Assembly: GCA_036172245.1 (NCBI GenBank)
Contig: JAYWIR010000001.1
Location: forward strand, 4,588,001 to 4,652,000
Direction: 5' to 3'
Origin: Raillietiella orientalis
Lineage: Eukaryota
Length of the DNA stretch: 64,000 bases
Of this stretch, positions 1-64,000 are shown piece by piece. The number at the start of each line of letters is the position of its first letter. Within the stretch, counting starts at the first letter, position 1. The notes under the pieces were generated by a model. That model did not search any database and had not been told where the DNA came from. It worked only from the letters and a program-made list of their open reading frames with translations. A program made the position numbers and the translations under genes.

Positions 1-3000
1 TCCGGGAGGGGGGGCAGGGGTGGAGGGACGTGACGCGACGCGCGGCAGCAGTGGTCTGAACCATCTCCTCCCCGCCACGCGCGCGCTCGAGTCAGTTGAC
101 CTTCGAAGGTCTGATGCAGCCTGGACCACGCTGGCAATGGGAAGCCGGCGGCAGCATGAGAAAAGGAAATGGAAGAGGAAGGGACCGGGAGCGCCGCTGT
201 CCCTCCCAAGAAAAACAGGAGAGGGAGCAGGGAGAACAGAGTGCATGAAAGCCTGGAAAGTCGCTAGAGGCAATGTTAGGAGGGCGAGAGAAGGTCGACC
301 CCTCAGGGGGTCCCGGAAGTCCGAATAAGGGTCGCTTCCGAGCGCTAGTCCCCTCCCCCTCCTCCTTCCTTCCCACGAGCATTAGAGCGTTTTGCCTTGC
401 GCCGGTCGCCTAGTAGTGGCGTTTCCGGGGACGCGGTGAACCTTCGCGGTTTCCTCCTTTGGGGGCTCTCGAGTCCGCCTTCCGGAGTCCTTCGCTGCAG
501 AGGAGCGCGACCTCAGAAAAGCCCGGACGCCGGCCGAGGAAGGCGAGAGAGCTTCCAGGATGCCACTACAACGGCGACCCCTCCGCCGAAGGCATGCGCC
601 TGACCCCTCACGAAGCGGCGACCGGGCTTCCGGGAGCACGGAGGAGGAGGAGGGCACCCAGGTCCGTCTCTACGACCATCGCTCGTCCCCCCCCCCCATC
701 CTCCCTGCGTCGTCACCGCGCACGGAAACCTCGCGGCGACGGTCCTCGCGGTCCCAGCGCGCAGCAAGAACATCCCTGCCACTTTCCCCTCGGGCGAAGA
801 TTCGCCCCCGCACCTCCACCGGAGCCAGGCGGGACCCTTTCTGGTTCGGCGGAGTTGTTTCGACCTCCTGGCAGCTTCCTCCCTGCCGGTGAACCCCCGG
901 CATGGCGCGCGCGCGCATGCACCCTGAAGGGAACCAACCGAACCGGTGGACAGTAGGCACCGGCGGCGCCTGCGCGGTGAACGCAAACCCTCCGCCCGCC
1001 CATTGCGCCTGCGCGCGGAGATCCTTCTCCGAGACGCAGTCCAAGGACCAAGGACCGCGGAAGGTGCATGTCTGTTGCAGCCACCCACCCGCTCCACGAG
1101 AGACGTCGGAGCCCGACCGCTTCCCGCCAGGGCCGTCCGCTTCGTTGGCGGAGTAGCAGCGCCAATCCCGTGCCCGACACCTACTTCGCGCTTGCCCGCG
1201 GGCACTCGACGGAGACCGAACGATCCGCGCTCCTCACCGGATATCGCGAGACGCTCCACGTGAGCCACGAGGGTTGCCGCTTTTGTATCCTCTTGCACTT
1301 TGCGCCACACTTTGTGGTTGCTCAGGCGCTTAAGCTTTCGTATGCACGACTCACGGGAACGACTCATCTCGCGCACTTCTCACTTGCGGATTCTGTAGTC
1401 CACCACCTTGCTGGCTTTCGGTGGGTCTCACACATAATTTAATATGTATACAGGCACTAGGATGATCCCATGCACAGAACTCCCTAAGTGGTCATGTTGA
1501 ACCGAAGGACAGCTGCAGCACGGCATTGGTACGGTGAAATCCGTGTCAGAGCCCCCCTTTGGGGAACACGCAGCTCTTGACGGGAGAAGAAGAAAAAAAA
1601 AAAACTCTTGCTGAGGCGGATGTGGCCCTTCCTCCGGAGAACGGATTTCCCCTTTCCTGTTCAGTAGCGTTCCACGTAAGCTGCGCTTATCCGTTGCCCG
1701 GAAGAAGGAAGTCCGGACGGCTGAATGTGAAAACGGGCTTAGTGCTGTGCAATCCCGAAAATTCCTCAGGTGCAGCGGCTTGTTCATACCGCATCAGGGA
1801 ATGCTCCCCTTCGTCTGCAAAGGCTCCGATGGAATGGAGGTACAAATTTTCCCGCAGGAACAACACTTCGTTACGAAGACATTCCCTTTTTTTTTGGGGG
1901 GGAGCGAATCTGAGGGAACGGGAAGCGCCAGGGAAAGAAGGAAGCCGCCATGACAGACCGTTCCCTAACACAATCGGGATTGTTACGTCACACTTTCTCG
2001 ACGCCCGACCGTTCTGCATTTTGAACTCTTCCGGACGAAGCCACTTCGGTCGGACGAGTCCATTAAGCGATACGCTTATTGGGCGAAAGGATATGCAGCG
2101 AGCAACCGGTGCAATTCGATCGCCGCCTATTCCCAATTAGAGCGGCTTGCTTTCCGATGCACGGACGTGCACACATACACGAAAAAAAAAAAAAAAAAAT
2201 CGAACACCTACACGTCAAAGAAAGGTTACCGTTTCGTATCAAAATACACACAAATGCATGCTTGTTCATGGGAAGTGGATGAGGCATGCCCACTATCCAG
2301 TTTGCTTGGTAATGGACTCGACCGAAGTGCGGACGCAACCACTTTTGCGAAAAGGTAAGTCGCGCAGTCAGGGATAGCAGCACCCAAAGAGGGAAAAATC
2401 TTCCAAATGAAAGAGTTTAGGCTCCATGGCCTACTTCGAAAGAACTCGTTCCACAATCCGTAAAGTCTGACCCGTTTATTCGATGCCCATTTTAAATTAG
2501 AGCAAACCGATAAGCCAGCCTTCGAAGGCATACATCGAATCCATAAATTCGGTTTATGGTTTCGGACATTCGACGGCATTCGATTTTGCAGGGGCCACTC
2601 GGAGAGCTGGAAGTACTGCTACAAGCAGAAAGACGCTTATTTGTGGCTGCGAGGGCGAAACAGAACGGCCAATTCTTTTTCCATTCCTGCTACGAGATTC
2701 TCGATATTCTATTTCATCTTTTTTTTTTTTTTTTTTTTTTGCCCATGTGAAAATTGATTTTTCCACGCATTTCTACACGTCTAGATTTCCATACATTCGT
2801 ACGGTTAGAAATGCAAACGACTGGATGCTGTTGTCTCATATAAATACAGGTATTCATTTTATAAGGAGCTGATTGCATTGGAAGTTCTTGCGCTTCTATC
2901 TCAAATTAAAAGTGGATGGGGATTCCAGGTCAAAATGAAATGGCTGTTTCCATAAATTCATCGTTTTCCATGTTTTGAAGTACCGACCGTCAGGAATGGT

Positions 3001-4304
3001 GGAACACGGTGCCACCATTTAAATCGAATGTGTTTTTGTGAAAGAAAATGGTTCATAATATTCAAGAAATCTAAAAGCCACGCATCCTTTACCTTCATGG
3101 TCATTAAGGATGCCAAGGTCATTAAGGAAAGAGGGACACTGTCGCAAATGTAGGGCAGGTATCCATGTGCTAGCAAATTATGAGGGCGCCAGTCAGGATT
3201 TCAAGGACGTCCCAGTTTGCTAGCATTTCTGCTTTCTTTGGTGCTGAATGGAAAAGGGTTCCAATGATACGCGAGATTTTTGTGAGGTTTTCTTTTTTCC
3301 TTATTTCTTCTTCTTCTTATTCTTTTTTTCTTCTTCCAATCCACTCGTAGAAGGAGTTGAAAATCAGTGTCGGTTTAGCTGAGGAAATGAAAGAAAGAAC
3401 GTTGCACGTGAAGGATTTCAACGCCATGCCATGTAACATAAAGCAGTAAATGACAAGCGAGCAGAGTGTAAGCAAAATTTAAGGATTGCTTTCGATCGAT
3501 TTCAAAAAGAAATGCATTCAGCATCACACGCTTTTGGTGCAGTTGTTTATTTATTTATTTTCAAGTGACTCTTAGTGCTTTCTTGAATCGATGTGCGTAT
3601 TGCAGCTGAATGAGTAAATTCAGCTGTAGACAACTTCCTTCGATCAAGCAGCTTCCTTCATCCATCCTCACCATACGGTCCATTCATCTCTTCGTTCTTT
3701 GCTAAAACCGAATAATAGCGAATATAATAGGAGAAGCATTTCAAAGGCAAAGGCGAATGGGATAGAAAGAAAGAGAGAACAAATAGGAGAAACAAAAATG
3801 TGTTGGTGGTTCGAAACACACGCGTCTCCCTGCCACTTTTCTAGGTGGCCATCATCTTTTTCCAAACACTTTTGGTACCGCGGAAGAAGCTTTTTGGACC
3901 CCTCTGCATCAATTTTGCCGCCTGGGGGCTCAGCCAGTTCAGCAGCACTGCAGTTTTCCACTGCTCCCCTTCCCCCTCGAATCGTCGAGCCACTTTTTGA
4001 GGTGCAGGAAGACGTGGTAGTCACTGGGTGGGACAACAATACAAACTGATCTCAATATACATAACCACTCACATATTTATTAACATGCATGTTACTAAGA
4101 GCAACTTTATTGTAACGGTTTATTCAGATTCCGTGACATACATTTCGTTGATAAAATGAACAAGTTGTCGATTATATTCTTGCTATACATATATTAAAGA
4201 TTACTAAAAGTAAACATATGTGCGTACTATGTACATCAATGTGTATATGTATTCGAGACTCATCCTCGTCATTTTTTTCTCTTTTCCTTCTTCTGGTTTT
4301 CTTT

Positions 4305-4480
4305 TATTTGGTTCTCAAAGTGCTCGAGGACCGTTCGCCTGGCGGCTGAAGCTCTTTGACGCTTTCCCGGCCACCCGAGGGTGAGTGTAGTAATTCTTCA
4401 AGTTAGGGGATAGCCCGGTGGAACCACCCTATGAATCCGGGAAAGCTCCGGAGGAAGGAGTCCGTTCCTCTCACGCTTCA
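4305..4480 (-). mobile_element. 3' tail fragment of the tRNA-headed SINE-like family
   Basis: Aligns by eye to 44010-44180 (cgcctggcggc...ctctttgac...ccacc...aattcttcaag...gaatcc...gtccgttcctctcacgc). Ends in an A-rich tail on the minus strand (gaaccaaataaaag). Confidence 0.75.
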
Positions 4481-4552
4481 GGATACGGCTACTGAGGCAT
4501 CCTTGGCATCCTTCTGTTCTACCATTCCCCCAATATAATCATTTGGCCTGCC

Positions 4553-4670
4553 TTGGAGGCCGTGTGGCTAGGTACCACGCGTCGCAAGTTGGAATCCCCC
4601 CGCAGGATGACGCTAGTTGGCCTGTAGGTTTCGGATGCGGCGGCACTGGTTGACACCCGGTCAGGCCGGG
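4553..4670 (+). mobile_element. 5' head fragment of the same SINE-like family
   Basis: ggaggccgtgtggct...gttggaatccccccgcaggatgacgctagttgg...cggatgcggc matches the head of the 38812 copy. Confidence 0.7.
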
Positions 4671-4869
4671 GAGTTTATTTATAGAAAATAAACACATATG
4701 TCTATGGCAGGACGTTTGATCCTGTTACGTCACTTGTAACTACGAGAGGGAACCTGCGGGGAACTGCCAATCAGACCAGCAGGGTTCGCTACGGCAGCAC
4801 AGGGGAAGGGGATACAAACAAAAAGAAGAAGAATAAAACAAAAAACATACAGTCCAAAAATGGGGGGAT

Positions 4870-5680
4870 TCGGGAAGGGATCACTGTGTGCTGGATGGTC
4901 TCCTCTGCATTCTTGTAAGGATGCCGGCAAGTTCCTGTTTCAAGACTCCCAGACGGGGCCATCTTGACGCTGTCCTCATGAAGAGGACAGCAAAAGAGAT
5001 GGCGTCCCTGTCATTGTGGCCTCCTCTGGAATTGTTCCCTGCGGCCACGACCCCGCCGCCCGGGAGGCAAACTGCTGCTAGGGAGGGATGCAGCCGGCGT
5101 GAGGGCGTCTTCAGACGGAAGAGGCGCTTTCAGACGTCTCTGGGGTTGCCTCCGGGGGCTTCGAGGGTCTCAGCAAAGCGTCCCTAAAGAAACCGGAGGG
5201 CACCTCCTAATGGACTGTGGTCCATTAGGAGGTGCAGGAAGGATTCCCGCTCCCTGCATCTTGCACAGTTCGGGTCCACCCCCTTCCCCCGTGTTCAATG
5301 ATGCCGGCGGGCGTTGCACGGGAGCCCCCAAGTTGCAGCAGCATCAGTGCCGACTGCTGCCACTTCAAGGGGAGAGTGCGGGTGTTCATGGGGCCGAGAG
5401 ACGGGGGCCACTGCAGTTCCTCCTCCGGAATACCCAGTTGCACGCCCCGGTGCAAAAGTCCACGGGGTCGAGCAATGGGGATCGCAGCGCTGGTGAGCTG
5501 GCCCGTCGTCCACTCTCCCAGTCGTCTCCTCCTGCCGGAGATCTCCACGGAGACCTTCCATTTAGCCGTAAGGCTGCTTTCGTCCATGTGTTCCCTAAGG
5601 GAGGGCAGCGCGGCGTCCAGGGAGGCTCTGCTTGTCGACGCGCTCTTCACGGGATCTTCCAGGATCTCCTGGGGCAACTG
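4870..5680 (-). mobile_element. Decayed L1/Tx1-type non-LTR retrotransposon, ORF2 C-terminal (zf-RVT-like) remnant
   Basis: Minus-strand frames give LKWQQSALMLLQ then WGLPCNARRHH*TRGKGVDPNCARCRERESFLHLL, a CxxC...ExxxH motif typical of L1/Tx1 ORF2 ends. Homologous to 61500-62830. Contains stops and frameshifts. Confidence 0.65.
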
Positions 5681-5687
5681 GTGGAAT

Positions 5688-6050
5688 CTGGAAACCCTCG
5701 GATGCCCCCGTTGACTGGCCGGAATTGGAAGTCCGCTCTCTGGGGTCCTCCCGGAACATCAAGGAGCGCCGGTTCCCTTCAGGGTTCTCCTCCGGTTGTG
5801 AAGATGGAGTCGTGGAGCTGGTTGGTACCTTTCCAGAGTGTGTGAGGAAGTGCGCCTCTCCCTTCGGGAAGCGCCCTCCAGCGAAATTCGAAAGCCCCTC
5901 TTCGGGGTTCTCTTCAGAGGAGCGATTTCCTTGCTGGTTCCTTCCAAAGAAGAAATTCGAGGAGCGTGATCCTGTTTCCTGGTTCCTTTCGGAGAAGAAA
6001 TAGGGAGCGGCCCCGCAACCTGGGGTGTCCCTCCGGAGGGAACAAGCGAG
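5688..6050 (+). mobile_element. Internal fragment of the SINE-like family, adjoining the LINE remnant
   Basis: ggatgcccccgttgactggccggaattggaag...ctccggttgtgaagatggag...ttcggggttctcttcagaggag matches the 43.2-43.9 kb and 54.9-55.3 kb copies. Confidence 0.8.
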
Positions 6051-9000
6051 GGTTCGTAAAATCAAATCCTTACCAGGCGGATGGACTGCCTTCCTGCGGA
6101 GCCTGCTAAAAAAAATCTCCAAGAATAGTTAAGATAAAATGCAATGCGATCGCGACGCATCGGATTGGCTGCCTGGCACCCCAGTCCAAGGGCTGGGTGC
6201 TTCTCTTTGTTTTCGGGACTGTCCAGAATAAATGATCCCACTTCTTGCTACCGCCACGTTTCTGGAAGCCGGTCACCTTCTCCGTTCGTGCCGCCACACT
6301 CCATTGGGGCCATCATTTCCCCCTCCCATCCTCCTCCTCCCCCAGTCCCTCCCCTTAGCCTTCCTCCCCTTCTTCGAATGAAGGAACCGGTGAAACCCCT
6401 CTCCCCCCTTCTCCCACTTCCAAGTCCAACGTCCTCCCTTTTTCTCTGGACTACAGCTCTCCTGGATATGGCGGCATCCCAAGTCTGCGGGCATCCACTA
6501 TCAGTTGTACACAAGTGATACTTGTGAGTCCATTCCTTGGCAGGAAACGTCCCGGCGCACCCGGATTAAAACACTCCATTGGGGCACGCTTCCCTGTGTC
6601 GAATTTTCTTTTTGCTCATTTAATCGGTCTTCTGAGTTTTCCCACTGTTTCCGCCACGGTTACTTTTTGTTTTTAAAAATTCGATGTTTATATATTCATT
6701 TAATGTATGTAAACACATATACATGAATATACATAATAACTACATATATTTTTTTATAACGTATGCATACCAAGAATTCAATCAGCAGCTTGTTCTTTTT
6801 ATTGATGGAATGTATGTCACTGAATCTTAATAAAATGTCTTTATTCCAATAACATGACTGCTCATAATACGTATGTAGATGAATATGGATAACCACGCAT
6901 ATTCAAACAAATTTGCACATTAGTCTACGTAGGATAATTGCCTGTGTGCGTGTGTGTGTTTTTATGATCTTTCTGGCTTTTGAACCACCAGATCCTGCGA
7001 CACATCTGATACGGACCCTAAGACAAGTGTTGCGATAGGGTATCTGAAACTCAGAGCTCATCGGAGCATCCGGGATCATAAAATTTTTAGCTTTATCAGT
7101 GCACACGTGCCGTCGCTTCTGCTTGTTTACAAAGAAACTGGCCAAATCTGGAGCCATCTGCATTGCCTGCAGAAATTCGATCACTCGGAGGAGATGCATG
7201 ATCAATGCAGTGAAGAGTGTCCCAGATAGCAAATATCAGAGGTACCTTCAAGTGCACCTGTGGAAACCTTATAAGGCAACACGGACATGCCCGCAACATC
7301 CTGACATCAAGGATGCAGTGCTCCCATTCCTGTCACTGACTATTAGCATTTCATGATGGATCACATGGTGATGGTGCTGAGGTCTCTTGGAGATGCACTG
7401 TACTGTTGAGAGAGGAGAGCCACATGATGGGAGGGGGGGAAGGGTCATAAGTTTGAAAATGGATGCCGAAAACGAAAAATCCTTCGTACCTTGAAATTTT
7501 CTTCCGGATAATCTCCCGTTTCCTCATTTCGCTTCCCCTGCAGAATTTGCTGGTTGATATGCGATCGGAAATTTGTGCCCTTTAAACAGAATTCGTCTAA
7601 ATTGTCTTCTTCGGATTCCACATAACGATAATTTCATTAGTGGTGGTGGCGATTTCCTGGTGGAATGAAATTGAGCATTTGGGGCAAAATTTGGCAATGC
7701 CTAGTTTGACCGGATTCCTGAAGGCTAAAAATAAAAAACAAAACAAACCTTTGTGAAAAATACTGAATTTTCTATGGTGATTACAAAACGTCGCCTTAGA
7801 TGCCAAGAGAGGCTCGGAACATTTGGGGATCCAAACCTGTGGATCACTAGCGGAGACCTCAGAATCAAACAAACAAACAAAATGAGAAATTTAAACGGAT
7901 CGATTTGGCCATGAATTCTTTACGTCCCTCCTCTCTTTACGAGTCCTTCGTTCCTAATGAAGCGACCCTTGAGAAAGTTCTTAGACCTCTGACTGTGAGA
8001 ACCACGATGGCACGGACTTCAGTACTTCCCAGAGCCGCACGTCTTGAGGTTCGAACGAGGGTATCCATCGCTGGTCAGAATTACAGCAAGGCAAAAAACG
8101 TTCTGTTTCCCCCCCCCCCCCTTCCTTTGCGATCCATCTCTTTGACACGTTCCCCGGACTCGACTGACAGCGAGGATGCCGTGAGCAGCAAGGCGGCTGG
8201 ACACCGACACAAGCGTGTTCCTCACTGCAGTGGACAGAGGCAACAGGGAGAATGTCGTGAAGAATTTTTTGATGCAAACTTGAGTGGAGCAGCTTGGCGT
8301 CTTCCGATGTAGCTCCTGCGGCTTTAAGAAAACGGGAACAAGGGAGAGACTTTGTGCTGGGCAATCTGGAAGGTCTTGAACAGGGGAGGTCACGCAGTGA
8401 CGCGGTTGCGAAAATTCTTAGGCATCGAGACGGAATCAATGAAGACTGAGTTTTCCTGTAAATATCGAGTTGTTTCCTGACAGGTTGAAAGCTCTCACAC
8501 TTTTCACTATTTCCAGTGTTTGCGCTTCGTGCAGAAGTCAGGAGCACTTTCCGAGGTACCACTTTGCTCACTCATGAGTTTCTGATTGAGATTGAGAAGA
8601 CGATTTCGAAAATGAAGAAGAAACAAACGAAAAAGAGCGAAAGGGGGATGGGGAAATCTCCTCTACCAAAAGGAGGATTCCGGATCAGAGAACGCAAAGA
8701 GCGCTCGAGGTCCCACGGACGCTTGAAGAACACGACACTGGGAGCAGAAAGACTTCCAGCTGAAGTTTCCAAGGGAAAATTCAGTCTTCTCTATTGTAGA
8801 GAACTGGACACATACCGCAGGTAGATACCTTTCAGTGGATAGATAAAGCCAACATTCTAAGAGTCGGTATAAACAGACACACAAATACGGATAGAATGGA
8901 TGTCATGCATGCAGTTATGTAAATGGATACAGTTGTTCGTGTGACATTGTGGTTGAGCATTGCAAAATTAGAAAGGAAAAAAATCTCAAAACGAGAAAGC

Positions 9001-12000
9001 TACTAGTACCAACGCAAACGAAGCATTCACCAGGAGTAGAACTAGCAGGACTGCAGCGACAGGAAATTGAACTTCGAGAAACGGACACGTGTTTCTCGAC
9101 ACAACCTATTTCGTCGGTAGACTGAGTCTGAACACAGTTGCAGGATAATGAGCTCCTAAACAGATGCATTTAACGTGCAACACGGCTCGGTCGAACTTTT
9201 GGCCCAAAATGGCACACAACAGTATCCAAAAATCTACCTCTAAATCGGCATGTGTGTGTTTTTCAAACCAGACATGAAGAATTTGGAACCTTCTTCGGAA
9301 CGAAGGGGGAAATGAATCCAAGTCGAGTTCAATGCCGACTTGGCGGAGCACACGAGAGGTTTGCGTGCGACTTGGAAACTTCTCGAGACTGAGATTGCAG
9401 TCCAAGAGAAGTGCTCAGACGAGTGGAACTCGCAGAGTTCCGCGTTTCCAAATGAGAAAGTTCATATTATTCGGTAAGGTGCGAAGCGAAGGGCGAATAC
9501 CAGAATTTCCTCCTTTATCTTGAAGGGGGGGAGGGTCTTTTCTTTTCTTTTCAAGAAAAAAGAAGAAAGGCACTCATTATCCTTCTCGTGCCTGGGTGAA
9601 ACATGGGAAAGTCAAACTTGGGAGAGTACGAACTTGAGAGTCAAGAATTTCATTTCGAGTACTTTTGGCACCACTGGCATCACACCGAGAGTTCTTGTAA
9701 TCAGCATGGGTAAGGTCTTTAAACCATACTTCAGTGTTCTTCGCGGCATGTCGACAGGAATAATGCTTTGCAGGTTATCACAGCGGCCTTCTCAGACTCG
9801 ATCTCACTGTTCAGTCCTGTGCTGATCTTTCCAGAAAATGCCTGACCCCTTGACAGCACGTGCGTAAATACCACGGAAAACCATAAAGAGGAACGAGCGT
9901 AAATAATAAGCGGTGGTCTAATGGACAACCTATGGTGGTTTCAGGAATAAGGAATCGAAAGGGTACCAGATTTCAAGGCTTGCAGCAGCCCTATCCAGCT
10001 GCACTTCTCTTGGCACGCGAGTCTTATGCTTTGCAGAGGTGAAGGCATAAGCAACATTGGAAATACTAAATTCGCTAGACAAGCACAGTGGTAGAAGATC
10101 CTTGTGGTTGAATAATTAATTCATCTGCCATCATCGTGGCAGGTGTGAATTCATCGCGCGGACATTCTCCAAAAAACAGAAACTCTTTCGTGGCCAACGA
10201 ACCGTAGCTCTTGAAAACTGGTAGAGGATGGATGCAATCATCGGAAACGAGCGATCTTTTTTTTAACTCCCTTAACAGGCAGTTTCCCCATTGCAATCTG
10301 ACGGCCGGGAAAAAAAAATCGAAAACAAGTTTGCGCGGAAAAAAGAACAAGGCAAATTCGTGAGAACGCTCGATCTGACATCAGGAAATCAATCTGAGCA
10401 GCCTGCTTCCACGGTTCGACCGACCCGTATTTTCTCATGCGGGCGCAGGGAGTGGCGAGCAGGAAATCTCCAAGACGCTACTCTGAATAATTCACTCATC
10501 TGAAGAAATGAAGGGGTTGATGCCAGGCTTCGAGGTTCCGTGCAAAGGATATTGCTGCCGCGACGAACCTGTCGGTGCTGACTATGACGGTCAACCAAAG
10601 GCAGCCTCAAGCTAATAAGTGAGCATCAAGGAATGGCTTTCCGAGAGCAGATTTCAATAGGTGCCCGCGGTGACACGTGTGCGGAGGGGGCAGGGTCGAG
10701 GGCGGGGGAAGTTTGATGTTAGAACAGAACAGCTTGGATTCCCTGCTTTCGCAAACAAAGCTCAGGACTGCGAAGATCTGCAATCAGGAACAAATTCAAG
10801 GCTGACAGGAAAGGAACTTCAGAGAATCTCAGGATCACGACTGGGGCAAAGGATCGATGAGCCAGACATAAAAGGGAAAGTGGATACGCTGTGCATGTCA
10901 CTTGACCTGAGCGTGGGCACAAGGACCAGAAACCAATTCCTTGAGTACATTCGCGCAAAGACCAAAGAGTGAATGATCAGCAAGTGGAATGCAACAAAAC
11001 TCGATTGTTTGGGGAATGCCTATTTAGAATAAAGATTTCTAATGAACATGCGGCTGGTTATGAGGTGGAATAGAGCACACATAGAATTGACGGAGAACGA
11101 AAAATAACTTGTCTCAAGGATAGGAACAATAACCTTCTAAGACACCGAGTCTCCGAACATAGGACGGATAATGGAGGCTAAGATTAGAGAGCCCAAGTTT
11201 ATCTCCCAAGTCGATAATTACCTAAGCTCACAGTTCATAGAAGTTGGAAACAACATCAGTTACACACACATCTGCTCCAGAGGAGACTGAAGATTCTCTC
11301 GGTTCTCCAAGAAAGCACAATAAACGTGAGGCAACGGTGGGGGACTCTGCAACCGCTGGAGTCAACCTGGTGGGAGTGGGGCGTCGATTCTCTGTGTGGA
11401 AGGTCGTCGCAGCGTAGTGCGTTTACCGTCAGCATCAACGAGGCTCAGCTGACGTCTACTGACCCAACCGATTCGTTTCCAGAATGAGCGTCGCTAACTT
11501 CCCCCTCGTTAGCAAAAATTCAAAGTTTTTAACATCGTTCCCGGATACCACCGAGCCCTTTTGCAACCGACATCACTGAAGAGAAGCCGCACTGCATCAC
11601 ACACAAATTTGGTGGGATAGGGGGCATTGGGGAGACGGGTGGAAACCACGTTTACTTGTGAAGATCCCTTGAAGGTGAGCACCGACACGGAAACTGAACA
11701 GGCAGTGATGAATTTGGTATCTTTGATAAATTCAAATGTCGTAAAAACACTTTTTGCAAACGCGTCCGGATTGTGTTCTTGCGCAATGTACTGCTTCTAA
11801 ATCTGAGCTACATCAGTACCTCCCATTATAAAATGAAATACGCAGCGGTGGAGTATATGGAAAACACAGCATAAGTCTCCCACACAACACTTACAATCAA
11901 CTCGGTTTTCGAGTCCTATTGACTATATCTCAAATTATGAGAAACTATCCATTTAGTAATTAGGTGACGAGATAATTGGAGTATCAAGAGGAGGGAAACA

Positions 12001-12296
12001 AATTGGTTAACAAAATCAGAACATGCATTTGAAATCCAGACCAGAATATTCCATTTAAGATTCTAGGACTCAGTGCAGTGGACTATGAGATTCTCTTCTG
12101 CAGCAGTGTTAAATTTAAATACTGTTTAGTATAACTACTTTGAAATAAATGATAATACTTTAGTCCAATATTTTTCTATTCTCCAAAATGGGCAAATAAT
12201 TGCTTTCAATAAATGTCATAAAAACTGTACATTCCACAACAACAAATTACCTGAATTCGCTAGTACGCTCAACATTTGATTTGAACATATTTTTTC

Positions 12297-15200
12297 TTAT
12301 GCTAGAAAACTGAATATGCTGCTTTTACTGCCACTTTCATTCACATTTGAAGTTTTGTCTGTTTTTGCCTTTTTAGATGGTGTTTTCTTATAAAAACTAA
12401 CGTCTACTGTGTCTGAAATTGTAGCTGATGCAGTTTCTTCCGTCTTGCTGAGTTTACTAGGGCTCACTGATGCAAACACAAAATTTCCTTTGGAATATGG
12501 GTTAGCAGATGCTGTTTTTGTAATTTCTGCCAGTTTATTCAGAGTTTGCTTGCTGCGACAAAGGAAGGAGCCCCAGGTGCCCTAACGTTTTATGAATTTT
12601 GGGTGAACAAAAACAAAATCATGCTTACATGCAGCTTATATGGATGTTTTGCTGATGGGGATAGGGATGATAGAATATTGGTTGCAGAACGCTGAAGAGT
12701 AGAAAATTTCTGTGCACCACACTTTCTTGCTTTTCTGTTACTTTCACTCCGAGAAGTTACAGGTGACTTCAGTTCTTCTTCCTAAGAAAAATCAGTCACT
12801 TCAAAACTACGTGACTCAAATCACATCTCACCTTATTCTGACTAGTTCTGAGCCACTGTTCCCTCTCAGATCGCAATTTTCTCCATTCACCATCGTCTAA
12901 TGGCAAATCCTCATTATCACAAAAATCCCACTGCATGGAGTGTACATTTTCTTCCCTATCTTGGGTTCCTATTAGGTAAAACAATCAAATGCCATCAGAT
13001 GCTCACCTAAATTTCGCCATCGGAACTTCCTCTGACGAATATGATCTGAATGTAGTTCTCCATTCTCCAGATAGAGCTCCTTGTAGAGAAGCAATTCTCT
13101 TTGGTCTTGATCTTGAAGCTGCTTTCTGAAAGCATCCAACTACTTCATAAATCAAATACCAACTTCTACTTACTGGTAGATACGACCAATTTCTTTGCGC
13201 AATTTTTCCTGCTCTTCAGGATCAATAGACGTGTCTTCTCGCCAGTCTTCTATACCAGCATCCTCCTCTGCAGAATCTTCATCTGAAGTAGCTTCTGAAC
13301 CTGACAGCTCAGCTTCCATATCCAAAAACTCATTTGGGCTAAAAATTCATCTTGTTTAAAAAATCTTCATGGTTTCACTCACATGAAGTTAGCAGATGAC
13401 TTGCTTGGACTTTTGGTTTTGGGAACTTGTATTTCATTCTCATCTGAATCATACAGTACTTCACCTCCTTCACTTGACTGCTCATCACATTCATCTTCAT
13501 TGTCTGCAATCAGAAATAAAACGATTGGTGTGTGAATACTGTCATACCTGATAGCAGCAAGATTTGTTGTCTTGTGAGACCAACTGGTTCCATTTCTTCA
13601 TCTGAACCATCAGATTCTGACAACTCTTTCTGACTGATTACCTGCTCATTTGTATGCTGCAAAAAAATTCAAATCGTTACCTATTGAAACGGCCAGAACA
13701 CAAATCTAAAAGTTCATCCATTGCTTCCTGGGTAGTGAATCTGTCAAACAGAGTATTATCCAGTTTGCTGTTGGGTTCCGACTTATCAAATGAATGGCAG
13801 TCTACAAAATTAGAAACATCAGCATCAAATACATTAACTTCAAAAAATTGTTTTCCAAAACTCAGCAAACAGAACACTTCTTGATTATGATATAAAGAGT
13901 TATAAATTATTCACACACTAAAACATGCTGAGAGTGCACACAAGACCAATGACAATGAACACATAACTAATTCTTAGTAAGTAGCATATGACATCCTTTA
14001 TTTTTTAATGACAAAGCAAATGTGAAATTTAAAATACACAATGAGCTACTGGTACCCACAAGTGGGGAATAAAAAACGTGAAAACCATAGACAATTGAAA
14101 TACAGAAGATACCACAGATAGCAAGCTACCTTTTGAGCTGGTTAAGTGTAGAAAAGAGAAAACTTCCGACCTTGGCAAGTTGAAATTGAAATTAAGATTG
14201 TTTTTAAAGTACCAGCAAACTTCGAACTGTTTGCAGACTAAAGGATGTTTTATTGGGTATTGGGAATGCCTGAAAGAGGGATAGGCAATAATAGAAAGCT
14301 TCTGGAAACAAATATTAATAATATGATGTTGATTAAGATTACTTTCAGAAAGCATAATGCATTCATATAAAGCATCTCATTTACACAAAAGGGAAAAATC
14401 CAAATAAGCTACTGTTATTATAAGAACATTGTATAAGACTTCAATACTTAACTGGTGATATGCTATTATTGTCGTGAGTTGTAATATGATGCACTTCAGA
14501 GATGTCATCGGAATCAGTCAGACTAGTCTGTGCTGCTGTGCTCTCTACTTAGCCAATACAGTTATGCATCCATAAAGCAAATTCCTCTCACCTTCTTCAG
14601 GTTCCACCAACAAATGCATTGTCTCAGCATCCTCTTCATCACTGGTGTCTTTTAAAGATGTAGCTGGAGAAGGACTGTAATGACTTTGTATCTGTTCAGA
14701 GACTTCATTTTCAATCTCGACTTCATCCAACTCCTCTGACATATCTTCTTCAGCTTCATCATCAATGAAAATGCTCCTCTTCTGGGTTTCACGGAATTTC
14801 TTTTCACTGTTTTGATTTTCTTCTTCACTGTCTTCTTCCTCCTCTTCACTTGATTCTGTTTCATTAGAAATGTATTCCTCTTCTTCTTCCTCTTCCTCTT
14901 TTGCTTTGCAGATAGAAGAGCTTTCTGAAAAACAGTCAAATCAAACCTAATACTTCCATCTTTGTCCATACTCTCTTCTTTTTCTTGACGCTTTTTCCAT
15001 TCCTCTCGACGTTTGCTTTGAATACGAGATCTCAATAGCTCTTTCAAATACCTTCGTTTATAACCTGGTTCAGAAGAGTGACACTCAGAACCATCTTTGG
15101 CAAGAGCAGGGCTGTATTGGAAACCATCCAAAATTAACTGCTCTTCACCCATCAGATCAGTTTCTTTTCTCAGAATGCTGCAACACAGTAGAATCATGAA

Positions 15201-16347
15201 ATACGTTTCATATCACTCACTTTACACGAACTGAAGTAGGAATGTGTGAAGCATTTTCAGAATGCTTTATGAATCGAGAAATTAAATGAGATATTCCACG
15301 TGTAGCCGAATAAGACTTACAATCATTAAGATCAATAATACCATTGGGGTCATCACATGATAGGAGCTTTGTATTTAAGTGGGGCTGGTCTGATGTCTTC
15401 TCAATCAAATCAGTAGAATTAGATGAAGATAGGCTTGTTGAATCACCTTCTCTTGCATGTGAATTTTCCTCAGTTGAAATTGCATGCATATCACTAAAGA
15501 AAACACTAGACTCTATACTGTGCTCTCTTTCTGATGAAACATGGGTATCCAAAAGCAAATGATCATTGTCCTCCTTGAGGGTTGTGGATTCTTGATCAGC
15601 AGAACAATTGCACTGAGAATCTGAATCATCAGAGTGATAAAAATTCTCAATGTTTCCTTCAAGCTTTTGCAACTGTGCTCTACAACTGAGTAAACTTAAA
15701 GTCAAGTCTTCTCACTTACATTAAATTGTCATCATTTAAACCTTTATTAAAGTGATCTGGCAAAATGAATTTTTTCCTTTTAATAAATTCGGAAAATGTA
15801 AGTTGCTTTGGTTTATGGTATGGAAGTGAGACATGAGCTTCCCGAAGCTGTTTTTGTATTTCACTATGTATCTTTCTGATTTCCTTGGCACTAAGTCTCC
15901 TTGAGAGATGCTGATAATTTATGTAATCTTTAATTTATTTACACATAAAAATATACGTACCTTCTTTTTTACTTTTGCTTTGTTCTTTCCGTCTATTTGA
16001 TTATTTTCTACATCTGAGTTATCTGCATTATATAGGTCAGGATTTTTATCTAAGTCATGAGGAAATTTCCCAGTTAAACTTTCCTCTGGAGGTTTGCTCT
16101 TTTGAGAATCTCTAATTTCGGAAAATCCCCCAGTATAAGTTTTACCAGCCTTTGGTGCACACTCGTTCAACTAGTTAAAGTGGAGCTTACTTTACGATTA
16201 TCCTAAATAAAAACTTACGACTAATGCATCATTTTCCTTATTATGTTCATTTTCCGTTTCTTCGTCACTACTTGATAATATGTTTCTTAACGTCTGTTTC
16301 TTCTTATGAACAATGCAATCAAACACTAAGGCTTCATCATCGGACAT
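12297..16347 (-). CDS. CLSPN: Claspin (Chk1 adaptor, replication checkpoint mediator), multi-exon
   Basis: Spliced by hand from ATG 16347 (MSDDEALVF) to TAA 12297. Claspin motifs: IHSEIQKQLREAHVSLPYHKPKQ, acidic tract, Chk1-binding TQEAMDELLDLCSGRF, FLDMEAELSGSE, RELLLYKELYLENGELHSDHIRQRKFRWRNL, GSFLCRSKQTLNKLA. GT-AG introns include 16218-16171, 15960-15911, 15719-15680, 15220-15178, 14971-14925, 13680-13634, 13547-13504, 13382-13339, 13173-13126, 13006-12969, 12831-12782 and 12629-12582. Boundaries of the ~0.6-kb intron near 13.86-14.45 kb are uncertain. Confidence 0.93.
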
Positions 16348-16530
16348 TTTCAGTTTTTATATAACAAAATAACCAATATTATTGGCAATGAGTTACAATT
16401 AAAACATGAACATGACGATCAAAAATTGAATCGTTTCTACGAGTGACACACCGTATTTCATCAACTACGGATGTTCGATGTACTTCCCAATTCAGCTCAC
16501 GTGCTCATATCCCAAAAGCAATAGAAAATC

Positions 16531-16539
16531 CCGCGAAAA
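16531..16539 (-). promoter_or_regulatory. E2F-type site (TTTTCGCGG) ~185 bp upstream of the Claspin ATG
   Basis: Matches TTTSSCGS in a CpG-containing patch just upstream of an S-phase gene. Motif match only. Confidence 0.5.
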
Positions 16540-19500
16540 CCTTAACACCCTATTGGAAAGAAATGCCATCCTGAAAACTTAATTTCTTTTTCTTTTCTTT
16601 TTTTTGGTTCTTTTACATATACCGTGGAAATTCATGTGTACTTTTAAACGTAAAGTGAGAAAAATGGTTTATTGAAATTATATTATTTACAGAAATGATA
16701 GGTAATCCATCACAGTTTTTAAGCTGTTGGCAGACTCATAAGTGGATATAAGCAAATGAGAAAAACAAAAGGCAAATTTAAGCTTTTAAAAAATGTGCAA
16801 AATTCAGCACAAATGACTTTTGATAATTCTTCATTCTCAAACACAAGAAAAGAATACTATGTTTTTTTTCCATAAGATTTTATCTAATCAAATTTGAAAA
16901 AGCAATCTATCAAGTTGATAGTGGTAAAATATAGCAAATAAAATAAAAGAAATACAACAAAATTTCAAGAATATGTTGACGGAAATTTCATGCCTACCCA
17001 TGATTCATATTTACTCCTCACTTTCATCATAACTTGCCTGAGTTTGGAATGCTTCCCATAATGGATGTGATTGTCTAGGATTTGTTATTTGTCAAGGATA
17101 CATCAAATGTAATAAGTACAGAGAAAACTTCTCTAAAGAATAATTTCCAAATGGATTTGGAAAACAAAGAGTCCTATTGACTATTTCGGTCTACTGAATG
17201 GTGTATTTTATCGTCTAATTCTACAGTCTCCAGACTTGAACTTTTCTGTTTATGAATTCACAAAGTTTAAAAGTAAAAATCGGAAAAATACTGTAAAATC
17301 TCCTGACAAGTAAACAAATGCAGCTTAGATCAAAATTGTTAATCCAGTACTTTACTCACTGAAATAAAATTAAGCTACCAAAATATTTGGAATTCAGGAT
17401 AATAACAAATATAGGAATAAGAGATCTAGCAAGTTAATGAAAATATACTAGCAGAACTCGGAAAATTAAAATGAGAAAGCACTTAATTATTGTTTTTTTA
17501 AAGGATTCTGGAGAAGTACCAATTATCTATTAGAGATCAAAAGTAAATTGAATTTCTTAACAGAAAACTTAATAAGTTAATCGCTTAAATTGGATTTGTG
17601 ATGCCACATTGAGAAGTCAAGAAAATAGGTTAAGAATTTTAACTTCAGTAAAAGCCATTAGTCTTATTGATTAGGTAGACTTCAATTTTAGAAAAATCTT
17701 GTCTTGACATTAGCCGATTTTGAAGTTAGATAGGGGGGCAAAAACTAAAAAAAAAACAAAGTAGAAATATTCATTTTTGCCTCCTCTGGGGGTCTGCTGG
17801 AAGCTTGAAATTCTCTAGGTCTATCAATATATAGAGAATAAGAACGGTTTGGCACTGAATGAATGCCCTGTTTTTGAAAATTACGAAATTGCTGATCATA
17901 ACAGCCAAGCAGTAATCATTGTAAGCAAAAACGCATCACTATCAAGTACATCTCTTGGTATCAAGTTGGTTATAAGAAATCAAAGATTTCTCATTGAAAC
18001 CTGGAATTGTTCCTCTCTGAGAAGTGCTATTGAAAGCTCCTTTCGGAAAAAGATGAAAAACTTCAGTTGCACAATTCTGTATAAAATCTCACTGAATAAT
18101 TATCAGCAGACTTTTCTTTCAGTTTATCGCAAAGAAGGTCTGTCTGTCTGAAAGTCTAATTGAAAACTACAACTGACAGATACGCTCCATTGCAAAGACC
18201 TTCACAGGACCCTGGAAGAGGAGAAAGGCTTAGATGTACTTGTTCGAGGCGTTCGGAATTTTCAGGTCACTTTGAAAGCACCGTACAAATGATAATCAAG
18301 ATCGGTATTTCCACAGAACAAATTACTGGTACGTTGCAGATTAGTTGGTGAAGGGAACTTGTATAGTTTTCTGAAGGTTCTCAGTGAATTTTCTCATTTA
18401 ATTTTGGAAATTTCTGCGTCTTCAACGATACTTTCTTAAGAAACTTCGTTCCTGATGTGTTCTTCACATTAGGCCTGCAATACGTTAGAAACTTTCGGCA
18501 AGCGTAAGTTCAGCGTTTCACTTCAAGTTTATGGACATTCGGGAGTTCCAATGTCCATAGGCAAATCATGCTTTTGCTCTCCCAAGCAATCCCGTGAGCT
18601 AATATATGAGCATGACACGCACGATGCATAGAACTTGTTGCTCATCCTCATTTGAAATGAAAAGAGATCTCATGAGCTTTATTAATTATTCGACTCTGTG
18701 CGTTGTATTCATTTGATGCAACATCGAAGTACTGAAACTTCTTTTGGGTGAAATAACCACGAACTGCTTCCTGCATTTTTGTTATTCGGGTGGTGTCGAA
18801 CTCGGGATTTATCATTTTGAGCAGATTTTTGGTACACGAGAAGCTGCTATTAAGAATCTTACAAGATAAATTTTACGCCGACATAGATAAACTACATAAT
18901 TAAAAAGCTAGTGTGTACAGCTGTAAACAAAGCATAATTCAAAGAAGTTTCCATTTTTATATGGGAATACAACATCTTAAGGATGTACAATCTTGCAGGA
19001 AATCAATGAATTGGAGAACACCACGTGAAATATGCTAATGGTTCACACAGCAATTGCGTTTTCGGTGCATTTACAATTAATGTGTCCTCCACACTGCCAT
19101 GTAGTGGTGCCATCATATACAAATAATGTTTTGTTAGAGTATGTTGAAACCAAACAGTCAAATATTTTAGTGAACTCTAATGAGAAGGGAAATTGTCAAC
19201 CGTCTTTCATACATATATGAGACTTGAATATTTGCTTGTATTACCAAATTTCTTAGAATACATCGAGTTTTTTAGGCAACAAAAAAAAAGTTGTATCCCA
19301 CAGGTCTCGGTAAAAATGACTGGCATCGGTCACGGTGCCATCACAAGTTGCATTTTCAAAAGCCATGCCAATTCCAGTAAATTATTTGTGCTATATTTAT
19401 GCTACCTTCAAGTTGCGAAAAAGAAAACTTATCTATAGAAGTAACCACAAAAACAATTTCATTTAATGAAAATACCCCACGAGGATTCCAATTGGGATAT

Positions 19501-22500
19501 TTAACATGCGATGACCATCGGAAGAGGAAAGTATTGTAGTAAGCGTTGAACACATGGAACCATGGAAAGAGCTACGCTGTTTCTAAGGAACTTCCTCAGA
19601 ACGGTGTTTTGTTGGCAAAGTTATTCTCTACTATAGCAACCATGCTGGACTTTCTTCACTGAAATGAATTCAGTTGTTTTCTGGAAAATAAAAATGTTTC
19701 CCAAAGAAAACCCCCCAAAGCAAGTGAATATCACTGAGCGACACTCAGTGATATTTAAACTCCGAGAAAGTGAAATTGAGTAACAAACTGTTGTACTATG
19801 AATCAGTGTAATAATACTATTAACACAAGGTTGCCATATCAATTCACCCCGCCGCGAATGGGACTGGGGAAAACTGCTCAAACTTCCTACCACTTATCCC
19901 CTCTATATTCCTCATAATCTCAAGGCTCCCATGGAAATTCACGCCCCATAATCGATACTTTCAGTATTATTCCACGCTTTGTTTCACTGGGCAACGTGAC
20001 GAAAGAAATTATTTGCAAGTTATTTTCGTATTTAGAAATCTGCTAGATCACTGGGTTTCCTCTGGTCGAAATAATCGGATTTCAAACCTCGCTTTTCAGC
20101 ACAGTTTTCCAGAGAATAGAATACGTATAGAACGGGAAGTGTGATCTAAGAATCTTGTTCTAAAAGATCAAAGCACGTGGAATCATCTTGCGTCACTCAT
20201 GGGATGTGCTTTAGAATTTCTTTAGTCGAGAATGGATTTCGAACCACCGGGTCAAGTGAAAGACGATTTTCATCTTGAAGGGGAATCTCGTAAACAGAGG
20301 AAACAGATTGCCTATCGATAACGAGAGCATACGAAATTGCCCTCCGCCCGAAGTACATGGAAAACTGCTCAAAACTGGGAAAAGAAATTGTCGCATAAGG
20401 TCAAGCTGTCCTGTCCGGGGGAGGTTTTACGACCCCGGACACATTTCTCCTGGAGTTGGTGGAGTCCACGACACTCAGTATCAGAAGATAAGCCTGGAAA
20501 ATTGTCATGAATGGTACAACACGAAACTTGAAAACTCAAGAGGATGATCAGAAAAGATCAAAATGAGAAAAAGCGTTCTAAAAAAATCCCCTCTCATACG
20601 AAATCCATGTCATAACCAGAGAGATACATCTTCAAACAATTTGTACAGAAACCTTAGGTTTGGACAAGGACGTGTACTTAACCCACGTGTGGTTAATGTT
20701 TAAGGTGATACACTTGAAAACTTCGAAAGGTTCACATAAGAGTACAAATCAGATGAATGATGGCTTGAATAAAAGACCTTGGAAAAGAACTTGCTTAGAA
20801 AAATGAGGCAGGGATCAGTTCCTAAATAAAAAGTGCACAGCACACTTCAAATGGGTTGCTCCTCCCAAATACAAAGAGTACTCTCTAACACACTTAATCC
20901 TTACCATTTTACACAGTTTGTATCCAGGAAACGAGGCATGTCAAAGTTTAGAGAGGACTGTTTTTTCTTCTCCGAATAAGGGACAGAAGTCCCATTTCGA
21001 AGAAGTTAAGCGCAGATGCCGTGTGGTGTTGCATAGCGAAAATAGGAACGCTCGGAAAGCCGTTTTCGGTTTCGAAATTTTTCGAGAAACCACGAACAGG
21101 ATGGACACAAAACGAACAGTTCACCTCCATCCAGCATCTGCAACACTCTGAACACTACCTCTCCAGGATCTGGCAGATGCGGGATTTTTGACTTTGTTTT
21201 GAGAGGCAGCAATGTGACAACTGCTGCTGACATGGACAGAACGAACCATTACTCGTTGAGGGCGAGGCGTGAAGAACTCAGGGTCCTGAGGTTTTAAGGA
21301 AAAGAAGTTACAAGGGGCAAGTCAAAAAGCCCATCAGCGGTGTTAGAAGAAAAAAAAGGTAAAAAATCGATTTCCGGTGCCAGCAATCGATACTTGTCAA
21401 AAGACCTGAGACATGAATCTGGAATCCAGAAAGTGCTGGGTCATACGTGCTTTGCAGCTTTTTTCTGAAGCATGCGTCAATGACCAGAAATTCACTCAAT
21501 CATGAGGACAGGACGAAAACAGACGCAAAAGTAGGGCATGGAGCGGAAGGTGATTAAAGAGAAAACTGGGGTCTTCGCAAACAACTTTCGCACGGCGACC
21601 GGATCGCCCATAAAACATGTACCCGAAAGCCACTCGTATAAGTTTAGTACATTTCACAAGACTACATTTTTTTTCTTAATCTTTCCAAAAGTAAAAAACT
21701 CCCACCGGCTCTTTTCATTTTTCATCTACCGAATGAACACATGCTCAAAACGTCCTTCATTTCTCCGTATGAGATCAGCTCTCGCGCAATGCAATACCAT
21801 GCGCCAACGATCATACTGGTTGAATTCTTCTGCCAAATACAGGCGTGGAGTATTTGGTACAGGCGCGTACTTCTGATGATTCCAAAATAACATTACATTT
21901 CGTGAATCTCCTGCTCCTGATGTTCTCAAATTTCGCACCGTACAGAGATACGCTCAGCAAATGTGACATTTTTCCTATCTTATCAAAGATCCTAATGATG
22001 CAGCTGACACCAGCATGAAATTTGAATTGTAAAAACATTTTTCACTGGGATAAATAAAACAGCTTTTGCATTTATGCATACTTAGTGACACATTCTTCAT
22101 AATTTCACATCAAAGTCCTTTCTTTTCGTTCAAACTCTCCAAATCATTCATAGTACAATGAATGGTTATTCAGAACATGCCAATTCAACACTCACAAAGC
22201 GTAAAAGTTTTCAATCAACCATCACGCACGACAACTTGATCAAAATTCACTGTGTTAATCAAGATTTCAATTTTATGGTAATAAATTCTTGGCTAGTCCA
22301 TGTGTCCCATACCTTTGATACACAGACACTCAAAAACCAGTATACTACTCAACAGACGTAAACAGTCGATCTTACATCGAAAAAACCTGCTACTGACTAA
22401 AAATGAGGTCATCTTTTAAAAGTAAGTAATGATTGCTTTTGGTGAATATGAAAGCAATACTTTGGGCTTGCCTTCCTGAAATTGTTTTGATATTTTTTCA

Positions 22501-22584
22501 AAGACAAAAACCAAAGCAATAATAGTTTCTCATAATACGCCATACATAGAAGCACCAGTTTCATTTTAGTCTTTATCACATACC

Positions 22585-22630
22585 ATCAACAATCATGTAT
22601 CAACAACAATCATGTATCAATAACAATCAT
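22585..22630. repeat. 17-bp tandem repeat, ~2.5 copies, just downstream of the eEF1-gamma stop
   Basis: atcaacaatcatgt-atcaacaacaatcatgt-atcaataacaatcat. Confidence 0.8.
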
Positions 22631-22646
22631 TTCTTGATTGCTCAAT

Positions 22647-24713
22647 TTATTTGAAGATTTTTCCCTGATTGAAAGGACGCCCATTTTCATCTGCTCCTTC
22701 ATGATTAAAATACTGCTCCACAAGTTTTTTGCATTCCTCAGAAGCAGGATCTAATTTTTTCCAAACATAGGACTCATAATCAACTTTCCAGTCTTCAGAT
22801 AGCTAAAGAAAATTAAAACATGCATTTTTGCTGCTAATATGACAAAAATACAAACTTCAAATACTAGATCGTGGCCTCTCCACAACCATACTCCTGATAT
22901 AGAACTGTTATTGTTGCTACCAAATAGGCACACAGATGCAAAGGCATTTTTACGTAGCTTATCAAGTCTCTGGAACATTCCTGAAAACACTTTGAAAAAA
23001 CAAATGCAGCTATTGCATACCAGAAACAAGATTACAGCTCATGAATACTTGTGTCAGTTCATCATTGTATTTGTAATCGCAAAACCACAAAGACCAATGC
23101 TGTGGATCAAAGTGCTTCCAAAAGTATGGTATTGATACTGCTGTGTCTTCATTTGAGTAGCATCGCTTGAAATCATCCAGAACAAATGTGCTATAGATAA
23201 GTAGTAAAAGTTTCAATAAAATACTAATTTACCCTTTGGGGTATTTTTCAAAAGGGTCAGCCTTCTTTGGTTCTTCAGCTAAAGCCCTTTCTGTTTCATC
23301 TAATTCCTCATTCTCGACTTTTACTGCTTTTTCAGGTTTCTTGGGATTCTTTTCTTTTTTTTTGGCATTTTCTGCCTTAGTTTTCGATTGAAACACCGCA
23401 TACTTCGTAGCATCAAATTCTGCCATCTTTTCACAGAGTTTAAGCTCTCCAACAACAGCCTTAACCTCAGGCTGGTTAACCATCGTTGAAAACCAACGAT
23501 TCACATTACAAAATGGTGCTCTATACATGTGTTATCCGAAGTATCAAAGCAGATTTAATATCACCTGTATTTAGGATCCAAAACATATTGATATGCTAGC
23601 AACAAAGTACAACAAACACAAATATCTGCCAGGGTTATTTTCTCTCCAACTAAGAAAGTATGGTGTAAAAGATGCCCATTTAATGTTGTCAGGGCTCTTT
23701 TCACATCTTCTTTTGCATGATCAGTTGTCTACTTCAATTACATCACCAGTGCAAAGTGTTTCCCTACCTGTTTATTGTATGCCATTATGCCCATACATGG
23801 AAATACCCATGTACAAGCTGCTGGCAAAATCTCACTATCAGCAAAACTCATCCATTGAATAATCTGTGCTTCTTCCAAATTGCTCTCTCCTCGTAACTGT
23901 TCACTGGCCACTTTAAATGTATACATGAATAGAGGTGGGAAGGAAGCAAATAGGTACTTACAATAATATGCAATTGCATTACTTTCAAAAATACACACAC
24001 CATCACTGCCTTCAAACGTAGGAACCTACAAAAAAGCTGTATGAGCAATCAATTATCATTTGTTCTCACAAGATGCAAACTGATGTGATGCACACAACAG
24101 TTGAATGTTATGATATTTATTTACCTCCTTTTGTTATGTCTTATTTTTAATTAAGACATCTTTGAAAGAGGGCTTGATATGTGGCTTACCTTACCAAAAG
24201 GAAACTTTTTCAAAAATTCTTCCGATTTATTTGTTTCTCCGAAAACAAAATCTTCAGCTATTTTTACATCCGCTTTGCTATACTGTGCAGCAATCAGGGC
24301 TTTATAAGCCCTGAAATTTTCGGGATATGTGTAAATTACCTGGAAATACACCACCATTACTGCTACGAAAAAGTGCATTCACATGGTACATGAATTTATG
24401 AATTCGATTCCTCGCGCAACCCCACATGCACTGCTTAGAAGTTTATAATCCAAATTTTCCTTATTACCCCCGTATAAAATTCTTTTTCAATAAGTCAATA
24501 GGCATTATGATTTTCCAATGTGGTTTAATTGAGCACTTTCTGCTAATATTTCAAAAATAACTGCAAGCTAAAAAAGCAATATTAAAATAGTTATGCTTAC
24601 TCAGTTTTTGTCTCTGACGCTCATTTTATTTACATCACTAAAATCGCATATTATAGTTCAAAAGAACACCGGAATTTAAAATAATAAGTATGCATACGTA
24701 CCCCAGAAACCAT
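22647..24713 (-). CDS. EEF1G: Elongation factor 1-gamma (eEF1B gamma), 9 coding exons
   Basis: Exons 24713-24702, 24339-24190, 24025-23962, 23910-23768, 23728-23565, 23520-23233, 23190-23021, 22980-22856 and 22802-22647, all GT-AG and in frame. Protein: [25 protein letters not shown]...FPFGKVPTFE...FESNAIAYY...NVNRWF...[15 protein letters not shown]...[22 protein letters not shown]...FNQGKIFK* (GST-like N-terminus plus EF1G domain). Confidence 0.98.
24058..24175 (-). ncRNA. Probable box H/ACA snoRNA in eEF1-gamma intron 2
   Basis: Sense strand: hairpin 1 (cctcttt/aaggagg lower stem, tgtctta/taagaca upper stem), H box AAATAA, hairpin 2 (tcataa/ttgtga lower stem, aactg.tgtg/caca.cagtt upper stem), then ACA+3 nt. 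Each upper stem sits 14 nt from its H or ACA box. The intron is 164 nt while the six downstream introns are 39-53 nt. Confidence 0.75.
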
Positions 24714-27700
24714 ATTTTATGCCACAACAGTTCTAGGAAACCTAAGGCAAGTAGTGCAGCAGCAAGGAACCACTTCTTCCGGCATGCGGAATCACATATG
24801 TAACGAATACCAAATTCACAAAAATAAAAAAAATTAAATCATAACTCGAAATACTTTGAATAAAATAAATTCAAGTAGTTTCAATGTTATCACAATAAAT
24901 GATTATAAAACCTGATTTTTTTAAGAATTTTTCACTTTAATCAATTTATTAACAATATTTTCGAGTTTTCTCCTCTATAAACTTTTATGTGACTGGTTAC
25001 GTTTAGGCAAAAGAAAAGTTTTATATCAAAAGGAATAAACAAATAAAGACTCAGCATTTCATATAACCAAATTTAGTCACCAATAATAACTACTATAATA
25101 TTTTTTATCTTCCACCCATATCTCGTAAGCATCAAGAATCTACCCGAATATAAAAAATGAAATTTGCTTACGTGGAGGACTTTGTGCCCTAATTCAAGTT
25201 TTTGTATCATCAGAGATAGACTGGTACTTTAGGTTCAGATTTTGCCTTTAGGCATTAAACTTCTGAACATGATATGACATTGTATGAAAGATTTTTTTTG
25301 TTCTAGATATTTAGGTTTGCATAATACCGCTTAGGTATAAAGATTTTTTGTTATTGATTGGATCAAATTAGATTTTTGGGAAAACAAACTCCTACTAGGT
25401 CTCCTACTTGGACCTGTTAGGCAAAAAGGTCAAAGCATGAATGTGAATTCGTACGCATCAAACGTAAAGAATCTGAGAGGAAAATCTGGAATCATGATGC
25501 AAAGATCTAAGGATAGTGAACATCCAATATAGCATTCGAATAAAACTATAAACTATTAAAAAGGTAAATAAAAAAGTAAGGGTGAATAATCAAGGATAAA
25601 TAAATGAAATCAAACACGAATCCTTGTCATTCGCTATTTATCATTTTAAATCACCATTTGTCTTTACCAGAAAATGTGCATAAATGAAATATAAATTAAC
25701 ATGCACAAACGTATTTGAATCAGTACAATGAGAAATTTGAATGACCTTCATTTTTAAAAGAGTTTTAAAGGTTTAAATTTAAAAAAGATTTAGAGGAATA
25801 AGTATCACCTCTTGATATATTTTCTAAATTACTGTCCAAAATTAAGAAAGTTGAATGTCTCATACTGTGCAATTTCAGTTACATAAGTCAGAGTAGTTGT
25901 AACTCTCGAGTAATTTTCTGCACTCTCATAGCCAATTTTGAAGATCAAATTCTCGGTACTGTTGAGCATAGAACGTGCTCGAACCTTAAAAGTGTAAACA
26001 TTAATTGGAGGATACAATTGGAGATCACAACAAGGAAAAGCATGAAAGAAAAAGCCAGACGACTGAGCGCGACGTTACTTAGTCTAGAGAAGTAACGTAG
26101 AACAGATTCTAACAGTAAGCATTAGGACCATAAGGTTGATAACCTATCATAAAAAGAGTAGTCTAGCTAGAAATGTTTCGAAACCTTAATGACCTTCAAA
26201 GATTGATGTAATGAACAAATTTAATGATGGCAGAAAAATTCTACGAAGAAATGCAATCTTTAATTCTGTTATTAGTAAGCTTAAAAGCACTAATACACAA
26301 GATTAAAAACACAGTAGACAAAGTCTTGTTTATTGAGATAGCGACATAATTTCTCATTTTGGCATGATGGAATTTCCAAGATTTATGCAATCACTCATCT
26401 TTTAAAATATGAATCATGAATTTTTAAAATTTGTTATGGTTTATCACATTCTTAAAATTTGCTCATTGTATTTCAAGAATTTTCTCTTTACAGCAATCCT
26501 ATAAATTCTAACAAGTTGATCTCAAGAAATTTCTTCTCAAGGCACTGAATGATTTGTCACCAAAAGTGGTAATTTATTAGATCATTAAAATCAAAAGGTT
26601 TAAAATAAAATCTTTTAACACTAATCTCCCATATCAGGGAAGTTTATGGTTTATATGGTTTGGTCATTCTCAAAATTTAAATATTTTTCTGTTTTTAACC
26701 TTTTTTAGTATTTCTATTTAAGTTTACTATGATACGAATACTATTTTTCAGTATACCGTACCAACTGTTTTCTTTTTTTCTAGCTCGTTCTGGTTTTAAG
26801 CGACCACATTCATAGGTCTATGAATTCCCGAGATCAGTTAAACATTAAATCAGTGAGACAAGAAAACTTGCTCAGATTCAATGCTATTCAATGCAGACAA
26901 TTAGACTCAGGATTACATGTAGTTACTTAAGTGAAGCATGAGTTTCATAGTAGCCGGTTTACACAAAACAACAACAATTTTTACAAACCATCAGTGAATA
27001 AGATCATCATTATTTTTCAGTGGATATTAAAAAAAATTGATGTAACAACGAAGTCAACATTTGATTTCGGCGGCACTCACAATTCTAATCAGAATTTTTA
27101 CTTACTGAGACAAATACAATGATTCGTATTTTTACATATCCCATTAACTTTATGGCAGAACAGAATGAAATACTTCAGAACATCAAACACACAGAGTTGT
27201 AGTCAGTATATTATTTTAATCTGTTTCACTGAATTACATAATCGTTTTTTTGTATTATGGAATTCAAATCAACTAATAGTGCATTAAGAACCATTGATGT
27301 GTTCATGCATTCATTCAGTTAATGTTTAAATTACACAAATAATTGATAAATGTTGTAATTATGAAGGAATTCAAAAGTATTACAGCAATAGTCCTCATGA
27401 AGCCAGAAAGAAATTGATGAATGCACATAGACTGTCCACAGAAATGTAAAATTAATTCTAGCTTGTAAATGACCGTTTGCCATCATCAAGGACTAGCTTA
27501 TATTAATTTAACTCAGATAGAATTTCAGAAAAAAAATTCTCCACTTGTATGAAAAACATCTTTATTTGTACTGACAAATATGTAATTCAAATGATATGAA
27601 TTTTGTGAATTTGAATATTAAAATTCATTCCGGTTAATCATGAGCTAGAGATATCAAAAAACGTTTTGGAAGTGAATTTTAAAGGATTTGATGTCAATAT

Positions 27701-29867
27701 AAGACATCAAATTATGGCTTTGCTTCAAATTCTCGAAATAAAGATAAAGAAATTTTGGAAATTATTAATAAAATTCTACCTCCAACACTCCTAAAACAAT
27801 TGCAGCTTCTTCATAATCCCCATACACAAGTCTAATTCCAAATTAAATCAAATTTCGTTGATTAGACTCAAAGTAGCTGAAAGATTTAAAAATTTGAAGT
27901 TTCGTTACTTAATGAAAACATAAAATGGAAAAATGATTGAAAATTGCGCTAAATGAATGTTTCATTTTGTTTTACTTGTTTACACAATCAAAAGACTCAA
28001 TTAGCTATAAATGAGAGCATGAAAAGGGAAATAAAAAGAAAGAAAATTGAAAGGAAACATTATTCAATCATAAGAAGGAAAAGTTTCAATAAAAAAATGT
28101 GGCAGATAAAAAATTATCCTAAAGACAGACAAAAAAATTTGATTAATTGCACAATGCCAATGAGAATGTATTATTATATGGAGAGGATGGAAATTTCATT
28201 ATGAAGATCACTACTGCAATTAATTTGTATGTCAAAAATTGAATGAATGCTCGCGTACCACCACTATGTATTCGCAAATTATTTCGAAAACGTGCGTTCC
28301 CTTTTAGGCATAATATGGCACACAAATAGATCGAGAAAAGAAAACAAAAATATCAGAGATTGTTTTGCAAGACTCTGGTCCTAATTTTTCATAATACTAT
28401 AATTGGTCTTAGAGCAGCATTACTGATTCTTGATTTCCAATAGATTCTGACTGCAAACGCCAAGAAAATCAACAGAAAAATATAAAATAATGTATGCCAA
28501 TTTGGAAGACATGAATAATATGCTCTTATTTCTCCCATTATATCTAATATATAGATGGTTCATATATAGAATATCTGGTGTTTAGAATAAGCTCTGCATT
28601 CTCAGTCAGTCACAGTAAGTCGTATTCTAGATCAGAGTTACTTATTTTATTAACCCAATTAATTATTAACCTTTATGTAATCAAATCACTTCGATTAATA
28701 TAAACAATCAGTCAGCTCAAATGCAGTTAAAATATGGTTCATTAATACTCTGTCTTAACATTAGACAATATGTTAATCCCTGTGTTGAATAAAACTTATT
28801 ATTCATCGTGCTTTCACTTATATTAATCTTTATTTAATTATTCCCTTCTTTTTTGAAAGGAAAAGATACATGAGTCATTCAGAAAGTTTGCATTAGTACG
28901 AAAACCAAATCCAAAACGACGGAAATTTTCTTCTGCGCCATTTTTAACAGAGAAGTTTCGGCTTCAAGTATGAAGATACTACACATCATTTAGATTCATT
29001 AAAAAAATTGTGTTAGATTTGGGCATATTTGTTTTTTACCATAAAATTCTTTCTTATCAATACTCACGAGAATACATAGAAAAACACACACACAAAAAAA
29101 CATTGCCATAGCTAGAAACTAAAAGGATGAGAAATACTAGAACAATTGAGAAGAATTAAAATTGGATGCAAAAACTTCAGAAAAATAGGATAAAACAAGT
29201 TAGTTCAAGATTTTTTGCTAGTGTTAAAGTTATATGCAAGAATGTAAATTAGCAACACAAGAAGAGGCAGATGTAACGAGTTAAGGCATCATATGAAGTA
29301 ACGAACACATCAACTTGTTATTCAATCCAATTCAGTTATTTGAGCAGTAATAAATTCAAAAATAAATTGAATCAGGAGAATTAAATTTGATATTATTTTC
29401 CATTGTGAATAGTGTCTTTTAAAAGATTCAAACTCAGTTTCGTCCCTCAGGGGAGTATGGAACAATTGGTAGGCTTGTGTTGTTTAAATTATGTTTCTGT
29501 ATTCACGTTCTAAATTCTCCGAAACTGCCGGTGCGCTTAAGCATGCGGTGTGCGTTTGTCGGTAGTGTTTGTAAATTTCTCATTCATTCGTTTACAGGTT
29601 TTGCAGAATAATCATTTCATATATAATTAGTCAACATCTGAGTCTGTATCAGTGCTAATTATCGGTATGTAAGATAACACAGAGTGCATTCTTCTATCCG
29701 GATGCGTTAATTTTGCAAGCATCTAATTTTGAATGTGCATTAATTGAGTACCATTCATGAAGTCTTAATGAAGGACATGTACGCATGTTTAGTCTGAGTG
29801 GAGTTTGTTACTGGCAGCATTAAATCAAGACATTAAGAAATGGTTAATATTGACGTAGTTTCAAAGC

Positions 29868-32470
29868 ATGCAACAGCATCCACTTGTTAATTTGCAAAAT
29901 CAGTCACAAATTAGTTCAACTGGACAACAACAGATTCCACCAGCTCAAGTGCAGTCTTCTCAACCTATTCAGTCTCAGCCATCAACTTCTCAAAATCAAC
30001 AACCAGTGCAAGATTCGAAAGCAGATCCTGTATTTAAAATCAAGAGTCTGATTTGGCCTTTAAAAGAAACTATTACAGTAAGTTAGAAAATGAATAATAA
30101 ATCTACAGTAATTTTCAAAGCAAATCTTTGAAACTTAGTGCATTCACAGTAACAATACGAGTGAATTGCTGCTGGTATACGTGTTAGTCCATTCTCACTT
30201 CAGAAATAGCTTTTCCTTTAAGGTAGTCCTATTGAATAGCATTATCGTTGACATGATCAAATGACAGAGATCGATACGTATTTCACCCGACTATTGTATC
30301 AAATCAATGTGTGAAATTTGTTTACTCATTTTGTAAAATTAGAGGTTACACAATTTTGTTTTGTGTTATACTAAGCAGTATTTTAGACCATTCTACAGGT
30401 GAATGAATACTTTCTGAATTGATAAAAGCAATGTGTGCATTCTAAATTATACACGGATTCTATTGTGTTCGTTTGTATTTTCATGTATTTGTCTTGAAAT
30501 TCTTGAATTTCATTTCTGAAGTCTTGGATGCAAATGTTTTTGAATTGTACTTAAATGATATATCCTTGAAAGTATATTTCTAGATAATCCTCCCCCAAAA
30601 TGGCATGTAAAGAATTACCTGGTTTTCAACAACCTGTTGATCGAAGTTTTGATTAGTTTTTTCACATTCCAAAACTGTTCTGTGGTCACTGAAGGAATTT
30701 CTTAGTTGTCAGCATCAGAATTCTTTGTAGACTACGGAAGTATATGTTTGAACTAAATCAAGAATATGTTTTAAGTACTTCTTTTTAATTTTAAGTTTAA
30801 TTTCTATGATGGATGAGATGAGATGAGATGACTAAGCATTGCATCATTTAATGATAAAACCATTCAATAAAACCTTTAATAAAAGTAATAAGTCATTTAG
30901 TAAAATCATTTAATGATGGTTTTATTGAATTTTTCAAGAGAACTCTCCTGAACTCTCTTGCCCAAGAGAACTCTCTTGAGAATTCAGTAAAGACCATCAT
31001 TAAATGGTTTTACTGAGTGACTTGTTGCTTTTATTAAAGGTTTTATTGCTTGGTTTTATCATTAAATGACTGAATGCTTAGTCATCTCATTTAACAATTG
31101 TACAGATTTCTTAAAAGCACTTCAATAAAAATTTCAAAGCATGTTGGAAAAATGTTTAAATTTCAGAATTGTAATTCAAATTTCAGGCTAATCCTAGAAT
31201 ATTCAGGTGAATCCTTGATATTCTTTTATTTGTGGTCTTACTGTTGTTTTGTATAGTTATCCAATTCGTTATGAAAGTATCAGTTATTTTCTCTAGTTAT
31301 TAAGATGTATGTTGAAAAGAAGAAATGAAGAAAAAGCTTTTGCTAAGATTTGGTAGCCTTACAATGCATTCAGTTTACAGTGTGCAAAGTGATGTATTGG
31401 AATAAATGGAGGATGAGGTGCAATTCATGATGTGATTGTTTTTTTTTTTTTTTTCCATTTGGGCTGGAAGTTGTAGTTTTACTTTAAAAATGTGAGAATG
31501 TTCTGGGATTACTTTTAAAGCTAATTGGTATTGTCAATTTGGATAACCCATGCATTGTGTAAAGTGGTTCAAAGTAAAGTACAACATCTTTTGTGATTTA
31601 AATTAATATTTAAAACCTTTTTCTAGGGTTTGCCTTAAATTAGATTGATGCGCTTTACAACTATAGAGGGAAAACTTTTCTGTCATTTAAAATAACCATT
31701 ACATGTGTAAGGAAATACTCTTAATTAAGGACTTTGCCTGCAATATTTTGACATGTGCTAGGCAAATGGTTGAGTAGACATCATATTGTTTTATCTATCA
31801 AGAAATCAGACATATCTTGTTCTTGAATTCATATAAAACAGTATTTTTTTAATAAAGTAAAAATGAAATAAGGAGATGAAATTATTGAACTTCATAAATT
31901 TTGTATAGATGTTATTCATTTCTGCTTATTATTGCAGTCCACATTTCGTTTGGCAGCCCAAAACCTATGTGTGAATGGTGCCATTGATGTTGGTACTTGG
32001 TGAGTTATCCTCTGTTTATTTAAATAATTCCTGTTAATAAGGAAGGGAAGTGACCAGCCCATTGCACGATTTGATAAGAGTTTAGAAGATTTTTGTGTTT
32101 ACTGTGATCAAATAGAGTTTCTCTTAGTAAGAGTACTTTTATGTGTAAATTCTCATTCATAATAAATATGACAGAGAACTGCTTTGGAAGTACAGACTCA
32201 GGGTATTCATAGCCAACGGTCTACACAACTGCCAGTAGCCCCTCAGAAAACTGAAGCATCAGTTGGTACTACACAAGCTCCTCAAGAGCCTTCTTTGAGC
32301 TGTATGCAGTATATGGCTTTAGTGCACTCGCAGGTGAATCAGCTATTTATGACATTATTTTTATTTTGTTCATTGGAATAGCATATTTTCATTGTATTTA
32401 GGTTGGTTATGTACGTGAGATACAAAATTCCTTAATTGAAGTAGCCCACGACATTAATCCAGAACAATAA
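29868..32470 (+). CDS. MED29: Mediator subunit 29 (intersex homolog), 5 coding exons
   Basis: Exons 29868-30077, 31938-31999, 32042-32126, 32175-32333 and 32402-32470. Q/P-rich N-terminus, then DPVFKIKSLIWPLKET...AAQNL...IDVG...ARFDKSLEDFCVYCDQIEFLLRTALE...LSCMQYMALVHSQVGYVREIQNSL, matching the Med29/Ix domain. The start codon is less certain. Confidence 0.92.
30823..31090 (+). repeat. Long inverted repeat (~115-bp arms, ~30-nt spacer) in MED29 intron 1
   Basis: Left arm 30823-30940 (atgagatgactaagcatt...ttcaagag) is the reverse complement of right arm 30973-31090, apart from ~7 substitutions, two small internal loops and two 1-nt bulges. Confidence 0.95.
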
Positions 32471-32475
32471 AGGAC

Positions 32476-32991
32476 ATGAGTGTGAATAAATGTACTTCTG
32501 AATCTGCAGAACCCCTAATAGAACAGTCTTGGCTTGATAGTCATTTGTTGGCATGTGTAGATAATGATATCTCTGATCTCAGCATCCAACAACAAATTGA
32601 ACAACGTCTACAAGGCAAACAATGGAAGGACTATCTTAAGAAGTATAGTTGCAGTGATTGTGATGATTCTCAAGCAGTGCAGCTGACCAAGCTAAGAGTT
32701 GTGAGACATCGTATTCGTAATCACATGTTGTCCCCCCCTTATCAATGTGAATTTTGCTCTGAGGAGTTTCCCAACAAACCTGGTCTGCAACGCCATGTAA
32801 AATACCATGTGGAGCAAGCGAATTTTGCTTGCAGTATATGTGGTCAGACCTTTAATAAAGGGAATCTGGCCAAACAGCATATCATCAGCCACCTTTTGGG
32901 AAAACTGTCTTGTTCGTGCAGCTTCAGTACACGTTCCGAGTTTCATTTCCATCAAGGAGGCAAGATCTATCGTTATCGGGTGTGTCTGTAG
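32476..32991 (+). CDS. C2H2 zinc-finger protein (171 aa, 3 fingers plus a partial fourth), single ORF
   Basis: CSDC...HRIRNH, YQCEFCSEEFPNKPGLQRHVKYH, FACSICGQTFNKGNLAKQHIISH, then CSCSFSTRSEFHFH. A 516-nt open frame in AT-rich DNA. Confidence 0.8.
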   Translation: MSVNKCTSESAEPLIEQSWLDSHLLACVDNDISDLSIQQQIEQRLQGKQWKDYLKKYSCSDCDDSQAVQLTKLRVVRHRIRNHMLSPPYQCEFCSEEFPNKPGLQRHVKYHVEQANFACSICGQTFNKGNLAKQHIISHLLGKLSCSCSFSTRSEFHFHQGGKIYRYRVCL

Positions 32992-35900
32992 TGAACCATG
33001 TGAAACTTGCCCATCTTGTCATAAGAAACTGTTATTTTCATTATGAAATTCAGTGTTTTTCCATGTGAAAACTGCTGAGAAAGATTATTTTCTTATTGCA
33101 TTTTGGTTTTCAAATTCTTATTGCAAGTTGTTAATTGACTATTTGGTTTAAACCCTTTTTAGATTAAAGGTATATTGGGGTAGATACCCACCATTAAGAA
33201 CAGTGGACACAGAACCTGAAAATAAATTTAGTTGTCTAGACAGGAATATGATCTGTGATGTGATCCACGCCAGTTTACTTTGACTTCTGCTAGATATCGA
33301 ATCCTTGAGGTTGCTGAGTCATCTGTCTTAGTGGCACCCCTCATACTTGACAGGGAAATTTCTAATGCTGTTGATAAGCTGAATACGCCATGATCAGTCT
33401 GTTAACTAGACATCAAACAGAATTTGTTCTATGGGCTATTATAAAAAGTAAAGGTTTACTTACTAACGACATGCTAGCAAAGTATGGAATCGGTGTGACT
33501 TGACAGTTCTTTTCAATGGGACTGTGGATGGAAAACCTTGGACTGTGTCACCAGTGAGATTGCCGAATCTGTCAGGAAGCTTGTCTTCTTGGACCAGTTT
33601 GGGAAAGTCACTTCAGTTTTGATGAAGAATATAGCCATTAAGTGCTCACTTATAACTGGGAAGATTTGCTGATGGCAGGCACTGATGAAGAAAGGTGCAA
33701 CCCCCTAGAATGGAAAGGAAGACGAAAGAAACGTGGATTTGGAAGAGTTTTTTTCTGTATCAACAGCACCGACTGCTGGGACTGGCACTACTGAAATGTG
33801 CATAGTGCTTACTGTTTGGTCGCAATGCACGTTCTTCCTAAGCGTAGTGTGGAGCGATTCCGGTGCATACCCTCACAGGAGTTGAGGACATGTCAGTTGG
33901 CAAAACCGACACAAAGAATTCACGAGGTCTTTGTGAATCCGTCAAGACTGTGAATTTGGTAGCATCGATGTGCCAGCGATAGAAATGTGTACTCTCGTGA
34001 GCGAGGAGTGAATTGAGAAAATGCGTAATCGGGGTTATTCCGAGTTTCTCAGTATCAGGATTTCCATAGAGCAATCGAATACCACCGAAGAATTGGAACT
34101 TTGCAGATTGGGAGTAACGAAAGGAGAGTACTAGTATTCCATAATGTGAGGTGCATCAAGATCTCCCAGGCGACGTGTGTGTTACCGCACACCGAGTCCT
34201 CTTTCGACCTTTCCCGAAGCTCAGTGTCATCCGGTGCAAGTTGCTGGCAAGGAAGGCATCGACCTACAGAAGTTTGTGCAAGAGAAATATCATCGTTCAT
34301 GCTTGCTAGCGTAAAACTGCAGAAGAATAAAGCTCAAGGACGTCGAGAGTGCGAAAAATATGCGACAGAAGCTGAAGGTATCTTTAGAACAATTGAATAT
34401 GTGATATGATTTGTCAAAGAAGCCAAAGGAGGAGGAATAATGTATATTCCAAGTTGGTTCAACTTGAACCATTGCATCTGTGACGATATTGCTCCACTTC
34501 GTAAGTCGGATTTATCATTGGCGGCGCCGCTGTGGAGTCGGTGGACCCGACCAGCCCACCAAGATACGGAAAGAGGGAAACCAGCACGAAAGCAGTTCAC
34601 TGGGAAGGACAGCATGGTGGACCGAGAGCATCGCAAGCAGCAGCGGTGTCACCAGAGGTTTGCTAAAGGCGCATTTGTGCGTCTCGGTTGCGTCACGACC
34701 GGGTCCTGCTCTGGTGATCTCCTAGTAACGAACCACGTGAAACCTTGCCCACCTTGCCATGATAGGAAAACGCATGTTTAATAGCAGTGTTTGTTTCTTA
34801 GTGTGAAGTTCGGTGTTTGCCCACTGGGAACCTGCTGTGAAAAATATTCTCCCATTGCAACTTATGTGATCTTGATTTCATTCTTTTTGCTTGGTCTTCG
34901 TAACCGAGCGAAGTTTTGAAAACGAAGTTCTTTTCAGTTTTGTACCAGCGGAAATCTCCATCAATCTGTTTTCACGTGATCGAGCCGTGCACTACATTTG
35001 CAGATGTATTCGATGCAGGACCTTGCTCCCCATCCGTGGATTAAGGAATTAAAAAGGACAAACTGTGCCAATTTAAGGAGCCATGGCATGGGAAATTCAG
35101 TGCCATTCCTGACAAACAGTCAGCCTTAAAAATAACACCACGGACCATTTGAAACAAGGAAACGTGGTCGTTACAGAAATTTTCTGTACAGATATTTTCA
35201 GGATCTCAAAGAAGAGAAGCGAGTCCAGTAGAAAATATAATAACATAACATCTTTACAATAACGGAATAATTTTCAAGGCGTACCGAAACATTTGCTGTC
35301 ATGTGGTCAAACAACGCACGTGCTCAACCCTTTCAGTGCTTTATTTTTCATTTACTTTAAGAAGTATAGTTTAGTGCTTTCCTCCACATACGCAAATGGG
35401 AAAAGACATTGATTTCTAAAACTTCGGTTTTTACTTTTGAGAAGCGCGAACTCGCATCCGTGTGTGGTGGCAATCGTGCAATTGAGTCTGGCATATGTAT
35501 TTCGTGTGCACGAGGCATCCAAAAAATACTGAAGAACGTTTTTTTCTCAATCGCTCGTAAAACCTTTTGGAGATGCAAATACCTTGTGTGAATCCACAAT
35601 GAGAACTGTGGTGCACACTTGCATCATAGCCTCATCTGATAAAAACTGACGTGCTTGACCGCACCTAACGCTGTAAAAAATCCACATTTAGGAAAACTCA
35701 AACTTCAACCGCATGAGGATATATATCCTTAGGATTGAGATTGCATACACTGGTTGTCTTGGTAAGGGAAATTGTCGAGGAAGCGAAATCATGTCAATCT
35801 TAGCTTGCATTCAAGCCAAAAGAAATGTACAACCCAGTGAATATCCAGGATGCTGGAGAAGGTATCCAGTTAATGGGAGAAAGGTGAAACTAATGAGAAT

Positions 35901-38811
35901 GAAATTACTGATTCGAAACCTTCCAGGTTCGTCGTGAACAGATGTTTAATAAGTTATTAGCGAATCTCAGCATTTATAAAGAAAACATTGCAAATAAAAA
36001 TAGGCAGAAAAAAAAGTGCTTTGAAGAGGAAACTACTGTTGAGAGAGGAAACGATACGGTTTCTTTTCCATCTCTGCTTCAAATTCCATAGTAAACAAAA
36101 GTCAGCTGAGATTTATATGTGTGTCGTCTTGGCCACATGTATTCTAAGAATATGAGAGAACTGACATGAGGAAAACGAAAATATTCTGCTCTCATTGTCG
36201 AATTTATTTGTAATACTTTTTCTACATAAATTATGAAGAACGTCAGTTACTGGCAACTAGTTTCGAAATGATTTGACAGGAATGTTACCTCTCGTAATTT
36301 GATTTCTCATGGTGTTACTCCAAGATGCCTCCTCCCCCCCTCTTATGTAGCCCTTTCAATAATTCAACGAAAAAATTAAAGACAAAACGGAAAAAGGAGA
36401 AAAAAAATAAAAATGAAAAAATATCTGAAGAGATCGAGAATAGCTACCAGAGATAAAAGGATTGGTGATAGATAGCATTATTCATTAATAATAAGTAATA
36501 GCAAAGTATAAACGGATATTATTCTAGAAAAAAGAAAGAGCAAATTACTATTACTTTATTTTGCAAAATATTCTTTTAATCAATTCAGCCATGACGTAGG
36601 AAATGATGCCTTTTCTCCAACAATTTTCAAGGGAAACGCTGAAAACAGATTCAGCAAAGCAAGGAATTCTCACAAAAAAAACGAAGGCATGTAATGTGAT
36701 CGCATTTGTGATTTCCTATTTCCTATTTTCCTTCACATCTAGAGAAGTAACCTTAATTCTTGAATACTTTTCTGTCAGAAATAAGCGAGGGATATGATAC
36801 TGATAAATAAGGCAGCAAATACAGGAAATTTTAGAAATTATGCATTTGTCTCCAGAAATATACCTAGAGCAATTTTAACAATGCTAAACTACTTTTGTTA
36901 TTTAGTCCAACTTTCTAGAAAAATACATTTCTACTATTGCAAGGATTCTCTCGACTGTTTTCCGGGGGATTTTTGTGATAAGTAATAGTCTTTTGTCAGA
37001 TTAGTATTTTAGCTAATGCACTTCCTTTGTTCAAGAGGGTCTATCTCGGGATTACATTCATAAGTACTAGTACCGTTTTTTTGTGCATCCAATGAAAATT
37101 CCAAAATCACCTCTATCAACTGAGCTTGCGATGCAAGCAAAGTTTGATTCTTGAATACCTTATTGACTCATTCATACTTTAGGATATTGTGGGAGTACAC
37201 AGAACATCAATTCCTTGATGCTGATTTTAGAACTCTGAAAATTTTACGGTTTCTAATATGCGTGCATTCTTTATCAAACCACAAAAACATATTTTAAAGT
37301 TGATTTTGATTCCAGTGTTTTTGGATTCTGCTCGTTATCTTAATGTTTCGGTGCTCATTTATTTCTCAGATTTTTTTCACTATTGTGTTGTGTTTTCTCT
37401 TTTAATATGCTTATTGAAACATAGCTCATTAGGTTAAATTACACAATTTACTTCTATACAAGTTACTGTCATAAATTACACCATTTGATTCTGTTCTACA
37501 GAAGTTACTGTCTCACTGAGCCTATTCCTTATCTGGTAAACAACAACTAAAAGTGTTCTGAAAGACAGGGCTAGGGAAAAATTATTTCATTAGCCTTTCA
37601 GACTCAATACAATCAAGGATTTCAGGTAACCAAGGCAATTATGAAACTAAGACCGCAGTGCCCTCAGTCAGCTCTAGGAGATCCGCCTTCTCGGGCGATG
37701 TCTCGGCGTTGCTTTCCTCGCCCACTGACTAGCTTTTCGCAAAGCCAAGGAAATTTTGGAAAAGGAAAAGCATACGAGGAAAATATTGTAAAGGAAGACG
37801 AAATCAACTTTGATTTGGCTTATGAATAAATAGAGACATCAGATTCTTTTTCTGAGGCTCAAAAACTAGCAAATTGTTATGCAAATCTGATTTCAGCAAG
37901 TCTTCGCAACAAAAGTTTGGTATCCCTGAATGGTTGACCGAGTCGCAGCTAAGAAGGATATTGTTTGTGTTCTTGGGATAAAACTAATACTCTCCTGCTG
38001 AATCGTAATTTACAGTAACTAATTAGAGGATCTATCAATTTTGAAGAATGCAATTCAGAGTACTGTTTTTCCATGAAAGGACATGCACGGTTGACCCCTA
38101 ATCCAGTGCGAGTGGTCTTCGCGAGTGCTCGGTTTAGCATGCGAAGAAAACACACAAAAAGGAAATCTTGTAACATTATAAATGTTCTTAGAAACTTTGG
38201 CATTGAATCTTCAAAGTATTTCGTCAGTGTTATGAGCACTTGAAGCTGATTCCGAAATATCAATTTGAACAATGAAAGTCAAAAAAATTACAGCCAAGTA
38301 ATATTACATACAATCAAATAAAGACACAGCAAGCCTTCGAGTTTCAAAAACAGTAGTTCCAAATTCGAGCAATTTCAATAGTTTCCTTCAAAGTGGGAAA
38401 AAATGAAGCTGCTAATGCTGCTATTTTCAGTGAGGGTCAGCAAGTTAACTTGATCGATCTTATACAGCTTCTTAAAACGATTCTAAAATATAAATATATG
38501 CAGATAATCTCTCGAAATGAAAAACTACCCACAATGGAGACAGTCAAGTATTCAGTATCTCTAAAAAAACAGTATCTCTATTGGCAGGTGGGTTCAGGTC
38601 AACTTTGCATGCAAACTTATCGAGCGACTGGCAAATACGGACAGAAAAATCACACACGAAGTGACGGTTGGAATGTATGCTTAACGTCAGAAATCACGTC
38701 GAACAGTCAGTCATGGTCACTACCACTTTTGCCTTACACATTGGTGTGTAAAATGAAGCTTAGTTCAACGCACACCAAGTCTGTAAAGGCAAACGAAAAA
38801 GAGCCCACCTC

Positions 38812-39520
38812 GGAGGCCGTGTGGTTACGGTGGTCTCCGCGCGTGGCACCATGCGTCGTGGGTTCCGAAATTCACCCCACAAGATGACGCTGGTTGCCCT
38901 AAGCTCATCCGGGTGCGGCACTGGTGCCGGTTGAAACCGGATGCCCCCGATGAGGGCCGGGACAAATGGGAGTCGACTACCGGGTCCTTCCAGGAATCAC
39001 GGAGTGGGAGTTCCCCTCCGGTTGTGAAGGAGCGGACCCCCTATTCCGGGAGAACCCTCCGCGTCGTACTGATGGAGTAGGTGTGTCGCTATCAACTCTC
39101 CAGAGAGTGCAGAGAAGCGAGCCGATCCCTTCGGGGAAGCAGCGCCCTTCTGAATTCGGAAGTGTTTCTTCTGGATTCTCTTCAGAGGAGTAAACAGGAG
39201 CGGATCCCTTGCAGGGGATCCCTCCGGGGAAGAAATTCCAGGATCGGATCCTTTCCGGGTTCCCTTCAGAGAAGAAAGAATGGAGCAGACCCCCCCCGGG
39301 GGCCCTGCGGAGAGAATAAGGAAGGAGATTCTCTTTTGGATTACCCTTCGGAGACAACCAGGGTGGAGGCGATGTCCTGATCTCCATTTCCGGGGATCTC
39401 TCCCCAAGCGTTAGAGGAACGGACTCCGAGTCCTTCCTGGATTCATAGGGCGGAATCCTCCCGGGGTACCCCCTATCTTGAAGAATTACCCACCCTCGGG
39501 TGGCATGGAACTGTGTCGAA
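38812..39520 (+). mobile_element. Near full-length SINE-like copy (single B-box-type head)
   Basis: Colinear with the minus-strand copies at 43.1-44.7 kb, from ggccgtgtggtt to cttgaagaattac...caccctcgggtggcatggaac. GC-rich island in AT-rich DNA. Confidence 0.85.
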
Positions 39521-39860
39521 GAACTGCGAAGACAGAAAAGGATTTCCATCATCCTACAGACCAGTAGTAAATGCACCTTTCGTTCAGACTAACGAAACTA
39601 ATACTGAGGTGTTTCCATCCATCATACTTGTCAACATCTGCTTGGTGAAGAAGTAGAGGAGGTTGAGAATTTAGATTTCTTATTAATGTGAAGGATATTT
39701 GCTGTTATTTATACCAACGGTGAAGAGATTTTGAATTTATGTGTCCCTGAGTTTACCAGATGGCAAATACCAATTTCGTTTTACAGAGAGGCATATGCTC
39801 AAACTTTATGCTTAAGTCGCACCAATCCATAACATTAACCAAGAATAATCAAAAGCATAT

Positions 39861-39866
39861 TTTATT
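39861..39866 (-). promoter_or_regulatory. Probable polyadenylation signal (AATAAA) of yippee
   Basis: AATAAA on the minus strand ~120 nt after the stop, followed by T/GT-rich sequence. Confidence 0.55.
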
Positions 39867-39919
39867 GAATTCCAATAAGTGTCTACATTTCAGTTTAATT
39901 GCACACTCTTTATAACAAT

Positions 39920-39956
39920 CTACACTTTGATTTTAGCCAAAAGGCTGAGAAGCGAT
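39920..39956 (-). pseudogene. U2: U2 snRNA 5' fragment (nt 1-37)
   Basis: Minus strand reads ATCGCTTCTCAGCCTTTTGGCTAAAATCAAAGTGTAG, i.e. the U2 5' end (AUCGCUUCUCGGCCUUUUGGCUAAGAUCAAAGUGUAG) with two G>A changes. Similarity stops abruptly after GTGTAG. Confidence 0.92.
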
Positions 39957-39985
39957 GACATCTAAATCTGTATTCTTGCACACTG

Positions 39986-40392
39986 TCAGTCTTCACCAAT
40001 ATGTTCTTCAATTCCATCACTTTCTGTTACCAATGCTCTTTCTAATATGACTCTACCTTCTTTATACCGTTGTGTTTCTTCTAATGCAAATTCATAGATC
40101 CAGCCTAGTTTTGCATCACAATTTTTGCATGTAACATCCCTCACCATGTGTCTGCCAGTTAACATAACCCTGTCTTGCACTTCACTGATAAGAAATTGGA
40201 AATCTGCACAACTCAGGGTAGATTTACAGACCTGTAATTCAAATTAACCACTTTATTAAATAAGAAAGCTCTTCCAGTTGCACCTGTAAATCTTGTACTA
40301 ATTAGTTCTCCTCGATTTGTTAAGATTGTATCACATGCTGCACAAGAAAATAACCTGGTACCTCCTATATGATCTAGAAAAATCCTTCCCAT
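39986..40392 (-). CDS. YPEL5: Yippee / YPEL5-like zinc-binding protein, 2 coding exons
   Basis: Exons 40392-40232 and 40184-39986 (47-nt GT-AG intron): [87 protein letters not shown]...[22 protein letters not shown]. Confidence 0.97.
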
Positions 40393-43144
40393 TATGTGTT
40401 TGTGAATGCTAGAATCAAAACACAAATCAGTACATGGATATTTCACTGTGTATATTATTCACAATACAAACATATTTTTAGCAATTCTCTTAAACATTAT
40501 TTGATCAAATGCTCATAGATCTCTCTATATCATCACAATGATCATAAAATAATCTAGAAAATATATGGATTCTTAAAAAGCAAATCTTACGCCTTACTTT
40601 TCACTAGCAAATGATTCAATTATTTCACAATGTTTGTGAAACAATGTAAGATTTTTCCAAATGAACAATACATGCTACTATCAGATGCTCCCATCGTTGC
40701 TACGGGACAAATCTTTTCCCTTGTTGTACTCAAAGCTTTACACCATGAAAGAATTTCTTTACATTTGCACAAACAAAGCATTAAAGAAATATGCCACGAT
40801 ATGTTTTCTTTCTTACTACCTTGAAAAAGCCTAGCATGTTAACTAAACAATTGCATACTGACCAGCAATATCTTTTTTGTGTACATAAAGCTTAATTAAA
40901 AAAGTAACAGTGTTATAAAAAAAAAAAGTCAATCAAATTTAATCACAGAAAATTATTTATTCACACCTAAATTATTTGGTGCTGGAACAAAACTTTCTTC
41001 AAAATCCCCATACAGTACTATTCAAAGCAAACACAACAACTAAAATTCGATTACATCAATTCAAAAAACCACCTAACAAAAGTTTCGCACTCAAGAGGTT
41101 GAACAAAACTCTTTAAAAACATTCGGAATACATGCACTATTGGAGATAATTCACATAAAAAGACAACTGAAATTCACTGATCATAATCTGATTAAAATAT
41201 TTTTTTTAACGCAGTACAGAAATTAGACTGACACCAACTTCGAAGATTTTATCGTATTATTTTGATTTTGCAGTTCTGCCAACATAGTCAGCAATTTTCA
41301 ATAGTTTCGCAACTATCAGTATGAATATATGACATAGCTCAAAAAAGTATCAACATAAATAGTGTTAAAAATTTTTAAATTTACATGCATTCTCCAAATT
41401 ATATGCATTTTGAAAAAATAAATTCAAAATGCTAGCGGCTTTCAACATATTTGATGACAAAGCACAATGTAGGTATGTATCTTTTCGATTTAGGCAGCTT
41501 TTTATTTTTTACATTGTATCTACATATCTTATAGGCTAAATGAATTCATAATCTCAGCTTATGTATGACAATGACTCGCACATTACTAATAGGTGTGAGA
41601 AGTCCTATGCATTAGCAATAATGTCGAAAGAATATGTATGTTTTCTGATAATAATTCAGATAGTTTTAAGATCCCAATTTTAAGCAAAGAAGGAAGCAGA
41701 ATGCAAAATTCGTTAAAGAATGCTTTATGAGGGTACACCATGATTTTTTCAATAAAGAAATCCAAAATTGAAATTCTTTTACAAATAACAGAGGAACAAT
41801 CAAATCATCCTTTTGCAAATCGGTAAAAAAACTTTTTTCCATCACCTCATCTCCAGTATGGGACTTGGTTCCTTTTTCATTGCTTTGTAATATTAGTTAA
41901 AAATCTAAATTAATCAAGAAAACTGAGCGGCTCTATGCTAACTGGTACTTCTGAGAGGAATTATTTTTATTAATAAAGATTGCTTTTGCATATCAACTGT
42001 GCTAAAATACAAGAATACATCTTACAAGAAGCAAATGCATAAGAAAATGATCACAAAAGAGAATCATTAATGCATGTCCAAAATCATGAGCTGCAAATAC
42101 AAAATTGAAGGGCAAAAACAAGCACCAATAATCATTATATCTACAAATAGGAGTGAAAAATGAACTGAAGATCGGATATGGAATGTTTTGAAAGATTCAA
42201 AAACTCAGTGGAGTTTACATTTGGCGACTACAAAAACGTTTTATACAAACGATCGAGGCCAATTATACTTAATCACCAATGAACTGTTATGTGCAGCATA
42301 AGTCTTTTAGACAGTTTCGTAGTACAGGAGACTTTATGAAATGAGTTAAATGCTTAAAAATTCAATGTGAATCTTTGGGAAAGCATTCCTTAATTTATAT
42401 TTGCAATGTAAAAAAACACTTCAAACTTGTATGTATTATGATTTCTTGCTATTACATAACTGTTTGCTAATGCAGGATTTCAGGAAATTCTGTTTCATTT
42501 CCAAAGTAATTAAATGATTTATGAAACATGTATGCGGTGTTCATGGTTTATTTTCCTGTTAAAAGAACATATGAAAACTCCTGATGACTCATTTGCAATG
42601 GAATTAAGCTCTTGCACGAAAATGTTCCAAGTAAATTCTATCTCACAATGAACATAGTATTCAAATACTAGGTTCATCATAGTGGCATTTTTTTTTGTTT
42701 AAAGTACAATGCATTAAAATGTAGAATTTTCAAAATGGCTTTTGAAAAGTGGCTTAAAATCGCAATCAACATTTATTCTTTTAATGATACTTGTCCTCAT
42801 TAGACTCAAGTCGTCACCATTCCCTGTTCTTCCATCATTCTGTGGATTCTCTTGAAAAAAAGGGAAACAAAAATGCAAGCGAAAAGAACACCTTCATGAA
42901 TATGAGTCATCTTGTTAATGGTAAAATCATGCCTTAAAGAATTACCATCATGCTTTTCTCTTAAATCGTATTTCGATCAGGTCTTGAAGCAGCCATCCTT
43001 GGTGCCTTTCTCAAGGAGAGACACCCAAAATGGTGCAGAATCAGGTTGATTGGATGCGTGAAGATGCTTGGAGCAACAAGCATACGTTCATCTTAATTGA
43101 TCAAAAAGCGAACCTCTATTGACAACAGCTGTGTTGTTGCTGTG

Positions 43145-43916
43145 GGTTTTCTTTGTTCTTTTTTTTTGGTTCGCCAAGTGCTGAAGAACCGTCTGCATTT
43201 TTCAGGAAGAGGGCTCACGGAGTTCTTTAACTCTTCCCACGTCACCCGAAGGTATGTGGAAATTCTTCAAGTTGCGGGGCAGCCCTGGAGGGATCACCCC
43301 ATGAATCCAGAAGAAGGGAACTTCTTTCTTGTTCCCTCCGGCACGGTCTCCCGGAGGGGAACACTCCTCCTTTCTTGTTAGAAACCGCTACCAGTGCCGC
43401 ACCCGAATTGAACCCGGAAAGGATCCGCTACTGAATTTCTTCCCCAGAAGGAACCACAAGGGAGCCGCTCCTTGTTTCTTCCTCTGAAGAGAACCCCGAA
43501 GGGACGCTTTCGAATTTTCTCTAAAGGGTCGCTCCCCTAAGGGAGCAGCGCGCTTCCTCACACTTTGGAGGGGTGTCGATCCACCAGCTCCATGGTACGA
43601 AATAGAGGGTCCCCCCTTCGGAGAGGATCGCTCCATTTTCACAACCGGAGGGAACCCCGAAGGGAACCGGTTCCTTGGTTCCTGGAATGACTCCTCAAAT
43701 TCCAATCCCGGCCAGTCAACGGGGGCACCCGGTTTCCAACAGTGTCGCCGCACCCGAACGCTACAGGCAAACCAGCGTCATCCTTCAGGGGGGACTCGAA
43801 TACCCACAACGCACCCCCTATTTCTCGGCGTCGATCCTTCCCCGGGCGGGATTCGAACCCGTTCCACCAGGTGCCGCACGCGGAGAAACCGCAACCACGC
43901 GGCCGAAGACGCGGGC
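43145..43916 (-). mobile_element. Full-length SINE-like copy with tRNA-like head and A-rich tail
   Basis: Sense strand starts GCCCGCGTC...TGGTTGCGG (A-box-like)...GGGTTCGAATCCCG (B box) and ends gaaccaaaaaaaaagaacaaag. Confidence 0.85.
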
Positions 43917-44004
43917 AATGGTGTTATGGATAGCGGTTTCGTGCCGACCAGCTTGGATGGAAACCCTTTTTGAGCTCTTTTCTGTCTTCGTTGTTTTCCT
44001 TCCA

Positions 44005-44721
44005 GTTTTTTTTTTTTTTGGTTCGCTGACTACCTCAAGAGGCGTTGAACGCCTGGCGGCTCTTTGACACTGTTCCATGCCACCCAAAGGTGCATGTAAT
44101 TCTTCAAGATAGGGGGTACTCAGGGAGGGGACCTCCCTACGAATCCAGGAAGGGTTCAAGTCCGTTCCTCTCACGCCTGGGGAGGAATCCCTCGAGGGAA
44201 ACCTCCACCCTGGTTGTCTCCGAAGGGAACCTCCAAGGGAATCTCCTTCCTTATTCTCTCCGGAGGGACCCCCGAAGGGATCCATTCCCGGTTTCCTCCT
44301 CTGAAGAGAACCCCGAAGGGACGCTTCCGATATTTCTTAGAAGGGCGCTCCTGAAGGGAGCGGTACGCTGTGTACTCTGGAGAGGTACCACACCTACTCC
44401 ATGGTACGAGACGGAGGGTCCTCTCCGAAACGAGGTTCCCTAGTCCGCACAACAGGAGGGAAATCTTCACTCCTTGATTCTGTTTCCTGGAAGGACCCGG
44501 AGGTCGACTCCCATTGTCCCGGCCCTCATCGGGGGCATCCGGTTTTAACCGCTACCAGTCCGCACCCGAATGAATAGGGGCCAACCAGCGTCATCTTCCG
44601 GGAGGAACTTGAACCCACGACGCACCTCTATTTCTCGGCGTGGATTCTTGTCGAGTATTCGAACCTGCAACGTTTGGTGCCACGCGAGCGGACACTGCAG
44701 CAACACGGTCGCCGACGCGGG
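44005..44721 (-). mobile_element. Second full-length SINE-like copy, head-to-tail with the previous one
   Basis: Same head (cccgcgtcggcgaccgtgttgctgc...GGTTCGAATAC), same body, and a gaacc + poly(A) tail. Confidence 0.85.
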
Positions 44722-45579
44722 AAAGGGTGTTATGGGTAGGGTTTCCGTGTTCACCAACCTTTCAATGCTGGAAACGCGCCGAAAAATTTCGAGGCAACGA
44801 GCCCTATGGTGCTGCCGCCACACTCATTCCTTCTTCCTGCCAATACGCGACTTTTCCTCGACCTAATCCCGCTTCTCCCCTGAGCAGCATCAGTGGCCCG
44901 CATCGGCGCTGAGGTCACGAGGACGAAAGTTCCAGGACTTCCAACCGTATCTCGGTGGAATTGTATACGACGCTTCGCGCTGTGTTTTCCCAATGACGTC
45001 GATATTGGGCTGGAGTGGAATAACGACACAATGGGAATCAGAACTCTCGAGAACGGGCAAATTTTCGGGCTAGAATTCGCTGCGCTGTGGTGGACTCTCT
45101 GATGCGGGACTGCGCACTGATCTTTCTGCACCAAATCCTCTGCGAACAACGGTGCGACTCTGTTCGGGATTCATTCCTCCCATCAGTTTCGTCAACTCGG
45201 AAATTCTTGGTTGCAGGAGTCCGACACCGTGAAAGGTGAAAGAAAGAAGTTTCAGGAAGCCGGACAACCTTTTCCGAAGAACAGGAGATCACTTGCAACT
45301 TTTCAAGACTGCTTCCTTGGAAGCGGGGTGCGCAGGAAGGATCACTGGGAAACGGTTCCACTGCGGCAGCCTCACTTGATTTGGGCATACCTCTGCAATG
45401 CCTCCAGCTGCGTCCCTTGCAGTGCTCGGCTGTCTTCGCGGGATCGTGGCGACATGGGCGGCCAGGAGAAGAGATCAGAATCAAAGGAACGTCGTCCACT
45501 GGGCGACAGCCTTCTTGAAGGCCGCCTTGAGATTACCTCACCTGGGTAACCTTAGGGAAGAACTTGTCAGCATCCTGTC

Positions 45580-45810
45580 CAGTGTGTCGTACCTTCGTAC
45601 TGTCAAAGCAGGTTCATGAGCTGAAAGAGGTGGTTTTCTCCTGTGGATGAGAGGTGGTTCGAAGGCAATCCGTCATGCTCCTGAACTCTGAGCAGTATGA
45701 TTGACGAGTTCTAGTACCGACCGGAAGAAGAGAACGTCCGTCGATTGCTCTTCGCTAGTTCTACTTCCTCAAAGAAAGGATGCATTGGGAAGGGGATTTT
45801 CTTCGTTATC
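45580..45810. repeat. Local duplication, copy 1 (internally deleted relative to 46627-47230)
   Basis: 45580-45687 matches 46627-46729, and 45689-45810 matches 47108-47230. Confidence 0.85.
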
Positions 45811-46626
45811 ATTGTCCAGGATGCTGAGAACGCCTCCCAGCGATCCCATCCGCAATCCCGTCTCCTTGCCCAGCGGAACTTTTCCTCCCGTTTTTCTTTC
45901 CTGCTTGCTTGTTTGTTTTCCAGTTCTCTCCATTCCCCGTCGCCGTGGAAACGGGTCTCGCCGGTCTACGCACCGGTCATGGCAAGTTTCGAGTACGTGG
46001 TGCAGCCAAGTGTTTCACCCCGCCAGAACATTTAAGTGTATTCTTATTATTCTTGTATAACAAATGGCCAGGGAAAACCGGGTGGAAAAGCTTGGTTTGG
46101 GTTTACAGAAACGATGATGTTAAGAGGAAGTGGACTTCGTGCAATGCAAGACTCTAAAAGCTGCTGTTTTTTCACGAGGTCGGAACGCATCCAGGAAATT
46201 TAAAGTATCTCAGGCCATGACACAGGGTTTCAGAGAAGTGTGCCCGAAGAAATATCCACCTTCGCAAAGCGAGTTGATATCCTTTCATGAAGTGCGAGCA
46301 GATGGAGTTTCGTGAAGTACAGTGATTGCAAGCGTGTTGCTAATGGAGATCTGCGAGTGCTGCAGGGATTCCAATGCATCCCTTCGATTGGCCTTCTGCA
46401 AAGCGCAAAAGTTTTTCTGCCGACGAGGTTTCCTGTTGGGCCGCGGGAGAAGCAACAGGGAAAGTTGATTTCAAAAGCCCCAGCGCTCAGGAGTGATCCC
46501 ATCGTTTTCCAGCTATTCGTCAGAGAGGAGAAAAAGAAGCTGGAATTTTTTCCCACTCCTTTCCCTGCTACGAAAACGATCGCTATCATTTACTGGCAGT
46601 TGGGAAGAGTGCCAGAAGGAATACTG

Positions 46627-47230
46627 CTGTGTTTGTCGTACCTTCGTACTGTGAAAGCATGGGCTGAAAGAGGTGGTGTTCCCCTGTGGATGAGAGGTGG
46701 TTCGAAGGCAATCCATCATGCTCCTGAACACGTGCCGCCGCCGTTGGATTCACTGCAACCAAGCACTCGCGATCGGGAACTCGTGTGTCGGCGTCATGAA
46801 AAGCAGCTGCCAAGAAATCATTCCGACTGCGGCTTGGCTGCATTCGAAATTCTCGGGGAAAGATGCCCGTGCAGTTGCAGGGATAGAAGTCTTGGCTCTT
46901 TGTGAGCGGGGACACATGCTACGTCCTTCTCAAACTGTGCAGGTTCATGGCATCAACTTGACTGGTATGGGGACAGCAGTCATTTTGGCTGAAACCAGAG
47001 AGCAGGATTCCGCATTGTCGGACTGAATTTTTCCATGACTATGCCGGAGCGTCACGTGTCAACGTCACGCGCTGTTTGCACTTGACCTTCTATGCAGCAA
47101 AAGACACTGAGCAGTATGGTTCCGAATTCTAGTACTGACCGGAAGAAGAGAACGTCTGACGAGTGCGCCTCGCCTAGTTGTACGTCCTCAAAGGATGGAT
47201 GCATTGGATGGGGATTTTCTTTGTTATCCA
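46627..47230. repeat. Local duplication, copy 2 (contains an extra ~380 nt)
   Basis: Shares gtcgtaccttcgtactgt...gatgagaggtggttcgaaggcaatcc and ctgagcagtatg...gaccggaagaagagaacgtc blocks with copy 1. Confidence 0.85.
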
Positions 47231-50200
47231 CGAAAAATATTCCTTGATTCAGCCTTCTAAGAAAAAGGCTGCTTCTCGGAAAGGGAGGCAAGCATACTGT
47301 AAGATAACACTGCAAGATACGTTGCTCTCCCTTCTTTCAACTTTCATCAGATACCACGGATCGTAGGAAGAGACTTAAGAACGGAGGAGCATGGAAATTG
47401 AATCACGTACGGACCCAAGTCCTCAAAATAGAAGGGTTCACAAGCATGAAGACATGTGGAGCTGTCAAACAAGGCACTGCCGGACATCGTCCATTCATTC
47501 ACTGCGTCCATTCATTCGTCTTTGGAATTTTCTGGAAAGCACTCGTGCTTCCGTTACCAGAATTCAGTCCTGCCAAGTTTGAAGCTCATTTTGCAGGCGT
47601 CCTCTTTTCGGAGTCATTCTTCATGCGGGATGCCAGCAAGATGCTACAACCGGTTATCGGTTTTCAGCAGATGGCCAGGTGTCGAAAAAGAGGGTCTCCA
47701 GCTCTGTCTAAGGAGGCCTCAGAGCTTCGGCTGGAGATGGGGTCTGATGACTTGGTCGCTCTGTCCAACGGGATGATACATTATGGGAAAAAGTCATTTC
47801 CGGTTCCCGATGCGGAGGGTCGCTCTTGTGAAAGAGACCCTGCGGAGGCTTCTTTTTTTAATTTTATTTTACTGGGGTAAGAGGAACTCTCAGGGTTCAG
47901 ACACGGATGCTTCGGTTACTCGTTTAAGAGAAGTTGGGTCTCCGTTCTCTTGTGTTCTCGTTCCGTTTGCATTGGGGGGACTGCGGTTCCACTGTGCGAT
48001 TTCAGAGGGCGAAGAGACTCGTGGTTGAGGTTGCAATTCCACCCTCTCAAATCTCAAAGCGAATGAGACTGAATTTCTCGCGACTGCTGCGCCTCAGATA
48101 AACAATTAAACGCCCCTTCGAGCATTAATCTTGTCCCCCTCCTGATGCCATGCGATGCTGAGGATCGGAATTTGCTTCGTTCATCTCACACGTTCAAACC
48201 TGGAGATCTCCCTCTCACCCCATATCTCTGAGACGGCAGCAAAGATGGGTAAACCTTCTCTTCCTTGCTCTTCCCTCGACTTCACCCCATGCCCTTGTTT
48301 GCGAAAAATCAAAGATGGCTCTCAGGTCGTGAGATTAGAAGTTCTTGCGGAGACCTCACCAGATACTTACTAGACGAGCACCCACTTCGTCCTACACCAG
48401 CCAGGACACCGAATTTCTGCCCCGACGCCCTTCCTTACAGAGAACCCATCAGCCCGATTGTCTCAACTTGCTGGAACGGGTGCTCTTTCGAAATTTCCCG
48501 GTCCCTCATAAATTTGCTGGGAGACCCTTCTTAATCCGGACGTTTCTTTCGTGCAGGCTTGGCAGCTCCGCTCCAAACAAAGGCATCCCAAGATGTTGCC
48601 TGCTCATGGAAACGACCTGGATCCATAGATCCAGGTGATCAAGTGGGAAGGACCTGAAAAATGAGGGGACTGATTCCGTGTGTCCAAACAGTTCCCCGGC
48701 GGATCGGTCAGGTTCTTTTGCCAATCCACTAAATAGCAGAGAGCTTGCTGACTGCTGCTTCTCAAAAGGAAAGCCCGCATCATCTCTGATGAACTCATCT
48801 GTTGTTGATTTCGAAAATCTGCTCAAAAATGCCTGGGGTTCTCAATTGCCGATTGCTGATTTCGGCTTCCTAGAAACACTCTAGTGGTCATCACGATAGC
48901 AACAACGACATCTCCCCAAAACACATGTCACCTCTCTCAGCTTCCAAGAAACGTCTGGTCACTTTTAATATCATCCGGTTTCAACAGCGGGTTTCTTCAT
49001 TTAAAACGAACTTTAAGCAGAAGCACCAATGCGCTTCGTTTAGCATGGAGACTTTGACCCCATCTGACTGCCCTCAGCCGCTTTGATGATGCATCCAGAT
49101 ATTCCGCAACGCATCCTGGTTCAAGGGATCTACGATCATCAAAGCACGGGCGAGAATCGAATTTCTGAGGGAGCATCCTGTGACCGAACCTGCATCTGTA
49201 CGGAAGCGTTTCTTGCCATCCGCTTTCATGGAACGTTTTCACGTGACCCTTTCCTGTCAAGCAACGCAGTTACCGTCGTGTGTGAATCATGCTTTGCTGA
49301 CAGCTTTCTGGAGGACACGACACCTTGTTTTGGATTTGTAGCTCTTCGAAGGTCACCTTACTTGGAGCGACTCCAAAGTTCTTGGTTTCGTACTGCTTCC
49401 AAGATGATTGCATCGATAGACGGGAAGAGTGAGGACCTAGATTTCTTCTACCTCTTTTCCGATCGGACGGAAAAGGGAAACTATTGGGGAAACCACATCT
49501 AGACGTCGACCCGTCACAAACTCGTCGTCTGCACGGATGCCGCTTGAGATTTTGCTCAGTTCCGATGAACGTCTTCCTAGACTGTGTAATTCCTCGACCA
49601 CTAGTGGATTCCTCGTCCGCGGCTTGGTTACCTGCGATTTTCGCCTTTCGCCGAGAGCAGAAGGTTTAAACGCGTCTCCCTTTCCCTGTTGTCGCAGGTG
49701 CTAATTTTCCAACATGTCTTCCGTGCTGCTGTTTTTTATTCTTTTCATCGAAACAAAAGGACTTCGGCAAGTGTCGGAGTAGTCAGTCAACCCATGAAAA
49801 TCCTTCGCTCTCGTCTTCGCTCCCTGTCATCCCTGTCTTCGCTCAAATCTTCGAGCTCCTCACGAGTGTTTCCAACGCACTTTGAACCGAATAGCACAAA
49901 AGGTGGACCTATTCCGTTCACGATTGAGAGGTCACTGATGTTAGCTCGGAAGTTTTGCTATCCGCCTCCTGAACGAAACAAAACGTAACGCTTCGGATAA
50001 AATAAACGTTTGCTGACCGGCCCAAACTGCCTTTACATATTCTGTGCATTTCCAATACCAAGCCCCCTTCTTTTGGTTCTTATGCGATGACGCCGTGGGA
50101 TGAACTGAAACGTTAGGTCACTCCACTCCCGATTTGGCACCCCCGACAGATTCATGGAAGGCGCTGGTTGCCATGGATACGGACGGAGGTGGCAATATCG

Positions 50201-50412
50201 TTGGAGCCTGCTAAAGTGTGTGCGACAATCCACATGCCGAAGCAAACGACCCTGCGGATGGGTGGCGTTTAAGAGTCGAGTGCCTATACCCAACCGCTGG
50301 GCAGAGTTGTTTCTGCCTTGCAGAGTTCCATCATCTCAGGCAAGTTCTTTCCAGGTTCTTCTTAAATCCTGAAAATCTTGGTGATGGCAGAAAATACTCC
50401 AGTCAGCTCTCA

Positions 50413-50444
50413 CCTAACCTAACCAATCCTAACCTACCCTAACC
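50413..50444. repeat. Short degenerate (CCTAA)n / TTAGG-like tract
   Basis: cctaa cctaa ccaat cctaa cctac cctaa cc. Confidence 0.7.
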
Positions 50445-53400
50445 AGAGTGTGGACTCGAAAGGCTCTGATGTGGAGAAGAGATCACGAGAACAACCTCCA
50501 AGCATGGTTTCGAAAGGAACCATAATCATCTATTGATTCCTGCTGTATCTGAGTGGTTGGTGTTCTTGTGTGTCTCAACCATGGACGTGATGTGAGTCCA
50601 CACTCAAGTAGTAGGGAAAGAACATGGATGGTGAATTCATTCTGAAGGGTGATAGGATGGGCAGAATCTCCTTTGGAAAAAGGAGACCCTTGCCAAATGG
50701 GAAGGAAGGAAGGATTGGTCAATGTAATGGGTGTGGTGAAGAGCGCGAGGAGGTATCGCAGACATTTTGATGTGAACTGGAGGTGTAACTAAGAGTAACT
50801 CATGGTTATCGAATATCGGCACAAGAGGCTGAGGGTGCAAGCATGGGGGTGGAAAGATGACTTGGCACAAGAAACAGATGCTGTATCTCATTAATAATTC
50901 GAAATCTTTTACCGTTGTTAGAACTTAAATCCATTGTAGAGCAAAGTGGAAGATTTTCGTTTTTTTTTGTTGCAGGAAAAGAAGTGCCAATTAAAAATAA
51001 GAATTATTGGATGGACATGAGATCAAGTGATCAAATAGATAAGAAAAGATTGTAATAATACGAGAATGGCAATCATAAGTCTGATGCAAATGAAGGGTTT
51101 TTTTAAATGGGGAATCACAGAACACGAATCAGTAGAGTGGAAAAACTAGTTCACGACGGATGAATGGGATGAAGGGTTGCATGATATGTTACCGTACTCC
51201 ATGTGGTCAGGAAACCAACTGTTGTTTCCACTGTAGAAGAGAGGGAATATTTCCTGGTCTATTTTTTTTACGATTTTTTCATTTCAGATAGGTAATAACG
51301 TTGCAGTGGTGATTTAGTTTTCGACGTCGTTGTTTTTCAACGATTACATCTAGTTCGATGGTGGCTTTCTTTCAGAATTCAAAAGGCACAAAACTGCGGT
51401 AAAAGAGAAAATGAACAAAGGAAAGTATCACCGAGGCACAAATTAGAAGGTTCTGTTCTTCTTTATTTGAACCCGGTTCCACGTGTTTCTGGATCGATCA
51501 GGGTCGTGCATCCTCGTCTTCGTTAGCTAGCATGGCAACGACAACGGATCTGGGCCGTGCGGAAATTTCGAGAGAAGACCTCATCTTCTTTCAAGAAGAA
51601 ACGAGCTCTCTCTTCCTCCAGGACATGCTAAGGCACTTATGCTTTTTCTGGAGTGTTAGAAAGCAAATTCTGGTTATTTGAGACAGAGTGACGGCACACT
51701 CTTGTTTCCGGTGTCTTTGACGCGCTCTTTTTCAGGATCGGGAAGAAAGAACAATCCAAACGCGCGACTTCTATTGCACAAGCCCGTTGAAAGCACTTCC
51801 GTTGCATGGATCGCGCGCGTCCTTGGTCTCCCATTTTCAACGGCTGGGCTCGGGAGTTTTGCAAACTCATCACACGTCACAGATCGTTTTGCGTCATTTG
51901 AAATCCCGTATCCTGGTACCTACGTGGTTACAATCAGGTGATCTGCTTCGCTTGCATCCGACATTCAGCAGTTCTGCTCGTCATCCGCGGAGATTGATTT
52001 TAGCAACGGGAGGACAGGGGCAGGTCTGATTCAGCAGCGGTATTTCGATGAGAACGGATGTCGTCCCAACATTGCTTTGCTTCACACACACACACACAGA
52101 AAGACGCGATTCCAAAGGCTGAGCTTTGCAACGAACGAACGAACTCTTCCGCGAAACCCCAAAGGGTTCATCCCAGTAGTGTTTCATTTCCAGCAAGGAA
52201 ATCTTTCCCTTTCTCCGATGCTGCTGCCACTCCTTACTCGGAACAACAGAAGCAATCAGTTGCCTTTCTTCCCATGACCGGTTCCAAGTTTCCGTCCGCC
52301 ACAGAACGCTGACTTCCACGAGGGAATCCTTCCGGCGTTGAACTCTCGTTCCGAGTCCGCTGAGGGGCTCCAAGAGCGTGCAAGGGGGAAACCTGGGAAT
52401 CTCCGCACGGCGACCGAAATCCCAGAGAAGCAAAGGGGGGCCCCATCGCGCTCCTGGCATAGGCAAGGGTTGCCGATGCCGACAATCCTGGCATACCGCT
52501 ATTTTTGGCCGCGCTTCTCTGTAATCTCCTGCGACACCCCAGGCACGACGCCTGGTGGCATCCGCAGAGTATGCGCCATGCTAATAAAAAGTCATTCCAA
52601 GTCTCGAAACCAATTTCCGAAAGCGACGAAGCAGGGCGTCCCCTCCTTGCCCCCCAGCTTTTGATGATCTTGAAACTGGGCCAATATCGTGTTCTTCAAC
52701 ACCCCGAATGCAGTTTCCTCCTCTTTTTCGGATCGGTAGCTCTCTGCCCGATAATTTTCCCCTTCTAGAGTGCAGAAGCGAGAAAGTGCTGGCAACTGGT
52801 AATACGGCAATCGAAGAACGATGTGTGCTGTTCGGCCTTCCTCGTGATCGAAGGGTGCGCTGGGATTTCGCTTGGCGTCGCGGCGTGGTGGGATTCCCTT
52901 GCGTCCTGAACCTTGTTCAGGATCGGTCGATATCCTCCTGTAGGAAATCGAATTTTGCCTGAGGCGCCGTAGATAAACATGCTCCTAGATGACCATATGT
53001 TTTGATGTCAGGTTTTGCGTATATTTTTTCGTGGCGGCGTACGTGCGGTAAGGCTTTCAGCCAGTCCCATTATAAACAATTATACAGGAGTGCTTTGTCT
53101 TCTGAAGACATCCAGCTAATGGCTTCTCTCATGCATTTAAGTGCAGCCCTTCTGGAGAAGTTTCACTTTCAGTTTGGCACTGCGCATGCGCTTGCACTCT
53201 GATTACATGATCCCAAGAAACCAGGATGAGAAACCATAGTGAATGCTGATTGAAATTTTATTGCTCCGCCTCGCACCCAGTACTCGATTTTTTTTCTTTT
53301 GTCTGGCTTCCATCTGCCCTTGTTCGTAGTTCTCTGGTCACCCACTCTGCTTTTATAAACAGATTCTAGATCTGAAGTGGAGCTGTTTCGATGGACGGTC

Positions 53401-53541
53401 CAGGTGATCGCCATGGAAGAGATCGCAACGAAAAGGAATCTAGTTGGTGCGGCTGAAGGACAATTTTGGGTAAGTTTGGATCCAACGTGAGCATAATTCC
53501 AGCTTCAAGAAAGCGCCGCTGATGAACAGTGAAATGCTCAA

Positions 53542-54300
53542 CCCTAGAAGGGTAATGTGACGGTTCTGTGCATAAATAAGTACGTAGTGTCATATAGGAA
53601 CACGAATTGAAATCATAAAAATGTAATAATTTTTCACAAAAATTTCATTTTGTTAATGGAATGCAATTATGTTTACACATTATTTTACAATTCACTCGCA
53701 CATTCACAATATCAAGGCCTTCAGTGTTGGGTACATATGACTTTTGCAACAGGTACACTTTTCCCTTCCTTTCGGGCTGGGGGAACATGGGCACATTTCG
53801 CAGCGTTTGTAGATGGTTAAAGGTTCTTGTGGACCATCTTGGAACCCCAGATCTTCCTTATTTAGTACAAATAAAATCAAATTTCGCAAAGAACGAGACA
53901 AATTTTTGCATTGTGACCGGCATTCCACATGGGGTGTTACAAGCTGGATTCGCTCTCAGCTTCCGTATTTCCGTCATCCAAATCTTTGTCTTCATCGGAT
54001 GAATTCCGAATTCGTTTCTCCTCTTTCGTAGCGTCTAATCAAACCTTCCAGTTCATTTTGTGTGAAAATTTTACCATGAAAGGCCATGGGTACGAATGTT
54101 TATATGCAATGTAAAAGGTAACGTGGTGTGTACGACACAATCGGGCACAAAATGAAACAAAACCAACCCATCTGCACGCAATTGTGACTGCAGGCGCACT
54201 GAAAGCTTAGTAATAGCTAGCTGGAACAGCATTCTGGCAACACTGACCATGGGAGAGAGTCTGCACATTTAGTTCCTGTGGGTCGCATATGACACCTTTA
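53542..54300 (-). mobile_element. Decayed, internally deleted piggyBac-type DNA transposon
   Basis: Minus frame QLVTPHVECRSQCKNLSRSLRNLI...KRCEMCP...KGREKCTCCK resembles a piggyBac C-terminus and Cys-rich domain, preceded directly by an acidic N-terminus-like stretch (SDEDKDLDDGNTEAESES). One end reads tcaa|CCCTAGAAG (piggyBac-like TIR with a mutated TTAA). Inverted GTGTCATAT at 53587 and 54287-54295. The other TIR is not clear. Confidence 0.55.
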
Positions 54301-54864
54301 AAAAAGGTGTTCTTCGATTCCCTTCTTCTGTGTATCTAAGTAGCAATGTACAGGGTGGACGAGTCGAACGCTTTGATCTGATTTTCTCAAACAGGCAAGA
54401 ATATTCTCCACTTCCTCCGAAGGCCGCCAAGACCAAGCAGTGGATCCGGAATGAAAGCAGTCAGGTCACCCCAGGTGGACGCGGAGGTGAACGGATTTTG
54501 GAATAAGAGGAATTGGCGAAGGAGGTGTGGGCATCGTTAGCTAAAATGCCAACTCGACGGGCCGTCGACTGAAAGCCCACCTGAAGTGACATGCACCCTC
54601 AAATGACGTTGACGCCGTCCACGAAGGATGTTGAACGTCCACGAAGGTCCGTCCAGGCAAACGGTTCTTCAGTACTTAACGATGGATGGGGGTGTGAAAA
54701 ATCCAGTCAGAGGGAATCCTTTCCCACGGAGCATTTTTAGCGACGGTGGAATTAGAAACCTGCAACTGTTCGTCGCAGATTGTTCTGGCATCCTTCTACC
54801 ATTTCCTCTGCAAATTTTTCACGCGCTTAACCAAGCTTGATGAGTGCTGTTTTTCCTCGAAGGA

Positions 54865-55288
54865 AGCCCGCTAGGGAACCGCTCTTGGTTTCTTCCTCTG
54901 AAGAGAACCCCGAAAGAAGACTTTCCTATTTCTCTGGAGAGCGCTTCTTGCACTCTGAAGAGAATTTACCCGAAGGAAGTACCAACTAGCCCCATGGTAC
55001 GGCTCCCATCTTCACAACCGGAGGGGAACCGGCGCTCCCTGATTCCTGGAATGACCCCGGAGGGTCAACTTCCAATCCCGTCCAGTCAACGTGAGCATCC
55101 GGTTTCCGCCAGTGCCACACCCGAAGTCCCTGACTCCAACCAGCGTCATCCTGAGGGGGGAGGGAAATCGCAATCCACGACTCCTCTCCTCCCATTTCTC
55201 GGCATCGATCCTTCTTCAGGCGGGATTCGAACCCGCGACGCTCTGTGCCACGCGCGCTGACCGCAGCCACACGACCGCCGACGCGGGC
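54865..55288 (-). mobile_element. 5' part of a SINE-like copy
   Basis: Sense strand GCCCGCGTCGGCGGTCGTGTGGCTGCGG...GCGGGTTCGAATCCCGCC...ggatgacgctggttgg...ctccggttgtgaagatgg. Confidence 0.85.
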
Positions 55289-57525
55289 GAAGCATTCACT
55301 GATGGGGATAAACCGAATGCATCGGTAGAGAATTCAGTGCAAATGCAGTGGTGCAGTGGTCCCAGTTCAACGGAGGGGTTCAGGTGGCCTTAGTCGACGG
55401 CCTGTCGAGATGGCAGATTTTCGACGTCGACGGTCTTTCTACGAAGGAACCAAAGGAAAGCATGCTGGCTGCAACTGATAAAACTCGGGATGGGGATAAA
55501 AGAGGATCCGCTCGCTCGGTCTAAGGAAAGAAGTTTAGTTATCACTGCGCCGCGTGCCATGGCACCGAACCTCCACCCTGAAGAAAAGCACAATGTAATA
55601 TGTTCCAGAATTTATATTTGGAGGAAAAACGCGTCCGTCTTTCTCGAATCCAAGCTAATATATAACATGCTTCAGATTTTCAGCGGGAGGTTGCTGAAAA
55701 TCCGAAATGTGGAGGTTGCAAAAGGGATGAAGAACGTATTTCCCTAGCAGGACGCAGCACACATCTCTGGTGCAAAGGAGAGGCTTTGGATAGCGAGAAA
55801 AAGATCAGTCGTCTCCCTCATTGGATAAGAGGCAGCGTGGTCAAGGAAGCTACGGGTGCCGAAAGAGGCAGCAGGCGCACCCGAGATCGGTACCAGTGCT
55901 GGCGACTCTTATGAAGACGTCAAACGCAATAACCATCGTTTTTTTCTAGAAGCCTTGCGACCGAGTGCTAAAAGTCCGCGGGGAGTCTGCTGGCTGACGC
56001 ACGCGCAGATGTCTCGAAGGAACCTGGCATGCGTCGCTAGCGGCGACAGATTTTGGAGACTGGATACAGAATTGGAGGCAAAAAGAGACCAGATCGAAAT
56101 AAAGTGCCTATTCAGAAGGATTTTATCGAGAGAGGCCGCCGTGTTGCGTGCGAGCGTAGATCTCCGGGCGTTCCCAAGACACGTAAGCCCTACATAAGAA
56201 AGCGAAGAAAATAAGGGACAGCTGCAAGAGTTGCCTGGGACGTCATTCGTGAAAAGCTTTTGAATGGACCTTTGAATGGACTCTTGAATGTCCTCGTGGA
56301 AAGCAAGAAAAGTGAAGCAACCTTCGATTTCGCGTGAGAATTTATAAAGGCGAAGACGTTATTGTATCGGTGGCAGATGAGATGCAGAAACCAAGAAGGC
56401 TGGGTTGGAATAGGAACCGTGAGAAACTCTGCAAAGAAGTACCCGCAGTTTTTCAAGAGCTCCGGAGAACCGCAGTCAATCGCAGCAGCACGGGCACGAT
56501 TCAGCTCGGATGCCAGTGGCGTTGTCACCGGTCAACTGGCCAGAGTTGCTGCTCATATGGGAAGGACCAAGAGGGGTGAAACGACTTGGGGGCCATCGAT
56601 ATGCGCAAGGTCCACTGAGAACTCATGGAAAGAGACAAGCCGACCACTCGGTATCTGTAACTTTCAGGTCAAAGCATTCCCTGCTCTTGCTAGGTCTATC
56701 CTGCCACGTCACCTGAGTGAGAGGCCCGAGAATCGATCTACAAAGAATTCCAGATCGTTGGAAGGTTACGCATTCTGCTTCCAGACCAGCTTCACCTTCA
56801 TAGATCCGAGCCTCTGTCTTCGCGGCCGAGAAGCAGAGCTCATCTGAGAGCTTGCGTGGAACATGCTCATCCGTGAGCTTCTCGGATGGGGTTGGAAAGG
56901 CCACGCGAGGCCGAAAAAAAGTTTTCGCGCGCCCCTCGAAAGTGCGTTCCTCCTTCTCGACCGCGAGCTTGCATGCACCGAGAAGGGAGGGGCGCTATTT
57001 TTGGACAGAACCCTTCTGCTATTGGTGATGTTCGGGGGTTGAAAACCAGCTGGGTTTGGACAGTCCACCACCAGACAAAAGCAAGTTTCGTGGGGAGGAA
57101 GAGCGATGGACTTTTGCAAATGATCAGACTATCCCTAATAAACCATTCCCGGTCGCCACCGCCATTAGGAATGCGGGCACAATGAGCAAAGTCGCGAAGC
57201 ACGCAACGTGCGCTTCTCCAGCTCGCAAGATGGCATCTGGATGCACCGTTGATCTCTGCCATGATGTAGCCCTCGTTCCTCGACTTGTCTTGGACTTACT
57301 GCTTGTCTCTTTCCCACCATCCGACCTTGGTTCTGCATGGACTTTGTGCGTTCATCAGGAACGGCAAGGCGGATGTGGGGTTTGCTCTTCTGGAACCAGG
57401 CACTCCTTCCAGGATCCAGAGCGAATGATCTCTCAGTAGTTTCGCTTCGCTATTATCTTTCTGGACATCCGACGTCCGTCGGAGCAGGAAACGCAAGTGG
57501 CGGTTCTCCCATGAAGGGGGAGTCA

Positions 57526-57664
57526 TGGACCGATCCCTGAGGTGCTGGAATACCGCGACAGGAGAGGAGCAAGCCCCAAGCATCCCGTCCACTTCCAAAA
57601 AGTAGTTTAACATACTGGTCACCAGATAGATGGGACATCAGATATTAAACAGATAAGAACAGAT
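57526..57664 (-). pseudogene. U2: U2 snRNA 3' portion (from ~nt 39), degenerate
   Basis: Minus strand ATCTGTTCTTATCTGTTTAATATCTGAT...TTAAA..CTTTTTGG (Sm-site-like)...GGGGCTTGCTCC...GGTATTCCAGCACCTCAGGGATCGGTCCA follows U2 stems IIa-IV, with a deletion in stem IV and a mutated loop IV. Confidence 0.92.
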
Positions 57665-58300
57665 TTATTTCAAGTATTTCTGTATTCTTACATGAAAAGA
57701 TGAAGTGAATGGCTCTGCTGTATCTCTCTTTCTTCCGCTGACAGGTTCCTCACCCTTCAAGAGTTTGAGGAGGGATTTTCTTTCTTTCCAGCTGTTCGTG
57801 GATTGATGGCAACGTACAGAGGATGTCATAGACGGTGCGTCCAGTAGATATCCCTGCTGTATTGGATGCATGAGGTCACCTTCAAGTGCCTTCTTGTCTC
57901 CGCATACCGCTTTGGGATACCTGGCTCACGGATTACTCCACCATTGCGTGGGTTCCAGGTTCCCAGTGTACCGACGATAATAGCTTGACATCCTTTCTTC
58001 CTCAGCAGTTAGGCGATCTCTTGGTATTTCTAGTCTTTTTTTTCGTTCTTGAGAGGCTGAATACCTCCTCGGTGTTGTCGAACGGACAGGCGACTTCAAG
58101 GATGACCATTCTTTGAGACCTTGTTTGCCTTCTGCAGCACCAGATGAGGCTGGAGTCGCACACAGGCACAAAAACATTCGCCCGCAACAGACTCCACCCT
58201 GCGGTATCCTTTGTCGCTGCAGGCAACCTTGCCACGATGCATCACGCCTAGCTGTGTATAGGGGAGAAGGTCTCACGCAGTGATGCAAGCCTAATGCAGT
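57665..58300 (-). mobile_element. 3' end of a Utopia-type (NeSL/R2-group, RLE) U2-targeting non-LTR retrotransposon, 5'-truncated and decayed
   Basis: Frameshift-corrected translation LHHC...YTARRDAIVARL...LQPHLVL...VILEVACPFDN...K..KY...IIVGTLGTWNPRN...YSRDIYWTH* (stop at 57826-57828) is a restriction-like endonuclease domain. The ~160-nt 3' UTR ends ...gaaataa and joins U2 directly at ATCTGTTCTT. Confidence 0.88.
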
Positions 58301-61300
58301 GATTTGGTTCCGGTAAAGAAGCATCAGCACGTTTCGATGCCGAATAATACGGTCAAAGTAGACGCAAAATTGATTTCTCCCCAAAATTTGTGCAAGAACT
58401 CAAGAGACCTTTTGCTGAAGGGAAAGGTGTCTTGATTTAGAAATTCGTTGGTTCTTCCTCTGTTGTCAGGTTGTCAGGGGTGATGCAAACTTTCTGTGTG
58501 CATCAATGGTGCAGCTGTTGAGGTGCAGTCTGAAAAAAAAAAAAAAAATCCGGACTGTTTGCATGGTGTGAAGGAAGAGAGCGCAGAAGAGATGGAGGGC
58601 CATATCTGCCCGTTGTGAGTCGTGTCGCCTCGTGCGACGCTCACCGTGTTGACTGCTATGGGCAGACGGAGCAGCGGCAACCAGCGGAAGTCGAGATCTT
58701 CAGAAGAGTGTGCGGCCACTCTCCCTCCTGGGAGACCAACCTTGGAGACAGGTTGGCGCTTGTGAGTCGAGCGCCTCAGAGCCAATCGCTGGACAGAGTC
58801 GTTCCGCTGTCTCAGGACGGTTCTACTCGTAGGAGACTGGGCGTAGGGGAGAAAAAAAGAAGAGAGCCATCAAGCGGCCAATTCCCTAAGAAGTTTCCTT
58901 GAGGATAGCTGGTGACTTACGAAGAGGAGGGAGGGCAGAGAGGGAGTTGGACCCATCCTCAAGCTCCAAATGGGGGAGGAATCTGGTTCTGGAGCTCTCT
59001 GGCTGTCGGATCGGTGAGGCTTTCGGTAAGCAGACCTGGCGCCGTGGGATGAACCAGTGCTAAGCTTCTCGTAAGATCCGTCGCGGACAGCCGTGTGGTG
59101 GCCGCGCTCAAAGTAAGGCGTGTTGTCGACGGCTGCCGCGAGGAGGCGACCTTCTCGGAAGATGCCGAGCGTCGAGCAGAAAGGGAGATCGGGGAGGGGT
59201 AGAGCCATTGCTGCCTGCCATAGTGAAAGATTGGCAGCTTCTTGGGCGATTCTGGAGAATGGGGTCTCTGTGGTCGGTACGGATCTTGGGGAGAGGGGGG
59301 TAGCAAGTGAAGTCCTGCAGTGAAGGTCCGACGTAGGAGGAAAGGTCACGAGACGGGCACCTCCCCCGCCCGCAGAGAATCGGTCGCCCACGTCTTCCAG
59401 CAGGGGCATGGCGGCAGCAGGGAGCTCTCGCAGCTGCCGGGTTCCTCCATTTTTGCGATTACTGCTTCCCTCCCCCCCTCCTCGTGCGCTCCCGCATGCT
59501 GGCCGGCGTTCCAGAATCTGCGTGCATTCTGGCAAATCCGGAGTGCCTTCGTCGCCGCAGGTTGCTTTCCCGGAAGGGGGCCGAGGCCTGCTCGTTCTCG
59601 GAACGCGGTGCAGCATCCAGGAGCAGCGCGCACGTCGGCAATCAGGGAACGGGAAGCGCGAAGGGGGGTCGTTTAAGGGTTTCCCTCCATTGCATCAGAG
59701 GAAGATTCCCACTCCTGGGGTGTCCCCAAGTCTCAACGATGAAACGGATCCTAGGGTTACACTCAGGAGAGAGAAGGGGAGGAAAAAAAAACAACAACAG
59801 CAACGAAAAAGCTCTTCCCAGCTGGCTGTTCTCCCTCCTCCCTCCTCTTCTTCAAGGAAGAGATTCTTCCTGTGCTCCAAGGCAATATCTTCGTCTATGG
59901 GAGAGCCGCACAGAGTTTTGTCGCCACGGTGCTCGAAGAGGGATGGGAAAAACTGGCGTCGGTTTCGCCGCACTGCCTCCGACAACGGCTCTTTCTTGCC
60001 TTGCAAAAGACGTGGGCATAAACATGCCATCTCCAGCCTGTCCTGGTTTGGTATTTGGCGTTCGACTATATTTATTGGTCCTGCTACGGGTTTGGTACCC
60101 CGGAACGATGCTGTCCCGTATTTACGATCACGTAGTAATAAGCGGGATGGAAATTTTTCTTGCGTGCTGATTTCGTACGCCTGTTGCCATGGGAAGGCCT
60201 TTCGACGACAGCCAGAGAGGATTTTCATTTCAATTGCAGCGCCCGAGCGCTTCTCTACTGGGGAGACCGTCGTTCCGATCCCTGGATCCGTCGAAAAATG
60301 TTCTCTCCCTACTTTCCCTTTTCGACGGGACATGTGGCCAATTTCGCAATGCAATAAACAGATCAATCCTCCCTCCCCCCCCCCTTTTCGCCCTTAATTG
60401 AAAGTAAATCGCGTGGCATTTGATGATTCGGGAACACTTCGAATCCAGCGGGGAAGTTCGGGGATTTCGAAAATTCCTGAGAGTTCGAAGCGGGGAACCG
60501 GGGAAGCAGCGACCCGTTTCATCCCAGGCACATCTCGGGACTCCCTCTCTCCTTGGCGAGGGGCGCGCGGGGCCCTTCCTGATCTTGGATCCATAAAATC
60601 TGGCTCGTTTCCGAGGCTCTGGGCTTGGCTCTCCCGGGAAGCCTTCGCTCCTCTCTCCCCGCCCATCCGCGGTGTGCCCGTCCCACTGTCAGATGAACGC
60701 TACGCCGCCACCGGGACCCAACGACGATGCGAGGTTCGGTTCCTCCGGCGTCCAGGTTCTCCCACTCGCGAACCCTGGAGATTCCTGCCTTTCACGGGGA
60801 GCGCAGGTGCCGCGTGCGGGGACTCGGTACCAGCTTTCTCGAGGCCGCTGAGGGACCGCTTGGCCGGAATCTGCCTCTGGGAAACCTCTTGCGACCTTCC
60901 GAGCGGACCGCCCGAGTGAGTTCGCCCGTCAGGAACGAACCAGGCGCCTGGCGGCAGGGCTCTCGCCAGGCTTCGGAGCAGGCGACGGGAGACGAAGGCG
61001 TTGCTGTACGTCTTGACCGGGGAACGTCGCGGAAGCGGCCACGTTGCCCGAGGGAAGCCGACGGCGAAGAGATTTTCTCGCGGCTGCGGCTGGACCTACC
61101 CGCAGGATCGCAAGCAAAGGAAGCGAGCGGTCGTGCTTCGGGAGTTTCCGGTCCGGGAAGGGCAAAACGGAGACGACGTCCTCCGTGACCCCGTACTGGA
61201 TCGAAAAGGCGAAGGGAGGGGAGGGGGTATCTTGGTTTCCTCGGGATTCCATCTTCACGGAAAGCGAACTGGAGAAGGGCGCTGTGATTTCACACCCGGG

Positions 61301-61499
61301 TGCACCGGGGCGTTTATTACCCTTACAGGGATCAATGGAGCCAAAAGGCCCACCGATTCCAATTATTACACTAAAAAAAGGGAGAGACCGGCGAGGTCCA
61401 TCACACCCACGAAGGAAAAGAGGAAAGAAACAAAAATATAAAAAAAGGAAACAAACTATAACAAATAATAAAAACTAACAAAAAAAAAAATAAGTCGGA

Positions 61500-62830
61500 G
61501 GGAAGGGAAGGGATCACATTTCGTGGTGGGTGAGGCCTCTGCATGCGTTGAAGGATGCCGACGAGCTCCTCCTTCTCCTTTTCCAGGTGAGGCCATCCCA
61601 AAGCTATCCGCAGGAAGCGGATGGCATGCAGGACAGCCCCCCCCGTCTCTCCGGCCTCTCTCGGCGTCGCACTTGGCCGCGACGACACCGCACACGCAGC
61701 ACAGGGCTGCGATGGCGGCTGCGGGCGTCATAGCGTCCTGCACGAAGAGGAGCCTCAAAGAGTCGCTGGGATCGTCCACGGGGTGTGGAATGGACGCTGA
61801 GAAACGTTCCCACAATTCCCAGAGGGCAACGCACTGCACTGTGAGGTGGAGGAAGGTCTCCTTCTCTCCATACCTGGCATAGTTCGTCGATGCGCTTCCC
61901 CTGGTCCAGTAGTGCCGGTGCGCATTGCACGGGAGACCCCAGTGCTGTATCAGCAGCGCCGATTGCTGCCACTGGAGGAGGAGCAGCTTCCTGTCCATAA
62001 ACACGAGGGGCATTTTTAACTCTTCGGGCCGAATGGAGAAGAGTTCATCCCAACATTCCAGTCCTTTGGAGAGGGTTCTTGCTGTTGCCGTGTCAGCCAG
62101 CTGACGTGAAGTCCAGCCACCGATGGGTTTCCTGCAGGCCGAGATCTCGCAGGAAACCTCCCAATTCGCCGGCAGGCTGGTGCCATATACCTCGATAGTG
62201 GAGGACACCGCTGCAGCCAAGGGGATGGCTGCTGGGTAAGCCAACGAAGTCAGCTCCCTATCCACCGCCTCCAGTGTTCTTCCGCTGTTCTTCCAAAACT
62301 CTTGGCAGCGGGTAACTTCCGGGGCCCGGGTGAGCTGGGCCGATGTTCTCACTTTCTGCTGCCTCCAGTTCGGAGTGTCCGCGGGGCGGCAACGAATCCA
62401 CGTATTCGCTCTCACCAGAGCAGCGACACACCGGAGAGGGGAAGCCGCGAGATGGGAGGGGTGGGTGGTGGCACGCAAACAGGGTTGCGAGTGCTTCGCC
62501 ACCGACCGCCAGCCGGGAGAGCAAACGTGCAGGGGAGCACGAATGGGTGGCCCAATTCTTTGCCACGAAGACCAGTCTTCGAAAGTTCAGTTGAACTTCC
62601 ATGAGCCCCAACGTCAGGAGTCGAAGTCCTCCGCAGCGACGAGGAGTGAGAGTGCTGCGATCGCAGCAATCTGTTGCATCCGCGCCATAGTGACAGTCCA
62701 CCGTGTGTTAGAAGCAAGTTCGTGGCGAAGAGAGGCTGTCAGCATGGCAGTAGCCCTCATGAGAGCAGCCGCAAGGTGGCCTCATATTCCAGAAGAAGTA
62801 GCCAGGGAGATTGCCACCATCCAGGGCCGC
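61500..62830 (-). mobile_element. Decayed L1/Tx1-type LINE ORF2 3' part
   Basis: RSTLTPRRCGGLRLLTL (post-RT P..GGL motif) and LQWQQSALLIQHWGLPCNAHRHYWTRG...ARYGEKETFLHLTVQC (degenerate zf-RVT). Homologous to 4870-5680, including the shared gggaagggatcac near the 3' end. Confidence 0.7.
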
Positions 62831-64000
62831 TTCTAGAGAGGAAGGGGCGTCTCATACCAAAGACCCCCATCCTTACCCTCCCGTCTTTTTTTTATTTATT
62901 TATTGTCCACTCCCTCCGTTCCCTACTTTTTCAGAAGCCAGCCTGCATATCGGTGGTTATCTCGGACGAGCTTTTTTTTTTTTTTTGGAGTTTCTTGTTC
63001 TTCGAGGGGACACCCTTCTTTTCCTCTTCCTTGTAGTTTATGTTTTCGAAATAAACGTCCCAACGTAACCGGGTTCGAATCTCGAGATTTCAGAGCACGA
63101 GGCGGAGTTCCTCAGGAATTCCAAGTTTGCGATCTCTTTTGATAGCTGGGCTGCAAGGTTGCCATGAGAATTCCTATGTGGTGAGCATTTGGGGATGACC
63201 CCAGCGCGAGGCGTTGCACCATCGAAAACGTCCTCCGGAACGAAACAGTGCGGGAAAGTCTCCGAAAGGCGGGAACAATGGAAACAAAACAAACAAGCAA
63301 ACAAACGGAAATAGAACAAGAAAAGGATGATCAGCGAGATCATCCTTTTCTTGTTCCTTAGGCGACAATAAGCTCTCCTCCGTCCAACAAGGCTCGAGAA
63401 CGGGATGGACGAATAGGGGAGAGCTGTTCTGGAGCAAGACTGCCGAACAGGAAGACGCGACACCGCAATGGTTGCTGATCCAAAGTGACTGTAGTTGAAA
63501 ATGACCGCTTTTTTCCCGGCATCTGGTCCTGCATAAAGGAAGACGGGGCTTCCTTTTAAGGATAGGTTGCAGGGTCGTCGAGAACCTGCACCAGCTTTAC
63601 TCTTTGGGCATTATTTGGTCAATTAAAAGGTCAGAAGAATTGGACGCTTAATCGACTTGCCAGGAACTCTTTCTCCCTCACCCGAAGGTGGCATACCTTC
63701 TGAGTAGTGGTAGCTGGAGCAAGGAGTTCGGTACGTTTTCTTTCGATACCGTGGATCCATAGGACTCCTTGCGTGTGAGGTTGCCGAAATATCATCTCAT
63801 CTGAAACTTCAGTTTCTTTTCTCAAGAGGATTTACCTCATCTTGAGGAAGGTGGAGCAAAGGTTTCACCAGTCCCAGGTTCATCTTTTTCGGTAGTCTAC
63901 CAGAAATTATGATGAGATTTGATTGACCAGCACTTCCCGAAGCGCATCCTGATTCGATGGCAGAGGAGTAAATGGTACATTGCATCAAAAAATCCGCATC

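Follow-up and report, generated by a model that had tools for sequence, protein, structure and literature searches.

The coding sequence of the Mediator subunit MED29 ends 5 nt before an open reading frame for a C2H2 zinc-finger protein (hereafter the ZnF ORF), which lies on the same strand of the window, the 64-kb stretch of DNA analysed here. The short intercistronic spacer and the coding-like character of the downstream ORF together correspond to the geometry of a dicistronic gene. Tentatively, we prefer to read the locus as one transcription unit with two separate cistrons, in which the choice of poly(A) site gates the output and the zinc-finger protein is made by coupled termination-reinitiation or from a short internal transcript, and we regard this as quite possible rather than secure. 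The ZnF ORF would then encode a small, lineage-restricted three-finger C2H2 protein of its own and would not be part of a Mediator fusion. The coordinates of the features are collected in Table 1.

Table 1. Features of the MED29 and ZnF locus, in positions of the window
Feature	Position	Strand	Remarks
MED29 exon 1 (CDS part)	29868..30077	+	Gln-rich N-terminus; phase-0 donor gtaagt; weak Pfam Med29 match
MED29 exon 2	31938..31999	+	62 nt; donor in phase 2; next intron 42 nt; placed by frame closure of the 585-nt CDS
MED29 exon 3	32042..32126	+	85 nt; AAG acceptor ttaataag|G; phase-0 donor; matches Pfam Med29 and human MED29
MED29 exon 4	32175..32333	+	159 nt; phase-0 donor; Pfam Med29 match
MED29 exon 5	32402..32470	+	last 22 codons and TAA 32468-70
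AATAAA over MED29 stop	32466..32471	+	candidate proximal poly(A) signal; same stop context at EF1-gamma
Spacer AGGAC	32471..32475	+	5 nt; AG 32471-72 is a candidate cis- or trans-splice acceptor
C2H2 ZnF ORF	32476..32991	+	171 codons; TAG 32989-91; -1 frame relative to MED29; Pfam and codon usage
Second AATAAA	32485..32490	+	within ZnF codons 4-5
Finger 1, atypical	32644..32724	+	residues 57-83; C-x2-C-x15-H-x4-H; from translation and CTCF alignment
Finger 2, canonical C2H2	32740..32808	+	residues 89-111; Pfam zf-C2H2_4 and best zf-C2H2 stretch; finger HMM 17.9 bits
Finger 3, canonical C2H2	32824..32892	+	residues 117-139; second Pfam stretch; finger HMM 10.7 bits
C-terminal tail	32896..32988	+	codons 141-171; degenerate Cys/His pattern; no codon-usage signal in any frame
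Distal candidate poly(A) signals	33163..33226	+	ATTAAA 33163-68 and AATAAA 33221-26, 172 and 230 nt past the ZnF stop

In insects, MED29/Intersex is a cofactor of Doublesex-F. The MED29 coding sequence of the window is 585 nt long and divided into five exons (194 codons plus TAA), with GT and AG at all introns, and an in-frame TAG (29856-58) lies upstream of its ATG at 29868. Exon 3 alone matches the Pfam family Med29 (PF11568) with 29.1 bits against a cut-off of 25.2, over profile positions 42-69, which places the gene in this family. Exon 4 covers positions 70-119 of the 139 in the profile (E = 0.0033) and exon 1 gives a weak match of residues 51-69 to positions 2-20 (E = 0.068), so that exons 1, 3 and 4 are colinear along the profile. 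Exon 3 was also matched to residues 93-119 of human MED29 (7emf_2, E = 4.8e-5) and to human and mouse MED29 chains with E-values from 3.5e-5 to 7e-5; the positions are again colinear, residues 92-118 of 194 here corresponding to 93-119 of 200 in the human protein. No Pfam match was found for exon 2. Exon 5, a piece too short to score alone, gave no direct profile match in Pfam or in a further search, and its 22 codons fit in length the 20 profile positions that remain beyond exon 4; presumably it resembles the C-termini of human and fly MED29. On this predicted exon structure MED29 appears complete at its own stop codon without the ZnF ORF, its end fitting by length.

The sequence-only reading of this DNA had described the junction as CAA TAA (32468-70), AG (32471-72), GAC and ATG (32476), with an AATAAA over the MED29 stop and phase-0 donors on MED29 exons 1, 3 and 4, and all of this is found in the window, the junction base for base. 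The AG takes the last base of the AATAAA as its A, so that hexamer and candidate acceptor adjoin. AATAAA occurs about twice per kb on the plus strand, and the stop codon of the neighbouring EF1-gamma gene also lies inside one. The frame of the ZnF ORF is closed by a TAA at 32455-57 and is open only from 32458, which leaves an overlap of 10 nt (32458-32467) with the MED29 frame, and its first ATG is codon 7 of a 177-codon open frame, with G at -3. A fusion by programmed -1 frameshifting was considered and rejected: none of the six slippery heptamers tested was found, and inspection of the 10-nt overlap by eye showed no X XXY YYZ pattern. The spacer leaves no room for a promoter, and transcription of the ZnF cistron would therefore have to run through MED29. 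The surroundings are poor in genes and rich in repeats, with about 6.3 kb from EF1-gamma to Claspin, and because they are not compact the 5-nt spacer is exceptional locally.

Codon usage was scored as log-odds, giving the ZnF ORF +0.20 bits per codon in frame and -0.57 and -0.39 off frame, compared with 0.27, 0.22 and 0.44 bits per codon for held-out exons of MED29, EF1-gamma and Claspin. Its total of 35.3 bits is above that of all 102 stop-free non-coding control ORFs (maximum 25.7); per codon, 14 of these 102 reach or beat the whole ORF. Between 24.5 and 39.9 kb no other plus-strand ORF scores as high, and ORF scoring made no further coding exon evident downstream of it. The strongest part is formed by the first 55 codons, which contain no finger and reach 0.45 bits per codon (control maximum 0.375). 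Judged by these scores, the ZnF ORF looks truly coding, from its first codons.

The Pfam matches place the ZnF ORF in the C2H2 family, with 34.9 bits for zf-C2H2_4 (PF13894; cut-off 27, E = 1.7e-8) and 26.8 bits for zf-C2H2 (PF00096; cut-off 25.2) in two stretches. Three C2H2 fingers had been claimed. Two of them, fingers 2 and 3, are canonical (C-x2-C-x12-H-x3-H) and keep all zinc ligands, whereas finger 1 is atypical in its 15-residue loop and H-x4-H spacing and is missed both by Pfam zf-C2H2 and by a custom finger HMM; it can nevertheless be aligned to a CTCF finger, residues 53-138 of the ORF aligning with three consecutive fingers of CTCF (347-428). Neither the N-terminus nor the tail has a Pfam match, and a single-sequence AlphaFold2 model, with a mean pLDDT of 38.3, was too low in confidence to use.

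Some of these features could also be those of an untranslated relic, or of a young lineage-specific ORF: a piece of a C2H2 gene in the 3' UTR of MED29 or downstream of it, still open because it is recent, without function, and adjacent to MED29 by accident. We consider this unlikely, although it deserves serious attention. The irregular loop of finger 1 would suit such a history, and so would the tail, where the last 31 codons carry the degenerate Cys/His pattern and score -0.085 bits per codon in frame. GC3 rises from 0.29 in the first 55 codons to 0.41 in the finger part and 0.48 in the tail, the latter two above the 0.27-0.32 of the neighbouring genes; against a relic, the non-finger N-terminal codons that carry the strongest coding signal have a native-like GC3, and the ligands of both canonical fingers are intact. 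When the AT-rich part of 22 kb was shuffled 200 times, a stop-free frame of at least 177 codons arose once. DNA repeats of finger-knuckle sequence, 15-24 nt long, lie just past the ZnF stop and are in keeping with a relic, but the idea drawn from them of decayed extra fingers was rejected, as the finger HMM matched there in no frame. Nor was any flanking target-site duplication or poly(A) tract seen at the ORF. No copies of the segment 33000-36000 were found elsewhere in the window.

The absence of an orthologue or of a specific family among the matches is the remaining point in favour of a relic. A protein search near the length of the ZnF ORF returned 11 candidates and a single generic match at 28% identity, with no orthologue. 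HMMER gave 60028 matches, and the 150 listed are all multi-finger proteins of 781-5807 aa at 27-38% identity, none of which covers residues 1-13; since the listed matches are all long multi-finger proteins, they are uninformative on orthology. The JGI metagenome scan yielded 66 pattern matches, none of them confirmed, and the ESM Atlas returned only generic C2H2 clusters for the ZnF ORF and nothing useful for an EF1-gamma exon. MED29 exon 3 and a Claspin exon, each searched against longer proteins, also gave no candidate. Because the search with MED29 exon 3 was empty too, the clade seems unsampled in the libraries searched.

For the two-cistron reading, the steps that we infer at the level of RNA and translation are as follows. 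If the tandem AATAAA hexamers (32466 and 32485) direct cleavage, the product would be an MED29-only mRNA whose 3' UTR spans a few tens of nucleotides, the second cistron being lost. When these proximal sites are bypassed, the signals some 170-230 nt past the ZnF stop may be used instead, giving an mRNA that carries both MED29 and ZnF. Translation of the ZnF cistron might proceed by coupled termination-reinitiation, proposed because the stop and the start are 5 nt apart and in different frames, or perhaps from a short-leader transcript beginning in the last 70-200 nt of MED29. Leaky scanning to the ZnF ATG is ruled out by the seven ATGs between the MED29 start and the ZnF start, the MED29 ATG itself having A at -3.

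Reinitiation after long ORFs has been described with stop and restart no more than 20 nt apart and in different frames, and the distance rules in cellular mRNAs are called unknown (available part of PMC10275272). In this close, out-of-frame spacing the locus resembles coupled termination-reinitiation after a long ORF, as in calicivirus and influenza B (TURBS type) and in a few cellular mRNAs (same partial text of PMC10275272), but it differs from the TURBS type in having no UGGGA motif for pairing to 18S rRNA. TGGGA (TURBS motif 1) is absent from the 243-nt spliced junction, which runs from 158 nt upstream of the ZnF ATG to 85 nt into the ORF, and no unusual RNA structure was found at this junction (fold z-score -0.09). 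Reinitiation after a 194-codon ORF without special elements is inefficient, and this counts against our preferred reading.

The ZnF ORF might instead be an independent overlapping gene with its transcription start in MED29 exon 4, intron 4 or exon 5 and a monocistronic mRNA, the MED29 mRNAs ending at the proximal AATAAA; we judge this doubtful, to much the same degree as a relic. With a start past about 32410 there would be no upstream ATG at all, and with one in exon 4 the upstream ORFs would all be short, 8-32 codons, and would end by the MED29 stop. The tandem hexamers are well placed to end MED29 transcripts, and the coding-like character from the first codons onward is also what an independent gene would be expected to have. 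The promoter, however, would need to fit within coding exons and introns of 42-68 nt, and its transcript would carry both AATAAA hexamers near its own 5' end. An independent gene would also leave the 5-nt spacing in a gene-poor neighbourhood unexplained.

A different use of the junction would be cis-splicing to AG 32471-72, either from a phase-0 donor, giving a MED29-ZnF fusion, or from a shared non-coding leader, giving ZnF a monocistronic mRNA driven by the MED29 promoter. As had been claimed, joins to 32473 from the donors at 30077, 32126 and 32333 are in frame and open, with 242, 291 and 344 codons respectively. Upstream of the MED29 ATG, a candidate acceptor at 29816-17 may mark a 5' leader exon, and a branch-like TTAAT motif lies about 15 nt upstream of the AG. 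The likeness that had been drawn between the acceptor of intron 2 (ttaataag|G) and the candidate (aacaataaag|G) stands in so far as both are AAG in a similar AATAAG context, but the candidate is poorer than all four real MED29 acceptors and the lowest of the five compared in both pyrimidine fraction (0.42 against 0.47-0.74) and T (0.21 against 0.37-0.58). A competing CAG 10 nt upstream (32461-62) would be preferred, and it leads into a frame that stops after 8 codons. We estimate the chance of a suitably phased AG at about 0.4 (some 40%), given seven possible positions in the short open stretch before the ATG, so AG 32471-72 is not remarkable.

Two further features of the sequence weigh against a spliced fusion: the ZnF ORF has its own ATG one codon past the AG, and a fusion from exon 4 would drop the final exon of MED29. 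Alternative isoforms of ix/MED29 occur in several insects, which lends splicing some credit, but the available text of that review does not contain the word 'zinc' (PMC8000406). A literature search on MED29 and intersex in bicistronic arrangements, or in dicistronic ones with a zinc finger, returned nothing relevant (supplementary files being outside its scope). Taken with the acceptor comparison, these points make cis-splicing at this AG highly improbable in our estimation.

The sequence-only reading had further proposed three outputs. The evidence supports two separate coding units that would have to share transcribed DNA, with a plausible poly(A) signal between them, and it disfavours the spliced fusion. 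A triple output appears to us a slim prospect at best: through a poly(A)/splice switch at the 5-nt junction the unit would give MED29 alone, a coupled MED29 and ZnF message read by termination-reinitiation past the 194-codon ORF, and, in minor amount, an in-frame fusion of the Gln-rich MED29 N-terminus to the three fingers. If it were true, the fusion isoform would be a fragment of the Mediator tail with a DNA-binding domain of its own.

The same AG could serve as a trans-splice acceptor in an operon without intercistronic DNA, resolved by a spliced leader (SL) that would be joined 4 nt before the ATG, each transcript giving MED29 or ZnF mRNA and not both. The order of AATAAA, AG and downstream ATG is that of published operons, mutually exclusive processing included (PMC1488885, in its accessible part). 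It is shared with operons of Ciona intestinalis and SL1-type operons of C. elegans, which have a poly(A) hexamer, then an AG, then the downstream cistron, and for which mutually exclusive mRNAs are expected (same part of PMC1488885). Such operons retain an ordinary 3' UTR ahead of the boundary; at the present locus the stop itself lies 1 nt from the AG, in surroundings that are not dense in operons. The 42-68-nt introns of MED29 would be compatible with such an operon. The acceptor is weak, the gene-poor and repeat-rich surroundings are not those expected of operons, and a MED29 mRNA ending at the AG would be left with about 2 nt of 3' UTR. No SL RNA was found at the Rfam threshold in the window, where only a U2 snRNA was detected, although this is a small sample and says little. 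The neighbouring proteins align well with human Claspin and MED29, and good alignment to human proteins is less typical of fast-evolving, operon-rich phyla. We therefore regard an SL-resolved operon as very unlikely.

The two-protein, bicistronic-type locus that we prefer as the likeliest reading would be of a kind already known in animals. The Drosophila dicistronic loci lemming, stoned and snapin share with it a small conserved-complex subunit upstream and an unrelated, poorly conserved ORF after a short same-strand spacer (PMC3372440, from the text available). At lemming (lmgA/Apc11 and lmgB) mono- and dicistronic RNAs and an mRNA 3' end near the boundary have been reported; the downstream ORF was poorly translated, which counts against our preferred reading, and the spacer is 92 nt long compared with 5 nt here (same available text, PMC3372440). 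Unlike the Drosophila loci, the predicted pair here consists of an upstream gene of 194 codons with four introns and a downstream ORF in which a DNA-binding domain can be recognised.

Loci of the cholinergic ChAT/VAChT type, and read-through or conjoined genes, express two coding bodies from one promoter by alternative splicing or read-through. In the present locus the second coding body follows the first instead of being nested in the first intron, the candidate acceptor scores poorly, and the leader exon is only a candidate.

Should the ZnF ORF be a relic, or be driven by a promoter of its own, the locus would represent ordinary tight gene packing. If, as we tentatively prefer, one unit expresses both proteins, the output of a general coactivator subunit would be tied to that of a sequence-specific DNA-binding protein, in transcription and maybe in translation. 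The locus would then also provide a compact natural case in which to study how a second long ORF, a few nucleotides after a first one, is expressed in animal cells.

The MED29 (Mediator subunit 29, Intersex or ix) region was read directly and its exon model verified by script, and this bore out the sequence-only reading in its description of the exons and junction (stop, spacer, ATG, AATAAA and phase-0 donors). The coding sequence totals 585 nt, or 194 codons plus the TAA at 32468-70, with GT/AG ends at all introns, three of which are just 42, 48 and 68 nt long, and with an in-frame TAG (29856-58) upstream of the ATG. Exon 3 alone exceeds the Pfam Med29 cut-off (29.1 bits, cut-off 25.2) and aligns with residues 93-119 of human MED29 (200 residues); matches to the 139-position profile are colinear, exon 1 covering positions 2-20, exon 3 42-69 and exon 4 70-119. 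Exon 5, tried singly, was too short to score, and we presume that it resembles the C-terminal ends of MED29 in human and fly. Since the 20 leftover profile positions suit its 22 codons, MED29 appears to be complete at its own stop. By eye, a splice-acceptor-like pyrimidine-rich stretch, tttgttactggcag, ends at 29816-29817, 50 nt upstream of the ATG, and an upstream non-coding leader exon may join there. Intron 1 carries a MITE-like inverted repeat (30823-31090; arms of 128 nt, 84% complementary, 12 nt spacing).

The sequence directly after the MED29 stop behaves like native coding sequence, as judged from codon scores split by part of the zinc-finger (ZnF) ORF that begins there. With a codon table trained on the MED29, EF1-gamma and Claspin exons of the window (959 codons), the in-frame score of this ORF was +0.20 bits per codon, against -0.57 and -0.39 in the other frames, the held-out scores of the three known genes being 0.27, 0.22 and 0.44 respectively. 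Per codon, 14 of 102 stop-free non-coding control ORFs, each of at least 50 codons, reach the ZnF value, but none reaches its total of 35.3 bits (control maximum 25.7), and an open frame of at least 177 codons arose in one of 200 shuffles. The signal is strongest in the N-terminal 55 codons (0.45 bits versus -0.85 in both other frames; GC3 0.29), which score above every control; the finger part scores 0.15, and the last 31 codons show no frame signal (-0.085). The extreme C-terminus may be recent read-on. That the whole ORF is an untranslated relic we consider unlikely.

Pfam identifies the ORF by zf-C2H2_4 (E 1.7e-8) and zf-C2H2 (26.8 bits, cut-off 25.2). There are two canonical fingers (residues 89-111 and 117-139) and a third with a 15-residue loop (57-83), and residues 53-138 align en bloc with three consecutive CTCF fingers, while the first 55 and last 31 residues gave no Pfam match. 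The hits listed by the protein searches showed generic C2H2 likeness only and a metagenome scan gave no confirmed match; because a search with the conserved MED29 exon gave no candidate either, the clade is seemingly missing from the searched libraries. Just past the ZnF stop, a 15-nt sequence that encodes the finger 'knuckle' (compare 32743-32757) recurs twice, at 32996-33010 and 33061-33075. These copies are possibly all that remains of lost fingers, but translation there showed nothing finger-like in any frame.

Features located in the window, in window coordinates
Feature	Position	Strand	Basis or remark
Claspin gene	about 12297-16356	minus	many exons, very short introns
EF1-gamma gene	22646-24378	minus	GST_N; GST_C E 2.7e-10; EF1G E 1.8e-26
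MED29 coding exons 1-5	29868-30077, 31938-31999, 32042-32126, 32175-32333, 32402-32470	plus	
ZnF ORF, 171 codons	ATG 32476 to TAG 32989-91	plus	translation and Pfam
Yippee-family (YPEL-like) gene	39986-40458	minus	Pfam Yippee-Mis18 28.5 bits, cut-off 26.6
GC-rich dispersed repeats	43814-43882, 55188-55256; also 43458, 44275, 54872		tRNA T-arm-like GGGATTCGAACCC core
U2 snRNA gene or pseudogene	57540-57703	minus	Rfam RF00004, 57.1 bits, full length

The neighbouring EF1-gamma, Claspin and Yippee-family genes all lie on the opposite strand, the last about 7 kb downstream of the ZnF ORF and convergent with it. The Claspin gene had no Pfam match; among its exons, one aligns with residues 1104-1145 of human Claspin (PDB 7pfo_Q, E 1.1e-7). 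Dispersed repeats raise the flanks to 45-61% GC, versus 30-40% in the gene-bearing middle, and these long repeat-rich, GC-richer stretches place the locus outside a compact genome region. The GC-rich repeats are probably a tRNA-derived SINE, judging by their core; ARAGORN found no intact tRNA. The U2 snRNA gene or pseudogene lies among them.

Splicing of a phase-0 MED29 donor (exons 1, 3 and 4) to 32473 had been proposed to fuse the two proteins, and a script check showed that the frame does stay open from all three donors (30077, 32126 and 32333). The proposal falters at the acceptor it requires. In a comparison of five acceptors, the AG at 32471-72 has the lowest pyrimidine (0.42) and T (0.21) fractions, against 0.47-0.74 and 0.37-0.58 in the real acceptors, and is of the AAG type, which is not impossible given that MED29 intron 2 already uses an AAG acceptor in similar context. 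A competing CAG 10 nt upstream would bring an early stop, splicing from exon 4 loses MED29's last exon, and by our own estimate a suitably phased AG is expected by chance in about 40% of such short open stretches. A cis-spliced fusion, or a shared leader, is thus highly improbable.

The junction itself reads CAA TAA AG GAC ATG, with AATAAA at 32466-71 and again at 32485-90. The AATAAA overlapping the MED29 stop may be a real poly(A) signal, since the EF1-gamma stop (22647-49) sits in the same hexamer (22646-51), with no other AATAAA seen beyond it in the roughly 200 nt inspected. The EF1-gamma case hints that this organism uses stop-overlapping signals and very short 3' UTRs; the overlap is present in two of the four genes checked. 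The AATAAA-AG-cistron order is identical to that of spliced-leader operons without intercistronic DNA, as outlined in PMC1488885; we regard an operon of this type as very unlikely here. Transcription of the ZnF ORF from an internal promoter also seems unlikely. The most economical reading, tentatively held at somewhat below an even chance, is a bicistronic-type unit for two separate proteins, whose output would be gated by poly(A) site choice.

For the second ORF of such a bicistronic-type unit, coupled termination-reinitiation suits the locus, because the stop is less than 20 nt from the start and the two are in different frames, the geometry given in section 13 of PMC10275272; neither a TURBS motif nor unusual RNA structure was found at the junction. 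Leaky scanning to the ZnF ATG is excluded by seven upstream ATGs, and a -1 frameshift was rejected, its window being only 10 nt and lacking a slippery site. Dicistronic loci in which an unrelated second ORF accompanies the gene for a small complex subunit have been described, Drosophila lemming (PMC3372440) being an example; with no description of a MED29/ix-zinc-finger pairing in the literature found, the locus would be a further case of a known dicistronic type.

Follow-up and report, generated by a model that had tools for sequence, protein, structure and literature searches.

A one-sided T·G hairpin in the first intron of MED29 as the possible scar of fold-back DNA synthesis

A 268-bp palindrome located in the single long intron of the MED29 gene may have been left by a single episode of fold-back DNA synthesis, through intrastrand template switching in replication or snap-back synthesis in end joining, a reading which we advance tentatively as the best explanation of the features described below. 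The palindrome lies within a 64-kb window, a term used here for the whole stretch of DNA that was analyzed, and every substitution between its paired arms falls at a T residue of the left (5') arm, most of them as T opposite G. An earlier note on this DNA had described the element as a hairpin whose isolated differences are U-G wobbles on the sense strand, and had suggested either a selected long double-stranded RNA (dsRNA) or a reintegrated A-to-I-edited copy, an interpretation which is, taken overall, partly supported.

The host gene, the homologue of intersex, was identified via Pfam, as its exon pieces produced collinear matches to the Med29 profile (profile positions 2-20, 42-69, and 70-119), while the protein collection (longer proteins), when searched with exon 4, returned no match and thus no orthologous locus. 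The spliced coding sequence comprises 585 nt (194 aa) without an internal stop, and the introns, of 1860, 42, 48, and 68 nt, are GT-AG in all cases. The location of the hairpin in the only long intron of MED29, a housekeeping Mediator gene, was thus confirmed (1860 nt versus 42-68 nt). The hairpin is positioned on the sense strand, with 745 nt separating it from the donor of intron 1 and 847 nt from the acceptor. The features are collected in Table 1.

Table 1. Features of the MED29 gene and of the hairpin in its first intron (positions are those of the window)
Feature	Coordinates	Strand	Remarks
MED29 (intersex homologue) gene	29868..32470	+	five exons, encodes 194 aa
MED29 exons	29868-30077, 31938-31999, 32042-32126, 32175-32333, 32402-32470	+	
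MED29 intron 1	30078..31937	+	1860 nt, GTAAGT...TTGCAG
(GATGA)5 microsatellite	30808..30831	+	left flank, extends 9 nt inside left arm
Left (5') arm	30823..30941	+	T at all 9 substitution sites; both indels in left-arm T runs
CAAGAGA, innermost stem segment	30935..30941	+	pairs with 30972-30978 in the fold
Apex loop, 30 nt	30942..30971	+	AACTCTCYTG / CAAGAG pieces reiterated in direct and inverted order
TCTCTTG	30972..30978	+	paired in the fold
Right (3') arm	30979..31090	+	G at 7 sites; C and T at 31049-50; surplus G 30992

An ungapped repeat search delimited two arms of 128 nt each (30823-30950 and 30963-31090), which are 84% complementary and spaced by 12 nt, whereas gapped alignment and the RNA minimum-energy fold concur on a stem in which 30823-30941 is paired with 30972-31090 across a 30-nt apex loop. 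The hairpin that had been proposed at 30823-31090 is, therefore, borne out by the repeat search, the gapped alignment, and the fold. Across the 117 aligned positions of the stem, 108 are Watson-Crick pairs, seven are T(left)·G(right) pairs, and two are non-pairs, the symmetry of the palindrome at the DNA level being only approximately 92%. When both strands were folded, the + strand RNA reached -163.1 kcal/mol (z -23.9) and the - strand RNA -146.8 kcal/mol (z -20.8), in agreement with the expectation that the + strand RNA retains its pairing, and the hairpin remained the dominant structure when 901 nt of intron context were folded. The spacer repeats that had been noticed previously correspond to two direct copies of CAAGAGAACTCTC[C/T]TG at the apex (repeat family D3). 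The element is small, AT-rich, and non-coding, consists almost entirely of a long terminal inverted repeat, and contains only short stop-to-stop frames. Neither another inverted repeat of comparable quality nor a second copy or fragment of the hairpin was found in the 64-kb window.

These dimensions are reminiscent of transposable elements, and the intronic hairpins of animal genomes stem most often from miniature inverted-repeat (MITE) or foldback-type elements. A non-autonomous DNA transposon of this kind residing in the intron, with arm differences derived from a master copy or acquired after insertion, would account for the size of 268 bp, the AT-richness, the absence of coding capacity, and the long terminal inverted repeats that make up almost the whole element, as well as for its presence in the only expanded intron of MED29, the others measuring 42-68 nt. 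The MED29 hairpin differs, however, in that its borders (...GATGAG at the left and TTAACA... at the right) lack any target-site duplication of at least 2 nt, although one could be masked on the left by the (GATGA)5 array. Because the array overlaps the left arm, the left border passes without a break into the flanking sequence, such that the left terminus blends into the array instead of ending at a discrete boundary. The element is also present as one copy in 64 kb, with no fragment besides, and no further copy was found in the collections searched: an exact terminal-pattern scan returned 0 matches in each of the metagenome, viral, and prokaryote contig collections, which are poor in animal DNA, so that this absence is weak evidence. 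A two-block gapped pattern retrieved five loci from the metagenome contigs on the seed only; three of these match the element over no more than 18 nt, the remaining two lack any match at E<=0.01, and the five (L001-L005) were thus rejected as relatives and regarded as chance matches. As a transposon origin alone also leaves the placement of all differences at left-arm T unexplained, we consider it rather unlikely.

The seven T·G pairs are located at (left/right) 30886/31027, 30889/31024, 30896/31017, 30898/31015, 30906/31007, 30925/30987, and 30933/30980, in accordance with the approximately seven isolated left-T/right-G substitutions read from the arms in the earlier note, whose quoted strings are correct. 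Its assertion that the isolated substitutions are all U-G wobbles is valid for these seven, and an adjacent T·T plus T·C dinucleotide (30863-64/31049-50) went unmentioned. Also unmentioned were two unpaired bases in the stem, T 30930 and G 30992, and a 3-nt complex of GCA versus CAG (30841-43/31070-72); in the right arm (30979..31090), the complex reads CTG at 31070-72 and 30930 is left unpartnered. A C·A at 30948/30965 appears in the ungapped alignment only and falls inside the apex loop of the fold. The stem substitutions (seven T·G, one T·T, and one T·C) occupy 9/41 left-arm T sites and 0/76 others (Fisher p=4.2e-5), both 1-nt indels lie within left-arm T runs, and G:C pairs are unchanged in 26/26 cases. 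The GCA/CAG complex is situated away from any T run.

That all seven transitions (7/7) fall into one of the four classes has a probability of P=2.4e-4, and a control set of 19 further repeat pairs from the window displays transitions of all four classes along with many transversions. The one-sidedness is thus, as had been argued, unexpected of a neutrally decaying palindrome. The changes are likewise confined with respect to the arms, adenosines being changed at 7/39 right-arm and 0/50 left-arm sites (p=0.003), with p=0.02 for the arm specificity of C>T. For each of the motifs ATTCAATAAAACC and ATCATTTAATGAT, the two left-arm copies are identical while every right-arm copy carries a private change; this assigns the derived state to the right arm (3' on the + strand) in 5/5 polarizable events, a polarity which reaches only p=0.06 (two-sided) and which presumes that the internal motifs are older than the large repeat, as later template-switch homogenization of the left arm would mimic it. 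The previous argument from an internal repeat, according to which A is ancestral and the right arm underwent A>G, holds in this analysis and extends to a second site, G being derived at both. Judged from the sequence, the left arm would thus be the template and nearer the ancestral state. The seven T·G sites are, furthermore, all at or beyond 30886 and hence apex-proximal (clustering p=0.016), five of the seven being packed into 21 nt.

We propose that these features reflect a fold-back copying event, in which a + strand with its 3' end in TCTCTTG (30972-78; candidate break-proximal primer repeat, P2) would have annealed to CAAGAGA (30935-41; candidate break-distal primer repeat, P1), located 30 nt upstream. 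The annealed end would then have copied the upstream intron, represented by the left arm, backwards for approximately 112 nt, thus generating the right arm, with rejoining presumed to have occurred at 31090/31091. Copying would have been faulty specifically opposite template T, where G (n=7), T (n=1), and C (n=1) were presumably misinserted, while in T runs one base would have been added and one skipped, the errors lying mostly in the first ~56 nt to be synthesized. As G opposite T becomes a U·G wobble in RNA, the 119-bp stem of the sense transcript survives as a by-product, and any dicing or editing that this dsRNA stem undergoes would be incidental.

In support of this proposal, the right arm is the reverse complement of the sequence that directly adjoins it upstream, and the 7-nt inverted pair CAAGAGA/TCTCTTG closes the 30-nt loop, itself composed of short direct and inverted copies. 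The apex-proximal T·G cluster corresponds to the portion that would be made first, and the derived states are all in the 3' arm, that is, the copied one (5/5 polarizable, p=0.06). The lack of a target-site duplication, the left border running into (GATGA)n, and the lack of another copy in the window are also compatible with local copying. The relationship of template to copy yields arm specificity naturally, whereas the alternatives fail at this point (A>G p=0.003, C>T p=0.02).

As regards the presumed polymerase, T·dGMP is the most frequent mispair of human Pol theta (77/194 substitutions, 42e-4 [PMC2441791, Tables 1 and 3]), T·dTMP is likewise high, and +1/-1 errors occur chiefly in homopolymer runs (PMC2441791), while Pol iota, in the part of PMC3031609 drawn on here, inserts G more than A opposite T. 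The published error spectra agree in kind with the changes of the hairpin. In frequency, the errors amount to 7/39 template T overall and 7/23 in the inner part, approximately 40-70x the in vitro Pol theta T·dGMP rate of 42e-4, and such a frequency would be reachable only by a Pol iota-like enzyme or with a skewed dNTP pool. Two further points stand against the proposal, namely, the GCA/CAG complex, which is not at a T run, and the inferred tract of ~112 nt, which far exceeds the snap-back synthesis lengths described in the excerpted literature.

Comparable products are the Pol theta-type snap-back insertions of SD-MMEJ (PMC5728401) and intrastrand template switches (PMC8794818, PMC5453318), which, in the sections of these sources used here, share with the MED29 hairpin a short inverted primer pair at the loop base. 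They also share new DNA which is the reverse complement of the adjoining upstream sequence, with the 5' arm as template, and which forms a longer inverted repeat able to adopt an RNA hairpin. According to the same portion of PMC5728401, snap-back synthesis is non-processive, with an engineered example of 4 nt; the tract at MED29, by comparison, would be ~112 nt, with ~8% errors nearly all opposite T, as opposed to the short, non-processive synthesis of the known cases in these excerpts, and its copying event is deduced from the product as opposed to observed.

Were the fold-back reading correct, the locus would constitute a clean germline record of long (>100 nt) snap-back synthesis, in which G opposite T, together with slippage in T runs, preserves the error signature of the enzyme. 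A further implication would be that a single DNA event can yield a strand-specific RNA hairpin within a gene, such an event being a proposed origin of new hairpin RNA and microRNA genes (PMC8794818). Selection on RNA structure cannot be concluded from a one-sided U·G pattern alone, as the most frequent mispair made by polymerases looks identical, and genome scans should, therefore, allow for copying errors as a source of such patterns. If the hairpin is processed, it would represent endogenous dsRNA linked to MED29 expression. These implications rest on one locus, and none is established.

Selection for a hairpin RNA (hpRNA) serving as an endo-siRNA precursor would explain the same asymmetry by assigning guides, fixed by a target in trans, to the left arm, while the right passenger arm would change only where pairing is kept (A>G). 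The near-perfect 119-bp stem on the sense strand, which is 16 kcal/mol better than that of the antisense strand and would be transcribed given its sense-strand intronic position, conforms to this explanation, as do the restriction of wobble changes to one arm and the occurrence of 0 C>T among the seven passenger-arm changes (39 A versus 14 C sites, P=0.12). A young repeat would, however, be near-perfect even without selection, and the right arm also carries pairing-breaking differences (T·T, T·C, two bulges, and a 3-nt internal loop), with changes gathered near the apex instead of along the whole stem. Pairing selection is, furthermore, disfavored because G·U should be tolerated in both directions, yet left-arm adenosines are changed at 0/50 sites versus 7/39 in the right arm, and because the non-wobble mispairs and both indels, also at left-arm T, are left unexplained. 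No antisense target was identified within the 64-kb window, the longest perfect match to an open reading frame being 12 nt (a zinc-finger frame, 32848-32859). Rfam returned no match at the gathering score and only sub-threshold similarity to plant MIR hairpin models (best, MIR2593 at 49.8 bits against a threshold of 96.2 and MIR2670 at 45.5 bits against 117), and a search of the window for tRNA-like parts was negative. The selected long dsRNA suggested in the earlier note is thus not the best reading in view of the one-arm changes, the T-linked mispairs and indels, and the apex clustering, and we regard it as improbable.

A particular form of this explanation would be a natural analogue of engineered G:U hpRNAs, that is, an endo-siRNA precursor in the pre-mRNA of MED29 (intersex, a sex-determination cofactor) with a constant 5' guide arm and a 3' arm changed only at adenosines, for which we see little likelihood. 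In the passages of PMC9263138 considered here, engineered changes in one arm disrupt the repeat at the DNA level but preserve the hairpin RNA, and self-silencing is avoided. Those transgenes resemble the MED29 hairpin in that, as far as the same passages go, a single transition class is confined to one arm, U is on the 5' arm and G on the 3' arm, and wobble keeps the RNA stem while the DNA repeat is broken. They differ in that every sense-arm C was changed by design (18-26% of positions, versus 7/117 here) and in that C>T was introduced in the 5' arm, whereas polarity here indicates A>G in the 3' arm (PMC9263138, same passages). Were the analogy true, the kept RNA stem and broken DNA palindrome would stabilize the locus and spare the host gene repeat-induced silencing. 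Natural hpRNA loci exist in Drosophila, according to the excerpted literature, and likewise consist of an inverted repeat encoding a long near-perfect intramolecular dsRNA, the host of the MED29 hairpin being probably an arthropod as well. The MED29 hairpin differs from these in being known from sequence alone and in residing in an intron of a Mediator gene. Drosophila hpRNA loci form their own transcription unit.

The T·G pairs, read as seven sense-strand A>G-type changes in a long dsRNA, five of them within 21 nt, are also what ADAR (A-to-I) hyper-editing of a once-perfect hairpin would produce, had the edited transcript been fixed in DNA via a retro-copy or RNA-templated repair. ADAR has a 5'-neighbor preference, with which the A or T at 6/7 changed sites (G at 1/7) is compatible; the preference equals background, however, given that 19/32 unchanged right-arm A residues also follow A or T. 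Both arms of a dsRNA are substrates, yet left-arm adenosines are changed at 0/50 sites (p=0.003), and neither the A>C and A>T changes at 31049-50 nor the indels are products of deamination. The flanks contain neither a poly(A) tract nor a target-site duplication, and no established mechanism by which edited RNA could re-enter germline DNA at its own locus emerged from the literature examined. Hyper-edited inverted repeats thus share with the MED29 hairpin the clustered sense-strand A>G changes in long dsRNA, while the changes here are genomic instead of in RNA, are limited to one arm, and occur alongside A>C, A>T, and indels. The reintegrated edited copy suggested earlier was accordingly not upheld, as a poly(A) tail and target-site duplication are lacking and editing would be expected on both arms, and we judge an ADAR origin to be highly improbable.

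Diversity-generating retroelements offer a formal likeness in their adenine-specific mutagenesis (PMC7826257). They differ in being prokaryotic, in employing direct repeats, and in requiring a reverse transcriptase. Two mutational causes were rejected. Deamination at CpG is inconsistent with 0/7 sites being in CpG context in either arm, and symmetric strand-biased mutation, whether transcription or replication associated, would strike both arms (p=0.003 to 0.02).

Some long-read and amplification protocols are known to generate palindromic chimeras, and a fold-back chimeric read retained in the consensus, with read errors as the arm differences, could account for the palindrome, which is known from a single assembly. 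The repeat is, however, small and placed inside an otherwise intact gene, and one other public run yielded an exact 151-nt contig (31077-31227) over the right border, of which only 14 nt lie in the arm; an artifact is, in our estimation, highly improbable. This run (share 0.10), apparently of DNA, was the sole one listed for the stretch among public sequencing runs, with no RNA run beside it, and it provided no information on copy number, expression, or editing. The same public run also contained four pieces of 18-39 nt which match with 0-7 differences and continue unlike the window.

The sequence at 30823 to 31090 of the window is a 268-bp near-palindrome, and no inverted repeat of comparable quality was found elsewhere in the 64 kb. 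An ungapped repeat search returned two arms of 128 nt each (30823 to 30950 and 30963 to 31090) that are 84% complementary, and the parts of the resulting hairpin are listed in the table. Across the 117 aligned stem positions, 108 are Watson-Crick pairs, 7 place a T of the left (5′) arm opposite a G of the right (3′) arm (T.G), and 2 are non-pairs, while the C.A of the ungapped alignment (30948/30965) falls within the apex loop, which is composed of reiterated CAAGAGAACTCTC[C/T]TG pieces. RNA folding of both strands, a check proposed in the earlier note, returned −163.1 kcal/mol (z, −23.9) for the + strand and −146.8 kcal/mol (z, −20.8) for the − strand, and the hairpin was also the dominant structure when folded in 901 nt of context. 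Its scores in Rfam were below the thresholds of known microRNA families. We give scarcely any credence to the idea that the palindrome was created by the assembly.

Components of the hairpin in MED29 intron 1, in window coordinates
Feature	Position	Basis
Stem	30823-30941 paired with 30972-31090	Gapped alignment and RNA minimum-energy fold, in agreement
Apex loop	30942-30971	RNA minimum-energy fold
Non-pairs T.T and T.C	30863-64 / 31049-50	Stem alignment
Unpaired T	30930	Stem alignment
Unpaired G	30992	Stem alignment
3-nt complex, GCA versus CAG	30841-43 / 31070-72	Stem alignment

The host gene, MED29 (intersex), lies on the + strand, where its exon pieces are collinear with the Pfam Med29 profile (profile positions 2 to 20, 42 to 69, and 70 to 119); splicing by coordinates produces a coding sequence of 585 nt (194 amino acids) without an internal stop, and exon 4 found no relatives in the protein collection. 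Its introns of 1860, 42, 48, and 68 nt all possess GT-AG boundaries, and the hairpin is located in the first, separated by 745 nt from the donor site and by 847 nt from the acceptor site. This intron also harbors a 20-nt unit present in 2.2 copies at 31182 to 31223 (TTCAGGCGAATCCTAGAATA consensus) and a T16 run at 31439 to 31454; outside the hairpin, the 20-nt repeats, and the T16 run, it matched nothing elsewhere in the window. Because the hairpin is in a transcribed intron, the MED29 pre-mRNA should contain a 119-bp double-stranded RNA (dsRNA), which in an arthropod would be expected to meet Dicer-2 and ADAR.

The differences between the arms were claimed in the earlier note to be one-sided and at odds with neutral decay, and both points were borne out. 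All seven isolated transitions belong to one of the four possible classes (P = 2.4e-4), whereas 19 control repeat pairs from the window, members of an old GC-rich dispersed family (69 to 89% identical), display mixed spectra, in which the four transition classes are about equally numerous and transversions are many. The one-sidedness of the hairpin exceeds chance. Every one of the nine stem substitutions, including two that are not wobbles, is at a left-arm T (9/41 T versus 0/76 other positions; Fisher p = 4.2e-5), both single-base indels occur within runs of T in the left arm (GGTTTTA versus GGTCTTTA; ATTTTTC versus ATTCTC), and none of the 26 stem G:C pairs is altered. The T.G sites are all confined to the apex-proximal part, from 30886 onward (p = 0.016), five of them within 21 nt. 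CpG decay as the source of the differences was ruled out by the sequence contexts of the sites, and symmetric strand-biased mutation, associated with either transcription or replication, was rejected, as it should affect both arms.

Selection for RNA pairing alone would permit G.U in both directions, yet 7 of 39 right-arm A sites have changed compared with 0 of 50 in the left arm (p = 0.003); nor does it account for the changes that disrupt pairing at the same class of base or for the clustering toward the apex. The suggestion of a selected long dsRNA held insofar as + strand pairing is preserved, but it leaves the arm bias, the non-wobble changes, and the apex clustering unexplained and is not the best fit. 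A hairpin RNA (hpRNA, an endo-siRNA-type precursor) whose left arm is constrained as the source of guides while the right arm, as passenger, can vary freely would account for the arm bias, but not for the disruptive changes, and no target was found in the window, where the longest perfect antisense match was 12 nt; we regard this explanation as unlikely.

The polarity of the changes was deduced from two short motifs that recur within each arm, giving four copies per motif. Both left-arm copies of ATTCAATAAAACC are identical, the right-arm copies being AAGCAATAAAACC and TTCAGTAAAGACC, and both left-arm copies of ATCATTTAATGAT are likewise identical, with ACCATTTAATGAT and GTCATTTAATGAT in the right arm. 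As copies are alike in the left arm and altered in the right, the derived state is assigned to the right arm in 5/5 polarizable events (p = 0.06, two-sided), a result of modest weight which presupposes that the motifs are older than the large repeat. These events include the T.G sites at 30987 and 31007, A>G on the + strand, thereby confirming and extending the right-arm gain previously read from an internal repeat. The alternative offered alongside it, ADAR editing fixed in DNA through a reintegrated copy, should have marked both arms, and only the right is marked; A>C, A>T, and indels are impossible by this route, and neither a poly(A) tail nor a target-site duplication was found in the flanking sequence. 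This origin is very improbable.

We propose, tentatively, that the hairpin most likely arose from a single, error-laden fold-back copying event. The + strand 3′ end TCTCTTG (30972 to 30978) would have annealed to CAAGAGA (30935 to 30941) and copied the left arm, the template, producing the right arm as a copy extended 3′ on the + strand. Errors would be confined to the copy and dictated by the template base. Two published models share this geometry. Snap-back synthesis is described for Drosophila synthesis-dependent, Pol theta-type end joining (SD-MMEJ), in which inverted primer repeats prime and the insertion joins a longer inverted repeat (PMC5728401), and intrastrand template switching is reported to make reverse-complement repeats and RNA hairpins, with pairs corrected by the 5′ base (PMC8794818); mechanistically, the hairpin is closest to such templated insertions. 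In the spectrum reported for human Pol theta, the top mispair is T.dGMP (77/194 substitutions; 42e-4) and the third is T.dTMP (13e-4), with frequent single-base additions and deletions, mainly in homopolymer runs (PMC2441791), and Pol iota is reported to favor G over A when inserting opposite T (PMC3031609). The error class of the hairpin fits these spectra in kind, and its U.G pairs would most likely have arisen incidentally, from the mispair that polymerases make most often. Fold-back copying has its weaknesses: the error density in the copy (7/39 T overall and 7/23 in the inner part) is approximately 40 to 70 times that measured for Pol theta in vitro, and SD-MMEJ synthesis is described as short and non-processive (PMC5728401), whereas the copied tract would be approximately 112 nt, which is much longer.

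A MITE or foldback transposon is a serious rival, albeit a less probable one. No target-site duplication borders the hairpin, however, and its left border is continuous with a flanking (GATGA)5 array; together with the patchwork apex, these features are more readily reconciled with a local event than with insertion of a transposon. In outcome, the hairpin resembles engineered G:U hpRNA transgenes, in which one-arm transitions preserve the RNA hairpin and break the DNA repeat; the same reason, the authors of that work suggest, may underlie G:U pairs in natural microRNA precursors (PMC9263138). The hairpin is a tidy example from one locus and urges caution in drawing inferences from structure.

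Pattern scans for the hairpin across metagenome, viral, and prokaryote contigs yielded no true match. X1, a public DNA sequencing run, contained a 151-nt contig identical to the window across the right border (31077 to 31227; depth, 2.6) and hardly any more of the 3.5 kb compared; this single low-depth contig indicates trace DNA of the same or a near-identical organism.

Immediately downstream of MED29, an open reading frame with two C2H2 zinc fingers (32476 to 32991, + strand; Pfam zf-C2H2_4, 1.7e-8; zf-C2H2, 6.2e-6) starts with an ATG 5 nt past the MED29 stop codon (32468 to 32470) in a different frame of the same strand, and an AATAAA-like stretch overlaps the gap; this may represent two genes in very tight packing or a dicistronic unit. 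Elongation factor 1-gamma exons occupy 23229 to 24025 (− strand), and the best matches of the 100-amino-acid exon at 23229 to 23531 are arthropods (odonates, cockroaches, cricket, mayfly, ostracod, and decapod; approximately 41 to 54% identity among named full-length matches), which suggests an arthropod lineage poorly represented in public protein sets. The GC-rich dispersed family is located at 4119 to 6128, 38852 to 39588, 43403 to 44745, 54850 to 55288, and 61843 to 61973, with copies 69 to 81% identical in both orientations and pairs of 85 to 89% at 45582 to 47228. Its blocks are 44 to 58% GC, compared with approximately 30% in the genic region around MED29, and base composition probably accounts for the long frames, free of stops, that occur there in several phases. 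A U2 spliceosomal snRNA gene (RF00004; 57.1 bits versus a gathering threshold of 46) is present in a GC-rich block at 57540 to 57703 (− strand). Overlapping long open frames of 131 to 186 amino acids with abundant E, K, R, and S residues, at 14545 to 15711 (− strand), probably belong to a large exon encoding a charged, low-complexity protein.
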